Positions 1 through 64,000 of a stretch of 64,000 nucleotides of DNA are shown in pieces. Position numbers and translations under genes: made by a program. Within the stretch, counting starts at the first letter, position 1. The number at the start of each line of letters is the position of its first letter. The notes under the pieces were generated by a model that saw only the letters and a program-made list of their open reading frames with translations, ran no database searches and had not been told where the DNA came from. The DNA lies in the IMG/VR virus record IMGVR_UViG_3300033696_000004, positions 36,031 through 100,030 of that record; one strand, given 5' to 3'. The stretch comes from a virus (lineage: Duplodnaviria; Heunggongvirae; Uroviricota; Caudoviricetes).

Positions 1-260
1 TGTTTACTTTATCAGAAAGTGTGTTACTATAAACACATAGAGACACTTTCTTTAAGCCCTCGTCCTCTTCCTCCTTCTTGGATGTTGGCTTAAAGAAAAG
101 GTTTCCTCCTTTTTGGTTAGTTGATGGTTAGAAATAAGGTTAACTTACAGCAACTACTTCTTACGCTATGATGAACTTCAGTCGCAGACTGAATGTTATC
201 CCAAAGAAAATGTTAACCTGTTCTTTTCTCAGCATTTATTATTCAATATGAGATTTTATT

Positions 261-503
261 ATGAAAAAATGTTTATTTGCAGTACTAGCTATGGTTCTTT
301 CTACTAACGCATTCGCTACTGGCGGTGGTACGGGTGGTGTTCCAACTGTTTCTGCTGAACAACTTGAGTCAACTTGGAATGGCAAACCAGGTGCGCAGAA
401 AACTTCTGCTTTCGGTGTTCTTATTCATTGGACTGCTGATTCATGTGGTGAATTGAATGGTACTCAGTTTGACGCTAATAAGTGTGAAACTAAAGGAAAC
501 TAA
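261..503 (+). CDS. small secreted protein of unknown function
   Basis: 80 aa ORF. N-terminal MKKCLFAVLAMVLSTNAFA looks like a Sec signal peptide with an AFA-type cleavage site. Sits upstream of the tRNA island. Confidence 0.45.
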   Translation: MKKCLFAVLAMVLSTNAFATGGGTGGVPTVSAEQLESTWNGKPGAQKTSAFGVLIHWTADSCGELNGTQFDANKCETKGN

Positions 504-555
504 ATAGAATTGATAGCGTTGATTTCGGTCAACGCTATAACAAAGTTGTTATCGG

Positions 556-631
556 GGATCTTTAGCTCAGTGGTTAGAGCGTTCGCCTGTTAAGTGAAGG
601 GTCATAGGTTCAAATCCTATAAGATCCGCCA
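556..631 (+). tRNA. tRNA-Asn (GUU)
   Basis: Hand-folded cloverleaf: acceptor ggatctt/aagatcc, D arm gctc..gagc, anticodon stem ttcgc/gtgaa with loop ctGTTaa, T arm atagg-ttcaaat-cctat, CCA encoded. Confidence 0.7.
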
Positions 632-713
632 ATAACAATTTACAAATGATGATTAAAATGGTAGATACCATGCCTTCGGGTTCAGTATTCGTATTCCAAA
701 TGAGGAATATAGA

Positions 714-1175
714 ATGCGACAAAAGCATTTAACGGATGAACAAATCATCGAAGGGTTTAACTCAATGAGTAAACCAAAGTTCAAATCGAGATTAGCTGTT
801 TACTTGGGTATTTCGATAAATACTGTAGTAAGGAGATGCAAGACTCTTGATTTGAAGTTTGATAAAAATGATAACATTGCCAACTTAGTAGCACATAGAC
901 AGAAAGTTCAAATCCCTCTATCTGAGATACTAGAAGGTAAGCATCCAAGTTATCAAACGCTTAAACTGAAGAAAAGATTAATTTCCAGCAACATTTTAGT
1001 TTACGAATGTTCTGAGTGTGGTATAATCGATTGGAATGGAAATCCCATTGCATTGCAATTAGATCATATAGATGGAAATCCACATAATCATGTATTATCC
1101 AATTTGAGACTAATTTGTCCAAATTGCCATAGTCAGACTGATACGTATTGTGGAAGAAACAAACAATCTGGGTAG
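714..1175 (+). CDS. HNH homing endonuclease
   Basis: 153 aa. C-terminal HNH/Zn motif CSECG...LQLDHIDGNPHNHVLSNLRLICPNCH. Inserted between tRNA genes, and its stop codon overlaps the tRNA-Tyr 5' end. Confidence 0.8.
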   Translation: MRQKHLTDEQIIEGFNSMSKPKFKSRLAVYLGISINTVVRRCKTLDLKFDKNDNIANLVAHRQKVQIPLSEILEGKHPSYQTLKLKKRLISSNILVYECSECGIIDWNGNPIALQLDHIDGNPHNHVLSNLRLICPNCHSQTDTYCGRNKQSG

Positions 1176-1255
1176 TTGGGTGAGTGGTTAAAACCAACGG
1201 GCTGTAAACCCGTCGCCTTTGCGCTTCGCTAGTTCGAATCTAGCACTGCCCACCA
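1170..1255 (+). tRNA. tRNA-Tyr (GUA), type II with long variable arm
   Basis: Acceptor gggtagt/actgccc, 3-bp D stem, anticodon stem acggg/cccgt with loop ctGTAaa, 14-nt variable arm, T arm gctag-ttcgaat-ctagc, CCA encoded. Confidence 0.7.
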
Positions 1256-1360
1256 ATTTAGAGATTTAGCGGATTGTCACGTAAAGGTGTTTGGCTACTT
1301 CTCTTTGAATTATGGTTGCCTGACGGCTATAAAAAGATGACTTCGAAGTCTGTCCACAAT

Positions 1361-1435
1361 TTTCCCATAGATTAATGGTTAGATCACCTCCCTTTCAAGG
1401 AGGCGGTACGGGTTCGAATCCCGTTGGGAAAACCA
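1361..1435 (+). tRNA. tRNA-Glu (UUC)
   Basis: Acceptor tttccca/tgggaaa, anticodon stem cctcc/ggagg with loop ctTTCaa, T arm acggg-ttcgaat-cccgt, CCA encoded. Confidence 0.65.
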
Positions 1436-1493
1436 ATTTAATGTGAGAATTATATTATGAATTATTATCCATCAACCTCTATAAAGAGATTTT

Positions 1494-1997
1494 ATGATAG
1501 AAGAATTCAAAATAGCAACGAAAACAAATTCACGTGGTGAAACCCAAGAGTTTTTGGTCAATTGTGATGGTTCGATAGTTAAGAATCCATCGACTGGTAA
1601 AGTATTGACTCCAGATCCAAAAGGGAAGTATTACAAGTATCGTATAAAATCAATACGTGCTTTGCTCCATTTCTTGGTATATAATGCATTCGTAGATCCA
1701 TCTTATGACGGTAGTGATACAAATTTGAAAATTGATCATGACGATGGTGATGAATATAATAACCATTATTCGAATCTTAACGTTATTTCACACTCAAATA
1801 ATGTGAAAAAATGCAAGCGTAATCCACCAATATCCGAAAATGAACTTCGTGAAATTGCTATTGACCGTTACGTCAACAATTTATCCATAATGAAGATTAG
1901 TCGGAAGTATAATCGGTCGGATTCTACTATACAGAATCTGTTTAGTGGTCGTCGCAATAAAAAGTTTCAAGAAATAAAATTGGAATTTATCAAATAA
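1494..1997 (+). CDS. HNH-type (HNH_3-like) homing endonuclease
   Basis: 167 aa. Motif LKIDHDDGDEYNNHYSNLNVISHSNN is typical of phage HNH_3 endonucleases. Second endonuclease ORF embedded in the tRNA island. Confidence 0.65.
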   Translation: MIEEFKIATKTNSRGETQEFLVNCDGSIVKNPSTGKVLTPDPKGKYYKYRIKSIRALLHFLVYNAFVDPSYDGSDTNLKIDHDDGDEYNNHYSNLNVISHSNNVKKCKRNPPISENELREIAIDRYVNNLSIMKISRKYNRSDSTIQNLFSGRRNKKFQEIKLEFIK

Positions 1998-2172
1998 TTG
2001 TTTACTTTCTTCTAAAAGAGAGTATACTAAAAGAATACCAAATAGGTTCAGTTCAGCAATCATAAACAAAATCATCTGTGAAATGAATAGTGTAGGTTCG
2101 AATCCTGCTGCGCTTGGTATAGCGTATGGTGTAACTGGCAGCACATAGTTATGAACCTGACAAATTAACAAT

Positions 2173-2249
2173 ACATGCGTAGCTCAGTTGGTTAGAGCAG
2201 GTCACTTTTAATGATCTGGTCGGTGGTTCGAGTCCACCTGCATGTACCA
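2173..2249 (+). tRNA. tRNA-Lys (UUU)
   Basis: Acceptor acatgcg/tgcatgt, D arm gctc..gagc, anticodon stem ggtca/tgatc with loop ctTTTaa, T arm ggtgg-ttcgagt-ccacc, CCA encoded. Confidence 0.7.
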
Positions 2250-2477
2250 ATTTCTTAATTAATAAGCATTCGGTGTTTATTAATTAAGGTGTTGGAACTT
2301 ACTTCATCATGATAAGATCTTTGGACTATAACCGTTATTGGTTATAGTTTTCAAAAGAATTTTGATAGATAAAGGTAACCTAAGTTCCATTAAGAATGTG
2401 TCTAAAATGAGAAAGCAGTACGTTAAAGATCCTCGTGGTGGTGATCCGCTTAACTCGACAGACCTTAAACAATTTCT

Positions 2478-2552
2478 GGGGTATTAGTATAATGGTTATT
2501 ATAAGGCGTTGTCTGCGCCATGATAAGGGTTCGATTCCCTTATACCTCGCCA
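2478..2552 (+). tRNA. tRNA-Asp (GUC), tentative
   Basis: Acceptor ggggtat/atacctc, T arm aaggg-ttcgatt-ccctt, CCA encoded, anticodon loop ttGTCtg. D stem and anticodon stem are imperfect. Confidence 0.5.
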
Positions 2553-2560
2553 AATTCTAT

Positions 2561-2692
2561 GGGTGTAGCTTATTATCAAGTGCGTTCAATCTAGAAACGA
2601 ATGCATAAAGGTATAGATAGGTCAAGCACTTTAATGTTAGTCTTGCAAGTAATAGCATTAATTCGTGGGTTCGATTCCCACTACATCTACTC
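2561..2692 (+). ncRNA. ~130-nt tRNA-like element (degenerate or expanded tRNA, or stable small RNA)
   Basis: gggtgta at the 5' end pairs (with 2 G-U) to tacatct directly after a good T arm gtggg-ttcgatt-cccac. The interior is ~55 nt too long for a tRNA and has no canonical D arm. Confidence 0.3.
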
Positions 2693-2812
2693 AACTTTTC
2701 CAATTAGTGATCTTATGAGAGTATTAACTAGAAAGGCTGACATTCAGCAAAACCTACTAATTATTTGAATCTTAATCAAACCATAGAGTAAGTTCAGCCT
2801 GAACAATTTAAT

Positions 2813-2889
<77 letters not shown>

Positions 2890-2895
2890 ATTTAT

Positions 2896-2971
2896 AGTTT
2901 CATAACTCAGTTGGGAGAGTGCTTCCCTTACAAGGAAGAAGTCGCTGGTTCGAGTCCAGTTGGAACTACCA
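2896..2971 (+). tRNA. tRNA-Val (UAC)
   Basis: Acceptor agtttca/tggaact, D arm actc..gagt, anticodon stem cttcc/ggaag with loop ctTACaa, T arm gctgg-ttcgagt-ccagt, CCA encoded. Confidence 0.7.
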
Positions 2972-3079
2972 AACAATGTGGTAAAATCGTGATGAACTGA
3001 CTATAGCAAACCTAGGAACTGCTGTAGGTGAAACATCATAAAGGGGAGTTGTAAAGATACTCACCACCACACCAAACAA

Positions 3080-3178
3080 TGAAGTAGCGTGGATGCTATG
3101 GGTTCGATTCCCTACAATCTCTGGATGGGTGAGTAGCTATAGATGCTACAATAGAAAGTGGTTCGACTCCACTTGACT
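3080..3178 (+). ncRNA. tRNA-like degenerate element containing two T-loop-like motifs
   Basis: gaagtag at 3080 partially pairs with tgacttc after T arm agtgg-ttcgact-ccact. An internal second ggg-ttcgatt-ccc motif is present. Preceded by the repeated leader ccaaacaatgaag. Confidence 0.25.
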
Positions 3179-3190
3179 TCGACAAACAAT

Positions 3191-3321
3191 GAAGATGCTT
3201 ACATTCGTGTAAGGAAATGCAGAGAAATCGGTAGGAAATAATTGGTAGCCTCTCACATAATGCGAATTAGCGCAGGACTGTTATGCTACTATCCGAAGTG
3301 AGTTCAAGTCTCACCATCTTC
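3191..3321 (+). ncRNA. ~131-nt tRNA-like element (perfect 7-bp acceptor plus T arm, expanded interior)
   Basis: gaagatg (3191-3197) is perfectly complementary to catcttc, which directly follows T arm gtgag-ttcaagt-ctcac. The interior is ~55 nt longer than a tRNA. Preceded by ccaaacaatgaag like element 3080. Confidence 0.3.
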
Positions 3322-3333
3322 ACCTTTTACAAT

Positions 3334-3418
3334 GCATTCGTGGTGGAATAGGCAGACACGCTAGGTTTAGGTCCTAGTGGAGAAATCCGTGAGAGTTCAA
3401 GTCTCTCCGAATGTACCA
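3334..3418 (+). tRNA. tRNA-Leu (UAG), type II
   Basis: Acceptor gcattcg/cgaatgt, 3-bp D stem gtg/cac, anticodon stem ctagg/cctag with loop ttTAGgt, 13-nt variable arm, T arm gagag-ttcaagt-ctctc, CCA encoded. Confidence 0.7.
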
Positions 3419-3525
3419 AATACGTATAGCGATTGTCTTCGCTTGACTTGCACGTATACGCCAAACGTATTCTAAACACTCAGACAACAAGCCCCAAATG
3501 CTTGTGTAATGCGGTCATCAATTTA

Positions 3526-3556
3526 AAAAGGAATCCTTCGGGGTTCCTTTTTTCGT
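3526..3556 (+). terminator. rho-independent terminator
   Basis: GC hairpin aggaatccttcggggttcct followed by a T run. Confidence 0.6.
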
Positions 3557-3623
3557 TTAAAGATGTTTCGAATTACAAAAACTATGCTATAATCAACACA
3601 ATTACTAACTAAAAGGAAAAATC

Positions 3624-4688
3624 ATGTTTTGGGATTCAATGCTATACATAATGAAAGTAACTGATGACTGTCCAATGCGTTGTGAGTATTGTACGGTTAA
3701 AGAAGAGTTCAAAGATAAAGAGATGGAAATCTCTACTATCGAAAATCTATTACGTAAGTCTAAGGGTATAGGCGAAATCCAGCTGACATTCTTGGGTGGT
3801 GAACCACTTATGTTGGGTGCTGAATGGTATCGTGAAGTATTTGCCCTAGCTGATCGTTACAGTCGTGAGATGAAATACAAAGTAACATACGAAATGTTCA
3901 CTAATGGTACATTCCTTAATGACGAACTTATGGACTTATTCGAAGAACATAAAGTTAAAATCTGGATGTCTTACGACGGTAAGGGTATCGGTGCTAAAGG
4001 TGGTAAACGCTCTCAGAAAATCCTACAGAAATACGGCTCTCGTTTGGGTGGAGTTAACGTTGTAGTACAAGACAAACATACCAGTTTGATTGATGTTTAC
4101 GAAGAATTACAAGGTTATGGTGTGCGTTACATGATGCATTATCTAAACCAGTACGATACTACTAATGTGGACTACTTCACAGATTTGATTCTAGAACTAT
4201 GCGATCATGTAGACAAGATTAAACGTCCTACCACTCGGTTTATGATGTATGACGACATGAAACGCCTTGCTAAATGGGACACAAATAAAACGCATTCATC
4301 TGCTACTGGTCGTGTTTATATTAATAACGACTTTGTGGTTCATACAGATGGTACTCTAAAAGGTGGTGTAGCTGCTTCTGACAATCCAGAATTTATTTAC
4401 GGTAACATCAACGAGATCAACCACATCATCGATGCTGTGTTCTCAGAGAATAACCAGAAACATAACCGTGATTACATAAAGAGTTTGGATCTTATCGGTG
4501 AGCATCAAGAAATCAATATGCTCACTCGTGGTGGTGGTTTCATCTGGAATAAACCAGACCAAGGAATACCGTTAGATAAGCCTAACATCCCTTACATTAA
4601 ACATTTCAAACGTGTCTTGGATCATGTTCGCTCAAAGAACACTGAACGTCCAGATGGTGTTAAACCAATGCAAACTCGCTGTTACTAG
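3624..4688 (+). CDS. radical SAM enzyme (function unknown)
   Basis: 354 aa. CPMRCEYC = CX3CX2C radical-SAM cluster motif near the N-terminus, and FLGGEPLM glycine-rich SAM motif. RBS aaaggaaaaatcATG. Early promoter upstream. Confidence 0.75.
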   Translation: MFWDSMLYIMKVTDDCPMRCEYCTVKEEFKDKEMEISTIENLLRKSKGIGEIQLTFLGGEPLMLGAEWYREVFALADRYSREMKYKVTYEMFTNGTFLNDELMDLFEEHKVKIWMSYDGKGIGAKGGKRSQKILQKYGSRLGGVNVVVQDKHTSLIDVYEELQGYGVRYMMHYLNQYDTTNVDYFTDLILELCDHVDKIKRPTTRFMMYDDMKRLAKWDTNKTHSSATGRVYINNDFVVHTDGTLKGGVAASDNPEFIYGNINEINHIIDAVFSENNQKHNRDYIKSLDLIGEHQEINMLTRGGGFIWNKPDQGIPLDKPNIPYIKHFKRVLDHVRSKNTERPDGVKPMQTRCY

Positions 4689-4695
4689 AGGTTTT

Positions 4696-5682
4696 ATGAA
4701 AAAAGTAGATTTAATTGTTGACATGCAATATGGGTCAACTGGAAAAGGTCTGATTGCTGGATACCTAGCAGAAAGGCATGGTTACGATACAGTAATTAAT
4801 GCTAACATGCCAAATGCTGGTCATACTTACATTAACAAAGCTGGTCGTAAGTGGATTCATAAGGTATTACCTAATGGTATCGTATCACCTAACCTTAAAC
4901 GTGTTATGATTGGTGCTGGTGCTGTATTCAGTCCAATGCAACTGCGTAAAGAAATTGAAAACAGCAAAGACCTCCTAGAAGGTGTTCGTATTATGATTCA
5001 CCCTAATGCGGTTCCTCTTACCGACGAACACGTGACTAACGACCAAGACGTGAGTAAGCGCATTGGTGGAACTGGTCAAGGTTCTGGTGGGGCATTACAA
5101 GCTAAGGTTAATCGTACTGCATTAGTTGCTAAAGACTATCAAATGTGGTTTAATAATTACGTGGTTACACACGATGAATGGAACCAAGCACTGATTGATT
5201 CGGACAAGATTTTAGCAGAAGGTGCTCAAGGATTCTCGCTTGGTGTTTCTGAGCGTTTCTATCCTTATTGTACGTCACGTGATTGCACTCCTGCTCGTTT
5301 CTTAGCAGACATGAGTATTCCAGTCCAGATGTTAAATGATGTGATTGGTGTAGTGCGTACGTATCCTATTCGCACTGGTGGTAATTCAGGTGGATTCTAC
5401 TCTGACCAAGTTGAAACTAGTTGGGATGAACTCAACCTAGACCCAGAATTCACTACAGTAACCAAGAAAGAACGTCGTGTGTTTACTTTTTCAAAGAAAC
5501 AAATAGAAGATGCTGTTTTTGGTATCAGACCAACTAAAATCTTCTTAAACTTCTGTAACTACAATACGGATGAAGAAGTAGGCGAACTTGTTAGTTTTAT
5601 CAACTCAGTTGCAGGAAACTACGGTGGTCGTGTTCGTTACTTAGGTCACGGTGCAACTTCACGCCATATAGAGACACTTTAA
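4696..5682 (+). CDS. adenylosuccinate synthetase homolog (short PurA/PurZ-like)
   Basis: ~328 aa from the ATG at 4696 (RBS gaggttttATG). Aligns by eye to the PurA P-loop (QYGSTGKG vs QWGDEGKGK), NAGHT, IGGTGQGSGG (vs TTGRGIGP) and AEGAQG (vs EGAQG). It is ~100 aa shorter than cellular PurA, and the catalytic Asp-Glu of the P-loop is replaced by Ser-Thr. Confidence 0.75.
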   Translation: MKKVDLIVDMQYGSTGKGLIAGYLAERHGYDTVINANMPNAGHTYINKAGRKWIHKVLPNGIVSPNLKRVMIGAGAVFSPMQLRKEIENSKDLLEGVRIMIHPNAVPLTDEHVTNDQDVSKRIGGTGQGSGGALQAKVNRTALVAKDYQMWFNNYVVTHDEWNQALIDSDKILAEGAQGFSLGVSERFYPYCTSRDCTPARFLADMSIPVQMLNDVIGVVRTYPIRTGGNSGGFYSDQVETSWDELNLDPEFTTVTKKERRVFTFSKKQIEDAVFGIRPTKIFLNFCNYNTDEEVGELVSFINSVAGNYGGRVRYLGHGATSRHIETL

Positions 5683-5685
5683 ATA

Positions 5686-5712
5686 AAAAGGAGCCTATGG
5701 CTCCTTTTTTAT
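5686..5712 (+). terminator. rho-independent terminator
   Basis: aaaaaggagcctatggctcctttttt hairpin plus T run after the purA-like gene. Confidence 0.6.
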
Positions 5713-5724
5713 TAGGAGAAATTC

Positions 5725-6321
5725 ATGCTAGTATTTTTACCAACAGCATCAAAAGAAATGCAAGATAAAGCGTTTGAGTACGCAAATAAAATAATGTCAG
5801 ATCCAAAGCAATTAGAAGCATTCCCTGCTACTGCTCCATGTCATGCGTTGTTGGGTAATCCAGATGGAAGACCATCTACATACACAGAACTAAGAGAAAT
5901 GCAAGTACAAGAAGAAGTAGATAGTTTTTATGCTACATACGATTTCGCTAGTGTTGATTCTAATGGTAATGTCGTTGGATTGATGGGATATAATACATCA
6001 AATACCGATGGGGTTGTGCGTGGTCACGGACCTTGGTTTGAACGTTTAGAAACAACTGGATTTACATTCAAACGAGACATTCCAGCCATTTACAAAGAAA
6101 CATTAAACAATACTCATGAGACAATGGTTTCTATATTCCAAGGTGAGTACAATAAGAAGTACCTAACACAGACATATAGAGATAACGATAAACTGAATGG
6201 ATTTGACCGTAACGTAACTAATGGTTATGTGTTGAAATCGTCACCAGTTAATCGTGTATGCAAAACCATGATGGGTACACATGTTCTTACTCGTTCGGTT
6301 ATACTGAAAGGTAATTTATAA
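5725..6321 (+). CDS. hypothetical protein
   Basis: 198 aa, RBS aggagaaattcATG. Co-directional and tightly packed with the rSAM/PurA-like genes. No motif recognised. Confidence 0.5.
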   Translation: MLVFLPTASKEMQDKAFEYANKIMSDPKQLEAFPATAPCHALLGNPDGRPSTYTELREMQVQEEVDSFYATYDFASVDSNGNVVGLMGYNTSNTDGVVRGHGPWFERLETTGFTFKRDIPAIYKETLNNTHETMVSIFQGEYNKKYLTQTYRDNDKLNGFDRNVTNGYVLKSSPVNRVCKTMMGTHVLTRSVILKGNL

Positions 6322-6881
6322 TGATTTATGAAATGAAAAATTTGGTCGCAGTTGACCAAGAGAAAGTTAAAGAATACATGAGAAATTACATTGCAGTAAG
6401 TCCACGTGTTGCTTTAACCGTAATGGATGATCCATCAATGGTTGACTTATCACCATCTAATGAGTTATTCTATGATTATCCTAAGCTTTGTCAAGAAAGA
6501 GAACGCCTTAATAAAGACATTACTCACTTTGACTTAGTTAGTATGCAAGATGGGGAAGTGTTAGGTTTGTTCTATTTTACAATTACTGGTACTGAAGGTG
6601 GATCGTTTACCATATATAGAACAGAACGTGATAAGCCGTTTGCATTTGGAAAGGATGTACAACGTGCGTATGATTATATGCACCAACGTACTACTGATTT
6701 CACTGTTGTAGTGTATCTTGATGGTGATAATCAAATAGAAGCAGATAGAATAAATGGTAGGGGTATAGTACATCACTTAGGTAAAGTTTATACAATTTAC
6801 CGTGAGTACTATACGTTGAAGAAGATGGGGGAACGTATAGCACCTTTGCTTATTTTACAAGTCCAAGGTGCTATGACTTAA
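6321..6881 (+). CDS. hypothetical protein
   Basis: 186 aa. Start overlaps the upstream stop (TAATG). No motif recognised. Confidence 0.5.
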   Translation: MIYEMKNLVAVDQEKVKEYMRNYIAVSPRVALTVMDDPSMVDLSPSNELFYDYPKLCQERERLNKDITHFDLVSMQDGEVLGLFYFTITGTEGGSFTIYRTERDKPFAFGKDVQRAYDYMHQRTTDFTVVVYLDGDNQIEADRINGRGIVHHLGKVYTIYREYYTLKKMGERIAPLLILQVQGAMT

Positions 6882-8393
6882 TTACAATCCGTTTTTGATA
6901 ATGTAGCTATTAACTATTACAAGAAGTTCGGTTCCCATTACCAATTGTCTATGTTCCTCTGACTGGGGAACATGGATTAGCTCGTAGGTTTCACCAGTAT
7001 ACACACGAATCATGTCACCCAGTATCTCGATCTTGCTGTAATTGTCTACATTATTATGGGTTTCTTGCACCTCATATACAGTAGTTTTACTATTGATACG
7101 ACGGCTCCATACTTCGAGTTCTAATGTATCTTTAGATACATGATTGATTAGTTCTTTTGGTACAATTAAGTGTGCATATTCTTGTAGTTCAGGTGGAACA
7201 CTATACACAACTTCGTGACCCATGCTAGATTTAACTGCTATCGTATAGTCGTTGTATTTGACAACTTCAGCTGCACCATCTTGTCCATCTTGTGTGATGT
7301 TAGATCTGGTTCCACTAATAACACTATCATGTGCTCCAGTTGCACCACCACCACCTCCAGCGTAAGAAGAACCAGCACCAGCAGCACCGTTACCGTTTCC
7401 ACCACCACCGTTTCCACCTCTACCAGCAAGATTTCCATTGTAAGTGCCACCATTGCCACCACCGCCACCACCGCTAAGACTACCGTTTCCACCACCTTGT
7501 CCGTTACCGTTTCCATCGGCTGCACCAGTACCGCCAGCTCCACCAGAACCGTTTCCGCATCCTCCACCGCCACCGCCACCGCCAAGTTTGATTTCACCTT
7601 TCGTTACAGCGTATTGTCTAGCACCACCACCACCACCGCCACCACCACCGCCTTGTATGTTATATGGTGAATTAATAGACCACGAAGTTGAACTACCACG
7701 CTGTAATCCAATACCACCACCACCGCCAGCAGAGCCGTTGGATTGTACATTACCGCCACGTCCACCATTACCGCCACGTCCTTGGATACGACCTCTACAG
7801 TCAAGGAAAACACTTTCGGCTTTTCCGCCCATGTTGTGACCATTGAATGCAGGAGTACCAGTTGATGTACCATACACCCATACACCCGTGTTTATAGTAA
7901 CGTTAACCTTTCCGTAAGCACCAGCACCAGCAGGAGGGTTGACGTTGTTTCTTAATACGTAGTTTGTTGCATTGCTACCAATAGTAATGTATAATTCCCA
8001 TGACTTACCACGTAGGTCATTCATAGAGATAGCACCAGATGGTTTTCCTGCTAATGATCTAACTTGTGCATCATTAAGATTGATCGATTGTGATGCTGGT
8101 CTACGCAATTCTGTATTGACCTGAGACATAGAAATTGTACCAGAAGGAAGTGTTCTGATAGAGACTGAACCTTTAAAGTCTGGATCTGTTTCTTTTTCTG
8201 GTGTAACATTATGTAGTTCCACGTATTCTGTGATTAGTTTGCGACTAATCGAACGTCTTTCCATCGTAGGTTCAATTAAGAAACGATGTCTACCTTTAGG
8301 GTATGTCAATTCGTAATAATAGCAGTTGTGGATTGGATCATAGTAAAGACCTTCGTTCTCCTTCAACCACCTAAGTTTTCTTTGTACTAACAT
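6882..8393 (-). CDS. glycine-rich repeat protein (possible late structural or adhesin-like protein)
   Basis: 503 aa and the only long minus-strand ORF. The central ~200 aa are poly-Gly/GN/GS tracts (GGGGGGGGGGARQY..., GGGGGGGGCGNGSGG...) flanked by ordinary N- and C-terminal domains. Resembles the glycine-rich motifs of T-even gp38-type adhesins. A CATAAATA (near-late-promoter) box lies upstream on the minus strand. Confidence 0.6.
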   Translation of the reverse strand: MLVQRKLRWLKENEGLYYDPIHNCYYYELTYPKGRHRFLIEPTMERRSISRKLITEYVELHNVTPEKETDPDFKGSVSIRTLPSGTISMSQVNTELRRPASQSINLNDAQVRSLAGKPSGAISMNDLRGKSWELYITIGSNATNYVLRNNVNPPAGAGAYGKVNVTINTGVWVYGTSTGTPAFNGHNMGGKAESVFLDCRGRIQGRGGNGGRGGNVQSNGSAGGGGGIGLQRGSSTSWSINSPYNIQGGGGGGGGGGARQYAVTKGEIKLGGGGGGGGCGNGSGGAGGTGAADGNGNGQGGGNGSLSGGGGGGNGGTYNGNLAGRGGNGGGGNGNGAAGAGSSYAGGGGGATGAHDSVISGTRSNITQDGQDGAAEVVKYNDYTIAVKSSMGHEVVYSVPPELQEYAHLIVPKELINHVSKDTLELEVWSRRINSKTTVYEVQETHNNVDNYSKIEILGDMIRVYTGETYELIHVPQSEEHRQLVMGTELLVIVNSYIIKNGL

Positions 8394-8440
8394 GCGATTC
8401 TTCCATTTTTGGTTTGATTATAATTTTATTTATGAAAGTT

Positions 8441-8469
8441 GTTTACTTTGGTTGAAATTGTGTTATTAT
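8441..8469 (+). promoter_or_regulatory. T4-type early promoter (GTTTAC -35, 17 bp spacer, TATTAT -10)
   Basis: gtttac at 8441-8446 and tattat at 8464-8469. Directs transcription into tRNA-Cys. Confidence 0.5.
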
Positions 8470-8481
8470 GAATACATAGAA

Positions 8482-8556
8482 GCACTGTTGCCAGAATAGT
8501 TATGGGGCGAATTGCAAATTCGTTGGAAGTAGGTGCAAGTCCTACACAGTGCTCCA
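8482..8556 (+). tRNA. tRNA-Cys (GCA), tentative
   Basis: Acceptor gcactgt/acagtgc, 3-bp D stem, anticodon stem gcgaa/ttcgt with loop ttGCAaa, T arm gtagg-tgcaagt-cctac (atypical G at position 55), CCA encoded. Confidence 0.5.
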
Positions 8557-8732
8557 TTTTAACGAGACTAAATAATAATGACAGTTGAAGAATTACTTAA
8601 AGAAATTGGTAATAAAGTGTTTACTCCTTCTGAAATTGATGTTATAATCAAACTTATAGAAGAACAAGAGCCTAAGCAATGCTCTGAAACAGAATTGCTA
8701 AATAGAACATACAGTCTTTAGTGTTTAAAGGT

Positions 8733-8804
8733 GTGGGCTTCCTCTAGCTGGTTAAGAGCACCGATTGTGATTCGGTCAACACGGATTCGAATTCCGTAGT
8801 CCAC
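8733..8804 (+). tRNA. tRNA-His (GUG)
   Basis: Acceptor gtgggct/agtccac, D arm ctct..agag, anticodon stem accga/tcggt with loop ttGTGat, T arm acgga-ttcgaat-tccgt. No encoded CCA. Confidence 0.6.
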
Positions 8805-8995
8805 CCCTTTACATATTAAGGAAACAGAGTATGTTAGTGTAAACTATTTTAATTTAACAAAATCTAACATTGGATTTAAGATAAAAGAAATCCAAGAATT
8901 GATTAACAAAACAAACAATCTTGTAGTCAAGAAACGTCTTATCGTTGAACTGACTTCGCTATTAGCCATACAGGATTTGTTTAAGAAAGAATAAT

Positions 8996-9071
8996 GGGTC
9001 GGTAACTCAGTTGGTAGAGTGTCGGATTGAAAATCCGATGGTCACTGGTTCAAATCCAGTCCGTCCCACCA
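8996..9071 (+). tRNA. tRNA-Phe (GAA)
   Basis: Acceptor gggtcgg/ccgtccc (one T-T mismatch), D arm actc..gagt, anticodon stem tcgga/tccga with loop ttGAAaa, T arm actgg-ttcaaat-ccagt, CCA encoded. Confidence 0.65.
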
Positions 9072-9214
9072 TAATTTTGTACAGACATGAGACTCAAAAC
9101 ATAGGCTGCTTGTTACAGGCTTAAAGAATGATATCTAACGCCTATTGAGAGAACAGCCGTTGTGGGAACACGTTTTGCTCATGGAAACCCTCTACAACAA
9201 ATTACAGGAATCTT

Positions 9215-9475
9215 ATGAAGATTTATAAGCCTCAAAATGTTGAAATTAACAAAAATGGTATTAGCTTCTTAGGAGCATTGACGTTATTGTTCATTGCTTT
9301 GAAGCTGACTGGTCATATTGCGTGGTCGTGGTGGTGGGTATTATCCCCATTATGGATACCATTCGCTATTGTTTTATGTGGTTTTATTTTAGTTTTATGC
9401 GGTATAGCTGCCAAAGTAGTATATACTGAACATTTAAGAAAGAAAGCTAATAAAATAAAAAATAATTTAAAATAA
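9215..9475 (+). CDS. small membrane protein
   Basis: 86 aa. Two hydrophobic helices (LGALTLLFIALKL, WWWVLSPLWIPFAIVLCGFILVLCGIAA) and a basic C-terminus. Confidence 0.5.
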   Translation: MKIYKPQNVEINKNGISFLGALTLLFIALKLTGHIAWSWWWVLSPLWIPFAIVLCGFILVLCGIAAKVVYTEHLRKKANKIKNNLK

Positions 9476-9477
9476 TT

Positions 9478-9506
9478 GTTTACTTTACTAGTAAATGTGT
9501 TATTAT
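9478..9506 (+). promoter_or_regulatory. T4-type early promoter
   Basis: gtttac 9478-9483, 17 bp, tattat 9501-9506. The -10 runs into tataaata, so it may also act as a late promoter. Confidence 0.45.
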
Positions 9507-9844
9507 AAATACATAAGTTGATTGGACGTTAATAGATGTTCTAGCCTAAGCTCTTAGGTCACGTTGATAACGGAGTCGTTCATTCAATTTAGTAAAACTT
9601 AGCTTTGTGTTGATATGTCGTATAGGCAAATGCACAATGTTAATGGGAAATGTTTCAGCAAACCATTAAAAAAAATCAAACTTAAATACTATAATTAAAG
9701 GTTGGAACGGATTGGGCTTAGGCAGAATCTTAGTACGCACAAGTAAATGTGTTAAAATAATCTAAAGTCACTGACTATGACCTCTTAACCTTTACATTTC
9801 CGTCTAAGTCAAAACATAATCAAGAGGGTTAAAATCCTCTTTCT

Positions 9845-9919
9845 AGGGATATGGTGTAATTGGTAACACAACAGACTTTGATTCTGTCGTTTTAGGTTCG
9901 AGACCTGATATCCCTACCA
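9845..9919 (+). tRNA. tRNA-Gln (UUG)
   Basis: Acceptor agggata/tatccct, D arm gtgt..acac, anticodon stem acaga/tctgt with loop ctTTGat, T arm ttagg-ttcgaga-cctga, CCA encoded. Confidence 0.65.
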
Positions 9920-10048
9920 ATTCTATAAGGTATTTCATGTTAGTTGAAACATACGTTAGTAAATGTGGTAACTACATAATCGAAGTGGAAACTGGACAAC
10001 CTATCCCTGATGGTTACATCAAAGGGAAAGACGAATAAATTGTATTGG

Positions 10049-10123
10049 AGTGGATTAGCTCAGGGGTAGAGCACAGTGCTGATAACGCTGGTGTCACTGG
10101 TTCAAATCCAGTATTCACTACCA
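10049..10123 (+). tRNA. tRNA-Ile (GAU)
   Basis: Acceptor agtggat/attcact, D arm gctc..gagc, anticodon stem cagtg/cgctg with loop ctGATaa, T arm actgg-ttcaaat-ccagt, CCA encoded. Confidence 0.65.
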
Positions 10124-10887
10124 ATACCATTTGTTTAGATGCATTTGTTATTATTCTCTATGTAAGACGTTAGTTTGACAAACTAACAACCTTCCGCATA
10201 AGTTGGTTTTAGAGAATGTTGTTTATTTCACGCAATGAGGATGATATTGCATCAAGGTGATTAACGTTGTAAATATCCTAGGGCGGTGTCTTTATCATCA
10301 AGGACATATTGAGGACATTTGTTGTTTGAATGACACTGGAACCGAAAGTGCTAACAGTGGTCTGCTACTCATTTGAAATTAAACTAAAACTCTGACTTGC
10401 CCCAGAAATGGTTGAGTCTCTTTCCATCTAAAAAATGGTTGTTGTCCGTGACACATAAAAGAGTTTAATTACAGGATCTTTTACCTTACTACAAGGGTTT
10501 ATGCATAAAGGCGCAGATGCATTAAATAATCCAATACAATGCTTCGGTAATGTTGGTATTCTAAGTCTGTAGAATTGACTTAGACGGGTATGTGGTCGGA
10601 GACAGACGATATGTAATTCCGATACTTGACTAGCAGGGTAAAACTAGAGGTCTCAATCCTAGACCAAATTAGAAAGCCGAATGGATAACTAATTCAAAAT
10701 CATTATGAGATAAGTCTCGTTGTGTAATGTTTCGTGGTGGTGAGTATTCCTCTTCGTAGAATGAATAAATACTTAGTAGGTGAGAGGGTTCTTACTATAA
10801 AATGATACCCGAAAAGTGCTGGCATTATCGTTCCCTATGCACTCTAAATTATCAAATGGAACCACGCTATCCGAAGGGATAGCATCT

Positions 10888-10962
10888 GCTTCTTTCATAT
10901 AATGGCTATTATGCCTCACTTGTAATGAGGTTATGGGAGTTCGAATCTCTCAAGGAGCACCA
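10888..10962 (+). tRNA. tRNA-Thr (UGU)
   Basis: Acceptor gcttctt/aaggagc, anticodon stem cctca/tgagg with loop ctTGTaa, T arm gggag-ttcgaat-ctctc, CCA encoded. Confidence 0.6.
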
Positions 10963-10968
10963 AATTCT

Positions 10969-11058
10969 GGAAGCGTGGTAGAGCACGGTTTATTGCAACT
11001 GACTTGAAATCAGTCGATCCGAAAGGATCCGTAGGTTCGAATCCTACCGCTTCCGCCA
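10969..11058 (+). tRNA. tRNA-Ser (UGA), type II
   Basis: Acceptor ggaagcg/cgcttcc, 3-bp D stem, anticodon stem actga/tcagt with loop ctTGAaa, long variable arm cgatccgaaaggatcc, T arm gtagg-ttcgaat-cctac, CCA encoded. Architecture is close to T4 tRNA-Ser. Confidence 0.7.
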
Positions 11059-11065
11059 AATTCAT

Positions 11066-11139
11066 GCGTCACTGGTATAAGGGTTGTGCCTTAGCCTTCC
11101 AAGCTAATGATAGGAGTTCGAATCTCCTGTGACGCTCCA
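11066..11139 (+). tRNA. tRNA-Gly (UCC)
   Basis: Acceptor gcgtcac/gtgacgc, anticodon stem ttagc/gctaa with loop ctTCCaa, T arm aggag-ttcgaat-ctcct, CCA encoded. D arm is non-canonical. Confidence 0.6.
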
Positions 11140-11161
11140 ATTCACTTAACGGACAAACACT

Positions 11162-11389
11162 ATGACTATTACTATCGTAGATGTCATGGTTGCACATCAC
11201 CTTGGTGGTGCTAAAGAACTAGCACATTTCAACAACCAAGAAGATGCATATCGTTTAGTTTCTCGCTTAGACGAAGAAGCATTTGCATTTGCTGATGTAA
11301 TTTATCATGTGAAAACTGATGACACTAGCGACCATTTACAAACAAGATTCACACTATTAGAGAATCTACAACATGAATTACAACCTTAA
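11162..11389 (+). CDS. hypothetical protein
   Basis: 75 aa ORF directly after the tRNA block. Confidence 0.4.
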   Translation: MTITIVDVMVAHHLGGAKELAHFNNQEDAYRLVSRLDEEAFAFADVIYHVKTDDTSDHLQTRFTLLENLQHELQP

Positions 11390-11645
11390 TCACATTATTA
11401 TCTACTACAAAGATGAAGACCCGTACTACGAAGACGAGTTAACATTCCGTGGAAAATCTCCAGATGATGCACTAGGTTTTATAAAAACGATAGACGAAAG
11501 TCAATTCATAGGTTTAGTCATTGAATTGGAAGAAAATCGTGTCATTCATTCAGGTTCTATTGATCCATTGGATTACGAAATCGATGAAGTAGATGATTAT
11601 AAAAAAGCTATTGATGTATTGGATAAATTATCCGATGAATACTAA
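11373..11645 (+). CDS. hypothetical protein
   Basis: 90 aa acidic ORF overlapping its upstream neighbour. Confidence 0.4.
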   Translation: MNYNLNHIIIYYKDEDPYYEDELTFRGKSPDDALGFIKTIDESQFIGLVIELEENRVIHSGSIDPLDYEIDEVDDYKKAIDVLDKLSDEY

Positions 11646-12054
11646 ACAAATTGGAATAATAACAGAGACAAAGTTTGTATTCGAGTGTTCGAAGTTAGGT
11701 CTGACTGTAAGTCAACCTATTGGTGACAATGCACCATACGACTTCATTGTTGATTTCAATGGAATCCTGAAACGTATACAATGTAAAAATTTACGAAAAT
11801 CTGGATTGAAATACATAGCAGAAACAAATAAAAAAACTGGACATAAGCGTGATACGAAAGTATTATACAAAGGTCTATGTGATTATTTCTTCTTATATAA
11901 CATAGAAGATGATAAGTTTGCATTCATAGATGTTGACAAATGTTCAGTTTCGGTTACACTATGGTCTAGTAAAGATAAATCCGAATCTGATTCGAGAATC
12001 CGATTTATAGAAGATTATAATGAAATAAAGAATAATTGCGAGTTGGAGAAGTAG
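11593..12054 (+). CDS. possible PD-(D/E)xK-fold nuclease-like protein
   Basis: 153 aa (start uncertain, 11593 or 11635). Spacing of D...E.K-like residues: PYDFIVDFNG...KRIQCK. The last 18 nt overlap tRNA-Met. Confidence 0.35.
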   Translation: MIIKKLLMYWINYPMNTKQIGIITETKFVFECSKLGLTVSQPIGDNAPYDFIVDFNGILKRIQCKNLRKSGLKYIAETNKKTGHKRDTKVLYKGLCDYFFLYNIEDDKFAFIDVDKCSVSVTLWSSKDKSESDSRIRFIEDYNEIKNNCELEK

Positions 12055-12112
12055 CTATCTCGTTGGGTTCATATCCCAAAGGTCACTGGTGCAATTCCAG
12101 TACTCGCTACCA
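12037..12112 (+). tRNA. tRNA-Met (CAU) with initiator-like features
   Basis: Acceptor tgcgagt/actcgct with a 1:72 T-T mismatch, D arm gaga..tctc, anticodon stem ttggg/cccaa (three consecutive G-C pairs) with loop ttCATat, T arm actgg-tgcaatt-ccagt, CCA encoded. Confidence 0.6.
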
Positions 12113-12118
12113 AATTAT

Positions 12119-12191
12119 AGGGGGTTAGTTCAGTTGGTAGAACGTTGGATTCCAAATCCAAATGCCGAGGGTTCAAGTCCTTCATCCCCTG
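12119..12191 (+). tRNA. tRNA-Trp (CCA)
   Basis: Acceptor agggggt/atcccct, D arm gttc..gaac, anticodon stem ttgga/tccaa with loop ttCCAaa, T arm gaggg-ttcaagt-ccttc. No encoded CCA. Confidence 0.65.
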
Positions 12192-12197
12192 CATTCC

Positions 12198-12227
12198 AAA
12201 AGGAAGTCTTCGGACTTCCTTTTTTCG
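12198..12227 (+). terminator. rho-independent terminator
   Basis: ggaagtcttcggacttcc hairpin plus T run, ending the tRNA transcription unit. Confidence 0.6.
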
Positions 12228-12245
12228 TATCTAAGGATTATAAAA

Positions 12246-12785
12246 ATGAGTTTTAAACATACAGAAGCATCAATGCAGAAATTGATATACTCTAACCAAC
12301 ATAGATTTTGTACGTCGTATGAAGTAATGGTTCCTAACTGTTATAATACACATGATAATGAATGCGATTTGTACGCTATTAGAAAGAGTGGGTTATGCGA
12401 CGAGATTGAAATCAAGATTTCACGTTCTGATTTCTTATGTGATTCGAAGAAGCATGTTGCTTATAGAAGATCGAGTGGATCTGAATACCGTGAGTATAAC
12501 ATGTTAACAGAGTCTGTCAAGAAAAAGACTATTCCACCTTGGTCTAAAACTAAACATGACTGTTTATGTGATGGTATTCTAAGTAACTACTATTGGTACG
12601 TTGTTAAGGAAGGTATCGCAGAAGCTCACGAAGCACCACCATGGGCTGGTTTCGTTACCGTTGATGACAATGGTCGGATGAAGGTTATACGCTCTCCTAA
12701 GCGATTACATAGAGGAAAACTGACAACAGAAGAGATGTATAAAACTGCTCGTAAAATGTACTTTAGATACTGGAATTTGGTATAA
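12246..12785 (+). CDS. PD-(D/E)xK nuclease-like protein
   Basis: ~179 aa from the ATG at 12246 (RBS aagga). The listed 12162 start would run through tRNA-Trp and the terminator. Motif ECDLYAI...DEIEIKISRSDF has D...E.K spacing. Confidence 0.4.
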   Translation: MSFKHTEASMQKLIYSNQHRFCTSYEVMVPNCYNTHDNECDLYAIRKSGLCDEIEIKISRSDFLCDSKKHVAYRRSSGSEYREYNMLTESVKKKTIPPWSKTKHDCLCDGILSNYYWYVVKEGIAEAHEAPPWAGFVTVDDNGRMKVIRSPKRLHRGKLTTEEMYKTARKMYFRYWNLV

Positions 12786-12789
12786 AATT

Positions 12790-12819
12790 GTTTACTCTAC
12801 ACGAGTCTGCTGCTATAAT
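12790..12819 (+). promoter_or_regulatory. T4-type early promoter
   Basis: gtttac 12790-12795 and tataat 12814-12819. Confidence 0.5.
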
Positions 12820-12849
12820 CAACACATAATTAATCAATGAGGAAACGAA

Positions 12850-13455
12850 ATGAAAACATCTATTATTTGTGTACTTGACCGTAGCGGCTCTATGTCACAC
12901 ATCATGAACGAAGCAGTTGGTACATTTAATGGTTTCGTAGACGGTCAACGTGAAGTTGAAGGCGAAGCAGAAGTATCTCTATACGCATTCAACTGGGAAA
13001 TCAATAAAGTTTTTGATAAGGTTCCACTTCCACAAGTTAAACCTCTCGAACTAAGCCAAGTTATTCCCACTGGTGGTACATCATTATATGATGCTATCGG
13101 TCGTGCTATCTTAGAATGCAATAACGAAAATGCTATTGTTCTTATCCAAACAGATGGTGAAGAAAATACATCTAAAGTCTTTAACGACAAGACAATCAAA
13201 GAAATGATTCGTGTTAAAGAAGCAATGGGTTGGGAATTCCACTTCATTGGTGCTGGTGTTGACGCATTCAAAGCTGGTCAAAGCTTCGGTATTGCTGCAT
13301 CAAATTGTCTAAACGTAGCAGCTAGTGCTAAAGGCATGGGTGATATGGGTGCTTACTTCTCAAGTACAACTCAGTTATACCGTTCGTCTAAAGCTCATAA
13401 ACCGACACCGTTTGACGTTGGTGGCAACCAAAACGGTTGGACTGAATCTAAATAA
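12850..13455 (+). CDS. von Willebrand factor A (vWA) domain protein
   Basis: 201 aa. MIDAS motif DRSGSM near the N-terminus, then TGGTSLYDAI and QTDGEEN motifs typical of vWA. Confidence 0.65.
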   Translation: MKTSIICVLDRSGSMSHIMNEAVGTFNGFVDGQREVEGEAEVSLYAFNWEINKVFDKVPLPQVKPLELSQVIPTGGTSLYDAIGRAILECNNENAIVLIQTDGEENTSKVFNDKTIKEMIRVKEAMGWEFHFIGAGVDAFKAGQSFGIAASNCLNVAASAKGMGDMGAYFSSTTQLYRSSKAHKPTPFDVGGNQNGWTESK

Positions 13456-13457
13456 TA

Positions 13458-13486
13458 AAAAGATCCCTTCAGGGGATCTTTTTTCG
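13458..13486 (+). terminator. rho-independent terminator
   Basis: agatcccttcaggggatct hairpin plus T run. Confidence 0.6.
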
Positions 13487-13516
13487 TATCTACAAATCAA
13501 TAAGGAATGAAAATAA

Positions 13517-13888
13517 ATGAAATCATATTTATTCAGAACATCAAAGTTAGAACATTTCATAGCAGTATGTGATGATTCTAAAAATGAAGCAACTGTAATT
13601 ACATCATCGTGTCCGACCATCACGTCGGGAGATGTAATTGACTACAATGAACTTACGCATCATGCACAAATCAGAGAGATTCCTGTTGAATATGGAACAC
13701 GTGTTGAAGGTGGTCAACACCTAAACGTTAATGTGTTAAACAAAGAAACTCTAGAAGATGCAATCATTAATCCAGATAAGTATCCTCAATTAACTATTCG
13801 GGTATCGGGTTATGCTGTTCGTTTTAATTCGTTAACATCAGAACAGAAAAATGATGTAATATCTCGTACGTTTACTAAGTCGATTTAG
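13517..13888 (+). CDS. grcA: autonomous glycyl-radical cofactor (GrcA/YfiD-like)
   Basis: 123 aa. C-terminal half is near-identical in pattern to the E. coli GrcA that I recall: [50 protein letters not shown], including the RVSGY glycine-radical motif. Confidence 0.8.
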
Positions 13889-13903
13889 TTTTGTCCATAA
13901 CTC

Positions 13904-13929
13904 CATTTATTATAGATCTATAATGAACA
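13904..13929 (+). promoter_or_regulatory. 26-bp regulatory element, copy 1 (catttattatagatctataatgaaca)
   Basis: Palindromic TATAGATCTATAAT core containing a -10-like TATAAT. The identical 26-mer recurs at 41783-41808 upstream of gp55. Followed by the perfect inverted repeat ctggttgcaTtgcaaccag (13937-13955). Confidence 0.5.
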
Positions 13930-13995
13930 AAAACTTCTGGTTGCATTGCAACCAGATTTCATAGATAATAGATTCAATCATTAAGAGGAATAACT

Positions 13996-14634
13996 ATGTT
14001 TGTAAAATCTATTACCAGAAATGAATGTGAACCATTTATTCTAGGTATTCATTATGCTAAACGTTGGTGTTCTATTAGTTACGCATTTGGATTATATCAA
14101 CCTATAGAGAATGACTTTATGGGAAGAGATGAATTAATTGGTATCGTAACCTATGGTACTCCACCAAGTTCTACATTAAAATCTGGTATTGCTGGCGATG
14201 AACATAAAGAAAAGGTTCTAGAACTTAACAGGTTATGTTTGAAATACAATCGCAAGAATGAAGCTAGTTTCTTGGTTGGAAATAGCCTTAAACTATTACC
14301 TAAGAATCGAATTGTAGTAAGCTTTGCTGACATAGAGCAAGGTCACAATGGTTGTGTATATCGTGCAACTAACTTTACTTACCATGGTTTATCTGCGAAA
14401 CGTAAAGACTGGAAGGTAAAGGGTCTAGAACACTTACATGGTATTACTATTGCGGATCAGTTTCGTGGCGTAGAGAACCGTGGTAAGGCTATTCGTGAAC
14501 ATTATGGTGATGACTTCTACATGCAAGAACGTCCACGTAAACATCGTTACATCTTTGTTACTGGTGATAAGCGTCAGAAGAAGATTTTAAAATCCGCTAT
14601 CAAATATCCAATAGAAAAATTTATCAAAGAATAG
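13996..14634 (+). CDS. putative Mom-like DNA-modification protein (acyltransferase fold), tentative
   Basis: 212 aa. Motif pattern GIHYAKRW...LIGIVTYGTP...ELNRLCL...VVSFADIEQGHNGCVYRATNFTYHG matches my memory of the phage Mu Mom family signature (HHY..., SYAD..GH.G.IY.A.N). This is recalled from memory, not a database hit. Confidence 0.4.
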   Translation: MFVKSITRNECEPFILGIHYAKRWCSISYAFGLYQPIENDFMGRDELIGIVTYGTPPSSTLKSGIAGDEHKEKVLELNRLCLKYNRKNEASFLVGNSLKLLPKNRIVVSFADIEQGHNGCVYRATNFTYHGLSAKRKDWKVKGLEHLHGITIADQFRGVENRGKAIREHYGDDFYMQERPRKHRYIFVTGDKRQKKILKSAIKYPIEKFIKE

Positions 14635-14662
14635 TTTACTTTGATAAAAACTATGGTATTAT
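14634..14662 (+). promoter_or_regulatory. T4-type early promoter
   Basis: gtttac 14634-14639 and tattat 14657-14662. The downstream 5'UTR caattactaactaaaaaaggaaaaa is shared with the rSAM gene. Confidence 0.5.
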
Positions 14663-14720
14663 CTATTACATGTTGATGACCAAATCAACATTCAATTACT
14701 AACTAAAAAAGGAAAAACTA

Positions 14721-16121
14721 ATGACTTCATTATTCCAAGCTATGAGTACTGGAACTGGTCGCACTCATAACGGTGCAATTACTAACACGACTTCTTTCAG
14801 TAAGTGTCTAGATTTGTTTAACGTTATCGGTTCAAGTCGTGGTAAAGATTTAACTACAATGTTTGCTAACGCATGGAAAGAAAATCCAGATGTTGCTCTA
14901 CGTATCCTGCAATGGTCTCGTGACTGTCGTGGTGGTGCTGGTGAGCGTGAAGTGTTCCGTATCATCATGCGTCGTATGGCTGGTAACGCAAGCACTCGTG
15001 AACAAGCAATTACAATCCTGCGTAAAGTTCCAGCATTGGGTTACTGGAAAGACGTTGTTAAGTTGTACGAAGTTCAAGAATTCCGTCCAGTTATCAACGA
15101 AATGATTGCTGTTTCATTAGCTGCTGACGATGGTCTATGTGCTAAGTATATGCCACGTAAAGGTGTTACTGCTGCTCAACTTCGCAAAGCATTAGGCTTA
15201 GAAGCTCGTGAATATCGTAAACTGATTGTTTCTATGAGTAACACTGTAGAGCAAAAAATGTGTGCGAAGAACTGGAATGAAATTGACTTCAGTAAGATCC
15301 CATCTCTTGCTGCTGCTCGTTACCAGAAAGCATTCATGAAGAACGCAGAAACGAACTATAATGCATACATAGCTGCTCTTGAAAAAGGTGAAGCTAAGAT
15401 CAATGCGTCAACATTGTTTCCATACGATGTACTAAAATCGTGTATTAGTGGTGTATCTGCTGTTGCTGACCAGCAATGGAAAGCACTTCCAAACTACATG
15501 GAAGGTACAGACGAACGTGTACTACCATTGATTGACGTTTCTGGTTCTATGCACTGTTCAAGCGGTATCAATGGTATTGACTGTATGCACGTTGCAATCT
15601 CTCTTGGTATGTACTTATCAGACAAGCAAGAAGGTGAGTTCAAAGACACTTTCATGACGTTCGATAGTCGTCCACAGATGTTGAAAGCAAGCGGTACGTT
15701 GACTAACCGTTACAATCAGATTCGTCGTTCTCCATGGGGCGGTGGTACTGACATTCAAGCGGTATTCGATACGTTGCTGAATAAAGCTACCGAATCTCGT
15801 GTTGCAGCTGATAAGATGCCAACTACAATTGTTATCCTGTCTGACATGGAATTCAACTCATGTTACGTACGTGGTAAAGATGCATCTGCATTCCGTATGA
15901 TTGAAGCTGAATACGCTCGTCATGGTTATGCTCGCCCTAAGCTAGTATTCTGGAATTTGAATGGTCGTCAATCCAACAATCCAGTAATATTAGGTGAAGG
16001 TGGTACTTGTATGGTATCTGGTTTTAGTCCTGCAATCATGACTTCGGTTCTGTCTGCAAAAGATTTCGACCCATACAGCATCATGCTAGAAGCGGTAATG
16101 AAAGACAAATACGCTTTATAA
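14721..16121 (+). CDS. large vWA-domain protein (TROVE/DUF2828-like architecture)
   Basis: 466 aa. C-terminal MIDAS motif DVSGSMHCSS and a later SDMEFN motif indicate a vWA domain. The N-terminal ~250 aa is a helical domain. Confidence 0.55.
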   Translation: MTSLFQAMSTGTGRTHNGAITNTTSFSKCLDLFNVIGSSRGKDLTTMFANAWKENPDVALRILQWSRDCRGGAGEREVFRIIMRRMAGNASTREQAITILRKVPALGYWKDVVKLYEVQEFRPVINEMIAVSLAADDGLCAKYMPRKGVTAAQLRKALGLEAREYRKLIVSMSNTVEQKMCAKNWNEIDFSKIPSLAAARYQKAFMKNAETNYNAYIAALEKGEAKINASTLFPYDVLKSCISGVSAVADQQWKALPNYMEGTDERVLPLIDVSGSMHCSSGINGIDCMHVAISLGMYLSDKQEGEFKDTFMTFDSRPQMLKASGTLTNRYNQIRRSPWGGGTDIQAVFDTLLNKATESRVAADKMPTTIVILSDMEFNSCYVRGKDASAFRMIEAEYARHGYARPKLVFWNLNGRQSNNPVILGEGGTCMVSGFSPAIMTSVLSAKDFDPYSIMLEAVMKDKYAL

Positions 16122-16127
16122 TTTTTA

Positions 16128-16156
16128 AAAAGGCTACCTTCGGGTAGCCTTTTTTG
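16128..16156 (+). terminator. rho-independent terminator
   Basis: aggctaccttcgggtagcct plus T run. The identical hairpin is reused at 17082-17108. Confidence 0.65.
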
Positions 16157-16181
16157 TTACATGAAATAAAATAAAATTATG

Positions 16182-16210
16182 TTGACATTATTAAGTTATA
16201 TAGTTATTAT
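16182..16210 (+). promoter_or_regulatory. sigma70-like early promoter (TTGACA, 17 bp, TATTAT)
   Basis: ttgaca 16182-16187 and tattat 16205-16210. Confidence 0.5.
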
Positions 16211-16238
16211 AGTCACATAAACCAAATGGAGAAACATT

Positions 16239-17078
16239 ATGATTTTTAAAACTAACGCAAATGAATTTGAAATTGAAAATAAGACATTGTTGAATACTGA
16301 CATGGTATCTATTCTTGCTCGTCAGAACAATGCAAATCGTGACCTATCATGTGGTCTAGTTGATAAGATTTCATCTTCGGTTAAAGAATGTAAATGGTGC
16401 TTCGAGTTCCTAGAAGGAAAAACACTTTACGTTGATAAATCAAACGGAGAACTTCTTTCTGGTCAGCATCGCTTGAATGCAATGGTAAATAACAATTTGC
16501 AAAGCTGGTCGGTTGTTATCCAATACGTTGATAAAGATTGGTGGCTTGTGACTAGTAATGAGAAACGTTCGTCTGTGGATAAAACGACAATGGCATCTCG
16601 TCGTAAGTTTTCTGGGAAACAAGCTGCGTGTGTAGTTGCGTGTAATGGTCAAATCAAAGCCGTGACATCTGGATATAGTACGACATCTGGTGCTTCTGGT
16701 AAGAATAAGATGACAGAAGAAGATATGGTAGTCATGTACGGAGACAGTATCGAAGAATGTTGGAATCTCATTCCAGCACTAATTCGTCAAAATGACCAAT
16801 TATGTCGCTCAATTATCCTTTTGTATATCTGTGGATATTTGACGAAATCTCAAATTAAGAGTTTGATTAATCCAGAATCACGTTTGTATAAGGCGTGTGA
16901 ATGGTTGATTAGCGAAAAAGAATATGGTTACGCTATCAAGCAACTTGCTTACGGTGTAGCATGTATCAAACACGCAATGTCAACAACACGCAACACAAAA
17001 GACTACTCCAAAATTGATGAAAAGTATAAACCGCAATATGTTAAAACTGGAAAATACATTTTTTCAGATTTTTCATAA
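16239..17078 (+). CDS. hypothetical protein, possible ParB/Srx-like nuclease domain
   Basis: 279 aa. LSGQHRLNAM resembles the ParB-N GxxR/HR motif. Weak call. Confidence 0.35.
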   Translation: MIFKTNANEFEIENKTLLNTDMVSILARQNNANRDLSCGLVDKISSSVKECKWCFEFLEGKTLYVDKSNGELLSGQHRLNAMVNNNLQSWSVVIQYVDKDWWLVTSNEKRSSVDKTTMASRRKFSGKQAACVVACNGQIKAVTSGYSTTSGASGKNKMTEEDMVVMYGDSIEECWNLIPALIRQNDQLCRSIILLYICGYLTKSQIKSLINPESRLYKACEWLISEKEYGYAIKQLAYGVACIKHAMSTTRNTKDYSKIDEKYKPQYVKTGKYIFSDFS

Positions 17079-17081
17079 TAA

Positions 17082-17108
17082 AAGGCTACCTTCGGGTAGC
17101 CTTTTTTG
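17082..17108 (+). terminator. rho-independent terminator
   Basis: Same aggctaccttcgggtagcc hairpin as at 16128, plus T run. Confidence 0.65.
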
Positions 17109-17137
17109 TTTACAGATACCAATTTATAGTGTATAAT
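17108..17137 (+). promoter_or_regulatory. T4-type early promoter
   Basis: gtttac 17108-17113 and tataat 17132-17137. Confidence 0.5.
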
Positions 17138-17167
17138 CTTGACATAAATCAACAAAGAGGAAATCAA

Positions 17168-17818
17168 ATGAAATTAGTTGCTATTGAGGGAAGCATAGGG
17201 ACAGGTAAGTCAACGCTACTTCCGAAACTAGTGAAATCATTATGTGAGCGTACAAGTGATGAATGGGTACAACTCCAAGAACCAGTTAATGATCCTGAAT
17301 TCCTTCGCTTACTGCAAGAATTTACTCAGAATCCAGATGACGCAGTGAAGCGTATTGAATTTCAGATGTACATTACTAATCGTCGTTCTGAAATGCTAAA
17401 AGACATCGATCCAAATGGTAACTATGTTATTGAGCGTAGTTTGTTCTCTGACCTCGTATTCTGCCAAACGAATATGCTTGCTACTGAACGTCCAGATGGT
17501 GCTTACCTAGGTTATTATTATGACATTAAAGACCGTCTAGAACATTATCCACGGGTTAATGCGTTAATCTACTTGAAGTCTGACCCTTATAAGTCGTATA
17601 ACCGCATGTTGGAGCGTGGTCGTGCTGAAGAAGCTGGTACTCCATACGAGTACTTTATGGACTTGGAAGCGTTCCATGTAGCGTGTTTACCTCAAATCTG
17701 TCGCAACTACAAGACCCCTTACATTGAGATCGATTGGACTGATTTTGGTGATGTTGAAGAAGTTGCAAAGAAAATCGAATACACCCTAGCTTATCAAGAT
17801 CAAGTTGGTACATGGTAA
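17168..17818 (+). CDS. deoxynucleoside kinase (dNK family)
   Basis: 216 aa from the ATG at 17168 (RBS aaagaggaaatcaaATG). P-loop IEGSIGTGKST and the ERS/DR motifs of the dCK/dGK family. Confidence 0.7.
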   Translation: MKLVAIEGSIGTGKSTLLPKLVKSLCERTSDEWVQLQEPVNDPEFLRLLQEFTQNPDDAVKRIEFQMYITNRRSEMLKDIDPNGNYVIERSLFSDLVFCQTNMLATERPDGAYLGYYYDIKDRLEHYPRVNALIYLKSDPYKSYNRMLERGRAEEAGTPYEYFMDLEAFHVACLPQICRNYKTPYIEIDWTDFGDVEEVAKKIEYTLAYQDQVGTW

Positions 17819-17824
17819 TAATAG

Positions 17825-17861
17825 TTGACATAATAAGTGCATGTGATATTATCACATGCAC
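17825..17861 (+). promoter_or_regulatory. nrdB promoter with overlapping 12-bp inverted repeat operator
   Basis: ttgaca 17825-17830 and tattat 17847-17852. The perfect inverted repeat gtgcatgtgata-t-tatcacatgcac (17837-17861) is centred on the -10. Confidence 0.5.
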
Positions 17862-17880
17862 AAACAAATAGGAAAAAATA

Positions 17881-18903
17881 ATGTCAGATTCACCGCATAA
17901 TCTATATAAAACGTTGCCTATGTACCAAGAGCAAGTTGGTATGATTACGAAATACCCCGAATTTGCTAAACTCGCAGATGAACAAATGCATACATTTTGG
18001 CCCCATGATGAACCTAAAGTCGATGATGACATTCATGACTTGCGTACTCGCTTGACTCCATCCGAGTTGAATGGAATAACAATGGTTCTAAAGTTGTTCA
18101 CTTTATACGAACGTAAAGTGGGCGAAGATTACTGGTCTGGTCGTATTACACGTACTTTTAAACGTCCAGAAATTCTTCGTATGTCAACTATGTTTAGTGC
18201 AGTTGAAGAAAATTCACACGCACCATTCTACGATAAGGTTAACGAAGCTCTTTATCTAAACACGGAAGAGTTTTATAACTCGTGGAAGGAAATCAAAGAA
18301 CTAACAGACCGTATCGAATTTGTTGGTCGCTCAGTTAGTGACCCTGATGATGCTAAGTCGTTTGCAGCGTTTACTTTTATCGAAGGTTCTGTTCTTTATA
18401 GTTCGTTTGCATTCCTGAAGCACTTCCAAGCTCAAGAATGTGGAAAAGATTTGATGCGTAACATCTGTCGTGGTGTTGATTTATCCGTAGCTGATGAACA
18501 TGCTCACTCGTTAGGTGGAGCAATGCTTTTCAATCTTTTATGTACGGAAATGAAAGAAAACCATGGCATCGACATCCGTGCTCAGTTACAAGATGAAGTT
18601 TACAAAATGGCTCAAGAAGTATACGATCATGAATGTGGAATCATTGATCTAGTTTATTCTCAAGAAATTTCTGGCATCGATGGCGAAGATTCAAAGGTAT
18701 TCGTTCAATCACGTATCAATCTTTGTTTAAAAAACATGGGTTATGAACCTATGTTCATTATCAAATCAAACCCGATTGCGGAATGGTTTTATAAATCAAT
18801 CAATAGCAAAAAATTAACTGATTTCTTTACTGGTTCTGGTTCTGAATATAACATCAACTGGAATCGTACTGGTTTTTCATCTGTATGGACAAAGGCTCAA
18901 TAA
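17881..18903 (+). CDS. nrdB: ribonucleotide reductase small subunit (class I, NrdB-like)
   Basis: 340 aa. Two E..H iron-ligand motifs (SAVEENSH, ADEHAHS) in a ferritin-like helical context. Lies immediately upstream of the RNR large subunit. Confidence 0.75.
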   Translation: MSDSPHNLYKTLPMYQEQVGMITKYPEFAKLADEQMHTFWPHDEPKVDDDIHDLRTRLTPSELNGITMVLKLFTLYERKVGEDYWSGRITRTFKRPEILRMSTMFSAVEENSHAPFYDKVNEALYLNTEEFYNSWKEIKELTDRIEFVGRSVSDPDDAKSFAAFTFIEGSVLYSSFAFLKHFQAQECGKDLMRNICRGVDLSVADEHAHSLGGAMLFNLLCTEMKENHGIDIRAQLQDEVYKMAQEVYDHECGIIDLVYSQEISGIDGEDSKVFVQSRINLCLKNMGYEPMFIIKSNPIAEWFYKSINSKKLTDFFTGSGSEYNINWNRTGFSSVWTKAQ

Positions 18904-20589
18904 ATGTTTGAACAAATTTCTCAAGAACGTAAACAACTACAACTTACTGGTGAAGTTCCTATGTGGTATACCACACAGGGATACCTTATGTTCAAACGCA
19001 AATACGCATACCAAGGCGAAACTGTTCGTGGAGCGTTCCATCGCATTGCATCTCACTTATCACCACTTGACGGACATCCAGAAGCTTATCAACGTTTCTT
19101 TGATCTGTTGTGGTCTGGTAAGTTAGCACCAAGTACACCCGTTATGTGTAACGTAGGTACTGATCGTGGTATGTCGGTTTCGTGTGCTGGTAACTATGTA
19201 GGCGATTCGGTTGAAGCTTTCTATGATAGTCTATCTGAAGTTGCTATACTATCGAAGAATGGATTTGGTACTGCATCATACTTGGGTGATATTCGTCCTC
19301 GTGGTTCTCTAATCAAATCTACTGGAGAAACTGCTGCTGGTGTAGTTCCTGTTATCGATACTTACATCGATACCAAATCAAAGATTTCCCAAGGCGGTCG
19401 TCGTGGCGAATGGGCTGCTTATGTCAATGTCAACAGTGACGACTTCGATGAAATCATCGGTTATCTTCTAAAGAATCCTGCTGATACTAACATTGGTTGG
19501 GTTTACGAGAAAGAAGATTACGAAGCATTGAAGGCTGGTGACCCAGAAGCATTACGTCGCTGGAATGAAGTCTTGTATGTTCGTGCTCGTGTTGGTAAAG
19601 GTTACATGTGGAAGAACTGGATTGCTAACGAACTAGCTCCACAAGCGATCAAGAATAGCGGAATTAAGATTCGTTCTTCTCAATTATGTACAGAAATTGC
19701 ATTACCATCTGATGAATTTCATACATTCACTTGCATTTTAAGTTCATATAACTTATCATTATGGGATGAAATGACTGACGGAGACCTAAAGTGGGGTGTT
19801 CGTTTCTTGGATGCTATTTGTACCGATTTCTTAAATCAGGCTCGTGGCAAAAAGCACATGGAAAAAGCTGTACGCTTTACAGAAAAAGCACGTGCTCTAG
19901 GTTTGGGTACATTAGGTTTCCATTCTTACTTACAGGACAACATGATCCCGTTTGAGTCTGGTGAAGCCCATATGGTCAATAATCAAATCTACAAGCGTAT
20001 TTGGGATGTTACATTAGAAGCATCTAAAGAACTAGGTGCAGAAAAAGGTATCCCTGAATGGTGCGAAGGTACTGGTCAGCGTAACGCAACATTACTTACA
20101 ATTGCACCTAACATGAGTTCTGCTCTGTTGTGTGGTTCTAAGTCTCAGGGTGTAGAACCTATTGTATGTAACGCATACGAACAACAAACTAATGCTGGTA
20201 ACATGGTTCGTACTAACCCTGCTTTTGTTAAGCTTGCGAAAGAGAAGGGAATGTACTCAGAAGAATTGATGTCGGACTTGGCTATCAACTTCAATGGGTC
20301 AGTTCAACATTTGGGTTGGTTAACCGACCACGAGAAAGCAGTATTCAAGACTGGCTGTGAAATTAACCAAATGGCTGTTATTCGTTTAGCGTCTGCTCGT
20401 CAACGTCGTATCGACCAAGCGCAATCAATCAATCTTCAGTTCGCTGGAGACGAAAAAGAAGAAGTAATCGCTGCTGTGCATAAAGCGTTCATGGACGATC
20501 CACGCATGAAATCACTTTATTACTTACGTTCTGAGCGTGGTGTAAAAGCTTCTACTGGTGAGTCAACATGCGTTGCGTGTGAAGGGTAA
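18904..20589 (+). CDS. nrdA: ribonucleotide reductase large subunit (class I, NrdA-like, no ATP cone)
   Basis: 561 aa. Catalytic-core motifs (PVMCNVG, GFGTASYLGDIRPRGS, GGRRGEWAAYVNV) and a C-terminal CVAC redox pair. Confidence 0.8.
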   Translation: MFEQISQERKQLQLTGEVPMWYTTQGYLMFKRKYAYQGETVRGAFHRIASHLSPLDGHPEAYQRFFDLLWSGKLAPSTPVMCNVGTDRGMSVSCAGNYVGDSVEAFYDSLSEVAILSKNGFGTASYLGDIRPRGSLIKSTGETAAGVVPVIDTYIDTKSKISQGGRRGEWAAYVNVNSDDFDEIIGYLLKNPADTNIGWVYEKEDYEALKAGDPEALRRWNEVLYVRARVGKGYMWKNWIANELAPQAIKNSGIKIRSSQLCTEIALPSDEFHTFTCILSSYNLSLWDEMTDGDLKWGVRFLDAICTDFLNQARGKKHMEKAVRFTEKARALGLGTLGFHSYLQDNMIPFESGEAHMVNNQIYKRIWDVTLEASKELGAEKGIPEWCEGTGQRNATLLTIAPNMSSALLCGSKSQGVEPIVCNAYEQQTNAGNMVRTNPAFVKLAKEKGMYSEELMSDLAINFNGSVQHLGWLTDHEKAVFKTGCEINQMAVIRLASARQRRIDQAQSINLQFAGDEKEEVIAAVHKAFMDDPRMKSLYYLRSERGVKASTGESTCVACEG

Positions 20590-20642
20590 ATAATCAACTA
20601 AAGGGGCGAATAGCCCCTTATACTAACAATTAGGAAATCAAA

Positions 20643-20882
20643 ATGTCAAAACCACAAATTCTATTATTCGGTGCAGACTGGTGTCAAACATGTAAACTTA
20701 TGAAACCTATGCTTCAGCGTATTGGTGACGTTACTTACATCGACGTTGATGAAGACGTAGACACTACTGCGAAGTATGCAGTTCGTTCTCTTCCTACATA
20801 CATCAACTTAGAAACTGACGACCGTGGTACAGGTCCAGCTAAGAACATCGCAGAACTTAAAGAAGTTCTAGGTATTGAATAA
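20643..20882 (+). CDS. thioredoxin
   Basis: 79 aa. WCQTC active site (CxxC) and thioredoxin-fold layout. Adjacent to nrdA. Confidence 0.75.
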   Translation: MSKPQILLFGADWCQTCKLMKPMLQRIGDVTYIDVDEDVDTTAKYAVRSLPTYINLETDDRGTGPAKNIAELKEVLGIE

Positions 20883-20885
20883 CAA

Positions 20886-20909
20886 AGAGACCTTCGGGTC
20901 TCTTTTTTC
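20886..20909 (+). terminator. rho-independent terminator
   Basis: gagaccttcgggtctc hairpin plus T run. Confidence 0.65.
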
Positions 20910-20919
20910 GTTTTATAGG

Positions 20920-20948
20920 TTGACAACAAATTATAATCGTCTATACTT
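20920..20948 (+). promoter_or_regulatory. early promoter (TTGACA, 17 bp, TATACT) with conserved 5'UTR module
   Basis: ttgaca 20920-20925 and tatact 20943-20948. The segment ctatacttctcacatcaac is repeated verbatim at 29383-29401. Confidence 0.45.
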
Positions 20949-20987
20949 CTCACATCAACCAAACAGAGGAAATAAAAAGGAGTTGGA

Positions 20988-21233
20988 ATGATAAACTGGT
21001 CTAAGAGTAAGGGAATTAAAGTCACCATTGAATATGGGGAATATTTGGTGGATGGTAAGTTTCAATTAATTTACATGGTTTGTGTTGGGAATAATGTAAT
21101 AGAAGGTATTGCAAGATTCAAAATCAAACCAACGAAAAAGGAGTTGCGTAAACTAAAACAATCGTGGTATACTTTTGTCAAATGTTATGATTATGTCACA
21201 CCACCTAAATTCAACGGTAAAATTTTTAAATAG
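20988..21233 (+). CDS. hypothetical protein
   Basis: 81 aa ORF with RBS ggagttggaATG. Confidence 0.45.
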   Translation: MINWSKSKGIKVTIEYGEYLVDGKFQLIYMVCVGNNVIEGIARFKIKPTKKELRKLKQSWYTFVKCYDYVTPPKFNGKIFK

Positions 21234-21242
21234 GAAATAAAA

Positions 21243-22193
21243 ATGGGTTCATTCAATACATCATGCGCAGTTACAAATACACCAATTATTGAAGGTCAAG
21301 ACGTTCGTTTGTTCTTCCTTATTGCTGCTGGAAACTATAAAGGTTTGTTCGCTGGTTGTTCATGCTACTCGTATGACAACTATCAAATCCTAGGTCTGCC
21401 AGTTAAAGCAAAATACGATGACTATGGTCGTTATGCAATCGATGATGAACTAGAAGAATATACGCTAAACGAAATACGCAAGCGTTATGTGATGAATAAA
21501 GTAGCCGAAGGTAAAACAATCAAAGACTACAGTCATCATCATGACCACATGGAAATCGAAGCAGAAGACCTAGATTCTATGAAGATTCAAGACATGATTC
21601 ACAGTGGTCGTCTGAATGTTAGTACATACAACCGCGAGCCTGTTCATGTTCAATTCATGGCTGTACACGAAGAAGTGTTCCAGTACATGGTATCTGGTGA
21701 CATGCAAACGGGTTGGGGCGATGAACGTAAGACCATTAACGTTGAATCCAAGACGAACGAATTCCGTGAGTTGTATAACTGCGACCCGATGGATACTGAT
21801 TCATACCGTTCTGTCATGCGCTTATTGAAGACCCAACGTGATGAAGGTAAGCTGTCATCAGAAGAGTTTGAAGTTGCTATTAATAACTTAATGGATAAGC
21901 GTGATCTGTTCCGTTCTTTGGGTAGTGATAAAATTCGTAGTGAACACATCTACCAATTCAGCTCTGACGCACTGTTTAAGGTCGAATCTGAAACTAAGTT
22001 CAAGACTCTTGCTGAACTTTACTTTTTCGACGTACGTATGCAGCAACATAACTTAATGTACCAATCAACTATGTTGTCTGGTCAATGCTACGACTTTAAG
22101 TCCGAAGCAAAACGTTTCCGTGCATTAGCTGACATTATGGATAACCTCCATGCTGCTCGTGGTTGGGATGACGAAGACGAAGACGAAGAATAA
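21243..22193 (+). CDS. hypothetical protein
   Basis: 316 aa acidic protein. No motif recognised. Confidence 0.5.
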   Translation: MGSFNTSCAVTNTPIIEGQDVRLFFLIAAGNYKGLFAGCSCYSYDNYQILGLPVKAKYDDYGRYAIDDELEEYTLNEIRKRYVMNKVAEGKTIKDYSHHHDHMEIEAEDLDSMKIQDMIHSGRLNVSTYNREPVHVQFMAVHEEVFQYMVSGDMQTGWGDERKTINVESKTNEFRELYNCDPMDTDSYRSVMRLLKTQRDEGKLSSEEFEVAINNLMDKRDLFRSLGSDKIRSEHIYQFSSDALFKVESETKFKTLAELYFFDVRMQQHNLMYQSTMLSGQCYDFKSEAKRFRALADIMDNLHAARGWDDEDEDEE

Positions 22194-22250
22194 AAATAAT
22201 AGTTGACACGTTAAATTATTCTGATACTATCTACTGCATCAACTAAACGG

Positions 22251-22598
22251 ATGAAAATTATGAAACATTTCAACAATAAATCATTATTACCAGAAGTTAT
22301 CCTAGCTCTACCTAAAGAAGAATATAATGATGGTCTATCTACTGGAGACTCTTTTACTACGGATGAAGTAAAGGTTCGTATGGGTAAAACCAATTTTGGA
22401 ATCTACATGATTTCTGTATGCGCTACCAATGAAATGACTGGTGAGTTTTACAAGCCTAGTCATTTAGTCATTGCGACATTCGGTTATAAATCAAATGGGA
22501 TGATATCTTTCCATGGGAAGTTAAGTAGTCGTCGTACAATTCGTAAGCGTATCAATCAGTTAAAGAAACTGACTAAATTTAAGTTTACAACCAAATAA
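22251..22598 (+). CDS. hypothetical protein
   Basis: 115 aa ORF downstream of a TTGACA promoter. Confidence 0.45.
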   Translation: MKIMKHFNNKSLLPEVILALPKEEYNDGLSTGDSFTTDEVKVRMGKTNFGIYMISVCATNEMTGEFYKPSHLVIATFGYKSNGMISFHGKLSSRRTIRKRINQLKKLTKFKFTTK

Positions 22599-22616
22599 AC
22601 TTATAGTATTATAAAC

Positions 22617-22931
22617 ATGTTCTCAATTAAGGAATGGAATATGAATATTTTAGAAGATAAGCAACTTAAAAACCTATCAACTGAACGTCTTGTTGCATTA
22701 AAGAAGCAACTAAACAAAACTGTAGGTCGTCGTCGTCATGATGTCGAAAGTACAACAATCGAAACAACTCCTGAAGATTTTAAAATCTATCATGATTATG
22801 TAGATTTCGCTGTACGTGTTAAAGACATCTTATCGGATCGTGAAAATATCGACAACATCGGTCGTGGTCATAAACACAATCATGATAAGCGTGATCGTCG
22901 TCAAGGTGCGGATCGTAAACGTAATTATTAA
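22617..22931 (+). CDS. hypothetical protein
   Basis: 104 aa, basic C-terminus. Confidence 0.45.
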   Translation: MFSIKEWNMNILEDKQLKNLSTERLVALKKQLNKTVGRRRHDVESTTIETTPEDFKIYHDYVDFAVRVKDILSDRENIDNIGRGHKHNHDKRDRRQGADRKRNY

Positions 22932-22971
22932 TATTTGATGGGGAGTTCGCTCCCCAATTAAAGGTAATTCT

Positions 22972-23556
22972 ATGTTAACTAAAATTTTAAATTGGTTAGG
23001 CTTGAATAAGCCAGTCAAATCCAATAACATTGGTCTTAACTTTGATGGTACTATCCCATCGATTAAGTCCGAATTGGATAAGCTAGAAGCTAAAGACGAG
23101 AAGCTTAACGAAGCAAATCGTAATGAACGCGAAGCTGCAAGACGTAAAGACTTAGAAAACGACTTTATTCTTGGTGAAGTTAAGGAATGCATGACTACAC
23201 GTGAAAAACGTTTAGCTGAAATCAAGAAGAAATTCGAAGATGCTGCTAAAGAAAAGGAAGAAGAACGTAATTCTGGTACTTACCGTTATGTTCCACCTAA
23301 AGACCCACGCAAGCGTTTACGTTCTAAGTATAAAACTGATGGTAGTCGTAATATTAAACCAGTTTCTAAGCCTGATGCTAAATGTCGCTCAGAAGCTCGT
23401 CGTACAGCACGTACAAACAATGATGACTCTTACTACGATGATACTGCAACACGCAGTGCATCAAGTTACACGAGCCATAGTAGCCATGATTACAGTAGTT
23501 CATGTGATTCTGATTCGAGTTCAAGCTCATGTGGTTCATCTGGTAGTTGTGATTAA
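22972..23556 (+). CDS. hypothetical protein with Ser/Cys/Asp-rich C-terminus
   Basis: 194 aa. Coiled-coil-like N-terminus and a low-complexity SSCDSDSSSSSCGSSGSCD tail. Confidence 0.45.
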   Translation: MLTKILNWLGLNKPVKSNNIGLNFDGTIPSIKSELDKLEAKDEKLNEANRNEREAARRKDLENDFILGEVKECMTTREKRLAEIKKKFEDAAKEKEEERNSGTYRYVPPKDPRKRLRSKYKTDGSRNIKPVSKPDAKCRSEARRTARTNNDDSYYDDTATRSASSYTSHSSHDYSSSCDSDSSSSSCGSSGSCD

Positions 23557-23644
23557 AATAAATTAAAATAATAGTTTACAAACGGTCAAACGTTTGATAC
23601 TATAGGTTCATCGAGTTGAGGGAGACTTCTTCTTGATGAACAAT

Positions 23645-23766
23645 GTGGGGTTAGCTCAGTCTGGTAGAGCAAAAGAATGTTAAGTAAAGTCTGTCAAGAC
23701 TTTCTCCAGCAAACTTTAACTAAGTAAATCTTTCGGTCGGTGGTTCAAATCCATCACCCCACACCA
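23645..23766 (+). tRNA. tRNA-like gene A with 45-nt insertion 3' of an intact GUU (Asn-type) anticodon loop
   Basis: Perfect acceptor gtggggt/accccac, D arm gctc-agtctggta-gagc, anticodon stem aaaga/tcttt and T arm ggtgg-ttcaaat-ccatc with CCA encoded. Between the stem halves lie the loop atGTTaa and then 45 extra nt containing the hairpin agtct-gtca-agact followed by ttcTCCAGC. The insert is flanked by the direct repeat taagtaaa. Confidence 0.55.
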
Positions 23767-23770
23767 AAAT

Positions 23771-23890
23771 GGACGGTTAGCTCAATTGGGAGAGCACTTT
23801 ACGATAGTTATCCTGTTAAGGATACATTCAGCGTATTAATCATGCCTATTAAGCAAGTGGTTGCTGGTTCGAATCCAGCACCGTCCACCA
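23771..23890 (+). tRNA. tRNA-like gene B with ~50-nt anticodon-arm insertion
   Basis: Acceptor ggacggt/accgtcc, D arm gctc-aattggga-gagc and T arm gctgg-ttcgaat-ccagc with CCA encoded. The interior holds the hairpin ttatcc-tgttaa-ggata followed by caTTCAGC. Anticodon not assignable. Confidence 0.5.
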
Positions 23891-23914
23891 TTCTAAAATT
23901 TAGAATACTTTTGT

Positions 23915-24037
23915 CGAGGTGTAGCTCAGTGGCAGAGCACGTATAGAGGTTAATCTGACAAGATTACGTTCAGCACCCCATTCAAATTGCATATGGAGCA
24001 CGGTTGCGTTTGGTTCGATTCCAGACCACCTCGACCA
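23915..24037 (+). tRNA. tRNA-like gene C with ~46-nt anticodon-arm insertion
   Basis: Acceptor cgaggtg/cacctcg (perfect), D arm gctc-agtggca-gagc and T arm (g)tttgg-ttcgatt-ccaga(c) with CCA encoded. The interior holds the hairpin taatct-gaca-agatta followed by cgTTCAGC. Confidence 0.5.
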
Positions 24038-24050
24038 AAAGTATTTTAGC

Positions 24051-24173
24051 ATAGAAGTAGTTCAGTTGGTTAGAACACCGACCTTATAAAGAACGCAATC
24101 TGATAAGATTTGTATTCAGCAATTATTTCTAACGTCCCGTCGGGGGTCACAGGTTCGAGTCCTGTCTTCTATG
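24051..24173 (+). tRNA. tRNA-like gene D with 49-nt insertion 3' of an intact UAU anticodon loop
   Basis: Acceptor atagaag/cttctat, D arm gttc-agttggtta-gaac, anticodon stem ccgac/gtcgg, loop ctTATaa intact, then a 49-nt insert with the hairpin aatct-gataa-gatt followed by gtaTTCAGC, and T arm acagg-ttcgagt-cctgt. Confidence 0.55.
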
Positions 24174-24198
24174 CAAAATACTTAATAAAATAATTCGG

Positions 24199-24316
24199 AG
24201 AGAGTTGGGGTAATTGGAAGCCCACGTAGGAGTTATCCCGAAAAGGATACGTTCAGCATTCTACCACATCACTCATATAGATCGTGACACAGGTTCGATT
24301 CCTGTACTCTCTACCA
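24199..24316 (+). tRNA. tRNA-like gene E with ~45-nt anticodon-arm insertion
   Basis: Acceptor agagagt/actctct, D arm gggt-aattggaa-gccc and T arm acagg-ttcgatt-cctgt with CCA encoded. The interior holds the hairpin ttatcc-cgaaaa-ggata followed by cgTTCAGC, near-identical to the hairpin of gene B. Confidence 0.5.
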
Positions 24317-24360
24317 AATTATTTTAATTATTATTATTATTACACAGTGAAGGAAACATC

Positions 24361-24648
24361 ATGGAAATCATTACAAAGTCAATCACTAGTCCAAAAAAGA
24401 TTCGTGTTACTGTTTCTCCATCCGATAATCAAATTCGGTTGAAGACTAACCCAACCAATCCAAATAAAGATTTGGCATTGAAAGTTTGTCGTATGATGCA
24501 GCCTGATTTTGAAAAGTTAGAAAAGAGTATGCGTGGAGACATGTATTTCGCTGAACATGTAGTTCAAATTACACTGTATAATGATTCTAGATCTGAAAAA
24601 TCAGTTCATCGCTTCTCAAATGAAGCTGTTGCACTTTGTTTATTATAA
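24361..24648 (+). CDS. hypothetical protein
   Basis: 95 aa ORF with RBS gaaggaaacatcATG. Confidence 0.45.
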   Translation: MEIITKSITSPKKIRVTVSPSDNQIRLKTNPTNPNKDLALKVCRMMQPDFEKLEKSMRGDMYFAEHVVQITLYNDSRSEKSVHRFSNEAVALCLL

Positions 24649-24672
24649 TCAACCTGAAAGAAGGAAAGTAAA

Positions 24673-25170
24673 ATGGAAACACTTTTAGCATCAATTGGCG
24701 CAGTAGTTCTAACTTGGGGTTTCATCGTTGCAGTGTTTATTCTTGCTATAGTTTCTGACTATAACGAGTCACAAAAAGATGAATTCGGTTGGGCTGCTAC
24801 TTGGACTATTCTAGGTGCGATTTGTTTATACTTACTGATTGACCCTAGTCCTTGGGTTGCTGGTATTATTGCTGTATGTTGGGTTCCAGTTGGTCTTATC
24901 TGGGCTACAATTAAGTGGAAACTTCGTATTAGTAAAACAAAATACGAAATTGAAACTAAGAAATTGGAAAAGGGTTATCCTGCATACGAGATTTTGCGTA
25001 GTAAATTGGATATCGATGAAGTTAAGTCAACAGTTGCATACTGGACTTTATTCTTCCCAGTTAGTTTCGTGTCAACATGTTTTGTAAATGTGTTTGATTC
25101 TATTAAGTACTTAGTTACCGTGAAGATGGGTAAATTCTTCCGTAACATGGCAGAAGAAGCGTTTAAATAA
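24673..25170 (+). CDS. membrane protein
   Basis: 165 aa with 3-4 predicted transmembrane helices (VVLTWGFIVAVFILAIV, ILGAICLYLLI, VAGIIAVCWVPVGLIWATI). Confidence 0.5.
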   Translation: METLLASIGAVVLTWGFIVAVFILAIVSDYNESQKDEFGWAATWTILGAICLYLLIDPSPWVAGIIAVCWVPVGLIWATIKWKLRISKTKYEIETKKLEKGYPAYEILRSKLDIDEVKSTVAYWTLFFPVSFVSTCFVNVFDSIKYLVTVKMGKFFRNMAEEAFK

Positions 25171-25231
25171 TGGTTAAAATTCATAAAGGTCAACTATTCC
25201 GTTAAGTAAATTTAATTAACGGAGAAATCAA

Positions 25232-25699
25232 ATGTCAAGAACATATCGTCGCACTACTGGTGACCAAACAACAACTAGCATTGGTCAAAGTGAACTAAAT
25301 CCATACTACGGTCGTTCTCCTTGGAAGTATACTTCCATAAGGGTTCAAGAAGAACGTACTAGTTGGAAGTATGTTCCTCGGAATGAGGAATGGGCTGGTT
25401 ATCACGTTATTGTTAAAGAAATGGTATGGGTTAATAAGTTCACTGGCTATACGTGGGAAGATAACCCTTTAGATCGCTGCGAACTACTTGAAAATCAAGT
25501 TGATGCAATCAACTGGAAACGCAAGTGGAACCAAGATCGTCGGTTGGATTATTCTCATAAGACACTGAAAGAACACTCTAAATCATTACGTCGTAACGAT
25601 AACAAGCGTGAACTATCACGTATTGCGAAACTAAATAAATTCGAAGAAATGGATTATGTGGATTCAAAGAGGAATTCAGAACGTTGGTTCTTCGATTAA
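25232..25699 (+). CDS. hypothetical protein
   Basis: 155 aa basic, W-rich protein. Confidence 0.45.
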   Translation: MSRTYRRTTGDQTTTSIGQSELNPYYGRSPWKYTSIRVQEERTSWKYVPRNEEWAGYHVIVKEMVWVNKFTGYTWEDNPLDRCELLENQVDAINWKRKWNQDRRLDYSHKTLKEHSKSLRRNDNKRELSRIAKLNKFEEMDYVDSKRNSERWFFD

Positions 25700-25817
25700 G
25701 AATAGATGGTTATGTAAGGATGCAGATACTAATTGCAGCTACTCCGAACAGTTTCAATAAATCTATTCACACTCACCAAAAGGAGCCTAGTGCTCCTTTT
25801 CTTTTAGGTAAAATAAA

Positions 25818-26384
25818 ATGGCTAAACTATACTTCTATCACAGCGTAATGAACGCTGGCAAATCTACTCACTTACTTCAAGTAAACCACAACTATAAAGA
25901 ACGTGGTATGAAGACCGTCCTAATTACTTCTGGTATTGATGACCGTTATGGTGTTGGTAAGATTGCATCACGTATTGGTTTGTCTGCTGAAGCATTGTCA
26001 TTCCATGCAGATACAAACATGTTCGATTTGATTCCGTCTGGTGTTAGCTGTGTTATAGTTGATGAATGTCAATTCCTTACACGTAAGCAAGTAGAACAGC
26101 TTGCAGACTACGTAGATGAAGCTGGTGTACCAGTTATGTGCTACGGTCTACGTGTAGATTTCAAGCAAGGTCTATTCGAAGGTTCGGCTGCTTTATTTGC
26201 GTTAGCTGATAAGTGCGTAGAGATGAAAACCATCTGTCATTGTGGTAGTAAGGCTACTCAGATTGCTAAGGTTGATGAATCTGGACGTATGGTTGATTTC
26301 AACTCACCTCAAGTTGAAATTGGTGGAAATGACCGTTACATCAGCATGTGTCGTCGTCACTACAATGAATTAAAAGATTTTTAA
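25818..26384 (+). CDS. tk: thymidine kinase
   Basis: 188 aa. P-loop MNAGKST, a zinc-ribbon CHCG...C..H at the C-terminus, and overall TK1-type layout as in T4 Tk. Confidence 0.85.
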   Translation: MAKLYFYHSVMNAGKSTHLLQVNHNYKERGMKTVLITSGIDDRYGVGKIASRIGLSAEALSFHADTNMFDLIPSGVSCVIVDECQFLTRKQVEQLADYVDEAGVPVMCYGLRVDFKQGLFEGSAALFALADKCVEMKTICHCGSKATQIAKVDESGRMVDFNSPQVEIGGNDRYISMCRRHYNELKDF

Positions 26385-26448
26385 ATAAGTAGTTGACACC
26401 AACAATAGTTATGCTATTATAACCCCATCGAAACAAAGAGGAAACATT

Positions 26449-26769
26449 ATGAAAATTGAAACATCTAGTACATTTGATACTGAAAAAGTATGTCGTGTAC
26501 GTATAGAAATCTTCAATTCCCATCATAATTTTTATGATGAAGAACTGATTTACAAGAATTCTGCTTCTAAAGATGCTATCTACAATTTATGTGCAGGATT
26601 TACATCACGTATTAATGAACTACGTGGATTAAAATTTGATTTACAGACCAAGGTGACTGTTATATCATTACCACATGGTCAACAAGTATTAACTACTGAA
26701 GACGATAGTGAACTTATTAGTTTAAAGACACTATTTGTTATGTACGCAAATCAAATGATTCACGCTTAA
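26449..26769 (+). CDS. hypothetical protein
   Basis: 106 aa ORF after a TTGACA/TATTAT promoter. Confidence 0.45.
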   Translation: MKIETSSTFDTEKVCRVRIEIFNSHHNFYDEELIYKNSASKDAIYNLCAGFTSRINELRGLKFDLQTKVTVISLPHGQQVLTTEDDSELISLKTLFVMYANQMIHA

Positions 26770-26835
26770 TAAGTGTTGACAAAGTTGGGGGTTATGATAA
26801 CATAGCCCTATCTTAAACGACTTGGGAGTCAAGTT

Positions 26836-27948
26836 ATGAAAATCAATGAAATGAACAATCGCCAAATTAAAGAATCTGGTCTACACACTAAAGCCGTAGT
26901 AATCGGTCGGTTTGAACCAGTAATGCACCGTGGTCATGTATCCATGATCCATAAAGCTTTAGACGTAGCAAAAGAAGTGTTTATCGTAATCGGATCTGCT
27001 AGTGCTTATCCTGATGTGAAAAACCCAATTTCTGTTGATTTGCGTCAACGTTGTATCTGGAACATCTTGCGTGATGAATTCACGGTGGAACAATGTTCTC
27101 GTATCAAAACTCGTTATGTTAATGACTACAAATACAATGACGAGAAGTGGAAAACTGAAATTCGTATGCAAGTCGGTGAACGTCGTTGGGATAACATCGC
27201 AATGATTGGATTCGAGAAAGACCAAGATTCATACTGGTTAAATGAGTTTGGTTGGACAATGATTCCAGTTGAGCCTACTATGGTAAGCTGGTTGGGTTCG
27301 AGTGTTCCAATGAGTTCTACGTTTATCCGTGATCATTGGCTACGTACTGGTGAAATCTTACTTAAAGAAATGCTACCTCAAGCATGTGTTGATTTCCTAG
27401 AGAAGTTCACGTGGATTAATGGTAAATTCAGTAAAGAGTTCGACCGTCTAAACGAAGAACGTTTGAAGTGGGACAAAGAAATCAAGAAGTTTGATGATTA
27501 CCCATACATGGAATCACTACATGGTGTATGTGCTGACTCTGTAGTATTATGCAATAATCATGTTTTGTTAATCGAACGCAAGTTTGCACCAGGAAAAGGT
27601 GCATGGGCTTTACCAGGCGGTCACAAGAATAGTGATGAAACATTCCGTTATGCTGCATTGCGTGAACTGGAAGAAGAAGTTGGTCTGAAGGTATCGCCTA
27701 AAGTAATTCGTGGTTCTATCAAAGATTCTCAATTGTTTGATGACCCTAAGCGTACTGCTGTATTCTGTAAACCTACAGTTGCTCAGTTTATTGTATTGCA
27801 ACCCGACCACGATGGTAAATTACCACGTGTTCAGGGTGCTGATGATGCTAAACGTGCATTCTGGGTTCCACTTCATGAAATTAAAGAAAACCCACAGAAG
27901 CTATTTGATGACCATTCATGCATCATTAGTTACTTCACTGGTGTTTGA
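26836..27948 (+). CDS. natV: bifunctional NMN adenylyltransferase / Nudix ADP-ribose pyrophosphatase (NatV/NadM-Nudix type)
   Basis: 370 aa. N-terminal nucleotidyltransferase motif GRFEPVMHRGH (HxGH-like) and C-terminal Nudix box GGHKNSDETFRYAALRELEEEVGL. Confidence 0.75.
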   Translation: MKINEMNNRQIKESGLHTKAVVIGRFEPVMHRGHVSMIHKALDVAKEVFIVIGSASAYPDVKNPISVDLRQRCIWNILRDEFTVEQCSRIKTRYVNDYKYNDEKWKTEIRMQVGERRWDNIAMIGFEKDQDSYWLNEFGWTMIPVEPTMVSWLGSSVPMSSTFIRDHWLRTGEILLKEMLPQACVDFLEKFTWINGKFSKEFDRLNEERLKWDKEIKKFDDYPYMESLHGVCADSVVLCNNHVLLIERKFAPGKGAWALPGGHKNSDETFRYAALRELEEEVGLKVSPKVIRGSIKDSQLFDDPKRTAVFCKPTVAQFIVLQPDHDGKLPRVQGADDAKRAFWVPLHEIKENPQKLFDDHSCIISYFTGV

Positions 27949-27951
27949 TAA

Positions 27952-27977
27952 AAGGAGACCTTCGGGTCTCCTTTTTT
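27952..27977 (+). terminator. rho-independent terminator
   Basis: ggagaccttcgggtctcc hairpin plus T run. Confidence 0.65.
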
Positions 27978-28091
27978 GATCTAAATCACGCAAATAAATG
28001 TTGATTTCAATAGTTTGCGTGGTATAATGTTTACGTTGAGTTAACCAAATAGGAGTTTTTATGTTCAACACTCAATTTAAAAGGAAATATC

Positions 28092-29300
28092 ATGCTACAA
28101 TCTATTATAGGAATCTTATTCCTCCTAGCGTTAGGATATGCGTTCTCTGAGAATCGTAATGCGATTAGCTGGAGGGCTGTAATCGGTTCATTTGCAATAC
28201 TAATGAGTATTTCCGCATTTGTACTGGGAACCGATTTCGGTGCTGATGTTCTATTAGCAGCATCGAAAGGTGTTGGTTCTGTTTTTTCCTACGGAACTGA
28301 AGGTATTAAGTTTGTATTCGGTAACCTAGTTACATTCCAAGTTGAAGGACTTGGATTCATATGGGCTTTCCAAGTACTTCCAATGATTATATTCACCGCA
28401 TCGCTCACATCATTATTATACTACTATGGTATTATGCAATGGTTCGTTCGTATTATCGGTGGCGGTCTTCAGAAACTGTTAGGTACATCCCGTGCGGAAT
28501 CAATGAGTGCAGCTGGTAACATTGTACTAGGTCAAACTGAAGCACCACTTCTAGTTCGTCCTTATCATCCAATATTAACTCGTGCTCAAATATTTGCAAT
28601 CATGGTCGGTGGTCTTGCTTCAATTGCTGGTTCTATCCTAGCTGGTCTAGCTGGAATGGGTGTTGAACTCAAGTACCTGATTATGGCGTGTTTCATGTCG
28701 GCTCCAGCTGGTTTATTGTTCGCTAAATTAATCATCCCCGAAACTGAAACGACTATCGACGAAGTTCCCGAAGAACCCGAAGAAGATAAAGCAACAAGTT
28801 TCATTGATGCAATCGCAAAGGGTGCAATGACTGGTCTAGCAATCGCTGGTATCGTTGGTGCAGTTATCATTGCATGTATCGGTATCATGGCTTTGCTTAA
28901 CGGTATACTTGGTTATGTCGGTGGATTTGTTGGTTACGCAAGTCTGTCGGTTGACACAATCCTTGGATTCGTCTTCGCTCCTATCGCATGGATGATCGGT
29001 GTTCCTTGGTCAGAAGCAATGCAAGCTGGTTCTCTGATTGGTCAAAAGATCGCAATGAATGAGTTCGTAGCTTACGCAAGCTTCGGCACAATGGAATTGT
29101 CTGCTAAGACATCTGGTATCATCACAATTGCACTATGTGGATTCGCTAACATTAGTTCGGTTGCAATGGTTGTAGGTGCTATGAGTAAGATGATACCAAC
29201 AAAAGCTGGTATCATCGCATCTCTTGGTATGAAAGTACTATTAGCTGCTACTATGGCTAACCTAATGGCTGCTACAGTCGTAGGTCTGTTCATATCATAA
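28092..29300 (+). CDS. concentrative nucleoside transporter (NupC/CNT family)
   Basis: 402 aa polytopic membrane protein. Recognisable NupC signatures: GTEGIKFVFGN, FQVLPMIIF, and SESMSAAGNIVLGQTEAPLLVRPY matching the conserved SxAxxGN(I/V)FLGQTEAPLL(I/V)RPY motif. Confidence 0.75.
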   Translation: MLQSIIGILFLLALGYAFSENRNAISWRAVIGSFAILMSISAFVLGTDFGADVLLAASKGVGSVFSYGTEGIKFVFGNLVTFQVEGLGFIWAFQVLPMIIFTASLTSLLYYYGIMQWFVRIIGGGLQKLLGTSRAESMSAAGNIVLGQTEAPLLVRPYHPILTRAQIFAIMVGGLASIAGSILAGLAGMGVELKYLIMACFMSAPAGLLFAKLIIPETETTIDEVPEEPEEDKATSFIDAIAKGAMTGLAIAGIVGAVIIACIGIMALLNGILGYVGGFVGYASLSVDTILGFVFAPIAWMIGVPWSEAMQAGSLIGQKIAMNEFVAYASFGTMELSAKTSGIITIALCGFANISSVAMVVGAMSKMIPTKAGIIASLGMKVLLAATMANLMAATVVGLFIS

Positions 29301-29305
29301 TAGAA

Positions 29306-29329
29306 GGGAGCCTTTCGGCTCCCTTTTTA
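29306..29329 (+). terminator. rho-independent terminator
   Basis: gggagcctttcggctccc hairpin plus T run. Confidence 0.65.
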
Positions 29330-29415
29330 TTTGTCTAAAATAATTTAAAATTATGTTGACAGTATTCAGGTAATCCCCTATACTTCTCACATCAACTAAG
29401 AAGAAGGAAATAAAC

Positions 29416-29973
29416 ATGAAATACAAATTCGTACATAATAACTCGCTAACTAAGATTGAGAAAACTAAAGTCTACTTTGGTGAAAACTCTAAAAACTTGG
29501 TTTCATTCGGAAGTACATATACTAAAGATCAAGAAGTTAAATGTCTGTCATGTAATAAAGACACTCTTGTTCTACAAACTCCATCCAAATCGGTGTTATT
29601 ACAAAACTGTATTGTCATTGTTGATCTTACTAAACGTAATGTTGGTGTTGCTGATGATCATTCTTTCCACAATGCGGTAGCGGTTACACGAAATGGTAAC
29701 CAACCGTTGCAGATTTACGGTATTGTAATTGACGACACTGGTTGTCCATACACAATGGGTGATCGTGAAGTACGTGAAGTTAATCCAGTTAAACGTGGTG
29801 ATAAGTTAGTGAATAACCGTGGTCGTGAAATCACCGTTACATATGTTGCAGATGATGGTTCATTTGCTTATGAGTATTTGCGCAATTCACATAAAGTCGA
29901 ATTTGCATCTGCATACATGTCTATCAACGATCATGGTTCTGCTTCTTACGGTATCAAAAAAGAACTATTATAG
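29416..29973 (+). CDS. hypothetical protein
   Basis: 185 aa ORF downstream of a TTGACA promoter. No motif recognised. Confidence 0.45.
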   Translation: MKYKFVHNNSLTKIEKTKVYFGENSKNLVSFGSTYTKDQEVKCLSCNKDTLVLQTPSKSVLLQNCIVIVDLTKRNVGVADDHSFHNAVAVTRNGNQPLQIYGIVIDDTGCPYTMGDREVREVNPVKRGDKLVNNRGREITVTYVADDGSFAYEYLRNSHKVEFASAYMSINDHGSASYGIKKELL

Positions 29974-30353
29974 TGGATAAATTTACTGGAGAAGAGGTGT
30001 TCGAACACATTATCAATCTGAGTGCTATGTTGCAAGACGCAAAAAATGGAAAGTTCGATAGTAAACGTGAAATTTTAAAAGAATTTCGTGAAATCAAATC
30101 GAATGTGCTTGCAGCAGAGAAACTTTGTATTGATTCTCATATCGAACAAATGAATTGTATATGTTCCAAATTCAATAAGCCAGTGTGGACACTTCGTCGT
30201 AACCTTGTAGAATATTATTATCATTTCGAAAAGACTTGTAATAACTGTGGAAAGGTTCATACTACAACATTAAAGAAATGGAACAATCACACGGATCCTT
30301 CCCCAGAAGGATTCGAAGGTGCAACTAAAGCTTTCTATAACTTGGACATTTAA
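29973..30353 (+). CDS. hypothetical protein
   Basis: 126 aa. Possible zinc ribbon C..C...CNNC near the C-terminus. Start overlaps the upstream stop. Confidence 0.45.
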   Translation: MDKFTGEEVFEHIINLSAMLQDAKNGKFDSKREILKEFREIKSNVLAAEKLCIDSHIEQMNCICSKFNKPVWTLRRNLVEYYYHFEKTCNNCGKVHTTTLKKWNNHTDPSPEGFEGATKAFYNLDI

Positions 30354-30361
30354 GGAACAAT

Positions 30362-31402
30362 ATGAAAACAATTATGACAACAATCTTCGGTTCACATCTA
30401 TACGGTTTGAACACTGAAAATAGCGATATGGATTACAAGTCAATCTTTATTCCTGAAACAAAATACTTGGTTCTACAAACAGCAATACGTAACATCAGTC
30501 ATTCTACTGGTGGTCAAGATGCTAAGAACACAGCAGAAGATGTAGATACGGAACTTTTCGCACTACATGAATGGATTAAACTGGCTCTACAAGGTGAGAC
30601 TGTAGCACTTGACATGCTTCATACTACACCTGAAATGTTGCTTGAAACTTCTCCTACGTGGGAGTTCATTCAAGAAAACCGTTGGCGTTTCTACACCACT
30701 GACATGCGTTCATACGTGGGTTACGTGAAGAAACAAGCTGCTAAGTACGGTGTCAAAGGTACACGTCTAGATGCTCTACAGAAGAGTATCGATGAAGCTA
30801 ATGAAGCACTGTGCTTAGCTAATACGTATGATGGAGAAATTGATGTTAATACCATCAAACTAGGTGATGTTATTGACTACCTACCAGAAGATCATTACCG
30901 TAGTAAAGTTACCGACACCAAAGGTGAACATGAGTACCACTTCTACAAGGTATTAGAAAAGAAGTTTCAGACTACGCTGCGTGTAACTGAATACATCTCT
31001 ATCTTGCAAGGTATCTACAACTCTTACGGTTCTCGTGCTAAAGAAGCACAAGAGAACAAAGGTATCGACTGGAAAGCATTGTCACATGCTATCCGTGGTG
31101 GTTACCAGTTGAAAGAGATCTACACTACTGGTGACTTGAAGTACCCGTTAAAACAGCGTGAGTTCCTTCTAGCGGTTAAGCGTGGTGAACTTGATTTCAT
31201 CACGCAAGTTAAACCAGAACTTGAAAAAATTGTTGACGAAGTAGAGAAACTTGCTATAGAATTGGAAACATCTGGTAAGCTTCCACGTAAACCTGATCGT
31301 AAATTCTGGGATGACTTCGTATACAAAGTATACGGTGGAGAAATCTATCACGATTATGACCGTTACTTGGAAGAAGAAGACAATAACGAAAGTCATATGT
31401 AA
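30362..31402 (+). CDS. Pol-beta superfamily nucleotidyltransferase (function unknown)
   Basis: 346 aa. N-terminal GSHLYGLNTENSDMDY fits the GS-x9-13-DxD minimal NTase motif. The C-terminal ~200 aa are helical. Confidence 0.55.
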   Translation: MKTIMTTIFGSHLYGLNTENSDMDYKSIFIPETKYLVLQTAIRNISHSTGGQDAKNTAEDVDTELFALHEWIKLALQGETVALDMLHTTPEMLLETSPTWEFIQENRWRFYTTDMRSYVGYVKKQAAKYGVKGTRLDALQKSIDEANEALCLANTYDGEIDVNTIKLGDVIDYLPEDHYRSKVTDTKGEHEYHFYKVLEKKFQTTLRVTEYISILQGIYNSYGSRAKEAQENKGIDWKALSHAIRGGYQLKEIYTTGDLKYPLKQREFLLAVKRGELDFITQVKPELEKIVDEVEKLAIELETSGKLPRKPDRKFWDDFVYKVYGGEIYHDYDRYLEEEDNNESHM

Positions 31403-31463
31403 AAAGTAGTTGACAACATGATGGGAGGATGTCATAATCCTCCCATCAACAAAGGAGTTTATT

Positions 31464-32582
31464 ATGAAACAATTTACTAAACAACAGAGAACTAAACAGT
31501 TCGAAGGTAATAAAATGAACGCATTTACACAACGTAATAATCCAATCAAAACTCCAATCAAAACTCAAATTAATGGTGCAAAAATGAAAAAATTAGCAAT
31601 CGGTGTAGGCATTACTCTAGCAACTATCGCAGTTGGTTCTCAATTCTTCCTAACGGTACAGAAAGGTCACGTTGGCGTAGAAAGTAAGATGGGTGGTATG
31701 ATTGTGCTTGATAAGCATTATTCAGAAGGTCTACACTTCCCAGTTAACCCATTATCATCTTTCGTTGAAATCTCAGTCAAAGATGAATCTATACCGCTTA
31801 AAGGTATTGAAATTGACCGTGTTGGTAATGCATACTCTAATGGTAGCTATGTACTACAAACTGCTGACCAAATGACAACTGGAGTTGATGTAGAAATCTT
31901 GCTTCAACTTAAACCTAAGTTCGCACCATACTTCGTTCAACAAGTTGGCACATTCGATGGTGCGGTTGGTACATACATTACTCCAGCATTGCTTGAGTCA
32001 TTGATGAAACAAGGTTCATCTGTTGAATCTGCACAAGATTTGTTTAGTACTACAGCTAAACACAATCTAAAAACTGGAACAATGAAAGACATGGTTTCGT
32101 ACTTACAGAATCCAGAAATTATGGGTAAGTTATCTAATGGTTTCACTATTAAAGACGTTAAGTACCAACGTATGGTTCTTCCACCTCGTATCCAAGAGAT
32201 GATCAACCAAGCTAAAGAGCGTGAAGAGGCTGAAGACATTGCGGTATCCAACGAAACAATCCGCAAGACTGACGCAGATGCTAAGTTGTACGAAGAACAA
32301 AAACATGCTCTTGCAACCGAAGCACAAGCCGATGCTGAAGCTCACCGTCGTACAGTTAACGCAACTGCTGTAGAAAAAGAAGCTGATGCTAAGTTATACG
32401 CAATGCAAAAAGAATCTGCTGGTATCAAGAACTTAAATTCTTCAATTAATCCTCAATACATCCAGTACATGAACGCACAAGCAGCTGTAACAGCTGCACA
32501 GAACTACAAAGGCGGAGTACCACAATCGGTCACTACGCTTGGTGATGCTAACAACTTCATACCATTTATGAACATGAAGTAA
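31464..32582 (+). CDS. SPFH/band-7 (HflK/C-stomatin-like) domain protein
   Basis: 372 aa (true start may be an internal ATG). An N-terminal transmembrane segment, then LTVQKGHVGV...the SPFH core, and a long A/E/K-rich coiled-coil tail. Confidence 0.55.
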   Translation: MKQFTKQQRTKQFEGNKMNAFTQRNNPIKTPIKTQINGAKMKKLAIGVGITLATIAVGSQFFLTVQKGHVGVESKMGGMIVLDKHYSEGLHFPVNPLSSFVEISVKDESIPLKGIEIDRVGNAYSNGSYVLQTADQMTTGVDVEILLQLKPKFAPYFVQQVGTFDGAVGTYITPALLESLMKQGSSVESAQDLFSTTAKHNLKTGTMKDMVSYLQNPEIMGKLSNGFTIKDVKYQRMVLPPRIQEMINQAKEREEAEDIAVSNETIRKTDADAKLYEEQKHALATEAQADAEAHRRTVNATAVEKEADAKLYAMQKESAGIKNLNSSINPQYIQYMNAQAAVTAAQNYKGGVPQSVTTLGDANNFIPFMNMK

Positions 32583-32591
32583 TAAATTAAA

Positions 32592-32618
32592 AAGCATAGA
32601 CCGAAGTCTATGCTTTTT
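32592..32618 (+). terminator. rho-independent terminator
   Basis: agcatagaccgaagtctatgct hairpin plus T run. Confidence 0.6.
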
Positions 32619-32785
32619 CGTATGTAATTATGTTAATATGTGAATAGAATGCAACTTACTTTATTTGTTTATTCATATTTTGATATAATGTGACATAACT
32701 CGCGTTTTGTACATAAAGCATGGTGTATTATAGTTACATTCTTCTCTCTGAAGAATGTAACTCAACTAATTAAAAGGATAACATT

Positions 32786-33199
32786 ATGTCAAATTGTCAT
32801 GACGTAAATAATAAATTTATGGAATTAACTGAAACCGAATTCGTATCAATGATTGATGTGATCGACAATCCAGTAACGTTTGCTGCCCTGATTCGCACAC
32901 TATCGTGGAACATGATTAACAATGGTAACATCCACCAATACTTACACGACCGTGGAGCTTTAAAGCTTGAGTTTGGTTCTGTAACAATGGAAGAAGCAGA
33001 CCTACGCACTAAAGAAATTGAGTTCAGTTTTTATAACTCAAAATCTGTTACTGGATACGATTCAGAATTGCTATGTGATTTAGTAGCTGGTATGATTGAA
33101 TCTCTTGGTTATGAGACTGTATTGACGGACGTTTATTATGGAGTTAGTGATGTTCGTGAACGTGAAGAAATAGTTATTCGTGTTGCTAAGCTAGTTTAA
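32786..33199 (+). CDS. hypothetical protein
   Basis: 137 aa ORF. A 29-bp perfect inverted repeat (32733-32761) lies just upstream. Confidence 0.45.
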   Translation: MSNCHDVNNKFMELTETEFVSMIDVIDNPVTFAALIRTLSWNMINNGNIHQYLHDRGALKLEFGSVTMEEADLRTKEIEFSFYNSKSVTGYDSELLCDLVAGMIESLGYETVLTDVYYGVSDVREREEIVIRVAKLV

Positions 33200-33266
33200 A
33201 TTGATTGACATCATCTCTGGGGTGTGATAACATACCCAGATAATTATATACTTTGGAATTATAATA

Positions 33267-33839
33267 ATGCAAAATAAAAAGCCATCTATTTCTGCAAGAA
33301 TACGAACAGAATTGAAGTCGGAAGATCGTAGTATTTTGGTTACTCTTGGCAATAAGAAAACAACAGACCTATATAAAATGCTGAACTATCTAATATCAAA
33401 TAAAATTATTGATAAGAATGGTTTCAGTGAAGAACTTGATTATGACCAGTTACGAATAAACGCAAACCTATCTAATCAATCCACAACTGGAAATTGCTTA
33501 GGAAGAAGGCTGGATGATGGAGAAGTTGAGAATTACTTAAAGAATGGAACTCCAGCAACTGTTAGAAGTTTACGTTCTTTTATTTCAATTACTGTAAATG
33601 GAGTAAAGCAAGACGATTCCAAATTGAGAGCCAGTGAGATAAGAAAAGGGTCTAAGATTAAATTTGATGGATTCCGATTGCAATGTGTGACTTTATCTCA
33701 GTTTTATAAAGGTAAATCTGGAAAGCTTTTGGTAAAAATGGTTTATGTTCAACCAGAACCATATATCACTTATATACCACAAGATACGAGTACAATTGAA
33801 TTATCAACGTCAAATGATTTATCATTTTTGATGGATTAA
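33267..33839 (+). CDS. hypothetical protein
   Basis: 190 aa ORF after a TTGACA promoter. Confidence 0.45.
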   Translation: MQNKKPSISARIRTELKSEDRSILVTLGNKKTTDLYKMLNYLISNKIIDKNGFSEELDYDQLRINANLSNQSTTGNCLGRRLDDGEVENYLKNGTPATVRSLRSFISITVNGVKQDDSKLRASEIRKGSKIKFDGFRLQCVTLSQFYKGKSGKLLVKMVYVQPEPYITYIPQDTSTIELSTSNDLSFLMD

Positions 33840-33928
33840 TTGATTGACAAACCCTCTCAGTGTGTTATTATGACCACATTCCTGAGAGGGAACAAACAAA
33901 ACTTAATTAAACACTTGGGAGTCAAGTT

Positions 33929-35365
33929 ATGGAATTCTTCAATAAAAATCTAGCAGTAAGTACAGACAGCTACAAAGCATCTCACGCATGTAAATCACAA
34001 AATGAACATGTAAAAACGGTTGGTCAGTTCCCAGAAGGTACTACCCATACTTCTTATTACATCGAAGCACGTACCGAAGATGAAGAACTTGTTGCAGCTG
34101 GCATGAACTTCGTTGCTAAAGTCTTGGAGCAAGGCATCACATTAGTTAAAGTCAATCGTGCAAATCTAATCTACCGTGCTCACTTTGGTCGTGAAATCTT
34201 CAACTACGATGCTTGGGTTCGTATCGCTACTGAGTTTGGTGGTAAACTACCAATCGACATGTGGGCTGTTCCTGAAGGTACTATAATTCCTTCTAAGACA
34301 GCAATCGCAGTTATTGAAAATACCCATCCTGATTACCCATGGTTACCAGGAAATCTAGAAACATTCGCACTACGTGGTGTCTGGTATCCAACATCCGTTA
34401 CTACTAAGTCGTACCGTTGTTTGAAAGTTTTGAAAAAATACATGGATATGACTTCTGACCTAAAAGGTGAAGCATATACTACGACACTGAAAACCCGTTT
34501 ACATGACTTTGGTGCTCGTGGTGCTTCTTCTGAAGAGTCTGCTGCAATTGGTGGTCTAGCTCACCTTTATAACTTCATAGGTACTGATACCGTAGAAGCA
34601 TTGGTACTAGCTCAAGACCTATACAATGTTGCATGTGCTGGTTTCTCTATTCCTGCTCGTGAGCATAGTACAACAATCAGCTACGAAGACGAAGATGATG
34701 CATACCGCAACAGCATTGAGTTATACGGTGAAGGCTACTACTCTTGTGTAATGGACTCAACTGATTACGAAGCTGCTGTAGAACGTGTATGTTTAACCAT
34801 GAAAGATGACATCATTGCTAAGGGTGGTACGTTTGTATTCCGTCCTGACAGTGGTAGCATGATCGATAACATTATGTTCACGCTAAACATCCTTGGTAAG
34901 TACTTCGGTTACACTCGCAATAGCAAAGGCTACAAGGTTCTACATCCAAGTGTTCGTATCATCCAAGGTGATGACATTAACTCAGCTGACGACATCGAAC
35001 GTGTTCTGAGTTGGATGGAAACCCATCGTTGGGCTGCTGAGAACATTGCGTTTGGTATGGGTGGTGGTCTTCTACAGAAGGTTAACCGTGATACTCATAA
35101 GTTTGCTATGAAGCTAAGTGCTATCAAAGTGAATGGCGAATGGCGTGGTGTTCGTAAGTGTCCAAAGGGCGCAGAATGGAAAGCTAGTAAGAAAGGTCGT
35201 TTACGTACAATCCGTCGCCATGATGGTAAGTTGGAAACGGTTGACATCCTTACTAACGATACATTCGAAGGTAGTCTTGAAATGTTCAAGTTCATTCAAG
35301 ATGGTAAGTTAGGTTACACGGATACATTAGAAAACATTCGTAAGTGTATTGACAATAGCTTATAA
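33929..35365 (+). CDS. nadV: nicotinamide phosphoribosyltransferase (NAMPT/NadV)
   Basis: 478 aa. The N-terminus NLAVSTDSYKASH matches the NAMPT hallmark (..TDSYK.TH). Length and overall pattern are typical of NadV. Confidence 0.8.
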   Translation: MEFFNKNLAVSTDSYKASHACKSQNEHVKTVGQFPEGTTHTSYYIEARTEDEELVAAGMNFVAKVLEQGITLVKVNRANLIYRAHFGREIFNYDAWVRIATEFGGKLPIDMWAVPEGTIIPSKTAIAVIENTHPDYPWLPGNLETFALRGVWYPTSVTTKSYRCLKVLKKYMDMTSDLKGEAYTTTLKTRLHDFGARGASSEESAAIGGLAHLYNFIGTDTVEALVLAQDLYNVACAGFSIPAREHSTTISYEDEDDAYRNSIELYGEGYYSCVMDSTDYEAAVERVCLTMKDDIIAKGGTFVFRPDSGSMIDNIMFTLNILGKYFGYTRNSKGYKVLHPSVRIIQGDDINSADDIERVLSWMETHRWAAENIAFGMGGGLLQKVNRDTHKFAMKLSAIKVNGEWRGVRKCPKGAEWKASKKGRLRTIRRHDGKLETVDILTNDTFEGSLEMFKFIQDGKLGYTDTLENIRKCIDNSL

Positions 35366-35376
35366 TAATGTACAAT

Positions 35377-35405
35377 GGGAACTTCTTCGGAGGTTCCCAT
35401 TTTAT
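35377..35405 (+). terminator. rho-independent terminator
   Basis: gggaacttcttcggaggttccc hairpin plus T run. The same hairpin recurs at 40242-40270. Confidence 0.65.
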
Positions 35406-35417
35406 TAAGGAAATAGT

Positions 35418-35621
35418 ATGACATTTATTAATAAGAAAGCACATCGTATCCAACAGAGTATAGATCAACTAGAACGTGATAAGAACATCTGCAAATCACG
35501 TAAGAGACAATACTTGGATTATGTGGCTGAGTTGGATACTCGTGTTGAAACTATCGATTCTCGTATAGAAGAAACTAAACTTAATCTTGCTAATGTTATT
35601 AAGAGATTCAAGCATGATTAG
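35418..35621 (+). CDS. hypothetical small protein
   Basis: 67 aa coiled-coil-like ORF. Confidence 0.4.
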   Translation: MTFINKKAHRIQQSIDQLERDKNICKSRKRQYLDYVAELDTRVETIDSRIEETKLNLANVIKRFKHD

Positions 35622-35772
35622 CGATGAACGGTTTGAACGCTTCTGTTGGACTGAAAATAATCCACCTATAGTGATTCCTAAAGGCGACAAAGAAGCATTA
35701 CTAAAATGTCTAGCAGAAGCTAAGGCATTCAACGATAAGTATCGTTCTCAACCAAATAAGGAAACAGAATGA
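35587..35772 (+). CDS. hypothetical small protein
   Basis: 61 aa. Stop TGA overlaps the next ATG (ATGA). Confidence 0.35.
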   Translation: MLMLLRDSSMISDERFERFCWTENNPPIVIPKGDKEALLKCLAEAKAFNDKYRSQPNKETE

Positions 35773-35873
35773 GTATTGGTAAGTTGTTAGCGTTAATGAT
35801 TATTGCTGGTGTTAGTGGGTTTGCAATGGGATGGTTCATTGCTTCATTTTTAGATGTTACGGGTGCATTGTAA
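35769..35873 (+). CDS. 35-aa hydrophobic peptide (single transmembrane helix)
   Basis: MSIGKLLALMIIAGVSGFAMGWFIASFLDVTGAL. It is coupled ATGA to the upstream ORF and TAATG to the sirtuin gene. Not in the supplied ORF track (too short). Confidence 0.35.
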   Translation: MSIGKLLALMIIAGVSGFAMGWFIASFLDVTGAL

Positions 35874-36577
35874 TGGGTAAAATCTTTATTATTTCAGGTG
35901 CTGGTTTATCAGCTGAGTCAGGTGTTCCAACTTTCCGTGATGCAAACGGTCTATGGCATAATCATAAAATCGAAGATGTTTGTTATATCAGTACGTGGCA
36001 GCAAAACTATCACTTAGTTCACCGTTTCTATAATGAACGTCGTGTTGAAATGGGTAATGTGGAACCAAATGCAATGCATAAAGCTATTGCTGGTTGGCAG
36101 AAAGAGTTCGGTAAAGAAAATGTAATCAATGTTACAACTAACGTAGATGACTTACTAGAACGTGCTGGCGTTGAAGATGCAGTCCATCTTCATGGCGAAA
36201 TCACTAAGATTGTCGATACTCGCACTGGCGAAATAGAAGACATTGGTTACACTGCTTTCGATAGCAAATTCCTCGATACTGAAGTCCATAAACCTTACGT
36301 TGTATTCTTCGGTGAACATGCTCCAGAATATGAAACATTAAGCGCAATGACTAATTTTGACATGCAAGGTGGTGATATTGTTGTCTTCATCGGTATGAGT
36401 TTTGTAGTGGTTCCAGTTGGTATGTGTCTACCGTGGTGTCGTAATGTATCTACGATCAATATCAATCCTGATCCTAAGACTGGTTACGACCACGAATGGG
36501 ATTTACACATTGAGTCAACCGCAACGGAAGCTATCACACAACTGGATCGCATTATCCGCAATAATTTGACAAAATAA
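35873..36577 (+). CDS. Sir2-family NAD-dependent deacylase (sirtuin)
   Basis: ~234 aa from the ATG at 35873. GAGLSAESGVPTFRDANGLW is the canonical sirtuin NAD-binding motif (GAGIS..SGIPTFRG..GLW). HG motif at HLHGE. Confidence 0.75.
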   Translation: MGKIFIISGAGLSAESGVPTFRDANGLWHNHKIEDVCYISTWQQNYHLVHRFYNERRVEMGNVEPNAMHKAIAGWQKEFGKENVINVTTNVDDLLERAGVEDAVHLHGEITKIVDTRTGEIEDIGYTAFDSKFLDTEVHKPYVVFFGEHAPEYETLSAMTNFDMQGGDIVVFIGMSFVVVPVGMCLPWCRNVSTININPDPKTGYDHEWDLHIESTATEAITQLDRIIRNNLTK

Positions 36578-36631
36578 ATTGTTTATGTTACCAGATTTTA
36601 CTGTATAATAAATACTATTCCAAACGGAGGT

Positions 36632-37123
36632 ATGACAGTGAAACAGTTGAAATCTGGCAAAACATACAAAGAAGCAAAGGAGACATTATATCATCAACAG
36701 AATGGTAAATGTCTCCTTTGTGATCGTAACCTAGAATCAAACATTCAAAAGAACCATTTAGACCACGACCACGCTCTAACAGGATCTGATGCTGGTAGAG
36801 TTCGTGGATTGTTATGTAATCTGTGTAATGGTACTGAAGGTATAGTCAAACATAAGTTCAATCGTTCTGGACTAGTCAGACAAGAAGTTGATTACATCAA
36901 ATGGTTGGAAAATCTAGTCATTTATCTAAAGAAAGATTATTCTAGAAATGACTTCCATCCTCAGTACATAACTGATATAATAAAGCAGTTCTCTAGATTG
37001 TCTCTAAGTGAGATGAAAAATGAAATGCACAAAAGAGGTTATACCCATGAACAATCTGACAAAAAATCAGAGTTGGTTAAAAAATTCAGCAAACAATTTC
37101 GAAAGGAGCAACACAGCTTATGA
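36632..37123 (+). CDS. 49: recombination endonuclease VII (T4 gp49-like)
   Basis: 163 aa. Strong similarity to T4 EndoVII as I recall it: NGKCLLCDRNLE...NHLDHDHALTG..AGRVRGLLCNLCNGTEG..KHKFNRSGL...DYIKWLENL. Confidence 0.85.
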   Translation: MTVKQLKSGKTYKEAKETLYHQQNGKCLLCDRNLESNIQKNHLDHDHALTGSDAGRVRGLLCNLCNGTEGIVKHKFNRSGLVRQEVDYIKWLENLVIYLKKDYSRNDFHPQYITDIIKQFSRLSLSEMKNEMHKRGYTHEQSDKKSELVKKFSKQFRKEQHSL

Positions 37124-38997
37124 ACAACTGGAAAACCAATATGATCCATGAGATCAAAGAGCTATACAATGGTACTAATAATGCAGTTAACAACGAAAAT
37201 GCAAATAAAGATGCAATGGTTATTGCAACAAAGCGTGATTTACTTGCTGGTATCGTATCCAAATCATTTGCGTTAAATGAACTATTACCAGTACACATTG
37301 CCAAAGCTCATGTTGATGGCGATTTACATTTTCACGATTTGGATTATTCACCATTGGGTAGCTACTTCAACTGTATGATCGTTGACATACCTGAGATGTT
37401 TAAAGGCTTTACTATGGGTTCTGCCGAAGTTGAGACTCCTAAGTCGATCAACACTGCAATGAATCTAGTTGCTCAGATTGTTGCTAATGTGTCGTCTAAT
37501 ACTTACGGTGGTACTACCATCCAGCAGTTAGATGAAATCATGGTTCCTTATGTTCGTTCATCTTATAACAAACACTTATCATTGTTCCTACGTGTGTACG
37601 AAGGTGATGAACGCAAAGCTGCTATCATGGCAGAAGAACTGACCGAAAAGGAAGTGTATGACGCTTGTCAATCTCTTGAATATGAATTGAATACGATTTA
37701 TTCATCTAACGGTCAAACTCCATTCGTTACTATTAACTTTGGACTTGGTACTTGTTGGGAATCTCGTTTAGTTCAAAAGGGTATTTTGCAGACTCGCATC
37801 AACGGTCTAGGTAAGACTAAGAAAACAGCTGTATTCCCTAAACTAGTTTTCACAATTAAAGATGGAGTCAACCACAAACCGTTTGACCCCAACTACGATG
37901 TCAAGCAATTGGCATTGGAGTGTGCTTCTAAACGTATGTATCCTGACATACTGAACTATGATAAACTGGTAGAGATTACTGGTGACTTTAAAGCTCCTAT
38001 GGGATGTCGTAGCTTCCTTTCGCCATGGACTGATGCAAACGGTAAGTATACTACTATGGGTCGCAACAACATGGGTGTAGTTTCTGTGAACATTCCACGC
38101 ATTGCAATCGAAGCTAATGGTGACATTGAAAAATTCTGGGAACTATTAGACCAGCGTGTTGGATTTGTCAAAGAAGCTCTTGATGTTCGGGTTGACCGTC
38201 TGCGTACAGTACAAGCAAAAGAAGCTCCTATTCTTTACATGCATGGTGCTCTTGGTGTTCGTTTACAGCCAGAAGATTACGTATTCAGTATCCTAGAAAA
38301 TGGTCGTGCATCAGTTTCTATGGGTTACATTGGTTTACACGAAGCAGCAAATGCTATGTTTGGCGATGACGAACATACGGTTGAGTCTCCACGTAAAACG
38401 CATTTTACTGTTGAAATCGTTGAGCGTTTACGTAATTACACTGACAAATGGAAGAAGGAAAGCGGTCTAGGTTACAGCTTATACTCAACTCCATCTGAAA
38501 GCCTATGTGACCGTTTCTGTAAGCTTGACAGCAAGAAGTTTGGTGTTATCGCTGGTGTGAATGATAAAGAGTACTACACTAACTCTTTCCATCAATGTGT
38601 TCTTAAAAAGACAACACCTTACGAAAAGATTGACTTCGAAGCTCGTTACCCACAATATACAAGTGGTGGTTTCATCTCTTATGTTGAATTCCCTAACGTT
38701 AAGCATAACCTGAAAGGTCTTGAAACTATTTGGGATTACACATACACTCGTTTACCATACTTTGGTACGAACACTCCAGTTGATAACTGTAGTGAATGTG
38801 GTTTCTATGGTGAATCTAAGGCTACTAAGCAGGGATTTGAATGTCCATGCTGTGGCAACAAAGATCCTCGTACATTATCGGTTACACGTCGTGTGTGTGG
38901 TTACTTGGGTAATCCTGGTGCTCGTCCTTATTGTGTTGGTAAACAAGTTGAAGTTATTGGTCGTGTCAAGCACATGTCACCACTCGGAAAACTATAA
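37120..38997 (+). CDS. nrdD: anaerobic ribonucleoside-triphosphate reductase (class III)
   Basis: 625 aa. C-terminal glycyl-radical motif RRVCGYLG and a Zn ribbon CSECG...CPCCG. Followed by the activase gene. Confidence 0.85.
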   Translation: MNNWKTNMIHEIKELYNGTNNAVNNENANKDAMVIATKRDLLAGIVSKSFALNELLPVHIAKAHVDGDLHFHDLDYSPLGSYFNCMIVDIPEMFKGFTMGSAEVETPKSINTAMNLVAQIVANVSSNTYGGTTIQQLDEIMVPYVRSSYNKHLSLFLRVYEGDERKAAIMAEELTEKEVYDACQSLEYELNTIYSSNGQTPFVTINFGLGTCWESRLVQKGILQTRINGLGKTKKTAVFPKLVFTIKDGVNHKPFDPNYDVKQLALECASKRMYPDILNYDKLVEITGDFKAPMGCRSFLSPWTDANGKYTTMGRNNMGVVSVNIPRIAIEANGDIEKFWELLDQRVGFVKEALDVRVDRLRTVQAKEAPILYMHGALGVRLQPEDYVFSILENGRASVSMGYIGLHEAANAMFGDDEHTVESPRKTHFTVEIVERLRNYTDKWKKESGLGYSLYSTPSESLCDRFCKLDSKKFGVIAGVNDKEYYTNSFHQCVLKKTTPYEKIDFEARYPQYTSGGFISYVEFPNVKHNLKGLETIWDYTYTRLPYFGTNTPVDNCSECGFYGESKATKQGFECPCCGNKDPRTLSVTRRVCGYLGNPGARPYCVGKQVEVIGRVKHMSPLGKL

Positions 38998-39104
38998 TGA
39001 CCCCATCACAAGCAGCATGGCTTCAACGTATGAAAGACATGCAACGTTTACGTAAGTTAGCACAAGAGTTACGTGAAAACAAAACTAAAAAGTAGTTTAC
39101 AACC

Positions 39105-39138
39105 AAAGGGTGATCTGTTAAGATCACCCTTTCTTTTT
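39105..39138 (+). terminator. rho-independent terminator
   Basis: aagggtgatctgttaagatcaccctt hairpin plus T run. Confidence 0.6.
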
Positions 39139-39150
39139 GGAATAAACAAA

Positions 39151-39630
39151 ATGAAATACTGCAATTATCACAAAATCTATCCGTGTGACCTATCAAACGG
39201 TGAAGGTGTACGGTTAACAATTTTCTTCTCAGGGTGTATTCATGGCTGCAAAGGATGCTATAATACGTCAACGTGGGAACCAACATCAGGAGTACAATTC
39301 AATGAAGAAACAATTAACAAACTGCTGGACGACTGTGCTAATCATACTGGGCTGTCCCTTTCAGGTGGTGACCCTCTGCATCATTGTAATCGCTGGACTG
39401 TTTATGAACTTGTCTCTCGTTTTAAACAGTTATACCCAGAAAAGGATATATGGATGTGGACTGGATTCACCCATGAAGACATCAAAGATGAACCAGAAGT
39501 TGCAAAAATTCTACAACACATTGATGTAATGATTGACGGTAAGTATGAAAGGGATTTACCCCCACGTCAAGACCAGCCGTGGCGTGGAAGTTCAAACCAA
39601 CGCTTAATTAAAATTAAAGAAATCAGTTGA
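39151..39630 (+). CDS. nrdG: anaerobic RNR activating protein (radical SAM)
   Basis: 159 aa from the ATG at 39151. CNYHKIYPCD...GCIHGCKGCYN cysteine pattern of NrdG activases. Confidence 0.8.
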   Translation: MKYCNYHKIYPCDLSNGEGVRLTIFFSGCIHGCKGCYNTSTWEPTSGVQFNEETINKLLDDCANHTGLSLSGGDPLHHCNRWTVYELVSRFKQLYPEKDIWMWTGFTHEDIKDEPEVAKILQHIDVMIDGKYERDLPPRQDQPWRGSSNQRLIKIKEIS

Positions 39631-39653
39631 CAATTACTGATAATGGAGTTATT

Positions 39654-39938
39654 ATGATTGAAATCTTCGGATTTGATAAAGAAACGATGTACTGTCCTAA
39701 TTGCATGAAAGCCGTTAAATTCTGCGAAGATAACGGATATGAGTACAAATTTCATAGTGTTATTAGTGGTATCGAACGTGGACAATTCGTTCGTGACATC
39801 GATGTATGTACAGAATTAATGGATCGTATGGGAATTGAAAATACCGATAAAGTTATCGTTCCTAAGATCTTTGTCGATGGTGAGTACATCGGTGGTGTAA
39901 CTGACATGAAAAACCATTTTAAGTGTTTACAAAACTAA
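39654..39938 (+). CDS. nrdC: glutaredoxin (NrdC/NrdH-like)
   Basis: 94 aa from the ATG at 39654. CPNC active site at the N-terminus of a thioredoxin fold. Confidence 0.7.
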   Translation: MIEIFGFDKETMYCPNCMKAVKFCEDNGYEYKFHSVISGIERGQFVRDIDVCTELMDRMGIENTDKVIVPKIFVDGEYIGGVTDMKNHFKCLQN

Positions 39939-39965
39939 TTATTCTGGTATTATAAGGAAATCGAA

Positions 39966-40235
39966 ATGGTACGCAAAACATTTGTACAAGTATTAGATCA
40001 TGATCATTGTAGTAAAGCTACAGAAATCAAAAATCTACTCAATCGCTATCTTGTAAAACGCTTAGAACGTGTCAAGCAGGGAGATGTAATTGATGATAAA
40101 TGGCTTGACGACACAGAAGCTGGTTGTCAAACAATGATTCAGCACTTAGGTGTTCGTAAATCATTAGCACGTGAACATGCTGTAAACTACATTTTACAGG
40201 AACGTGGTATTGCTATTTTTGGCGTAACAAACTAA
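39966..40235 (+). CDS. hypothetical protein
   Basis: 89 aa ORF. Confidence 0.4.
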   Translation: MVRKTFVQVLDHDHCSKATEIKNLLNRYLVKRLERVKQGDVIDDKWLDDTEAGCQTMIQHLGVRKSLAREHAVNYILQERGIAIFGVTN

Positions 40236-40241
40236 TTATAA

Positions 40242-40270
40242 GGGAACTTCTTCGGAGGTTCCCATTTTTT
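40242..40270 (+). terminator. rho-independent terminator
   Basis: Same gggaacttcttcggaggttccc hairpin as at 35377. Confidence 0.65.
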
Positions 40271-41767
40271 ATGGACAGTGAAATGAAAGTAACCGCTAAC
40301 ATTCTAGAAGCAGTTCCAGCAGCTGGTAAAACCGCAGCAATGCTAAAAGATACAATCAAATCTGGGAAACCTACAATCATTGCGTCGATTTCACGCCAGC
40401 TGAATCGTCAGTCTTACGACTTCTATGTGAAGAATGGTGGGAAGAATGCAATAATTGTTGACTCCGACAACCGCAATGAGTTTGCGTCGGTATCCAAAAC
40501 AATAGAAAACTCTATTGGGGATGGAAGTCGTGTACTGTTTATCACGCATTCCGCATTATTGCAGTTTGAGAATTACGACCTATTCAAAGGTTACCAGTTG
40601 CTTATCGATGAAGTTCCCGACATGATCTCACTTGAGATGATGCGCTTTACGTATAACAGCTATAAGGTATTAGGTTACTGCGATCCCGTTGATGGTGAAG
40701 TTGGAGTACAATACAATCTAGTACTCGATGAAACTAAGCGTGAAGAACTGACTAAGATTGCAATGGATGGATTCTACAAGAATGATGACATTGCAGAAAA
40801 ATTATTGCCAGTGTATCGTAGTTTGTTGTATGGTTTTCCAGTGAAGTATCGCCTAGGTGATGATGGAATCAGTTGCGTCTATTACATTGAAGATTTAACC
40901 AACCAAAACTGGTCGGTATTCAATGGGATTACTATCGCATGTGCTAACTTTGCACAGACTTTTACTGGATACATTCTAAAGCATTGGAATAAATGGAAGT
41001 TCAAAGAAAGTCCGTTGAAATCCAACTTATTGTTTAGCGACTACAAGAATACAGATCGTATTAACGTGCATGTAATGGTAGACCAAAACTGGTCTCGTTA
41101 CGTTGCGGATAAGCAGATTGAAGGTAAGAACGTATTCAGTCACGTACAAGACCACGTCGATGGTATGTTCCCCAATAACGATTATATCTATACAATCAAT
41201 AACTACCGTTCTCGTATGGGTGGTATGCAGATTCAGTACAATCCACATGGGCTGAATTTATATTCTTCGGAAACAAACATTGTAGCTTTGTTTAGTTACA
41301 ACCCACAACCATGGCAGATACCTATTCTCAAAGAATTAGCAGTGATGCAAGGGTTAGATGAAAATGAATTGGTTGATGCGTTTATCGTATCTAAGTACTT
41401 GGAACCGATTTTCCAGTTATGTACTCGTGGTGACATGCGCAATTTCTATTCAACCGATAAAATTAATCTAGTTGTTCCAGACCAACGTGCAGCATTTTAT
41501 TTGAAGAATAACTACATGTCCAATGCTAAGGTATTTGCTCCAGTTGTAGTGATGCCCGAAGCCGAAGATAGGGTTGAACCATCACAGTTCAAGTGGAAGA
41601 ATCGTGGTGTATCTGCTGTATTAGAAATGAATCCATCAGAACGTCGTGCTTTCTATTATTTCCACAAAAAGAATGGTGTCGCTGCTGGTAAATTAGATCC
41701 AAATAATACTAAGGTATTGATGGAATCTAAAAACTGGCTAACTGAATATCGCAAGCGTAAAAATTAA
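40271..41767 (+). CDS. P-loop NTPase of unknown function
   Basis: 498 aa. Walker A-like AVPAAGKTAAM and Walker B-like LLIDEVPD. No closer assignment possible by eye. Confidence 0.45.
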   Translation: MDSEMKVTANILEAVPAAGKTAAMLKDTIKSGKPTIIASISRQLNRQSYDFYVKNGGKNAIIVDSDNRNEFASVSKTIENSIGDGSRVLFITHSALLQFENYDLFKGYQLLIDEVPDMISLEMMRFTYNSYKVLGYCDPVDGEVGVQYNLVLDETKREELTKIAMDGFYKNDDIAEKLLPVYRSLLYGFPVKYRLGDDGISCVYYIEDLTNQNWSVFNGITIACANFAQTFTGYILKHWNKWKFKESPLKSNLLFSDYKNTDRINVHVMVDQNWSRYVADKQIEGKNVFSHVQDHVDGMFPNNDYIYTINNYRSRMGGMQIQYNPHGLNLYSSETNIVALFSYNPQPWQIPILKELAVMQGLDENELVDAFIVSKYLEPIFQLCTRGDMRNFYSTDKINLVVPDQRAAFYLKNNYMSNAKVFAPVVVMPEAEDRVEPSQFKWKNRGVSAVLEMNPSERRAFYYFHKKNGVAAGKLDPNNTKVLMESKNWLTEYRKRKN

Positions 41768-41782
41768 ATTTGTTCATTTGTT

Positions 41783-41808
41783 CATTTATTATAGATCTAT
41801 AATGAACA
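41783..41808 (+). promoter_or_regulatory. 26-bp regulatory element, copy 2 (catttattatagatctataatgaaca) upstream of gp55
   Basis: Identical to 13904-13929. Preceded by the tandem ttgttcatttgttcattt and followed by the inverted repeat gttgcgtagcaac. Confidence 0.5.
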
Positions 41809-41916
41809 ATTTGTCGTTACACGACGTTGCGTAGCAACTTATCTTACTGTTGTCAAGTAAAATTGTTTATAATCTCCGTTATTGTGGTAGAATACTTCTA
41901 AGAACTGAAGAGGTAT

Positions 41917-42459
41917 TTGATGAAAAAGAATAATGACTATGTAGATAATAAACTGTTGCTAATAGCTATTGCTGAGTGGCAACAACGTCGTTTAACGACT
42001 CTTGATTTACCACTAACCGATGAAATAGGACGTGATGTAATGTTAATCTCCTATAACCTATCAAAACGGTGGAATTTTTCTGGCTATACAGATGATTGGA
42101 AAGAACAGATGATTGGTGATGGAATCGAAGCAGCTTTGAAAGCTGTTAAAAATTTCGATGCTATCCATTTCTCTAACCCACACGCATATCTTACTACCGT
42201 ATGTTTCCGTGCATTCCAAAATCGTATAAAGAAAGAACGTCAAGAGAGTGTAGGAAAATACAAGTACTTTGTGGAAGAAGTATACGATTTTACTAACGAC
42301 GAGATTTCGGCTAATGTTGATGTCGATTTCTACCAAGATATGGTTAATAAAATCGCTGAGTATGACGAAAGCAAGAAAAAACAATGCAAAGTCGAACCCG
42401 ATTGTGACGAAGAACTTCCGTTACTCGGCTTAGGTAAGATTTATGGAAATGAATTTTAA
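41917..42459 (+). CDS. 55: late-transcription sigma factor gp55
   Basis: 180 aa. Matches T4 gp55 as recalled: NNKLLL.AI..W..., LSKRWNFSGYT..WKEQMIGDGIEA..K....FD.....NPHAY.T..CF.AF.NRIKKER. Confidence 0.85.
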   Translation: MMKKNNDYVDNKLLLIAIAEWQQRRLTTLDLPLTDEIGRDVMLISYNLSKRWNFSGYTDDWKEQMIGDGIEAALKAVKNFDAIHFSNPHAYLTTVCFRAFQNRIKKERQESVGKYKYFVEEVYDFTNDEISANVDVDFYQDMVNKIAEYDESKKKQCKVEPDCDEELPLLGLGKIYGNEF

Positions 42460-42673
42460 ATACAATCTTGTTAATATTCTACAAGAAGTAAATGGCGAAC
42501 CCGACCTGATTCCCTATTGGATTAAATTAGATCTGATGGACAGAAACGTTCCCATTACAATAGACCCTACTAACATCAAAGATGATGTATTTTCAGTAGA
42601 GGTTGGATATATCACTTATAACACTAATGACTACGGGTTTTTAAATCTCATATGGACAGTAAACAAGAGCTAA
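42443..42673 (+). CDS. hypothetical protein
   Basis: 76 aa ORF at the position occupied by alpha-glucosyltransferase in T4. Confidence 0.35.
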   Translation: MEMNFKYNLVNILQEVNGEPDLIPYWIKLDLMDRNVPITIDPTNIKDDVFSVEVGYITYNTNDYGFLNLIWTVNKS

Positions 42674-43020
42674 ACATCGAAGAACAACAACACATCGAAT
42701 CTGAATACGAAGAAATTGAACGTAAAGCCAAAGAAATGGGTATCGATTTAGACCCATTCAAAGAACAAGCTGTACAACGTGCTAATAAGATACTGAAGAA
42801 AAGCAAGCGTGAGTTGCAACGTCTACAGAAACACGCTGAGAAATGCCTCCTAGAGCTTAATAAAGAAGGTTATATCTATGCAGTTGGTAAGATTCGTACT
42901 ATCATTCGTCAACCAATGTCGGATAAAGAATTAGAAATCCTTTACGAAACATCAGTGTCGTCTTTAGTTGAGATGATTAAAGAAAAATTCAAAGAAAGTG
43001 TTGATAATACTGAAAAGTAA
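42652..43020 (+). CDS. hypothetical protein
   Basis: 122 aa charged coiled-coil-like ORF. Confidence 0.4.
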   Translation: MDSKQELNIEEQQHIESEYEEIERKAKEMGIDLDPFKEQAVQRANKILKKSKRELQRLQKHAEKCLLELNKEGYIYAVGKIRTIIRQPMSDKELEILYETSVSSLVEMIKEKFKESVDNTEK

Positions 43021-43031
43021 TGTATACTACA

Positions 43032-43060
43032 GGGGAACTCGAAAGAGTTCCCCTTTTATT
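43032..43060 (+). terminator. rho-independent terminator
   Basis: ggggaactcgaaagagttcccc hairpin plus T run. Confidence 0.6.
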
Positions 43061-43117
43061 TTGAGGAATTGATTATGATTATTAAGACAGTATCTAATAA
43101 GTATCTATTGTATCGGG

Positions 43118-44212
43118 ATGTTAATTATGACGAAAGTAGCTAATTTTAAGCTAAGTGATTTATTTGCTTTGCTTGGTGACCTTCACTTAGGAACCAAGCA
43201 TGATGACGAGTGGACAGAACAGAATATTTTAGACTCAATTAAGTGGTTTACTACTGATTGCAAATCTAAAGGTATCAAGTATTGTCTACAAGCTGGTGAC
43301 TGGTTTGACGTTCGTAAGGGCATCAGTCAACGTACAATGGAATTCATGCGTGAAGAAATTGCACCATTATTCCAAGACACGTTTGACATGACTTATGTTA
43401 TCGTTGGTAACCATGACATGCATTACAAACATGAGATTACTCCTAACTCTTGTTATGAAGTGTTATCTCAATTTGATAAGTTTCATGTTATCCAAGAACC
43501 AGAAACAATTGACATCGATGGTGTTAAGATTGACATGATCCCTTGGATTTGTAAATCTAACTCAGAACAAATATTCGATTTCATTATGCAATCTGATAGC
43601 CCTTACTGTATGGGTCACTTTGAACTTAATGGATACTATTTCTACAAAGGCATGAAATCATCTGGGATTGAACCAGATTTCTTGGAGAAATATAAAAATG
43701 TTTGGTCTGGACACTTTCATACTATATCTAATGGTGGTAATGTACAGTATCTGGGAACTCCGTATACCCTCACACTTGGTGACGCAAATGATCCTCGTGG
43801 ATACTGGGTGTACAATACAGATGCAGCAGATATTAAATTTAATCAGAACCCAGTAACGTATCATCACCGTATCTACTTTGATGCGGATACGTGGAAGTTC
43901 AGTGCAAATGATCTCATGAATCTATTTGGTAACAAGACTGTTAAGTTGGTTATCGAGAAGAGTCATTCGGAGATCAAGAAGAAAGTCAACGTAGACCAGA
44001 TCCTAGACGACCTTGAACGTATTTGTTTCGAATTGAAGCATGAATACAAAGAGGAACTTGCTGGTGATGACTCTACCGATCAAGATGACGAAATTAAAAA
44101 CACTTTCGACATCATCAAAGAGCAGATTGAACTACTTGAGGAAACTAAAGAAGTTAAAGATCGTGTTCTGAAGATTTTCAATGGTTTGTATACTGAAGTA
44201 ATGGGTTCATAA
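43118..44212 (+). CDS. 47: recombination exonuclease subunit gp47 (Mre11/SbcD-like)
   Basis: 364 aa. Calcineurin-like phosphoesterase motifs LGDLHLG, GDWFD, GNHD and GHFH. Synteny with gp46. Confidence 0.8.
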   Translation: MLIMTKVANFKLSDLFALLGDLHLGTKHDDEWTEQNILDSIKWFTTDCKSKGIKYCLQAGDWFDVRKGISQRTMEFMREEIAPLFQDTFDMTYVIVGNHDMHYKHEITPNSCYEVLSQFDKFHVIQEPETIDIDGVKIDMIPWICKSNSEQIFDFIMQSDSPYCMGHFELNGYYFYKGMKSSGIEPDFLEKYKNVWSGHFHTISNGGNVQYLGTPYTLTLGDANDPRGYWVYNTDAADIKFNQNPVTYHHRIYFDADTWKFSANDLMNLFGNKTVKLVIEKSHSEIKKKVNVDQILDDLERICFELKHEYKEELAGDDSTDQDDEIKNTFDIIKEQIELLEETKEVKDRVLKIFNGLYTEVMGS

Positions 44213-45906
44213 TGAAATTAACATTTAAACGTCTGACGTACAAAAACATCACATCAGTAGGTGCGAAACCTATTGAGATTGATTTAGCTAATTTTCGCAA
44301 AATCCTTATCACTGGTAAAAACGGTGCTGGTAAGTCTACAATGTTGGAAGCACTATGTTTCGCATTGTTTGGTAAACCATTCCGCAATATTAAGAAAGGT
44401 CAGTTAGTCAACTGCGTAAACAAAAAAGCAATGTTGATTGAATTGTGGTTTAGTGATGGTAAGAACGACTACCACATCAAACGTGGAATCAAACCAAACG
44501 TTTTTGACATTACTCGCAATGGTGAAGAAATTAAAGAAGCTGCAAGCGTAAAAGACTTCCAAACATTCTTTGAAACTGATATCATCAAAATGAACATGGC
44601 ATCATTCAAGCAGACTATCATTCTTGGTACTGCTGGTTATGTACCGTTTATGCAGTTGACAGCTGCTAACCGTCGTGTTTTAATTGAGGACTTGATCAAC
44701 TTATCAATCTATTCTAAAATGGATAAACTGAATAAAGAAGTTGTTAAAGAAATCAAGCAACAAATGGATGCCCTTGAGATTAAATTAACTGGTCTACGTA
44801 ATGAGCATGACGCTCACATGACGCATATCAATAAGCAGAAGCAAATGTCAGAAGGCTTTGTTGCACAGCTTAAAGAAGCGCATAAGAAGCACGTAGACGA
44901 GGCTATGGTTCTACAGAAGGAAATCCTAAAGCTTACACAAGAACTGTCTGAGATTGTCGTAGGGGAAGATTTTACTGCTAAGTTGAATGCTTGCTCTAGT
45001 GCAATGACCCAAATCAATACTCGTATAGATTCAGTTCAACGTAACATTGATTTCTTTAGTGCTAATGATAGCTGCCCTACGTGTAAGCAAGCAATTAGTA
45101 AATCCCATAGTGATGTAGTTGTTCATGGTTTGTCTAACGATAAAACTCTTATGAAAGAAAAGCTTGACATTGCTAAAGGAAAGAGCGATAATTTCACCAT
45201 AACGCAACGTGCGTTCATTGAAGCAGCAAACGAAGTACGTAAGATTCAATCTGAAGTACATAATAGAAAGTTTATGTTGACTAATGAGATTGCTCGTGCT
45301 AAACTAGCCCAGAAGAACATCGATGATGCTCAGACGGAAGTTGAAATTGATACTACTCGTGTCGATGAACTAAACGTAGAAATTAAAGAAAAGCGTGAAG
45401 TCAAGACTGATTTGTTTGAAGAAATGTATGCTCGTAAAATCGTATTAGGTATGCTTAAAGATTCTGGTATTAAAGCTGTCGTTATGAAGCGTTACATTCC
45501 AGTGATCAATAAGAAGATCAATCAATACCTAAAAACATTAGGTGCTGATTATACGTTTACGTTAGACAGTGAGTTTAATGAAATCATTAAATCTCGTGGT
45601 CGTGAAGATTTCTCTTACACATCTTTCTCTCAGGGTGAAAAAGCTCGTATCGATTTATCGTTACTATTCACATGGCGTGACATTGCTACTTTAGTTTCTG
45701 GTACTGAGATCAATCTGTTGATTTTGGATGAAGTGTTCGACTCTGCAACTGATGGTGAAGGTGTTGAAGCTATCCATAGTATCCTTGAGACACTAAAGGG
45801 TAACATCGTTGTTATCTCACACCGTGAAGAACATGATGTAAATCGTTTTAATAAACATGTTAAGATGGTTAAAAAAGGTCGTTTCTCTGTGATGAACGAA
45901 GATTAA
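44212..45906 (+). CDS. 46: recombination ATPase subunit gp46 (Rad50/SbcC-like)
   Basis: 564 aa. N-terminal Walker A GKNGAGKST, a central coiled coil with a CPTC zinc hook, and C-terminal signature/Walker B LILDEVFD. Confidence 0.8.
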   Translation: MKLTFKRLTYKNITSVGAKPIEIDLANFRKILITGKNGAGKSTMLEALCFALFGKPFRNIKKGQLVNCVNKKAMLIELWFSDGKNDYHIKRGIKPNVFDITRNGEEIKEAASVKDFQTFFETDIIKMNMASFKQTIILGTAGYVPFMQLTAANRRVLIEDLINLSIYSKMDKLNKEVVKEIKQQMDALEIKLTGLRNEHDAHMTHINKQKQMSEGFVAQLKEAHKKHVDEAMVLQKEILKLTQELSEIVVGEDFTAKLNACSSAMTQINTRIDSVQRNIDFFSANDSCPTCKQAISKSHSDVVVHGLSNDKTLMKEKLDIAKGKSDNFTITQRAFIEAANEVRKIQSEVHNRKFMLTNEIARAKLAQKNIDDAQTEVEIDTTRVDELNVEIKEKREVKTDLFEEMYARKIVLGMLKDSGIKAVVMKRYIPVINKKINQYLKTLGADYTFTLDSEFNEIIKSRGREDFSYTSFSQGEKARIDLSLLFTWRDIATLVSGTEINLLILDEVFDSATDGEGVEAIHSILETLKGNIVVISHREEHDVNRFNKHVKMVKKGRFSVMNED

Positions 45907-45953
45907 AATTGACAATAGCCTAGGAATAGGCTATTATTTAAAAGGTAACTATT

Positions 45954-46328
45954 ATGTTGTTCAATTCACTTCTTGATCTTAAATTAGTTGAACCTAAACG
46001 TTCTTCTATTTTTGATAATCAAGTTAAAATTCGTAAAGCTTGGGTACATGTTGTAAACGGTACTCCACTTGAAATTCGCTTGCTTTCGTACCCACGTGAA
46101 GTACGTTTCGGAATGTATGCTGCTATTGACAACTGCGTTCGTTTAGAGTACATTCGGTTAATGCGTGAATATAACCAAGAACAGCGTGATTCTGGTCATT
46201 CTACAGACCGCACAATACTAGGTGTTCGTATTTTACATAAATCTGTGCAAATGGATCCACACATGCACTTAGCAAAAGCTGCAATGGATGCAATAGAAAA
46301 GCTTGCACCAACTATTGAAATGTCGTAA
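45954..46328 (+). CDS. hypothetical protein at the rpbA-syntenic position
   Basis: 124 aa ORF between gp46 and gp45, where T4 has rpbA (129 aa). Assignment is by position only. Confidence 0.3.
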   Translation: MLFNSLLDLKLVEPKRSSIFDNQVKIRKAWVHVVNGTPLEIRLLSYPREVRFGMYAAIDNCVRLEYIRLMREYNQEQRDSGHSTDRTILGVRILHKSVQMDPHMHLAKAAMDAIEKLAPTIEMS

Positions 46329-46407
46329 AATAACTGTTTACAAACGTAGTTAGGGATGTATAATAAGGCATCCCAAATAAACCAACATACTGATTTGAAA
46401 AGGTAAA

Positions 46408-47085
46408 ATGATGAAACTTTCTAAAAATACTCTAGCTGTACTTAAAAACTTTGCTGGTATCAACCCATCTATCTACCTTCGTAAAGGTAATGTGATTGCA
46501 ACTAAATCACTTAACAACGTAATCTATGCGGAAGCAAAGATTGAAGACGTAATTGATGCTGATGTTGGTATCTATGATGTATCTGAGTTCTTGTCTATTC
46601 TTGGTCTATTCAATACTGACTTCGAAGTTATTTCAATGCCACAAGATCTGCAAGCCGAGATTAAAGACGTTCGTTCTCGTGTTAAGTACACTTTAGTTGA
46701 TCCATCTGTTATCGTTTGTCCGTCTAAGAGTGTGGATTTCCCACCGCATGACATTCAGTTTGATTTGAAAGAAGAACTTTTCGATAAGCTTACCAAAGCT
46801 GCATCTACACTTGGTCTACCAGACTTAGTAGTTACGAATGTAAATGGTAAGATCGTTATGAAGGCGGTCAATGTTAAAGATCCATCTGCTAATGATTACG
46901 CAATTGAAGTTGCAGATTACGATGGTGCAAATAAGTTTGAGTTCTACCTAGCAGTAGAAAATCTAAAGATGGTTAAGTCTGACTTCAAAGTTAGCATTTC
47001 TAAACTTGGTGCTACTCACTTCGAAAGTGAAAACATCCGTTACATCGTTGCATTAGAAGCGAATACAACTCACGATTTCGCTTAA
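46408..47085 (+). CDS. 45: sliding clamp gp45
   Basis: 225 aa. Aligns along its whole length with T4 gp45 as recalled (MKLSK.T.A.LKNFA.IN....L..G..I.T.....YAEA.I.DVID.DV.IYD..., C-terminal YIVALEA.TTHDFA). Confidence 0.85.
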   Translation: MMKLSKNTLAVLKNFAGINPSIYLRKGNVIATKSLNNVIYAEAKIEDVIDADVGIYDVSEFLSILGLFNTDFEVISMPQDLQAEIKDVRSRVKYTLVDPSVIVCPSKSVDFPPHDIQFDLKEELFDKLTKAASTLGLPDLVVTNVNGKIVMKAVNVKDPSANDYAIEVADYDGANKFEFYLAVENLKMVKSDFKVSISKLGATHFESENIRYIVALEANTTHDFA

Positions 47086-47175
47086 TTAATTATGGTTGGG
47101 GGCTTGCTCCCAACTTTCAAATGAGTTATAATGATAGTTCATTTGAAAGTTCGTAACTACAATGAGGAAAATATA

Positions 47176-48147
47176 ATGATTTCAGTTGACGCTAATCCAA
47201 TGCAATTCCAATGGGAACGCAAATTCGCACCACAAACTTTAGCCGAGTGTATCCTTCCACAAGCTGACCGTGAAATGTTTGAAGGTATCATCAAAGAAGG
47301 TCGTATTCCTAGTATGACATTGGTATCACGCTCTCCTGGTACGGGCAAGACAACAATTGCGAATGTTCTTGTTAATGAAGTTAAAGCCATGATGTATTTT
47401 GTAAATGGTGCTGACTGTAAGATTGACTTTATTCGTAATGAATTAACTCGGTTTGCATCATCTATGGTTAATCCCGAAGAATACCCAGGTGGTAAAGTAA
47501 TCGTAATTGATGAATTTGACCGTAAAGCGTTAGCCGATGCACAGCGTCATATGCGTTCATTCATGGAAGCATTCTCGCATAACTGTACTGTTATCATCAC
47601 TGCAAACAATGCAGATGGTATCATCGAACCGTTATTCTCACGTGCTCCTATTGTCGAGTTTGGTAAAGCTACTGCAACCGACAAGATTAACATGCTAAAG
47701 CAAATGATTGTTCGTTGTCGTGAAATCCTAGAACATGAAGGTATTCCATGCGAAGACCAACGTGTACTTGCGGCTTTAGTTAAGACTAACTTTCCTGACT
47801 TCCGTAAAACTACTAAGCAATTAGACCGTTATTCCAAGCGTGGTCAAATCGATGCTGGTATCTTAACTGATTACGATCAAGCAAGTGACATTGAACAATT
47901 AATTGGAGCATTGAAAACCAAAGATTTTAAGACAATCCGTGGTTTGACTAATCGTTATGTTCACGATTACCCAACGTTTATTACTAAGCTGTATACTACT
48001 CTTTATGACCATGCTCAACCAGCATCAATCCCAAGCGTCATTATGACTATTGGTGAAAATCAGAAGTATTATCAGCAAGTAGCAAATCTGGAAATCCATT
48101 TGAACTACTTACTTATTCAGTTAATGATGGAAACGAATTGGAAGTAA
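47176..48147 (+). CDS. 44: clamp-loader large subunit gp44 (AAA+)
   Basis: 323 aa from the ATG at 47176 (RBS gaggaaaatataATG). Walker A SPGTGKTT, Walker B VIVIDEFDR, SRC-like motif, and C-terminal NLEIHLNYLLIQL as in T4 gp44. Confidence 0.85.
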   Translation: MISVDANPMQFQWERKFAPQTLAECILPQADREMFEGIIKEGRIPSMTLVSRSPGTGKTTIANVLVNEVKAMMYFVNGADCKIDFIRNELTRFASSMVNPEEYPGGKVIVIDEFDRKALADAQRHMRSFMEAFSHNCTVIITANNADGIIEPLFSRAPIVEFGKATATDKINMLKQMIVRCREILEHEGIPCEDQRVLAALVKTNFPDFRKTTKQLDRYSKRGQIDAGILTDYDQASDIEQLIGALKTKDFKTIRGLTNRYVHDYPTFITKLYTTLYDHAQPASIPSVIMTIGENQKYYQQVANLEIHLNYLLIQLMMETNWK

Positions 48148-48151
48148 AATC

Positions 48152-48757
48152 ATGAGTTTAGACTTCTTGTTAGGGGAAGATGATTCCCCTAAGCTCAATG
48201 AGCATCAAATTGCGTGGTTAAGTAAGGACTGGGATAAGACCAAGAAGTTAGCTGACTCGTTTAAAGAGAAATCAGCAAACGAATTCTTCTACATCCTAAA
48301 TCAGATTAACACTCAAAAGAAACGTATTAATCCAGAACACATGGAATCATACAATCAGTATGCAATTAACTCTGCATTAAGTGGACATATTGATTGTTCG
48401 TATCATGCATACGCTATGAACCTTCTAGGTGATGCTGTAAGCGATCAGATGCATTTTGATTACTTACTTCATGCAGTTCGGTCATCTAAGCGTTATGGTG
48501 GTGCTACTTCGATTGTAGACCCTATTGAAAGTATGGTAGATGAAGTATTCGCACGTGCAGTTGGTAAGTATTACCAAGTGAATCTTCAACGTGCCAAAGA
48601 ATACATTGATGAAGATTTCAATCCCGAACAGATTGGTCTTTTGAAAAAAATGTTATGTCCAACCATTGATGAATCGATGGTTAAAGAAGCATGTTCGTAC
48701 GCTAAAAAGTCGGACATCAATTGTGTATTGAAATCAATTGAAGATTGGAACAAATAG
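48152..48757 (+). CDS. 62: clamp-loader small subunit gp62
   Basis: 201 aa ORF immediately after gp44. Size and synteny match T4 gp62. Confidence 0.65.
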   Translation: MSLDFLLGEDDSPKLNEHQIAWLSKDWDKTKKLADSFKEKSANEFFYILNQINTQKKRINPEHMESYNQYAINSALSGHIDCSYHAYAMNLLGDAVSDQMHFDYLLHAVRSSKRYGGATSIVDPIESMVDEVFARAVGKYYQVNLQRAKEYIDEDFNPEQIGLLKKMLCPTIDESMVKEACSYAKKSDINCVLKSIEDWNK

Positions 48758-49131
48758 GTAAAATTATGAAAATGCTTGAAATTACATTAAACAGCGACGA
48801 CGACTTCCTTAAAATTAAAGAAACGTTAACACGTATGGGTATCGCAAACAACCAAGACCACGTCCTGTATCAATCTTGTCACATCCTACAAAAGCAACGC
48901 AAGTATTACATCGTCCACTTTAAAGAGTTATTAAAACTTGATGGGCGTGAAGTGAACATCTCGGAAGAAGACATCACTCGTCGTAATAACATTGCGAACT
49001 GTCTATCACAATGGAACATGTGTACTATCTTAGGTACTCATGAGTTCACCAACGAGAATCACTTCCGTGTGATTCCTCATAAAGATAAATCAAACTGGAC
49101 ACTGGTTCCGAAATACCAGATTGGAAAATAA
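48745..49131 (+). CDS. regA: translational repressor RegA
   Basis: 128 aa. Near-colinear with T4 RegA as recalled: ML/IEITL...DFLKIKETLTRMGIANN.D.VLYQSCHILQK...YYIVHFKE....DGR.V...EED..RRN.IA..L..W.. Confidence 0.85.
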   Translation: MEQIGKIMKMLEITLNSDDDFLKIKETLTRMGIANNQDHVLYQSCHILQKQRKYYIVHFKELLKLDGREVNISEEDITRRNNIANCLSQWNMCTILGTHEFTNENHFRVIPHKDKSNWTLVPKYQIGK

Positions 49132-49202
49132 TTGTATAAGGGAGTGTTGATACACTCCCGTTTTATAGAGTAGTATAATCAAGTTAACTAGAAGAGAATT
49201 TC

Positions 49203-51881
49203 ATGGCATTGTATACCCACGTTGAAGTGATTGGTGATAACATTTGCGAACGTTACATGGAAGACGGGCTTGAAAAGCAACGTCGTGTACCGTATCAACC
49301 TACGTTCTACCATCACACGAATCAACCATCCGAAATTAAAGACATCTATGATAAGTTTGTTGCTCCAAAGACTTTTCAGACTATAGGTGAGTCTCGTGGT
49401 TGGATTAAGCGCATGAAAGACATGAACCAAGAGGTTTGTGGAATGGATGATTACGCTTTACAATACATTCACGAGAACTATAGTGGTGCGTTGTCATACG
49501 ACTTGAATAACATTCGTATTGCGTTTATCGATATCGAAGTCTACTCAACTGATGGATTCCCGTTTCCTGAAATCTGTAAGTGGGAAATTGACGCAATCAC
49601 TCACTACGATTCAGTGGACAATACGTTCTATACATTCAGTACACGTGAATGGTGGCGTGAAAAATCTACATTAGACGAAAGCATTGTTAAGCGTGTTGAA
49701 TACAAAATGTTCAAGACAGAAAAGCAAATGATGTTAGCGTATGTTGCATTCTGGCGTTCAAAGACTCCTACGATTGTAACTGGTTGGAATAGTGAACTAT
49801 TTGATATTCCATACATTGTTAATCGTCTTAAATATCTGTTTGGCGATAGTGCTCCGAATAAGTTATCCCCATGGGGTAAAATTCGTGAACGTACAGTTAA
49901 AGGTCAAGGCGATAAAGAGTACCAAACCTATGAAATCCTTGGGGTTTCTGGCTTGGACTACTTGGCGTTGTACAAAAAGTTTACGTTCAAAACACGTCCT
50001 ACTTACAAACTAGACTTCATTGCATTAGTTGAATTGAAGACTCGTAAGTTAGAATACGAAGGAACGTTATCAACGTTAGCGGTCGATAATCCTCAACGTT
50101 ACGTAGACTATAACATCTACGACGTAGACATTATCTGTCAGTTAGATAAATCATTATTGTTGTTTGAACTGGTAGTATCTCTGAGTTACTATAGTCACAT
50201 GAACTTTGATGCGGTTGTATCTCCATTGCGTACGTGGGATGCGATTATATATAACAGTCTAATCGAACAGAATATTGTTGTTCCTGAGAACAAACAGTCT
50301 TCTAAATCGAAGTACGAAGGTGCATACGTTAAGGAACCATTTGTTGGTTATCACTGGTGGATCATGTCATTCGACTTGACATCACTATACCCACACCTTA
50401 TTATGCAATACAACATTAGCCCAGAAACAATTCGTGGTCGCTTTACTGCTCCACCGATTGAAGAGTTCATCGACAAGCGTCATGAATGGGATAATGAAGG
50501 GTTCTCATGTTGTCCAAATGGCATGATGTACACTAAAGAAAAACGTGGTATCATCCCAACTGAGATTGAAAAGGTATTCTTGCAGCGTAAATCTGCTAAG
50601 ACATCTGAGTTCGCAGCTAACTCGATGTATACGAAAGCTCAGATGATTTTGGATGCTCGTAATAACAGCCATACGAATAACGATGGTGATGCGAAATTCG
50701 ATAAAACAATCCAAATCGAGAAGTTCTTCGATTGGACTGAAGAACAACTTAGTGAGTTAACTGATTCACAACTGAAGTTCTTGATTAAGGTAGCGAAAGC
50801 AAAAGAGAAATCTTATAACGTTGAACAACAAGCACGTAAAGTACTGATCAACTCACTTTATGGCGCATTGGGTAACCAGTGGTTCCGTTATTATGACCTC
50901 CGTAATGCCGAAGCAATCACGACATCTGGTCAATTATCAATTCGTTGGATTGAACGTAAACTGAACGACTACTTTAACGAGATTTGTCGTACTGAGAACT
51001 ACCCGTATTGTGCTTACATAGATACCGACTCAGTTTACCTTCGTGTAAATAAGTTCGTTGACATGATGTGTGACCGTGCTGGTAAGACTCAAGAAGAAGT
51101 TGGCAAGACTAAACTCGTTGACATGCTAGACAAGTTTGCAGTTAATAAGGTTGAGCCATACATTGGTACATGTTACCAAGAACTAGCTGACTACATGAAC
51201 GCTTATGACCAAAAGATGTTTATGGATCGTGAGGTAATTGCCGATACTGGATTCTGGACTGCGAAGAAGCGTTATGCTCTGAACGTATGGGATTCGGAAG
51301 GTAAACGTAAGTATGATGAACATGGTAATCTTCAGCCTAAGTTGAAGATCATGGGTATCGAAACTCAACGTTCATCCACTCCAGTGTTCGTACAAGAAGC
51401 GTTGTATGAAAGCATTCGTATTATCCTACAGGAAGACGAAGAAACCCTACAAGAGTACTTCAAGGGCGTAGAAAGCGATTACAGTAACCGTGACTATCGT
51501 GAGATTGCATCGGTAACCAGTGCGAATAATATCATGAAAGCTGCAACCAGTGATTATTATCCACTCAAAGGATGTCGTGGACCTATCAAGGGCGTACTAG
51601 CATACAACCGTATGGCTGCGAAGGTTGATAACGTCGATTACATTCAAGACGGTTCTAAGGTTGCGCTGTTGACACTTAAAGAACCTAACATGCTTGGTAC
51701 TCAAACGTTCGCATTCCCATCTGGTGAATCCGTACCATCCGAGTTTGATGTTGAAATCGGTAAAATGATTGACTATCGTACAATGATGGCAAAGACGTAC
51801 ACAACCCCACTTGAAACGATCTGTGATGCGATCAAATGGGATTATGAAAAGAAAGCTAATTTAAACTGGCTTTTCGGGTAA
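49203..51881 (+). CDS. 43: DNA polymerase gp43 (family B)
   Basis: 892 aa. Exo I FIDIEV, Exo II YNIYDVD, Pol A DLTSLYPH, Pol C YIDTDS and KKRYA motifs. Size equals T4 gp43. Confidence 0.9.
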   Translation: MALYTHVEVIGDNICERYMEDGLEKQRRVPYQPTFYHHTNQPSEIKDIYDKFVAPKTFQTIGESRGWIKRMKDMNQEVCGMDDYALQYIHENYSGALSYDLNNIRIAFIDIEVYSTDGFPFPEICKWEIDAITHYDSVDNTFYTFSTREWWREKSTLDESIVKRVEYKMFKTEKQMMLAYVAFWRSKTPTIVTGWNSELFDIPYIVNRLKYLFGDSAPNKLSPWGKIRERTVKGQGDKEYQTYEILGVSGLDYLALYKKFTFKTRPTYKLDFIALVELKTRKLEYEGTLSTLAVDNPQRYVDYNIYDVDIICQLDKSLLLFELVVSLSYYSHMNFDAVVSPLRTWDAIIYNSLIEQNIVVPENKQSSKSKYEGAYVKEPFVGYHWWIMSFDLTSLYPHLIMQYNISPETIRGRFTAPPIEEFIDKRHEWDNEGFSCCPNGMMYTKEKRGIIPTEIEKVFLQRKSAKTSEFAANSMYTKAQMILDARNNSHTNNDGDAKFDKTIQIEKFFDWTEEQLSELTDSQLKFLIKVAKAKEKSYNVEQQARKVLINSLYGALGNQWFRYYDLRNAEAITTSGQLSIRWIERKLNDYFNEICRTENYPYCAYIDTDSVYLRVNKFVDMMCDRAGKTQEEVGKTKLVDMLDKFAVNKVEPYIGTCYQELADYMNAYDQKMFMDREVIADTGFWTAKKRYALNVWDSEGKRKYDEHGNLQPKLKIMGIETQRSSTPVFVQEALYESIRIILQEDEETLQEYFKGVESDYSNRDYREIASVTSANNIMKAATSDYYPLKGCRGPIKGVLAYNRMAAKVDNVDYIQDGSKVALLTLKEPNMLGTQTFAFPSGESVPSEFDVEIGKMIDYRTMMAKTYTTPLETICDAIKWDYEKKANLNWLFG

Positions 51882-52010
51882 AAATAGTTTAGGGGAAAGT
51901 TTACTTTCCCCTATTTCGTGTTATTATACATACATCCGAAACGTGATGTGAATTATAAATTATTAATAGAATGAGGAAATTAATCTAATGAAATCATAGG
52001 AATCTAATAA

Positions 52011-53087
52011 ATGAGCGATCTAAAAGAACGTTTGCTGAAATCGTCAGTAAACAAATTAACTGCATCTCTAGACAAATCAAAACTGTTCAACGAGAAAGAC
52101 CAAATCAAAACACGTGTACCAATTATCAACCTTGCATTATCTGGTGCGTTTGATGGTGGTTTAACGTCAGGTCTAACCGTACTTGCTGGTCCTTCTAAGC
52201 ACTTTAAATCTAACCTGTCATTGGTTATGGTTAGTGCGTACATGAAGAAGTACCCCGATGCAATTTGTTTGTTCTTCGACTCTGAATTCGGTACTACTGG
52301 TGATTACCTACGTTCAATGGGCGTAAACCCTGAACGTGTTGTTCATACTCCTATTCAGGACATTGAGCAGCTTAAATTTGATATGGTCAACCAACTAGAA
52401 TCGATTGACCGCAAAGATAAAGTTATCATCTTCATTGACTCAATTGGCAACACAGCTTCAAAGAAAGAATTAGAAGATGCTAAGAACGAGAAATCAGTAA
52501 CTGACATGACTCGTGCTAAACAAGTTAAATCGTTATTCCGTATGATTACACCCTACCTTACGACTAAAGACATTCCTTGTATCGCTGTAGCACATACTTA
52601 CGAAACTCAAGAAATGTTCAGTAAACAAGTTGTGTCTGGTGGTACTGGTATCATGTATTCTGCTGATACTGTTATGATCATCGGTCGTCGTCAAATCAAA
52701 GAAGGTACTGAAATTACAGGTTATGAGTTCGTACTTAACATCGAGAAATCTCGTTATGTTAAAGAAAAGTCAAAGCTTCCATTGTCTGTAACATTCGATG
52801 GTGGTATTAACATGTATTCTGGTTTACTTGACTTAGCGTTAGACTTGGGTTATGCTATTAAACCTAAGAATGGTTGGTATCAACCTTGTTACTTAGATGA
52901 AGAAACTGGTGAACTATCTCCAGATGAATCTAAGTCGTGGAGAGCGAAGGATACAGAATGTCTAACGTTCTGGAAGCCGCTATTCTCACATGAACCATTC
53001 AAGGCAGCGGTAACTCAACGTTACAAGTTGGGTGCTATTGCGTTTGACCAAGAAGCTATGGATGCTGAAGTAGCTGAGTTAATTTAA
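52011..53087 (+). CDS. uvsX: recombinase UvsX (RecA-like)
   Basis: 358 aa. Nearly residue-for-residue similarity to T4 UvsX across the N-terminal 300 aa (MSDLK.RL.K.S..KLTA.L..SK.FNEKD...T..P..N.ALSG...GG..SGL..LAGPSK.FKSN..L.MVS.YM..YPDA.CLF.DSEFG...). Confidence 0.9.
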   Translation: MSDLKERLLKSSVNKLTASLDKSKLFNEKDQIKTRVPIINLALSGAFDGGLTSGLTVLAGPSKHFKSNLSLVMVSAYMKKYPDAICLFFDSEFGTTGDYLRSMGVNPERVVHTPIQDIEQLKFDMVNQLESIDRKDKVIIFIDSIGNTASKKELEDAKNEKSVTDMTRAKQVKSLFRMITPYLTTKDIPCIAVAHTYETQEMFSKQVVSGGTGIMYSADTVMIIGRRQIKEGTEITGYEFVLNIEKSRYVKEKSKLPLSVTFDGGINMYSGLLDLALDLGYAIKPKNGWYQPCYLDEETGELSPDESKSWRAKDTECLTFWKPLFSHEPFKAAVTQRYKLGAIAFDQEAMDAEVAELI

Positions 53088-53123
53088 CATAAGGGGGTTC
53101 GCCCCCTTATTAACGGAGTTTTT

Positions 53124-53405
53124 ATGTCTGATGTCAATCTGGATAAAGTAAAAGATACTTTAAAAAAAGTCGAAAACGAAGTGAAAGCTGTATGGGAAAT
53201 AGACGGTATTTCGGTATACGTTAAGAACATACAGATTAATGATGGTGAGGTTGAAGTCGATTGGTTTACATTCCACCCCGACCCAAATCTTAACAAACTA
53301 GGAAGCAAGGTCGAGAATCTTGCGAAACAATTAATTGGTGATAAAACATGCTCGTCAACTCCATTTTCTCGAATCTTATCTACAATGAAGAATTTTTTCG
53401 TGTAG
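53124..53405 (+). CDS. hypothetical protein (gene 40 / uvsX.1 position)
   Basis: 93 aa ORF between uvsX and gp41. Its 3' end overlaps the gp41 start by 58 nt. Confidence 0.35.
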   Translation: MSDVNLDKVKDTLKKVENEVKAVWEIDGISVYVKNIQINDGEVEVDWFTFHPDPNLNKLGSKVENLAKQLIGDKTCSSTPFSRILSTMKNFFV

Positions 53406-54763
53406 CGTATCCTCATTTAAAGTCAGAGTATTTTACTACTGGTAATGAGCGTATTACATACGGGATCTTTCAGAAGTTCGTAGACAAATATGATAAGTTA
53501 CCTACGGTCAATGCATTATTGGTTGAACTTGAAACCAAGTCAAACATTAGTCAATCCGACTACGAAGAAACAAAAGAATTGATCGGGTCGTTTGTTAACG
53601 CACCTGAAGATTTTCAATGGTTAGTTGACTCAACTGAAAAGTTCTGTCAAGATAAAGCATTATATATTGCTACGTCTAAAGCCATTGAAATCCAATCAAA
53701 TGCATCATTGCCGAAAGAAGAACAGAATCTTAAACTAGCAGACGTTGGTGCGATTCCTGATATTTTGCGTGATGCGTTGGCGATTTGTTTTGATACTTCG
53801 GTAGGGCATGACTACTTTGAAGACTATGAACAACGTTGGGAAAATTATTCCAAGAAAGTATCAAAACTTCCATTTGGTTGTAACATTTTAGATAAGATAA
53901 CCAAAGGTGGTGTTGAACGCAAAACACTTAACCTAATCATGGCTGGTGTTAACGTTGGTAAATCATTAACACTATGTTCATTGACCGCTGACTACTTATC
54001 ACAAGGTCTGAATGTACTTTACATCTCTATGGAAATGTCAGAAGAGATGGTATCAAAACGTATTGATGCTAACTTAATGAACATCTCTATGGATGATTTC
54101 GAAACTCTCACGGGTGGATCGTACAAAGATAAAATTCTTGCCATTAAGAACCGTAATAAAATTGGAAAACTAATCGTTAAACAGTTCCCAACTGGTGGTG
54201 GTAACGTCAATCACTTTAACGCATTGATGGAAGAACTAAAAACTAAGAAAGGTTGGAAACCCGACGTAGTTATGATCGATTACCTTGGTATCTGTTCCAG
54301 TGCTCGTATTAAGACATTCAGTGAAAACTCTTACGCATTAGTTAAGTCTATTGCAGAAGAATTACGTGGTTTCGCAATCCGTTGGAATGTTGCAGTTTGG
54401 TCTGGTGCTCAAACTAACCGTAATGGTTGGAACTCAACTGACATCGAAATGGGTGACATTGCCGAATCTGCTGGTCTCGCAGCCACAGCCGACTTTATAT
54501 TAGCATTAATGGAAACCGACGAACTTGCAGAAATGGGTCAATATCTAGCCAAACAGATTAAGTCCCGTTATGGCGACAAGTCTAAATGGAATAAGTTTAA
54601 CTTGGGTGTTGATAAAGGTAAACAGCGTATTTACGAATTGGATGATGCTGGAACGACCAATCAGATTACACCTGATACCCCACGCGCAACCCAACTACCA
54701 AACGAACCAGAATCCAAAAAAGAGAAGTTAGATAACTTCGACATGTCTGATTTTACATTCTAA
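53348..54763 (+). CDS. 41: replicative DNA helicase gp41 (DnaB-like)
   Basis: 471 aa. Walker A GVNVGKS, and colinearity with T4 gp41 including SEYF, PDVGAIPDI, VPFK..IL.KITKGG and KQIKSRYGDK.KWNKF. Confidence 0.9.
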   Translation: MLVNSIFSNLIYNEEFFRVAYPHLKSEYFTTGNERITYGIFQKFVDKYDKLPTVNALLVELETKSNISQSDYEETKELIGSFVNAPEDFQWLVDSTEKFCQDKALYIATSKAIEIQSNASLPKEEQNLKLADVGAIPDILRDALAICFDTSVGHDYFEDYEQRWENYSKKVSKLPFGCNILDKITKGGVERKTLNLIMAGVNVGKSLTLCSLTADYLSQGLNVLYISMEMSEEMVSKRIDANLMNISMDDFETLTGGSYKDKILAIKNRNKIGKLIVKQFPTGGGNVNHFNALMEELKTKKGWKPDVVMIDYLGICSSARIKTFSENSYALVKSIAEELRGFAIRWNVAVWSGAQTNRNGWNSTDIEMGDIAESAGLAATADFILALMETDELAEMGQYLAKQIKSRYGDKSKWNKFNLGVDKGKQRIYELDDAGTTNQITPDTPRATQLPNEPESKKEKLDNFDMSDFTF

Positions 54764-54766
54764 TAA

Positions 54767-54789
54767 AGGGGCGAAAGCCCCTTTTTCGT
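54767..54789 (+). terminator. rho-independent terminator
   Basis: aaggggcgaaagcccctt hairpin plus T run. Confidence 0.6.
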
Positions 54790-54824
54790 TTCTATAAATA
54801 CTAATAAATCCACGGAGATCTAAC

Positions 54825-55562
54825 ATGTCAATCAAACGAGCAATGGATGTTGTCTATACGGCTCGGTTTTTGAACTTACTACGCAAACCTTTTGAAGAAT
54901 GGGGAGCCTTTAATAAAGGTATCATTGATAAAACTGGTAAAGTCGTAAAACGCAAAACCGATGACGACTGGACTAAGTTTCATCAAATGGTTGCATCAGT
55001 CAAGAAAATCCTAAATAAAGGCTCTAGTAAAGCTCCACAGCTTGCAGCATTGTATTTGTCATTCAAGACACTCAAGGAAGAATACAACCTTGACGTGAAC
55101 GTTAATGATCTATGCAAAGAGTTCCCTTTATTCGAAGATATGGTTGCTGGTGACGCTGGAGGTGACCCCACTAACATTGCATCTGGAAAAAATTCTGGTG
55201 CAGTTGTAAATAAAAATCCACAAACTTTAGGCAAAAAGAAGAGAAAGAAAATGAACGAAGTTATGACATTCTGTCAGTTCCAAACCGACATTAAAGAAAC
55301 AGTAATTGCTAAAGAAGTTGCAGATAAAGAACAAGCTGAGAAGATGAATGAAGTTCATTCATTCTCATTCAAAGCAATCGGTGCTAACTCTGTAGTAGTT
55401 GAAGCAAGTGAAATTGAAGTTAAGTCGGTATCGATTAACGGACATGCGTCATCTAAATCAATCGTTGAAGCTGAACTAGTAGAAGCATTCAAAGAACATG
55501 GTAAAGATGGTGTTCTGGCTTACATTAAAGAAGTGACTAATCTAGTATGGAAAACAATTTAA
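54825..55562 (+). CDS. hypothetical protein
   Basis: 245 aa ORF between gp41 and gp61. Basic KKKRKK patch in the middle. No motif recognised. Confidence 0.45.
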   Translation: MSIKRAMDVVYTARFLNLLRKPFEEWGAFNKGIIDKTGKVVKRKTDDDWTKFHQMVASVKKILNKGSSKAPQLAALYLSFKTLKEEYNLDVNVNDLCKEFPLFEDMVAGDAGGDPTNIASGKNSGAVVNKNPQTLGKKKRKKMNEVMTFCQFQTDIKETVIAKEVADKEQAEKMNEVHSFSFKAIGANSVVVEASEIEVKSVSINGHASSKSIVEAELVEAFKEHGKDGVLAYIKEVTNLVWKTI

Positions 55563-55624
55563 TTGTTGACAACTAAGATTTTTATGTTATCATACCCTCA
55601 TTAGTTAATAGTGAGGGTATTTTT

Positions 55625-56650
55625 ATGGACATGATAGCACGTCAAATGGCACGTGATCTTGCGTTCACTATGAAGTTGTCCAAAATCGTATCACACAACC
55701 CACTGAAGATTAACTTCAGTTGTCATATTTGTGGTGATGGTAAGGACTCTCATAGTACTCGTGGTTGGTTCTACGAGCATAAAGGGGATGTTCGTTACGG
55801 TTGTTTTAACTGTAACTATAACAATAAGTTCTCTTTTTACTTAAAAGAATTTCATCCAGATAAGTACCGTGAATACTTAATGGAACGTCGTAAAGACGAA
55901 AAGCCGAAAGAACAACCAAAAGAAGATGTATCTAAGTTTACTAAAGTGATACCAGTTATCAAAGAAACTGTTATTCAAAAGTATGCACAACGATTAGACT
56001 TGTTGCCAGATGGACATCCAGCAAAGAGTTATATGGTCAATCGTATGATTCCACTTGACAAACTCTGTCTATTTTGGTTTACTATGAACTGGCGTGGACT
56101 CACTAACGAAGTGGTTCCAGAAACGTATAAGTTTGTAGCAAATGAACCACGCATCGTGATCCCAATCTTTAATAAAGATGGTAGTATCTCAGCAATGCAG
56201 GGTCGTGCTTTACGTAGTACAGAAAAACTACGTTATGTGACAATCAAAGCAGACGAAGAATCGAATAAGGTTTTTGGTCTGGAGCGTATTGATTACGATA
56301 AATTGGGATTCTTCTTAGAAGGTCCGATTGATTCAGTGTTTATTGACAATGCAGTTGCAATTGTTGGTGGACAAATGGGATTAAATGAAGTACCATTAAA
56401 GAAACGCGCATGGGTGTTAGATAATGAACCTAGGTCACGTGATACATGTCGTCGTATTCTGAAACTTATCGAAGCTGGTGAAAACGTTGTACTTTGGGAT
56501 AAATGTCGCTGGACATCTAAGGATGTTAATGATATGATTCAGAAAGAAGGTGCAACAATCAAAGAAGTTAATGCGTACTTCAAAGAAAACGTTGTGAATG
56601 GTCTTGCTGCTAAGATGCGTTTTAATAATTGGATTAAATGTAAACTATAG
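55625..56650 (+). CDS. 61: DNA primase gp61
   Basis: 341 aa. N-terminal zinc ribbon CHICGDG...CFNC, then a Toprim-like core. Size and position as T4 gp61. Confidence 0.8.
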   Translation: MDMIARQMARDLAFTMKLSKIVSHNPLKINFSCHICGDGKDSHSTRGWFYEHKGDVRYGCFNCNYNNKFSFYLKEFHPDKYREYLMERRKDEKPKEQPKEDVSKFTKVIPVIKETVIQKYAQRLDLLPDGHPAKSYMVNRMIPLDKLCLFWFTMNWRGLTNEVVPETYKFVANEPRIVIPIFNKDGSISAMQGRALRSTEKLRYVTIKADEESNKVFGLERIDYDKLGFFLEGPIDSVFIDNAVAIVGGQMGLNEVPLKKRAWVLDNEPRSRDTCRRILKLIEAGENVVLWDKCRWTSKDVNDMIQKEGATIKEVNAYFKENVVNGLAAKMRFNNWIKCKL

Positions 56651-56659
56651 GAATGAAAA

Positions 56660-57091
56660 ATGATTGGTCAATCTATTGATGTTGAAGTGAAAGGTTCTAT
56701 CCCAACTAAAGGTTCTAAAGAAGCAACTGGTTATGACATCCGTCTACTAGGTGCTCATACTATTATGCCTGGTCAAAGTGTATTACTTCCATCCCAAACT
56801 TCGGTATCTGTACCAGAGAATGTAATTTGTTTTGCATTGCCTCGTTCTGGAATCACGAAACTAGGTCTAATTATGACAAACAGCATTGGTTTAATTGACC
56901 CAGACTATCTTGGTATTATTCACTTTGCTTATTTAAACATCAAAGATGAACCTGTTGAATTATTAGATGGTGAACGTCTAGGACAACTTACGTTTATTGC
57001 TAGTCTTGTTCCTAACTTCATTCCAGTTGAAGAGTTCAGCAAACAAACCGAACGTGGTGAAAATGGATTTGGTCATTCTGGTCGTGTATAA
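56660..57091 (+). CDS. dUTPase-fold nucleotidohydrolase (gp56 dCTPase/dUTPase-like)
   Basis: 143 aa. Trimeric-dUTPase motifs AxGxD (ATGYDIRL), RSG (LPRSGITK) and GLIDPDY. Syntenic with T4 gene 56. Confidence 0.65.
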   Translation: MIGQSIDVEVKGSIPTKGSKEATGYDIRLLGAHTIMPGQSVLLPSQTSVSVPENVICFALPRSGITKLGLIMTNSIGLIDPDYLGIIHFAYLNIKDEPVELLDGERLGQLTFIASLVPNFIPVEEFSKQTERGENGFGHSGRV

Positions 57092-57363
57092 TGTACGTAG
57101 TTGGATTTAGCGCAGACCAAGAGAACGTATATGGGCTATCTTGGACGTACAGTACAGACATTCGTATGTCCGAGCAAAACTGGTTGAACCAAGGTAAAGG
57201 TTCATTATGGTCTGATTACCAATGGTATGCAGAATTTGAATCAGAATCTGCATGGAAAGAATGCAAGTCAGAACTATACGATTTGAATTACCCAGATAAT
57301 CTAGATGAAATTTTGAAGGAACATGCAGTTCGTGTTTCTTCTACTTGGAATGATGATGAATAA
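57091..57363 (+). CDS. hypothetical protein
   Basis: 90 aa acidic ORF. Start overlaps the upstream stop. Confidence 0.4.
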   Translation: MYVVGFSADQENVYGLSWTYSTDIRMSEQNWLNQGKGSLWSDYQWYAEFESESAWKECKSELYDLNYPDNLDEILKEHAVRVSSTWNDDE

Positions 57364-57364
57364 A

Positions 57365-57895
57365 ATGAAAAGCTTGACCAAAGCTGAATTTGGTACACGC
57401 TGTGATAAAGATGCTGTATTCGTATGGGTTTACTGTAAGAAAACACGTCCATATAAAGATTACATGGATGGAACATGTGATTTCACTATTCCCACTATAC
57501 TTGCTCAATTCCGTTGGGATGGTAAGTTTGGTGCTATTGGTGGTGGCGTTGACGAAGGTGAATCTTTAGAAGAAGCACTTGAGCGTGAAGTTTGTGAAGA
57601 ATTAGGTTGCGCTATTGCTGGAACTCCTGTAGAATTGGTTTCACACGTTATGGAGTTCGAAGACGGATTTAAGTTTGGTGTCCATTCTTACTGTCAAGAA
57701 GTAAGTGAAATCGATATGTATCACTTGCAACACGTTGCTCCGTTAAACGCAAAAGACTTCAAACCTGAAGTTTCTGGATACTGTGTTCTGCATTGTGCCG
57801 ATAAGCTATTGCCAGAACTGTTTAAAAATAACTTCGCAGCTACTGCGAAAATCGAATTGAAAATGTTATTGGAGAAAATCAATGAGTCGCAATAA
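57365..57895 (+). CDS. Nudix hydrolase
   Basis: ~176 aa from the ATG at 57365 (just after the upstream stop). Canonical Nudix box GGGVDEGESLEEALEREVCEELG. Confidence 0.7.
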   Translation: MKSLTKAEFGTRCDKDAVFVWVYCKKTRPYKDYMDGTCDFTIPTILAQFRWDGKFGAIGGGVDEGESLEEALEREVCEELGCAIAGTPVELVSHVMEFEDGFKFGVHSYCQEVSEIDMYHLQHVAPLNAKDFKPEVSGYCVLHCADKLLPELFKNNFAATAKIELKMLLEKINESQ

Positions 57896-58193
57896 TCTTA
57901 GTATTCAAGTAGTTCCTAGTTTTATCAAACCATTAATGATGGCTGAGAAGAATGAGACAATTAGTCATATGTTTAAGCAAACATGCAGCTACTATAATTC
58001 CGATTACATCGAAACTGTAACTAAACGTATCAAACCAGTGTATGATTTGCATAATGTGGTAACTGATTATGCAAAATCTGAACCGTTTGGTACTACTCCT
58101 ACTTATCCATGGGTTTTCGTATCACCACGTGAAGCCGAAGCATTGACCGAATTCTTTCAATTCATGAAAGAAGCACCTTGGAAGAAACTATAA
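57882..58193 (+). CDS. hypothetical protein
   Basis: 103 aa ORF. Confidence 0.4.
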   Translation: MSRNNLSIQVVPSFIKPLMMAEKNETISHMFKQTCSYYNSDYIETVTKRIKPVYDLHNVVTDYAKSEPFGTTPTYPWVFVSPREAEALTEFFQFMKEAPWKKL

Positions 58194-58876
58194 TGCAAGA
58201 AATCGTAGACTTCTGTATTGACTACGAATCTCTAGGTCACGCCCCAGAGGGGGCGACCATTGACCTAGCAATGATTTGTTTTGTCGATAATCCACACAAT
58301 CCACCTACGTTTAAATCGTTGATTGACAGTGGAATTAAAATCAAGTTTGACTTACATAGTCAGAAAAATGATGGTGAATACCCACGTGTATTCGACCGTG
58401 ATGTATTTGAATGGTGGAAGAACCAGACTCCCAATGCAAAGCAAGAAGTTGTTCCACGTCCAGATGATTTGGACATTCACCAAGGCGTTAAGCTGGTTGA
58501 AGACTTCGCAAAAGAGCAAGGCGTTGACCCGTGGAAATCATTGGGTTGGTGTCGTGGTCAGTCATTCGATTTTGCGTTAATGCTTAGTCAAATCCGTCAG
58601 GTTTATCAGACTCGTGATACATTCAACCTAGAATGGTGTAAGTTCTGGAACCAACGTGACATGCGTACTGCAATCGAACGTACGTTGATGAAGCGTGGTA
58701 TGACTGAGTGTCCTTTACCTAACGGTACATTAGATGGTTTCGTCCACCACAACAGCTTACATGACGTTGCGAAAGACATCTTGATGCTAATCTATGCACA
58801 GCGTTATGCGATGGGTTTAGAAACTTGTCCATCCGAAGAAGATGCAGATCCTAACTCAATTAAAAAGAAACGTTAA
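58193..58876 (+). CDS. dexA: exonuclease A (DexA, DnaQ-like 3'-5' exonuclease)
   Basis: ~227 aa from the ATG at 58193. Extensive similarity to T4 DexA as recalled (IDFET.G, GIKIKFDL.SQK, EWWKNQ.P.A, DPWKS.GWCRG.SFDF, LE.CKFWNQRD.RT.IE, TCPLP.GTLDGF..H.S.HD.AKDI.M..YA.RYAMGLE). Confidence 0.85.
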   Translation: MQEIVDFCIDYESLGHAPEGATIDLAMICFVDNPHNPPTFKSLIDSGIKIKFDLHSQKNDGEYPRVFDRDVFEWWKNQTPNAKQEVVPRPDDLDIHQGVKLVEDFAKEQGVDPWKSLGWCRGQSFDFALMLSQIRQVYQTRDTFNLEWCKFWNQRDMRTAIERTLMKRGMTECPLPNGTLDGFVHHNSLHDVAKDILMLIYAQRYAMGLETCPSEEDADPNSIKKKR

Positions 58877-58879
58877 TAT

Positions 58880-58900
58880 GGGAGCTTCGGCTCCCTTTTG
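58880..58900 (+). terminator. rho-independent terminator
   Basis: gggagcttcggctccc hairpin plus TTTTG. Confidence 0.55.
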
Positions 58901-58913
58901 TTAAGGGAAAATT

Positions 58914-59750
58914 ATGAAATACGAAGGTGTAATTGGTTATACTGGGAACAAATCTAAACTTATCCCAATGCTTAATGACCTGTTTGATAAGTCTGGTTGT
59001 GATCGTCTAGTAGACTGCTGTTCTGGCGGTTTATCGGTGACATTGCATTCAAATTTCAATACAGTATTATCAAATGATGTTAGTAAGCCTATCGTGGACA
59101 TGTATAAGTTCATGGAATCTCGTAGCTATGATTATTGGTCGAAATGGGTCAATAACATGATTTCATCGTGGAAATTGAGCAACACCAATAAAGATGCTTA
59201 CTTACTATTGCGTGACATGCTGAATGACGCAATCAAACGCAACACAATCCGTCGTCACATTTTATTATACACTGCACATTGTTATTCATTTAGTAACATG
59301 ATACGATTCAACAATAGTGGACATTTTGATGTTCCATTTGGTCAACGTCGTTTCAATAAGAACACTGATAAGAAACTTAAACAATTCTTTGACATTATCG
59401 AAACCAAAGACATTACATTCAGCAACGAAAGCTTTACAAATTTAGATATCAAAGATAACGACTTGGTATACATTGACCCACCATATCTGATCACCGAAGC
59501 TGTCTACAATAAAGGTTGGACGGAAGAATGGGATAAAATCATGATGACATGGCTTGACATGTTGAATGTTCGTGGTGTAAAATTCGTGATGTCCAATGTG
59601 ACACACCATCGTGGTAAAATTAATCAGAAATTGATTGACTGGTCTACGAAGTATAATGTACACTCTAAAGACCATAAGTATGTCTCAAATGCTTACCAAG
59701 CTAAAGATATGAATAAAAAGACCATTGAGGTCATGATTTATAATTTTTAA
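58914..59750 (+). CDS. dam: DNA N6-adenine methyltransferase (Dam)
   Basis: 278 aa. Colinear with T4 Dam as recalled (IGYTGNK..L.P.L, VD.C.GGLSV.L, NDVSKPIV.MYK, LLYT.H...FSNMIRFN..G.F..PFG.R..NKN...K, VYIDPPYLIT.A.YNK, GVKF..SNV..H.GK.N..L..WS.KYNV). DPPY catalytic motif. Confidence 0.85.
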   Translation: MKYEGVIGYTGNKSKLIPMLNDLFDKSGCDRLVDCCSGGLSVTLHSNFNTVLSNDVSKPIVDMYKFMESRSYDYWSKWVNNMISSWKLSNTNKDAYLLLRDMLNDAIKRNTIRRHILLYTAHCYSFSNMIRFNNSGHFDVPFGQRRFNKNTDKKLKQFFDIIETKDITFSNESFTNLDIKDNDLVYIDPPYLITEAVYNKGWTEEWDKIMMTWLDMLNVRGVKFVMSNVTHHRGKINQKLIDWSTKYNVHSKDHKYVSNAYQAKDMNKKTIEVMIYNF

Positions 59751-59759
59751 GGAATTATT

Positions 59760-60017
59760 ATGCAATCTAAAATGAATCAACTTGAAAAAGTTCTTAATGT
59801 AATTCTTAAAGATGGTATTACTGTAGTTGAAGTAATCGAGTACGATGCATCAACTCAATCAATAAACACAGAACAAGAAATGATGCGTGTTAAGTTAAGT
59901 AATTACACTTATGACTTCTTCGAGAAGGATGCAGAACTTAATGAAAATACTTTCGTTAATGCTGCGATTATGGGTTGTCCAATCGACCACGATAAGTTGA
60001 AAGTATACTTCGCTTAA
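59760..60017 (+). CDS. hypothetical protein
   Basis: 85 aa ORF. Confidence 0.4.
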   Translation: MQSKMNQLEKVLNVILKDGITVVEVIEYDASTQSINTEQEMMRVKLSNYTYDFFEKDAELNENTFVNAAIMGCPIDHDKLKVYFA

Positions 60018-60060
60018 TAATACAAGAGGGGAAATATATCCCCTCTATTCTGGAGGATTT

Positions 60061-60345
60061 ATGAAAATTATGTTAATCATTGCTACTATTTTCCTGACTG
60101 GGTGTATCGATGATACCAAAACGGAAGAAGACATTCGTCGAATGGCAGTAACACGCACAGTTGGTGATATGGTGTGTGAAACTAAAGGTGGTTACGTGAG
60201 GTCAACGACCTCACGTGGATATGGTGATCGTTGGGAATGTGGTATAGGTTACGTTTCTGTTGGTTCTGTAAAAGAATTGAAACTGGATGAATCCAAGTTA
60301 CAAGAAAATATAAAGTTTTATAAACGAGTTTATCGTGTGAAATAG
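60061..60345 (+). CDS. putative lipoprotein
   Basis: 94 aa. MKIMLIIATIFLTGC is a signal peptide with an LTGC lipobox. Confidence 0.5.
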   Translation: MKIMLIIATIFLTGCIDDTKTEEDIRRMAVTRTVGDMVCETKGGYVRSTTSRGYGDRWECGIGYVSVGSVKELKLDESKLQENIKFYKRVYRVK

Positions 60346-60401
60346 TTTACACTAGCTTGATATCGTGTATAATGTACGTCTATTCTAAAGAAGGAGAATA
60401 T

Positions 60402-62300
60402 ATGAGTTTATCATTTTTATTAGACGAACAGGAAGAAATTGTGGCTAATCCAATTAAAGCTAAAGAAGCTATCGCAAACGACGAGTTTAAAGTATTAAGT
60501 AGTAAAGACCAAATCTTGATGCGTCCTGGTATGTGGATTGGTTCCACATCATTAGAGAACCATGAAATCTGGTTAGACGGTCAATTCCAGACAGTAAATT
60601 ATGTAGCTGGTCTGGTTAAATGTACAAACGAATTGATTGATAACTCAGTTGATGAAGCAATCCGTACAAAGTTCAAGTTTGCAAATAAGATCTCAATTAA
60701 AGTTGAAGGTAATACGTTTGTTATCGAAGATAACGGTCGTGGTATCCCACAAGATAATGTATCGTGTCCAGATGGTCGTGTTGTACTTCGTCCAGAAGCA
60801 GCGTGGACTATGGTTAACTCCAGTTCTAACTACGGCGAAAATCGTGAAACTGGTGGTATGAATGGTGTAGGTTCTGCTCTAGCAAACTACTTCAGTTCTG
60901 TATTCATTGGCGAAACTGGTAATGGCGAAAATACTTATATCATCAACTGTCGTGATAACTGTGATAATGTAGCAGTAGCAAACCGCAAGCACAAATGGCG
61001 TGGTACTAAGGTTACTTTCATTCCTGACTTCAGTCGTTTCGAAATCGACCGTGTTGATGAAAATACTATTCAGGTGTTACGTGAGCGTATTCAAACATTA
61101 TCAGTTGCTTATCCTGAAGTTGAGTTCAAGTTCAACGGTGAAAAGGTTGATAATAAGTTCAAGAAATATGCATCAAATCATTCAGAGAACACGATTTTAG
61201 TAGAACAAGATGGTATGTCATTCATCTTCTTTACTACAGATCAAGGTTTCCGTCAAAATAGTTTTGTTAACGGTATCCACACAAAAGATGGTGGTGTCCA
61301 CGTTAACACTATTTTCGAGAAAATAGCAGATGAATTGATTCCAATGGTTAAGCGTAAGTTTAAAATTGAAATCAACCGTGCTCGTGTTAAAGAATGTGTA
61401 TCGATGATCCTGTTCTTACGTGGGTTTAATAATCCTCAGTTTGCATCTCAGACTAAGGAAAAGCTAACTAACACGGTCAGTGAAGTAACTAAACATATTG
61501 GTGATCTTGACTACAATAAACTTGCACGTAAAGTTCTTAATGACGAAGCAATTATCATGCCAATCATTGAGACCGCACTTGCACGTAAACTTGCAGCAGA
61601 AAAAGCAGCAGAAACGAAAGCTGCGAAGAAAGCTAAGAAAGCACGTGTAGCAAAGCACGTCAAAGCTAACGGTCTAGATGACCCTACAGTTAAGACTATG
61701 CTGTTCTTGACGGAAGGCGACTCTGCTATTGGTTACATGCTGAAAGTCCGTGACAATAAGACACAGGGCGGTTATCCTCTACGTGGTAAGGTTCTTAATA
61801 CGTGGAACTTATCTCCAGCGAAAGTAATGGAAAACAAAGAATTGTTTGAAATTATGAGTATTTTAAACTTGACAATTGGACAACCAGCAACTAAAATGAC
61901 GTATGATTACGTTGTTATCATGACGGATGCTGATGTCGATGGTACAGGTTCGATCTATCCATTGCTTCTAGCTTTCTTCTTTAAGCATTGGCCCGAACTG
62001 ATTGAACAAGGTAAAATCCTGTTCTGTAAGACACCTGTTAAGATTTCATCTAACGCAAAAGGTGATACAGTTTGGTGTTATTCTGAAGAAGAGTGGCATG
62101 GTAAGACATTCACTGGTAAATGGGATCACCGTCACATCAAAGGACTGGGTTCATTAACAGAAGAAGAGTACGAACGTGTTGTACTTGAACCTGTATTTGA
62201 CGTAGTTCAAATTGATGATGATTCTGCCGAACTTCTTGAAATGTTGTTCGGTGATGATTCCGATAAACGTAAGGTATGGATTGATGGTGAAGGGAAATAA
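60402..62300 (+). CDS. 39: DNA topoisomerase II large subunit (gp39, GyrB/ParE-like, fused 39+60 form)
   Basis: 632 aa from the ATG at 60402 (RBS aaggagaatatATG). GHKL ATPase motifs (ELIDNSVDEAI, IEDNGRGIP, GGMNGVGS), a QTK loop and a Toprim region (LTEGDSA, MTDADVDG). Confidence 0.85.
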   Translation: MSLSFLLDEQEEIVANPIKAKEAIANDEFKVLSSKDQILMRPGMWIGSTSLENHEIWLDGQFQTVNYVAGLVKCTNELIDNSVDEAIRTKFKFANKISIKVEGNTFVIEDNGRGIPQDNVSCPDGRVVLRPEAAWTMVNSSSNYGENRETGGMNGVGSALANYFSSVFIGETGNGENTYIINCRDNCDNVAVANRKHKWRGTKVTFIPDFSRFEIDRVDENTIQVLRERIQTLSVAYPEVEFKFNGEKVDNKFKKYASNHSENTILVEQDGMSFIFFTTDQGFRQNSFVNGIHTKDGGVHVNTIFEKIADELIPMVKRKFKIEINRARVKECVSMILFLRGFNNPQFASQTKEKLTNTVSEVTKHIGDLDYNKLARKVLNDEAIIMPIIETALARKLAAEKAAETKAAKKAKKARVAKHVKANGLDDPTVKTMLFLTEGDSAIGYMLKVRDNKTQGGYPLRGKVLNTWNLSPAKVMENKELFEIMSILNLTIGQPATKMTYDYVVIMTDADVDGTGSIYPLLLAFFFKHWPELIEQGKILFCKTPVKISSNAKGDTVWCYSEEEWHGKTFTGKWDHRHIKGLGSLTEEEYERVVLEPVFDVVQIDDDSAELLEMLFGDDSDKRKVWIDGEGK

Positions 62301-62508
62301 GTTCTTTAAGAAGAAACCCGTCGTATTAGATCCACTTAGTATTGAAATGGATGAATACCAATTAGCATTGCTGTTCATCCGTACTTGGGAAAATCCTGAC
62401 TACGACGACATTCGTGATTCAATGGAAGAACACTTCGCAAAAGATGATTTCATTTATCATTGCGAAGATGAAAAAGAAAAAGAAATGATTGAAGAAATTA
62501 TCAATTAG
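62284..62508 (+). CDS. hypothetical small protein
   Basis: ~74 aa from the in-frame ATG at 62284 (listed ORF starts 62212 inside gp39). Acidic C-terminus. Sits in the gene 60 / rIIA.1 region. Confidence 0.35.
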   Translation: MVKGNKFFKKKPVVLDPLSIEMDEYQLALLFIRTWENPDYDDIRDSMEEHFAKDDFIYHCEDEKEKEMIEEIIN

Positions 62509-62637
62509 GTCTTGACTGTGTGGGGTGTTGTGCTATACTTCATCCCACACCACAACGGTGGTTAAATGATTAACTTTGAACTGAGGAATATATTATGAAT
62601 ATTATGATTAAATTTTTTATTAAAATGGTGATTTATT

Positions 62638-64000
62638 ATGAAACTGAATACAAACAATAGCGAAACTTTTAGCTCACACCAGATTAAACAACAAGAGTTC
62701 AAGATTACTGCAAGTGCTAAAGCATTTAAAATCTTGTCGTCAAATCTGTATCGTAACAAGATTCGTGCTATTATCCGTGAACTAAGTACCAATGCGTTGG
62801 ATGCACACATTTCTGCTGGTCATCCAGAGAAACCATTCCAATTGCACTTACCATCTCAGTTAGATCCAATCTTCTGGATTCGTGACTTTGGTATTGGTCT
62901 TTCTAAGGAACAAGTATTCTCATTGTACACTACGTATTTCGAGTCTACTAAGTCTGATTCGAATGACTTCGTTGGTGCATTAGGTTTAGGTTCTAAGTCA
63001 CCGTTTTCGTATGTTGATTCATTTACAGTTACATCATTTTACAATGGTGAGAAACGTATCTATGACATGTCGTTGAAGGGTGGTGTTCCTAACGTAGCCG
63101 AGTTATACAGTGGTACTACGGACGAAGAAAACGGTCTATTGATCTCAGTATCAGTAAATGATAATGATTTAGTTCGTTTCCGCAATGAAGCATCTTATGT
63201 CTATAAGACATTCAAAACAAAACCACGTTTTGTTGGTGCTGGTACTTCAGTTGACTTAGGTAATGTTGTTGATCATGGTAGCTATCGTATTGCTAGTGAT
63301 TCTACTTATACCAATGGCGTTTATGCTGTAATGGGCAACATTGCTTATCCTTTAGCAAATGAACTTGTTAACGGTACAGTTTTGGGTTCGATGTCGAATT
63401 CACGTAGTGTGTTTATTGATTTTGCGTTGGGTGAATTGGATATTACTCCATCTCGTGAAGAATTGTCTTACGACCCAGATACAGAAGCTATGCTGAAAGA
63501 CCGTTTGGATAACATGAACATTGTTCTATTGGTTGACATCCTTGAGAAATATAAAGATGAAACCCAACCACGTGACGTTTATCACAAGATCTCACAGAAA
63601 GAACCACACCAATTGGTTAACATTGTGATGAATAAGGTGATTATTGATGGTAAGTCAATTCGTCAGTGGCAAGAAGAATGTAAGTGGGAAAACAAAGTAG
63701 TCCACGACAGCTATAAGTATCGTCGTGTCGAAATGAATGGTGGGGAGCCACGTTCTAAGTTCCGTGGTAAGTCTTCTTGGGATAATGATGATCTAGGCGA
63801 AATTAGCCGTACTCAAATCAAAATCTTCTTGAATGATGACAAAAAAGCACCATTGCAAACTTTACGTGGTCTATACAAACTTGGTGAAATCAAAAACGAA
63901 GTTGTCTGGATGTTTGATACTCATGACATCAATCAGAAAACTATAGCAGATGATTTAATCGCTAAGTGGGGTACTCATACTGGATGTAAAGTCTTTATCA
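62638..64000 (+). CDS. rIIA: rIIA membrane-associated protein (5' portion, continues beyond the window)
   Basis: N-terminus matches T4 rIIA as recalled (KAFKILSSNLYRNKIRAIIRELSTNALDAH vs [30 protein letters not shown], and GLGSKSPFSY, D.APSREELS). The listed ORF track ends before this gene because it runs off the window. Confidence 0.85.
   Translation, partial: MKLNTNNSETFSSHQIKQQEFKITASAKAFKILSSNLYRNKIRAIIRELSTNALDAHISAGHPEKPFQLHLPSQLDPIFWIRDFGIGLSKEQVFSLYTTYFESTKSDSNDFVGALGLGSKSPFSYVDSFTVTSFYNGEKRIYDMSLKGGVPNVAELYSGTTDEENGLLISVSVNDNDLVRFRNEASYVYKTFKTKPRFVGAGTSVDLGNVVDHGSYRIASDSTYTNGVYAVMGNIAYPLANELVNGTVLGSMSNSRSVFIDFALGELDITPSREELSYDPDTEAMLKDRLDNMNIVLLVDILEKYKDETQPRDVYHKISQKEPHQLVNIVMNKVIIDGKSIRQWQEECKWENKVVHDSYKYRRVEMNGGEPRSKFRGKSSWDNDDLGEISRTQIKIFLNDDKKAPLQTLRGLYKLGEIKNEVVWMFDTHDINQKTIADDLIAKWGTHTGCKVFI

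What the first reader, a model, noticed from the sequence alone, without database searches (positions are those of the whole stretch)
23645..24316. Five tandem tRNA-like genes, each split by a ~45-50 nt anticodon-arm insertion carrying a conserved hairpin-TTCAGC module
Five back-to-back elements (23645-23766, 23771-23890, 23915-24037, 24051-24173, 24199-24316) have textbook acceptor stems (7/7 pairs), D arms, T arms (GGTTCGAAT-type loops) and mostly encoded CCA. Each is ~120 nt instead of ~75 nt because extra sequence sits between the two halves of the anticodon stem.

In two of them (A and D) a perfect 7-nt anticodon loop (atGTTaa, ctTATaa) precedes the insertion, so the extra block lies between position 38 and the 3' stem strand. 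That is not the canonical 37/38 intron site.

All five insertions share the same architecture. Each has a 5-6 bp hairpin with a 4-6 nt loop (agtct-gtca-agact, ttatcc-tgttaa-ggata, taatct-gaca-agatta, aatct-gataa-gatt, ttatcc-cgaaaa-ggata), followed 1-3 nt later by TTCAGC (TCCAGC in A). A specific 6-mer appearing at the same relative place in 5 of 5 ~50-nt inserts is far beyond chance.

Insert A is flanked by an 8-nt direct repeat (taagtaaa), reminiscent of a target-site duplication. They are too small for group I or II introns, and bacteria lack the archaeal/eukaryal BHB splicing endonuclease.

I see three possibilities. First, a new class of mini-introns or processed inserts in phage tRNAs. 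T4-like phages encode Pnk/Rnl-type healing-and-sealing enzymes homologous to eukaryal tRNA ligase, which could mature them. Second, tRNAs inactivated by a tiny MITE-like element that targets anticodon arms. Third, deliberately elongated tRNA-like RNAs acting as decoys for host anticodon nucleases.

I cannot distinguish these from sequence alone.
Basis: seen in the sequence. Interest (0 to 1): 0.9.

Follow-up and report, generated by a model that had tools for sequence, protein, structure and literature searches.

The report
tRNA-shaped partner RNAs of phage Ro60
Five tRNA-like genes in this Vibrio-type phage each carry a conserved RNA module that, across many phages, sits beside a Ro60-like protein gene, so they are most likely stable tRNA-shaped Y-RNA-type partner RNAs rather than broken or simply intron-split tRNAs.

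Summary
Five tandem, ~115-122 nt tRNA-like genes (23645-24316) each carry a 41-56 nt insert. The insert holds a conserved module: A-rich strand, 4-7 bp covarying stem, hexaloop YGNNAA, 7-8 nt, then U-N-C-W-G-C-A.

- **Family:** the same module occurs in tRNA-like genes on 47 viral contigs, five times each in KVP40 and VH7D (annotated "pseudo-tRNA"), and never convincingly in 596 Gb of cellular genomes.
- **Open form:** the stem can instead be made by the two ends of a small RNA. That RNA encloses only an anticodon-type hairpin or a circularly permuted tRNA-like domain.
- **Linkage:** open units lie beside a DUF2828/DUF7788 gene in 51 of 80 viral loci and in Mycobacterium, Listeria, Staphylococcus and Felix-O1-type phages. 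I show this protein (window 14721-16121) is a full-length structural homologue of Ro60/Rsr.

Best reading (about 0.55): the five elements are tRNA-embedded Y-RNA analogues, and the module is the Ro60-like protein's binding site. Binding is inferred, not shown.

Main rival (about 0.25): true mini-introns, because deleting the insert restores canonical anticodon arms in most family members. MITE-inactivated pseudogenes are rejected.

Novelty: new variant of a known kind.

The parts
23575..23603 (+). Sigma-70-like promoter (TTTACA, 17 nt, TG-TACTAT) just upstream of element A. It is the likely start of a polycistronic transcript of the five elements.
   Evidence: 9 of 12 match with an extended -10 TG. 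A similar promoter precedes the two elements of Cronobacter phage S13. This is a consensus match only.
23645..23766 (+). Element A, a tRNA-like gene with encoded CCA. Anticodon stem AAAGA/UCUUU. The insert follows the start of the loop. The loop could read AUGUUAA (GUU) or, if joined differently, AUGUAAA (GUA). Orthologue of KVP40 tRNA-Pseudo-4.
   Evidence: folding z-score -3.9. 84% identical to KVP40-type phages over its full length.
23686..23711 (+). Module of A: stem AAAGUC/GACUUU, loop UGUCAA, C, UCCAGC-A.
   Evidence: 33.7 bits.
23771..23890 (+). Element B, a tRNA-like gene with CCA. The insert sits in the 5' strand of the anticodon stem (CUU|...|GC). The hairpin 3' of the insert reads CUUGC CUAUUAA GCAAG. 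Orthologue of KVP40 tRNA-Pseudo-3 and L173 element 1, both with CUGUUAA.
   Evidence: The exons are colinear with uninterrupted phage tRNA-Asn genes.
23809..23833 (+). Module of B: stem UAUCC/GGAUA, loop UGUUAA, CA, UUCAGC-G.
   Evidence: 33.1 bits.
23915..24037 (+). Element C, a tRNA-like gene with CCA. Insert after nt 28 (CG|...|UGC). The hairpin reads CGUGC AUAUGGA GCACG. The KVP40 orthologue has CGAUC AUAGGGA GAUCG.
   Evidence: Below the Rfam tRNA threshold.
23951..23975 (+). Module of C: stem UAAUC/GAUUA, loop UGACAA, CG, UUCAGC-A.
   Evidence: 41.4 bits.
24051..24173 (+). Element D, a tRNA-like gene with no encoded CCA. Anticodon stem CCGAC/GUCGG. The insert follows CUUAUAA. Orthologue of KVP40 tRNA-Pseudo-5, whose loop is not canonical.
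24097..24121 (+). Module of D: stem AAUC/GAUU, loop UGAUAA, UGUA, UUCAGC-A.
   Evidence: 36.9 bits.
24199..24316 (+). Element E, a tRNA-like gene with CCA. Insert after nt 28 (CG|...|AUC). The hairpin reads CGAUC ACUCAUAUA GAUCG with a 9-nt loop. The KVP40 and VH7D orthologues have 8-nt loops.
24234..24258 (+). Module of E: stem UAUCC/GGAUA, loop CGAAAA, CG, UUCAGC-A.
   Evidence: 35.3 bits.
14721..16121 (+). Ro60/Rsr-like protein (Pfam DUF2828 + DUF7788, vWA-type C-terminus). It is the inferred binding partner of the module.
   Evidence: Pfam. AlphaFold2 model with pLDDT 85.6 and pTM 0.87. The top seven Foldseek PDB hits are all Ro60/Rsr (E about 1e-8, TM 0.48-0.60, full length). Homologues occur in 710 phage records, some annotated 'Ro-like RNA binding protein'.
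137..219 (+). Open-form module unit. Terminal helix AGGUUAAC/GUUAACCU, UU-ACAGCAA, an inner hairpin, then A-rich AAAGAAAAU.
   Evidence: the terminal helix is in the minimum-energy fold; z-score -2.9.
2043..2166 (+). Open-form unit enclosing a circularly permuted tRNA-like domain. Order: helix strand, GU-UCAGCAA, anticodon-type hairpin (loop CUGUGAA), T arm, closed acceptor stem, D arm, complementary helix strand, tail UGACAAA.
   Evidence: Same layout as the 11 permuted elements found.
2734..2806 (+). Open-form unit. Helix AGGCUGA/UCAGCCU, CAU-UCAGCAAAAC, enclosing only an anticodon-type hairpin UUUGA AUCUUAA UCAAA.
   Evidence: z-score -2.2.
30362..31402 (+). RlaP-family nucleotidyltransferase (RNA-ligase-associated Pol-beta). 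Part of the RNA-repair gene context.
   Evidence: Pfam PF10127. Its role is described in PMC7824862.
31464..32582 (+). Band-7/SPFH protein. A Band7-like gene also lies near the Ro-like gene of Mycobacterium phage Kingsolomon.

Best explanation
The five elements are stable, tRNA-shaped non-coding RNAs of the Y-RNA type, not tRNA genes waiting to be repaired.

**Proposed pathway (inferred).**
1. They are transcribed together from the promoter at 23575-23603.
2. Their ends are cut out like tRNAs by RNase P and RNase Z, with CCA encoded or added.
3. Each then carries an extra arm projecting from the anticodon arm.

**The module.** The extra arm consists of an A-rich strand, a stem, the loop YGNNAA, a 7-8 nt spacer and UNCWGCA. 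It is the closed version of an RNA module that in many phages is made from the two ends of a small RNA encoded directly beside a Ro60-like protein gene.

**Inference.** By analogy with Ro60 and Y RNA, and with Rsr and YrlA, the module is the binding site for the window's Ro60-like protein (14721-16121). The tRNA part, above all the anticodon-type hairpin that every unit keeps, is the effector end. It would present a tRNA or anticodon-arm mimic to tRNA-directed enzymes such as repair enzymes, modification enzymes or host anticodon nucleases.

**Shown versus inferred.**
- Shown: the module, its covariation, its phage-only distribution, its open, closed and permuted forms, its linkage to the gene, and the Ro60 fold.
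- Inferred: binding, stability of the ~120-nt species, and the effector role.
For: 1. **The module is a real, selected RNA structure.**
   - Covariation scores 0.663 against 0.161 when shuffled (0 of 500).
   - The spacing from loop to UNCWGCA is fixed.
   - There are exactly five hits in the window.
2. **The distribution is phage-specific.**
   - 47 viral loci carry it inside tRNA-like genes.
   - The same pattern gives only chance-like hits in 596 Gb of cellular genomes.
3. **The module exists independently of tRNA bodies.**
   - Open-form units enclose only an anticodon-type hairpin in Kingsolomon (units 1 and 3), in Listeria LP-064 and in the window at 137-219 and 2734-2806. Splicing cannot yield a tRNA from these.
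4. **It is linked to the Ro60-like gene.**
   - Open units lie within 800 nt of that gene in 51 of 80 IMG/VR loci, often 36-54 nt after the stop codon.
   - Density is 0.708 per kb near the gene against 0.129 per kb elsewhere.
   - The same adjacency holds in Mycobacterium, Listeria, Staphylococcus and Felix-O1-type phages.
   - Closed, tRNA-embedded units lie 0.5-2.7 kb downstream of the gene in Cronobacter S13, L051, L173 and an Aeh1-type contig.
5. **The protein is Ro60-like over its full length**.
6. **There is a topological precedent.**
   - Eleven permuted units (T arm, closed acceptor stem, D arm, with the ends paired through the module helix) have the YrlA layout.
   - The Kingsolomon unit is hit by Rfam YrlA at E = 1e-5 to 2e-7.
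   - Bacterial Y RNAs are tRNA-like and encoded next to Ro60. One of them is cut by RNase P and receives CCA (PMC4201824).
7. **Several members could not decode.**
   - E-type loops are 8-9 nt.
   - The C-type 'anticodon' differs between orthologues (AUG against AGG).
   - The KVP40 D-type loop is non-canonical.
   - The five elements do not supply the amino acids missing from the window's tRNA set, Ala and Arg.
8. **No insert-free alleles** of three scaffold types were found in IMG/VR.
Against: - No binding, expression or size data exist. Linkage is the only tie to the Ro60-like protein.
- The module does not contain the Ro-contact motifs known from Y RNAs (GGUCCGA; GNCGAAN0-1G).
- The Rfam YrlA model aligns only to the tRNA-like core, not to the module.
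- In this window the Ro60-like gene is 7.5 kb upstream and is followed by a terminator hairpin, not by a unit.
- Ro-like genes commonly sit at tRNA arrays, so part of the linkage could be neighbourhood rather than partnership.
- Deleting the insert restores a 5-bp stem and a 7-nt loop with U33 and R37 in most family members. The loops are typical of the anticodon (CUGUCAC Asp, CUUUCAC Glu, CUUUUAA Lys, CUGUAAA Tyr).
- B-type exons are colinear with uninterrupted tRNA-Asn genes. That is what a spliced tRNA would look like.
Confidence: 0.55

Rival explanations
1. **True mini-introns, with permuted genes in relatives.** The insert is cut out and the exons are joined to give functional tRNAs. The module is the handle recognised by a phage-encoded endonuclease or scaffold, possibly the Ro60-like protein. 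Sealing is done by a phage RNA ligase after end healing. Permuted units would mature through a circular intermediate.
For: - Removal of the insert restores canonical anticodon arms in at least 12 independent scaffold groups. Their loops are typical of the anticodon.
- There is a compensatory change across the insert: nt 28:42 is U-A in B and G-C in KVP40.
- The tRNA body and module are more conserved than the filler (80%, 72% and 52%).
- B-type exons are colinear with uninterrupted tRNA-Asn genes.
- Intron-type and permuted forms co-exist, as for archaeal and red-algal split tRNA genes.
- RNA-repair genes lie nearby. RlaP is in the window. RtcB lies next to the Listeria units. Kinase and phosphatase genes occur in several loci.
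Against: - The same module flanks units that contain only a hairpin and no tRNA body.
- Distances from the module to the inferred junctions vary: 5-14 nt on the 5' side and 5-15 nt on the 3' side.
- There is no bulge-helix-bulge signal above shuffled controls (4.75 against 4.52).
- E-type, C-type and D-type members would give non-canonical or unstable anticodon loops.
- No insert-free alleles were found for three scaffold types.
- No candidate endonuclease was identified.
Confidence: 0.25
2. **Self-cleaving or self-splicing small ribozyme.** The hairpin plus UNCWGCA would be the catalytic core of a new ribozyme that removes the insert or cuts the RNA.
For: - About 13 near-invariant nucleotides in a fixed geometry. 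That count is comparable with small ribozymes.
- The element is restricted to phages, as several ribozyme classes largely are.
Against: - No match to any Rfam ribozyme or intron family at E up to 10.
- The distance to the putative junctions is variable.
- One small ribozyme makes one cut, not two cuts plus a ligation.
- The tight linkage to a protein gene points to a protein ligand.
Confidence: 0.05
3. **Pseudogenes.** The five are tRNA genes inactivated by a small mobile DNA element (MITE-like or IS200/IS605-type hairpin element) that targets anticodon arms.
For: - KVP40-type genomes annotate the orthologues as pseudo-tRNAs.
- An 8-nt direct repeat flanks insert A.
Against: - The inserts are orthologous and positionally fixed between distant phages, with compensatory stem changes.
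- Inserts within one genome share only the module, not near-identical copies.
- Element A is more conserved than all surrounding coding DNA.
- The repeat is not conserved in KVP40.
- There is only one hairpin per insert, not the two ends expected of a transposon.
Confidence: 0.03
4. **RNA processing punctuation.** The module is a cleavage signal for an endoribonuclease that separates units of polycistronic tRNA or small-RNA transcripts. Its linkage to the Ro-like gene is incidental, reflecting a shared tRNA neighbourhood.
For: - In arrays (L046, L025) successive units share a hairpin between them.
- Ro-like genes often head tRNA arrays.
Against: - In Kingsolomon, unit-specific extensions of the helix covary within a unit, not between neighbouring units.
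- In the Staphylococcus phage and Kingsolomon the units track the Ro-like gene, not the nearest tRNA, which is more than 2 kb away.
- In the window the module sits inside tRNA bodies, where a separating cut would destroy them.
Confidence: 0.07

Closest known systems
Bacterial Y RNAs of the YrlA type with Rsr (Ro60 orthologue)
   Same: - A tRNA-like domain is joined to a helix-based protein-binding module.
- The RNA is encoded next to a Ro60-fold protein gene, often in tandem copies and in RNA-repair contexts (RtcB, RlaP, Band-7).
- The permuted relatives found here have the same order of T arm, closed acceptor stem and D arm.
- The Kingsolomon unit is hit by the Rfam YrlA model (PMC4201824).
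   Different: - The protein belongs to a different Pfam family (DUF2828/DUF7788, not TROVE) and is recognisable as Ro60 only by fold.
- The module sequence (A-rich, helix, UGNNAA, then helix, NCAGCAA) is unlike GNCGAAN0-1G.
- An anticodon-type hairpin is always kept.
- In the window's five elements the topology is reversed: the acceptor stem is open with CCA, and the module helix is closed by a loop inside the anticodon arm.
Archaeal and eukaryal protein-spliced tRNA introns, including non-canonical positions and the split and permuted tRNA genes of Nanoarchaeum and Cyanidioschyzon
   Same: - Short inserts in or near the anticodon arm, at several positions.
- Insert-containing and circularly permuted gene forms co-exist and share one RNA motif at the break.
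   Different: - There is no bulge-helix-bulge motif.
- The host is a bacterium and no splicing endonuclease is known.
- The shared motif also flanks units with no tRNA body.
Bacterial group I introns in tRNA anticodon loops
   Same: They interrupt bacterial-type tRNA genes in the anticodon arm.
   Different: - The inserts are 41-56 nt, against about 200 nt or more for group I introns.
- There is no Rfam group I match.
- In most members the insert lies in the stem, not in the loop.
KVP40 'tRNA-Pseudo-3/4/5' and the pseudo-tRNAs reported for phi-pp2, phi-Grn1 and phi-St2
   Same: They are direct orthologues of elements B, A and D.
   Different: - They were reported only as low-scoring pseudo-forms (PMC3468402, PMC5107563).
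- Two further KVP40 copies were never annotated.
- No module, family or protein link was described.
T4 stable RNAs species 1 and 2 (rnaC, rnaD) in the tRNA cluster
   Same: They are small stable RNAs of unknown function next to phage tRNA genes. rnaC has a T arm.
   Different: The T4 tRNA region contains no module.

Membership tests
Canonical tRNA gene | Acceptor stem, D arm, T arm and discriminator/CCA in cloverleaf order | tested here: met
   - Direct reading of the sequence and minimum-energy folds.
- Rfam tRNA hits for A, B and D.
- C and E fall below threshold. ARAGORN calls none.
Canonical tRNA gene | Contiguous 5-bp anticodon stem with a 7-nt loop (U33, R37) | tested here: not met
   - All five are interrupted by 41-56 nt.
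- After in-silico removal of the insert, A, B, C and D give 7-nt loops, while E gives 9 nt.
- The orthologous D and E loops in KVP40 are non-canonical.
Y RNA / YrlA (Ro60 partner RNA) | Encoded close to a Ro60-fold protein gene | tested here: met
   - A Ro60-like gene lies in the window, 7.5 kb upstream.
- Family units lie within 800 nt of that gene in 51 of 80 loci and in four other phage lineages.
Y RNA / YrlA (Ro60 partner RNA) | tRNA-like domain (T and D arms) | tested here: met
Y RNA / YrlA (Ro60 partner RNA) | Ro-contact motif GGUCCGA or GNCGAAN0-1G near the 5' end, and a match to the Rfam YrlA model over the binding module | tested here: not met
   - The motif is absent from the module.
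- In the window, YrlA scores 16-28 bits against a gathering score of 69, through neighbouring T and D arms only.
- In Kingsolomon only model positions 23-89 align.
- There is no YrlA hit on the Felix-O1-type permuted unit.
Y RNA / YrlA (Ro60 partner RNA) | Physical binding to the Ro60 orthologue | not testable with these tools
   This needs immunoprecipitation or gel shift.
Protein-spliced (BHB) tRNA intron | Bulge-helix-bulge motif at the two junctions | tested here: not met
   - The best BHB score averages 4.75 of 7, against 4.52 for shuffled inserts.
- One of 20 members reaches 7.
Protein-spliced (BHB) tRNA intron | Joining the exons gives a canonical tRNA | tested here: inconclusive
   - Met for most family members and for B.
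- Ambiguous for A and D.
- Not met for E.
Group I intron | P1-P9 core of about 200 nt or more, and a match to the Rfam Intron_gpI model | tested here: not met
   The inserts are 41-56 nt and no such hit appears at E up to 10.
Known small self-cleaving ribozymes (hammerhead, twister, pistol, hatchet, hairpin, HDV-like) | Match to the family covariance model | tested here: not met
   No hit at E up to 10 in 23500-24400.
MITE or IS200/IS605-type hairpin element | Near-identical copies, two terminal hairpins or inverted repeats, and presence/absence polymorphism at orthologous sites | tested here: not met
   - Copies share only the module.
- Each insert has one hairpin.
- Orthologous sites are occupied in all relatives examined.

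The most novel reading that the evidence does not exclude
The module marks genuinely discontinuous tRNA genes in bacteriophages.
- These would include insert-containing genes such as the window's five and circularly permuted genes such as window 2043-2166.
- They would be matured by a cut-and-rejoin pathway scaffolded by the Ro60-like protein and completed by phage RNA-repair enzymes (RtcB or Rnl, kinase/phosphatase, RlaP).
- That would be a third kind of tRNA splicing, neither group I nor bulge-helix-bulge.
- It would be the first in bacterial viruses and would give Ro60-type proteins a defined substrate.
Probability: 0.2. Interest if true: 0.95.

Novelty: new variant of a known kind. Interest (0 to 1): 0.8.

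Why it matters
- **An old annotation puzzle.** KVP40-type "pseudo-tRNAs" have gone unexplained since 2003. Here they turn out to be members of a conserved, phage-specific RNA family.
- **A partner for a widespread protein.** DUF2828/DUF7788 occurs in 710 isolate records and in at least 573 viral-contig stretches. It gains both a fold (Ro60) and a candidate RNA ligand.
- **A wider Ro60-Y RNA paradigm.** It would extend to T4-like, Felix-O1-like, Herelleviridae and other major phage groups. It would also add a new topology, a complete tRNA carrying the protein-binding module in its anticodon arm.
- **A testable function.** Every unit keeps an anticodon-type hairpin with anticodons such as GUN, UUC, UUU, UCU and CAU. 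From my own knowledge, not checked here, these are among the anticodons targeted by known anticodon nucleases. The family is therefore a concrete, testable candidate for a phage counter-measure in the tRNA-cleavage arms race.
- **Annotation.** tRNA finders miss or mislabel these genes.

Tried and rejected
1. **T4 rnaC and rnaD as relatives.** The T4 tRNA region has no module.
2. **Ro-like link, first test.** Searching 80 Ro-like loci with the closed-hairpin model found only 4 loci. I provisionally dropped the link. It was restored when open and permuted forms were recognised and counted.
3. **YrlA membership.**
   - The weak Rfam YrlA hits in the window are artefacts of adjacent T and D arms. 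Chen et al. warn that tRNA dimers can do this.
   - There is no YrlA hit on the Felix-O1-type unit.
4. **A universal P1 helix closing the insert.** It is present in the Vibrio-phage group (A-E, K3, L173) but not family-wide.
5. **Bulge-helix-bulge motif.** No signal above shuffled controls.
6. **Brute-force splicing with ARAGORN.** It was too permissive to be informative.
7. **Similarity of the joined exons to the window's 18 canonical tRNAs.** No close paralogue was found.
8. **Guilt by association for an endonuclease.** Clustering of ORFs, plus Pfam and PHROGs searches of neighbours, gave GIY-YIG and HNH homing endonucleases, kinase, phosphatases and unknowns, but no candidate.
9. **Insert-free alleles.**
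   - None were found for the L011-type, Tyr-type and E-type scaffolds.
   - The only Tyr-type pattern hit was a chance match in coding DNA.
10. **Sequence-level search of the protein against the PDB.** It found nothing. Only the fold search worked.
11. **Literature.** Eight full-text searches found no description of the module, of phage tRNA mini-introns or of permuted phage tRNAs.
Full report
**1. The observation**

- Each has a 7-bp acceptor stem, a D arm and a T arm.
- CCA is encoded in A, B, C and E but not in D.
- C has one extra base between the T stem and the acceptor stem.
- ARAGORN finds 18 ordinary tRNAs elsewhere in the window and none here.
- The Rfam tRNA model hits A, B and D at 53.3, 49.0 and 57.9 bits. 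It skips 47, 55 and 50 bases in the anticodon arm.

All five inserts share a module with fixed geometry.
- It has a stem of 4-7 bp whose loop-closing pair is always C-G.
- The loop is a hexaloop, YGNNAA.
- U-N-C-W-G-C-A follows 7 bases (8 in D) after the loop.
- The pattern occurs 4 times in the window against 0.05 expected.
- A covariance model built from 27 family members hits exactly these five sites in 64 kb.

- In B, C and E the insert interrupts the 5' strand of the anticodon stem after nt 28-29.
- A complete anticodon-type hairpin lies downstream of the insert. It reads CUUGC CUAUUAA GCAAG in B, CGUGC AUAUGGA GCACG in C, and CGAUC ACUCAUAUA GAUCG in E.

**2. The elements are not decayed genes**

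The window comes from an uncultured relative of KVP40-type Vibrio phages. Its Ro60-like protein is found, exact, on a 128,588-bp metagenome contig.

- Element A is the only stretch of window 20000-30000 that megablast still aligns to those phages, at about 84% identity.
- KVP40 annotates three orthologues as tRNA-Pseudo-3, -4 and -5. Papers on phi-pp2, phi-Grn1 and phi-St2 call them pseudo-forms.
- My model finds five modules in KVP40 and five in VH7D. They are one-to-one orthologues of A-E.
- Between the window and KVP40, the tRNA body is 80% identical, the module 72% with compensatory stem changes, and the remaining insert 52%.
- Stem covariation across the family scores 0.663 against 0.161 when shuffled (0 of 500 shuffles reach it). 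Five of six pairs show double changes.
- The 8-nt repeat flanking insert A is not kept in KVP40.

A MITE-type inactivation is therefore rejected.

**3. A phage-only family**

- One pattern scan of IMG/VR gave 47 loci with 51 matches. Nearly all lie inside tRNA-like genes with acceptor, D and T arms, on contigs from 5 to 524 kb.
- The same pattern in 596 Gb of bacterial and archaeal genomes gave 41 hits. That is about the chance expectation.
- None of the 41 has both a full acceptor pairing and a real hairpin. Most hairpins are 2 bp or less, and the spacing varies.
- Rfam holds no family for the insert.
- T4's tRNA region, including rnaC and rnaD, lacks the module.

**4. The intron reading and its limits**

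Evidence that fits introns:
- Deleting the insert restores a 5-bp stem and a 7-nt loop with U33 and R37 in most members.
- The restored loops are typical of their anticodons: CUGUCAC, CUUUCAC, CUUUUAA, CUGUAAA, CUGUUAA.
- B-type exons are colinear with uninterrupted phage tRNA-Asn genes.
- Pair 28:42 changes in a compensatory way across the insert.

Evidence that does not fit:
- The junctions lie at variable distances from the module.
- There is no bulge-helix-bulge signal (4.75 against 4.52 for shuffled inserts).
- There is no group I or ribozyme match.
- E-type members give 8-9-nt loops.
- C-type orthologues differ in the middle 'anticodon' base.
- KVP40's D-type loop is non-canonical.
- Closely related scaffolds carry different anticodons: UUC, GUC, UCU and GUU.
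- No insert-free alleles of three scaffold types exist in IMG/VR.
- The five elements do not supply the window's missing Ala and Arg tRNAs.

**5. The turn: open and permuted forms**

A script found 11 elements in which a T arm is followed by the 3' acceptor strand, a 4-15-nt loop, the 5' acceptor strand and a D arm.
- Each has a leader made of a helix strand plus N-ACAGCAA.
- Each has a trailer made of an A-rich run plus the complementary strand (example L025).

These elements are circular permutations of the window's elements, broken in the module loop. The few bases after the 3' helix strand (UGUGAU, UGUAAA, UGGCAA, UGACAA) correspond to the hexaloop of the closed form.

Other units enclose only an anticodon-type hairpin and have no tRNA body. 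Examples are Kingsolomon units 1 and 3, the Listeria units and L046.

The window itself holds such units.
- Hairpin-only units lie at 137-219 and 2734-2806.
- A permuted tRNA-like unit lies at 2043-2166.

A module that flanks bare hairpins cannot be merely an intron.

**6. The protein link**

The window ORF at 14721-16121 carries Pfam DUF2828 and DUF7788.
- Sequence searches of the PDB found nothing.
- An AlphaFold2 model has pLDDT 85.6 and pTM 0.87.
- Its seven best PDB matches are all Ro60 or Rsr, over the full length (E about 1e-8, TM 0.48-0.60).
- Homologues occur in 710 phage records. Some are annotated 'Ro-like RNA binding protein'.

My first test looked only for closed hairpins and found them in 4 of 80 Ro-like loci. 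Counting open units changed the picture.
- They lie within 800 nt of the gene in 51 of 80 loci.
- Density is 0.708 per kb near the gene against 0.129 per kb elsewhere.
- They often start 36-54 nt after the stop codon and often come in tandem.

The same adjacency holds in isolates.

| Phage | Arrangement |
|---|---|
| Mycobacterium phage Kingsolomon | Three units directly downstream; the middle one is hit by Rfam YrlA at E = 1e-5 |
| Listeria phage LP-064 | Three units directly upstream; an RtcB ligase gene 1.3 kb downstream |
| Staphylococcus phage S-CoN_Ph2 | One unit 180 nt downstream |
| Felix-O1-type coliphage | Four units within about 1 kb downstream, among the first tRNAs |
| Cronobacter S13, L051, L173, Aeh1-type contig | Closed, tRNA-embedded units 0.5-2.7 kb downstream |

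In KVP40-type phages the distance is about 12 kb. In the window it is 7.5 kb.

**7. Interpretation**

In bacteria, Ro60 orthologues bind Y RNAs.
- These are encoded next to the gene and contain a tRNA-like domain.
- One of them is cut by RNase P and receives CCA (PMC4201824).
- Comparative work on jumbo phages noted ROT/TROVE proteins with a 'tRNA-like partner' as an RNA-repair platform. It also noted RlaP as a ligase-associated enzyme (PMC7824862).
- The window encodes RlaP and a Band-7 protein.

The simplest account is that the module is the cognate binding site of the phage Ro60-like protein. The five elements would then be Y-RNA analogues in a new topology: a complete tRNA with an open, CCA-bearing acceptor end and the binding module closed by a loop in the anticodon arm.

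What works like a Y RNA is not thereby a YrlA member.
- The module lacks the known Ro-contact motifs.
- The YrlA model aligns only to the tRNA-like core.

The effector role of the tRNA or anticodon-hairpin end is speculation. It could be a mimic, bait or tether for tRNA-directed enzymes.

I give this reading about 0.55. A genuine splicing pathway gets about 0.25, possibly one that uses the Ro60-like protein. The remainder goes to a ribozyme, processing punctuation or pseudogenes.

**8. Novelty**

Eight full-text searches found no description of the module, of phage tRNA mini-introns, of permuted phage tRNA-like genes, or of DUF2828 function. The closest known kind is the Ro60-Y RNA (YrlA) system. 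This is a new variant of it in protein family, binding module, payload and topology.

Noticed in passing
window 2043-2166: A circularly permuted tRNA-like element that neither ARAGORN nor Rfam calls. Order: helix strand, UCAGCAA, anticodon-type hairpin (loop CUGUGAA), T arm, closed acceptor stem with a 6-nt loop, D arm, complementary helix strand, tail UGACAAA.
   Followed up: partly
window 137-219 and 2734-2806 (possibly also 9645-9801): Free-standing open-form module units inside the canonical tRNA array. Each has a terminal 7-8 bp helix with N-CAGCAA on one side and an A-rich run on the other, and encloses only a hairpin with a 7-nt loop.
   Followed up: partly
window 14721-16121: The DUF2828/DUF7788 protein is a full-length structural homologue of Ro60/Rsr. 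The gene is followed by a strong terminator-like hairpin (AAAAAGGCUACCUUCGGGUAGCCUUUUUU, about 16127-16155).
   Followed up: yes
window 30362-32582: An RlaP nucleotidyltransferase gene and a Band-7/SPFH gene lie side by side. A Band7-like gene also lies near the Ro-like gene of Mycobacterium phage Kingsolomon (L181 204-1136).
   Followed up: partly
window 556-12192: There are 18 canonical tRNAs, one per amino acid, with no tRNA-Ala and no tRNA-Arg. The tRNA-His at 8733-8807 ends in CCC rather than CCA.
   Followed up: no
window 3624-5682 and 13996-14634: A radical-SAM protein, an adenylosuccinate-synthetase-like protein and a Mom-family protein are interleaved with the tRNA arrays. This may be a DNA or RNA base-modification set.
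   Followed up: no
L029 (KVP40) 4988-5024 and 5378-5414, minus strand: Two further module-bearing tRNA-like genes in KVP40 that its GenBank record does not annotate. They are orthologues of window E and C. One has a variant loop, AGACAU.
   Followed up: partly
L011, L018, L024, L028, L047 (IMG/VR contigs): Near-identical module-bearing scaffolds differ almost only in the three 'anticodon' bases (UUC, GUC, UCU, GUU). Likewise GUA against GUG in the L007/L049 group and UUC against GUC in the L030/L041 group.
   Followed up: no
L025 4578-4660 and L046 about 4900-5100: These contigs carry tRNA arrays of 30 or more genes. The arrays contain module variants with an 11-nt loop (UGUUAUUUUUA) and a permuted tRNA-like unit whose hairpin loop reads AUUCAAA (UCA, the opal-reading anticodon).
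   Followed up: partly
L172 (Cronobacter phage S13) 22150-22232: An orphan 3' half: CUACAGCAA, filler, T arm, 3' acceptor strand and ACCA, with no matching 5' half nearby.
   Followed up: no
L182 (Listeria phage LP-064) 5322-6473: An RtcB-like 'tRNA-splicing ligase' gene lies 1.3 kb downstream of the Ro60-like gene and its three module units.
   Followed up: no

Follow-up and report, generated by a model that had tools for sequence, protein, structure and literature searches.

The transporter gene and its neighbours

The window, meaning the whole 64-kb stretch of DNA that was analysed, bears several T4-like hallmarks (gp43, UvsX and gp41 patches, EndoVII and a gp46-like protein), and 18 tRNAs were found in the phage sequence. 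It also holds a gene for a nucleoside transporter, whose position, strand and length of 402 aa are as an earlier reading, made from the sequence only, had given them. The features on which the argument draws are as follows.

4612-5682: PurZ-like protein
17129-17818, plus strand: dNK-family deoxynucleoside kinase (Pfam dNK, 2.3e-23)
17881-20589: NrdB and NrdA
25818-26384, plus strand: thymidine kinase, tk (Pfam TK, 2.4e-49; NCBIfam, 257.7 bits against a cut-off of 195)
26836-27948, plus strand: NMNAT-Nudix of the NatV type, immediately 5' of the transporter gene
27951-27980, plus strand: terminator-type hairpin, GGAGACC-TTCG-GGTCTCC and then a T run, that ends the NMNAT-Nudix gene (RNA fold)
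28001-28028, plus strand: promoter candidate of sigma-70 / T4-early type, TTGATT-N16-TGgTATAAT (score 10/12, TG-extended)
28081-28085, plus strand: Shine-Dalgarno AAGGA, 6 nt 5' of the ATG (read from the sequence)
28092-29300, plus strand: CNT/NupC-family nucleoside transporter, 402 aa, ATG start, predicted to be Na+-coupled
29302-29327, plus strand: intrinsic terminator of the transporter gene (11 pairs, 6 of them G-C, then a T run)
33929-35365: NAMPT
35831-36577: SIR2
37120-39630: NrdD and NrdG

The sequence-only reading had placed the transporter among genes of nucleotide metabolism. Profile matches bear this out for tk, dNK, NrdAB and NrdDG; the dUTPase-like gene that it had also listed was not found among the ORFs scanned. 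The closest flanking function is NAD+ salvage (NMNAT-Nudix, NAMPT and SIR2), which the same reading had left unmentioned; NAMPT and SIR2 lie 5-7 kb downstream of the transporter gene. Within the NMNAT-Nudix protein the NadR model matches the NMNAT part only (residues 17-147), and a profile search found no ribosylnicotinamide-kinase domain. A PDB search with the PurZ-like protein returned 6FM1, 6FKO and 6TNH (E 1e-118) and S-2L PurZ (7ODX, 2e-55); the first three entries, deposited as 'adenylosuccinate synthetase', we take to be phiVC8 PurZ. Pfam, NCBIfam and PHROGs gave no match for the neighbours at 24673, 25232, 26449, 29416, 29973, 32786 and 33267.

Judged by its DNA signals, the transporter gene is a self-contained unit consisting of a hairpin, a promoter-like site, a Shine-Dalgarno sequence, the ORF and a second hairpin. 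The upstream hairpin at 27951-27980 (dG -17.3 kcal/mol, z -4.93; none of 200 shuffles folds as well) is predicted to shield the unit from upstream read-through, and the terminator at 29302-29327 is of similar kind (dG -18.5 kcal/mol, z -5.02). A promoter and a terminator of its own had been claimed for the gene. The terminator stands; the TTGACA box on which the promoter was based, at 29356-29384, lies 3' of the transporter stop codon and is to be assigned to the gene that follows, at 29416, and the gene's own candidate is instead the TTGATT element at 28001-28028. This candidate is the sole match to TTGAYW-N16/17-TATAAT in the 64 kb, with 0.36 matches expected by chance, so that its assignment rests on position and not on statistics. 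The hairpins and promoter around the transporter match the signals of neighbouring phage genes in style. An Rfam search of the gene's surroundings detected neither a riboswitch nor a leader RNA. The JGI call for the same gene is shorter (365 aa); since the alignment with the Vibrio cholerae transporter vcCNT is full-length from residue 2, the 402-aa start is favoured.

Family, fold and binding sites

Sequence, fold, nucleoside-contact residues and the Na+ site all identify the product of 28092-29300 as a complete transporter of the CNT/NupC family, which is SLC28 or TC 2.A.41 in other nomenclatures. Both motifs quoted in the sequence-only reading are present in the 402-aa ORF, GTEGIKFVFGN at residues 68-78 and SMSAAGNIVLGQTEAPLLVRPY at residues 137-158, and they span the family-invariant columns G71, F74, F76, G77, N143, G147, Q148, T149, E150, P152 and P157. 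Three Pfam profiles match from end to end: Nucleos_tra2_N (residues 6-79, 68.9 bits against a gathering cut-off of 27), Gate (residues 92-190, 64.0 against 29.6) and Nucleos_tra2_C (residues 195-398, 233.3 against 32.3). A PDB search aligns residues 2-402 with vcCNT (3TIJ; E 1.2e-120, 53% identity). The NCBIfam model TIGR00804 is covered over positions 1-401 with 416.2 bits (E 1.5e-124), below its curated cut-off of 442. A bacterial member of the 401-aa clade to which the closest cellular relatives belong, named NupC/NupG CNT transporter at NCBI, scores 414.2 bits and another viral copy 402.3, so the shortfall is shared by the 401-aa clade at large and is not phage-specific decay.

The AF2 model (pLDDT 82.9, pTM 0.85) superposes in Foldseek on the CNT structures 3TIJ and 4PD6 (vcCNT), 5L26 (CNTnw of Neisseria wadsworthii) and 5L2A, with TM 0.91-0.94 and rmsd 2.0-2.6 A. 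The predicted fold comprises a scaffold and a transport domain, with 8 TM helices and two re-entrant hairpins, HP1 and HP2. No other fold scored better than E 0.1, the next non-CNT match reaching only E 0.16 and TM 0.16. The family assignment made earlier is thus upheld by the domain profiles, the structural matches and the canonical site residues, and a check for a non-CNT topology found none. Such a protein would function in the inner membrane as a concentrative nucleoside transporter that is trimeric, elevator-type and Na+-coupled. It resembles vcCNT and CNTnw in identity (53%) and in architecture; it differs from them in coming from a virulent-type T4-like phage, in being 12-16 residues shorter by loop deletions, and in the pocket changes G187S and L259I, which are common to its 401-aa clade.

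The nucleoside-contact residues of vcCNT are G153, Q154, T155, E156, V188, E332, F366, N368 and S371 (bioRxiv 10.1101/2023.02.03.527023). Their counterparts in the window protein, G147, Q148, T149, E150, I182, E324, F351, N353 and S356, are identical at eight of nine positions; the only change, V188 to I182, introduces an Ile as in E. coli NupC (Ile181). The Na+ site of vcCNT (N149, V152, S183 and I184) corresponds to N143, L146, S177 and I178, with N, S and I identical and V152 replaced by L146. We assume from the vcCNT structure that this fourth position is a backbone-carbonyl ligand. Na+ coupling is predicted from the conserved Asn, Ser and Ile ligands.

E. coli NupC, with a length of ~400 aa, has the same residues at the four specificity positions (G146-Q147 in HP1, S180-I181 in TM4), here termed the GQ/SI quartet. 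NupC is selective for pyrimidines plus adenosine and is H+-coupled, without the Na+-site residues (bioRxiv 10.1101/2023.02.03.527023), whereas the phage protein keeps Asn, Ser and Ile. Because all four selectivity positions are identical to those of NupC, the predicted substrates of the phage protein are mainly pyrimidine (deoxy)nucleosides, perhaps with adenosine in addition.

Residence in the phage and rarity among viruses

T4-type genes flank the transporter on both sides, all on one strand. Without a single mismatch over 21,209 nt, the sequence recurs in an ENA scaffold of 128.6 kb, and the same junctions are present in a JGI contig of different size, which makes two assemblies. An exact-sequence look-up of the JGI protein P0001 returned no record; the full 402-aa product is on record. 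Codon usage is likewise that of the phage. With a GC3 of 0.318, the transporter gene lies close to the window mean (0.308 +/- 0.048; z-score 0.22), and its RSCU correlation to the phage is 0.90, compared with 0.86-0.96 for resident genes and 0.52 for a bacterial homologue. A metagenomic source and nearest cellular homologues at 74% identity might raise the suspicion that bacterial DNA was mis-joined into a phage contig during assembly. Such an artefact is scarcely conceivable, however, in view of identical junctions in two assemblies of unlike length, GC3 and codon usage that are phage-like and not bacterium-like, flanking signals styled like those of the neighbouring phage genes, and the failure to find any bacterial sequence closer than 74%. 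The transporter gene is neither a chimera nor a recent pickup, and its phage-matched codon usage points to long residence without decay. Its T4-type surroundings, its recurrent junctions and its codon usage all agree with the earlier description of the gene as phage-encoded.

The closest cellular relatives form a bacterial 401-aa CNT clade (71-74% identity) found in Photobacterium, Ferrimonas, Shewanella, Marinobacter and some Vibrio, and this clade shares the signature NLSI/GQTEI/EFNS with the window protein. A distance tree places the viral CNT copies outside the bacterial crown clade with 99% bootstrap. Directly upstream of CNT lies a gene for a KefF-like flavoprotein, both in 19/19 bacterial loci and in the other viral copies; 11 of the 19 bacterial loci add a uridine-phosphorylase-like gene and a cNMP-binding regulator downstream. 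The resulting flavoprotein-CNT-phosphorylase cassette of the clade is not shared by the window copy, beside which flavoprotein, uridine-phosphorylase-like gene and regulator are all absent. If the KefF-like partner is required for activity, the window CNT could behave differently. The partner is a member of the KefF/NQO family; among the PDB entries that it matches is NQO2, NRH:quinone oxidoreductase. Other bacterial loci (L013-L019) have dNK homologues directly upstream of CNT, in dNK-CNT-tk clusters.

Membrane transporters had been called rare cargo in T4-like phages, and for the CNT family this rarity is borne out. Among 50,697 cultured-phage records, tblastn found no bona fide CNT but 8 weak matches (<=31% identity), unannotated and of host-derived appearance, and a CNT is present in just 10 IMG/VR contigs out of 2.9 million. 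Viral CNTs occur in two unrelated marine phage groups. A megablast of positions 27000-30500 against cultured phages gave no match, the searchable literature yielded nothing relevant on a phage-borne NupC or nucleoside transporter, and no close relative of the window phage carrying a CNT was found, which leaves one phage population with the insertion. Close metagenome matches (L021-L024) considered as phage carriers proved bacterial. The viral CNT copies are under purifying selection, as measured across viral copies, among which no close variant of the window's own was found: dN/dS lies at 0.04-0.15, and two viral contigs whose dS of 0.17 is unsaturated give a value of 0.039. Another viral lineage keeps its CNT despite divergence to 75% (CNT), 45% (flavoprotein) and 59% (Dam) identity.

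Related phages, found through the protein database, carry different and mostly ORFan cargo in the slot bounded by NMNAT-Nudix and RlaP, and where the window has the transporter, relatives that share the NAD genes carry ORFs unrelated to it. The relatives Matisse, L055 and L057 lack the transporter yet have tk in the same region; the proximity of tk is therefore backbone synteny and not evidence of co-selection. In a related T4-like phage, this region codes for an Na+-coupled importer of another kind. Neither the NMNAT-Nudix protein nor the 185-aa ORF downstream gave any match in IMG/VR scans.

A slot so variable, together with an insertion found in one phage population only, is what would be expected of a passenger, a host gene with little or no effect on phage fitness, or one serving general host nutrition by supplying carbon or nitrogen in the form of nucleosides. 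This is nevertheless unlikely. Fully ameliorated codon usage indicates long residence without decay, every functional residue is intact, and the gene has its own promoter-like site, Shine-Dalgarno sequence and terminator. Strong purifying selection on viral copies and their retention across a diverged phage lineage (75% CNT identity) also argue against a mere passenger.

Role during infection

The role that we consider probable, though well short of assured, is that of a Na+/pyrimidine-(deoxy)nucleoside importer, expressed early, that feeds Tk and dNK of the phage. A phage ancestor would have taken the gene from a marine gammaproteobacterium, and in the T4-like phage it may now act as a self-contained early unit. 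Its sigma-70-type promoter would drive the transporter soon after infection; the protein would enter the host membrane, where the Na+ gradient would concentrate exogenous nucleosides. Phage Tk would then trap imported thymidine and deoxyuridine by phosphorylation, with dNK as a second trapping enzyme, and the import would add to what de novo synthesis (NrdAB, NrdDG) and the recycling of host DNA provide for making phage DNA. Early expression, substrate range, coupling to Tk/dNK and a benefit to phage fitness are all what we infer for the system, in which Tk and dNK would be the obvious kinases to trap (deoxy)nucleosides after import.

Salvage of this kind is supported by the presence of Tk and dNK in the phage and by bacterial CNT loci that contain dNK and tk or a uridine-phosphorylase-like gene. 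The proposal that nucleoside uptake feeds the phage's own Tk/dNK, already made in the sequence-only reading, thus gains support as a likely role. Vibrio converts extracellular DNA to nucleosides and takes these up by Na+-dependent NupC systems (PMC4723616). Genomic ties between CNT genes and nucleoside-processing enzymes are also seen in dra-nupC-pdp of Bacillus subtilis (cited in PMC4723616) and similar operons. These bacterial operons serve cell catabolism or salvage, whereas the phage partners are kinases scattered over 11 kb and not in an operon.

A different use of imported nucleosides is conceivable, since a PurZ-like protein (4612-5682) and a dNK-family kinase are both present. Purine import, chiefly of deoxyguanosine, could supply dGMP through phage dNK to the PurZ-like enzyme in a 2-aminoadenine (Z-base) pathway. 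The GQ/SI quartet, however, matches the pyrimidine-selective E. coli NupC and not the purine-selective hCNT2, and PurZ lies 23 kb from the transporter. PDB searches with the two ORFs after PurZ identified no MazZ or DatZ, and other CNT-bearing phage loci are without PurZ in the stretches examined. A Z-base role is therefore very unlikely.

The immediate upstream gene encodes an NAD+-salvage enzyme and not a nucleotide kinase, an observation that runs against DNA-precursor import. The transporter could instead be the import arm of an NAD+ module, bringing in nicotinamide riboside (or nicotinic-acid riboside, NRH) for NMNAT-Nudix/NAMPT and so countering NAD+-depleting defences. A precedent exists in NARP3 of Enterobacteriaceae phages, where a gene for a NadR-like NMNAT enzyme is followed by one for the nicotinamide-riboside importer PnuC (PMC13464706). 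There, as in the window, a phage-encoded importer of a nucleoside-type metabolite lies directly downstream of an NMNAT-containing enzyme gene, and NARP3 restores NAD+ against Sir2-HerA (PMC13464706). NAMPT and SIR2 downstream, the ancestral KefF/NQO flavoprotein partner of the CNT clade, with NQO2 among its PDB matches, and the lack of any PnuC-like protein in the window, where the transporter is the sole polytopic protein found, all fit such a module.

The likeness to NARP3 has its limits. The NARP3 transporter is PnuC/SWEET-like, whereas that of the window is a CNT for which neither the Pfam and NCBIfam profiles nor the fold search gave any sign of PnuC, and its substrates are probably ordinary nucleosides, for which its contacts to base and ribose are canonical throughout. 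Human CNT1-3 do not take up nicotinamide riboside, and with nicotinic-acid riboside CNT3 alone gives some weak help (PMC7866510). While the NARP3 enzyme combines NMNAT with ribosylnicotinamide kinase, the window's NMNAT-Nudix has no kinase domain, so an imported riboside would have no direct phage route to NMN; NAMPT plus NMNAT (NARP2) needs intracellular nicotinamide only. A terminator and a separate promoter-like site part NMNAT-Nudix from the transporter, making enzyme and importer separate transcription units. Relatives with the same NAD genes fill the slot with unrelated ORFs, the CNT of the other viral lineage is not beside NAD genes, and the bacterial clade pairs its CNT with a uridine-phosphorylase-like gene. 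NAD+ import is thus the weaker reading compared with precursor import and, taken by itself, quite improbable. Were it true, the transporter would be an independently evolved CNT-based counterpart of NARP3, and bacterial CNTs would gain a new substrate class.

Nucleotide-metabolism genes are common in phages and act on intracellular pools; an importer would extend viral control to uptake. Taken with the 2026 report of the NARP3 PnuC (PMC13464706), this suggests that metabolite import may be an under-recognised phage strategy. Phage productivity in the sea would then be tied to dissolved nucleosides and to the turnover of extracellular DNA.

Identity and transcription signals of the transporter gene

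The transporter gene of the window occupies a single open reading frame:

28092-29300, +, CNT ORF, ATG start, 402 aa

This reproduces exactly the coordinates and length of the sequence-only reading, and both CNT motifs which that reading had quoted are found in the ORF, where they span columns (G71, F74, F76, G77, N143, G147, Q148, T149, E150, P152 and P157) that are invariant across an alignment of 17 diverse CNT sequences. The JGI gene call (P0001, 365 aa) sets the start 37 codons too late; the 402-aa start is preferred because the alignment to the Vibrio cholerae CNT (vcCNT) begins at residue 2 and an AAGGA Shine-Dalgarno sequence lies 6 nt upstream. The Pfam domains Nucleos_tra2_N, Gate and Nucleos_tra2_C follow one another in this order, all matched end to end and far over their gathering scores. 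The closest solved structures, vcCNT (PDB 3TIJ, E 1.2e-120; 53% identity) and the Neisseria wadsworthii CNTnw, both align over their full length. An AlphaFold2 model (pLDDT 82.9, pTM 0.85) matches these two with TM 0.91-0.94, compared to 0.16 for the best non-CNT structure. Pfam, PDB and fold agree on the CNT family; the outcome named as refuting in the sequence-only reading, a topology or HHpred result pointing away from that family, clearly does not arise. The protein falls short of the cut-off of the NCBIfam subfamily model TIGR00804 (416 versus 442 bits); since a bacterial clade member named CNT transporter by NCBI scores likewise (414 bits), this is a property of the entire clade. The protein is an ordinary CNT, and its novelty lies in stable residence in phages.

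Substrate and ion sites were compared using the residue sets defined in bioRxiv 10.1101/2023.02.03.527023, with PDB chain numbering adjusted for a 6-residue tag offset. The phage protein and vcCNT agree at eight of the nine nucleoside-contact positions; at the ninth (V188 in vcCNT) it has I182, equal to Ile181 in E. coli NupC. Three Na+ ligands, N143, S177 and I178, are likewise shared with vcCNT; V152 is replaced by L146 at a position that contributes a backbone carbonyl. Four positions switch pyrimidine/purine selectivity in human CNT1/CNT2, and here they read G-Q/S-I, the same as in E. coli NupC, whose substrates are pyrimidine nucleosides and adenosine (bioRxiv 10.1101/2023.02.03.527023).

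Around the gene, the elements run in the order hairpin, promoter-like site, Shine-Dalgarno sequence, ORF, hairpin:

27951-27980, +, strong hairpin with T run, terminates the upstream gene (dG -17.3, z -4.9)
28001-28028, +, candidate promoter TTGATT-N16-TGgTATAAT, a sequence match
29302-29327, +, second hairpin, 3' of the CNT ORF (dG -18.5, z -5.0)

The promoter pattern matches once versus 0.36 expected; its position is sensible, but the match by itself lacks significance. The TTGACA promoter earlier assigned to the transporter lies elsewhere: the box is at 29356-29384, past the CNT stop codon and 32 nt before the next gene, to which it therefore belongs. Rfam returned no regulatory RNA near the CNT gene. 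A 29-codon upstream ORF (MFNTQFKRKYHATIYYRNLIPPSVRICVL) at 28061-28150 (+) in the CNT leader is preceded at 5 nt by a strong TAGGAG Shine-Dalgarno sequence and runs across the CNT start codon in another frame; it may have arisen by chance or may serve in translational control.

Residence and retention in phage genomes

The window is a T4-like genome. Patches of gp43, UvsX and gp41 are 71-80% identical to Straboviridae, nearly all genes lie on the same strand, and EndoVII, NrdD, NrdG, a gp46-like ATPase, NrdA, NrdB, dNK, Mom, tk and 18 tRNAs are encoded; no close relative was found among deposited phages. A 21.2-kb portion recurs without one mismatch in a 128,588-bp ENA scaffold, and the CNT protein is also present on a 119,931-bp JGI contig; the probability of an assembly artefact is negligible. 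GC3 of the CNT gene is 0.318 (window mean 0.308 +/- 0.048), and its codon usage correlates with that of the resident genes at 0.90 (resident range 0.86-0.96), compared to 0.52 for a bacterial homologue. These phage-like values rule out a chimera or recent capture.

The sole long minus-strand ORF of the window (6882-8393, 503 aa) falls within the tRNA array. Its stretch has a GC content of 0.47 (about 0.37 elsewhere), strongly reversed GC skew and several overlapping other-frame ORFs; the ORF has no match in Pfam or Rfam and might be inserted DNA of mobile or foreign origin. Three Rfam tRNA matches uncalled by ARAGORN (23645-23763, 23771-23887 and 24051-24173, all +; 117-123 nt, full model, 49-58 bits) may represent tRNA genes that carry insertions of some 45-50 nt, or else tRNA-like elements. 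The NrdA-like large subunit at 18904-20589 (+) is unusually short for class I (561 aa), and the Pfam match to its barrel domain is split into three separate segments.

CNT genes are scarce in phages. Searching 50,697 phage records by tblastn gave no credible match; among 2.9 million IMG/VR contigs, a profile-guided scan picked out 10 CNT loci, one of them a close relative and about half derived from prophage calls in isolate genomes. PHROG 25571 is an existing but unannotated PHROG family, and full-text search retrieved no publication that describes CNT or NupC in a phage.

The nearest CNT sequences are those of two viral contigs, L001 and L002 (78-79% identity), followed by the metagenome fragments L007 and L008 (75-76%) and a bacterial 401-aa clade from Photobacterium, Ferrimonas, Shewanella, Marinobacter and some Vibrio (71-74%). 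L001 and L002 share no gene with the window besides CNT and encode proteins of the kind typically seen in large Vibrio and Pseudoalteromonas phages. L007 is distantly related to their phage group (Dam at 59% identity and two more common ORFs). Bootstrapped NJ analysis puts the bacterial sequences in a clade without any viral copy (99%) and joins the five viral or viral-like copies with 67% support. Pairwise dN/dS is 0.04-0.15, with 0.039 for the sole unsaturated pair, L001 versus L002 (dS 0.17). These values and the viral grouping indicate that purifying selection has kept the gene in two or more unrelated phage groups. Such selection, together with amelioration, disfavours a neutral passenger, which we regard as improbable.

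Outside the window, CNT genes of this clade have a recurrent partner. A flavoprotein gene directly precedes CNT in all 19 bacterial loci examined and likewise in the other viral contigs, the gap between the two genes being 1-17 nt. Copies of it lie at:

L003 9428-9994, flavoprotein
L002 3864-4397, flavoprotein
L007 7153-7668, flavoprotein
L008 179-685, flavoprotein

The flavoprotein (170-188 aa) best resembles KefF, KefG and NQO-type (NQO2-like) quinone reductases and may act as an ancillary subunit in the manner of KefF or as an NRH oxidoreductase. Its sequence changes much faster than that of the transporter (38-45% versus 73-78% identity). The pair is an ancestral cassette, retained in the second phage group and in L008; of the flavoprotein there is no trace in the window phage. 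In 11 of the 19 bacterial loci a uridine-phosphorylase-like enzyme and a cNMP-binding regulator follow CNT. On the phage-like contig L007, a Na_Ca_ex-family membrane protein (6034-7089, 351 aa) lies just upstream of the pair, so that two transporters adjoin.

A variable slot, NAD+-salvage genes and modification-type cargo

Relatives of the window phage were found via the NMNAT-Nudix protein (67-77% identity). One of them, L057, has the window's backbone (tk, two further genes, NMNAT-Nudix, the slot, RlaP, Band_7, NAMPT, SIR2, EndoVII), with five small ORFans in place of CNT; the slot of a second, L055, holds different genes again, and Klebsiella phage Matisse has tk, band-7, NMNAT-Nudix and then small hypotheticals. 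As relatives fill the slot differently, CNT and the two ORFans after it are lineage-specific cargo in a hypervariable slot, and the proximity of CNT to tk and NAD genes is inherited backbone synteny. In the relative L056 (SRR26958223), 4462-7314 holds a 401-aa SDF sodium:dicarboxylate-symporter-family protein directly upstream of the NMNAT-Nudix gene; a PLP enzyme (Cys_Met_Meta_PP) and a RidA-like protein come after the importer. The arrangement resembles a cargo module made up of an importer and enzymes and, its Na+-coupled importer being a different one, importer cargo recurs in the group. Around tk, the thymidine kinase product of L055 is 448 aa (599-1945) instead of about 190 aa and two NUMOD3 homing-endonuclease-like ORFs adjoin tk in a further relative, L054, which suggests mobile-element activity.

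The window encodes a NARP2-type pair and a SIR2-family protein, all on the + strand (NMNAT-Nudix 26836-27948; NAMPT 33929-35365, 438 bits and over the NCBIfam cut-off; SIR2 35831-36577), a set syntenic in L056 and L057. By analogy with NARP3, in which a NadR-like enzyme is combined with the PnuC importer (PMC13464706), CNT might import nicotinamide riboside for these flanking NAD+-salvage genes. This main alternative is unlikely: the pocket for the base is of canonical type, a riboside kinase is missing from the phage, human CNTs show no uptake of nicotinamide riboside (PMC7866510), a terminator divides the NMNAT-Nudix and CNT genes, and relatives with the same NAD genes hold unrelated slot content.

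A PurA-like ORF of about 335-356 aa at 4612-5682 (+) has PDB matches to 6FM1/6FKO/6TNH (E 1e-118) and S-2L PurZ (7ODX, 2e-55), and a match to true PurA at just 5e-19. The first three, deposited as 'adenylosuccinate synthetase', are the PurZ of Vibrio phage phiVC8. Being T4-like and equipped with a PurZ-like gene, this myovirus may have 2-aminoadenine (Z-base) in its DNA. Neither MazZ nor DatZ was recognised in the two ORFs after the PurZ-like gene, and a link between CNT and this gene is very improbable. Further DNA- or nucleotide-modification-type cargo comprises a radical-SAM protein adjoining the PurZ-like gene (3624-4688, +, 354 aa), a Mom-family protein (13996-14634, +, 3e-35) and a DUF2828/DUF7788 protein conserved in L056 and L057 (14721-16121, +).

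Probable import and trapping of nucleosides

The sequence-only reading of a NupC-family importer feeding phage Tk and dNK holds in its observation and is supported in its interpretation; its promoter and genomic context needed correction. Probably, the gene specifies an early-expressed Na+/nucleoside symporter that raises pyrimidine (deoxy)nucleoside uptake. Canonical substrate and Na+ sites argue for this, as do the presence of both kinases in the phage and bacterial loci where CNT is coupled either to dNK and tk or to a Udp-like enzyme. It is also in keeping with Vibrio, where extracellular DNA yields nucleosides that enter by Na+-dependent NupC systems (PMC4723616). Early expression of CNT would thus bring exogenous pyrimidine (deoxy)nucleosides into the infected cell by Na+-coupled import, and the phage Tk and dNK would trap them as monophosphates.
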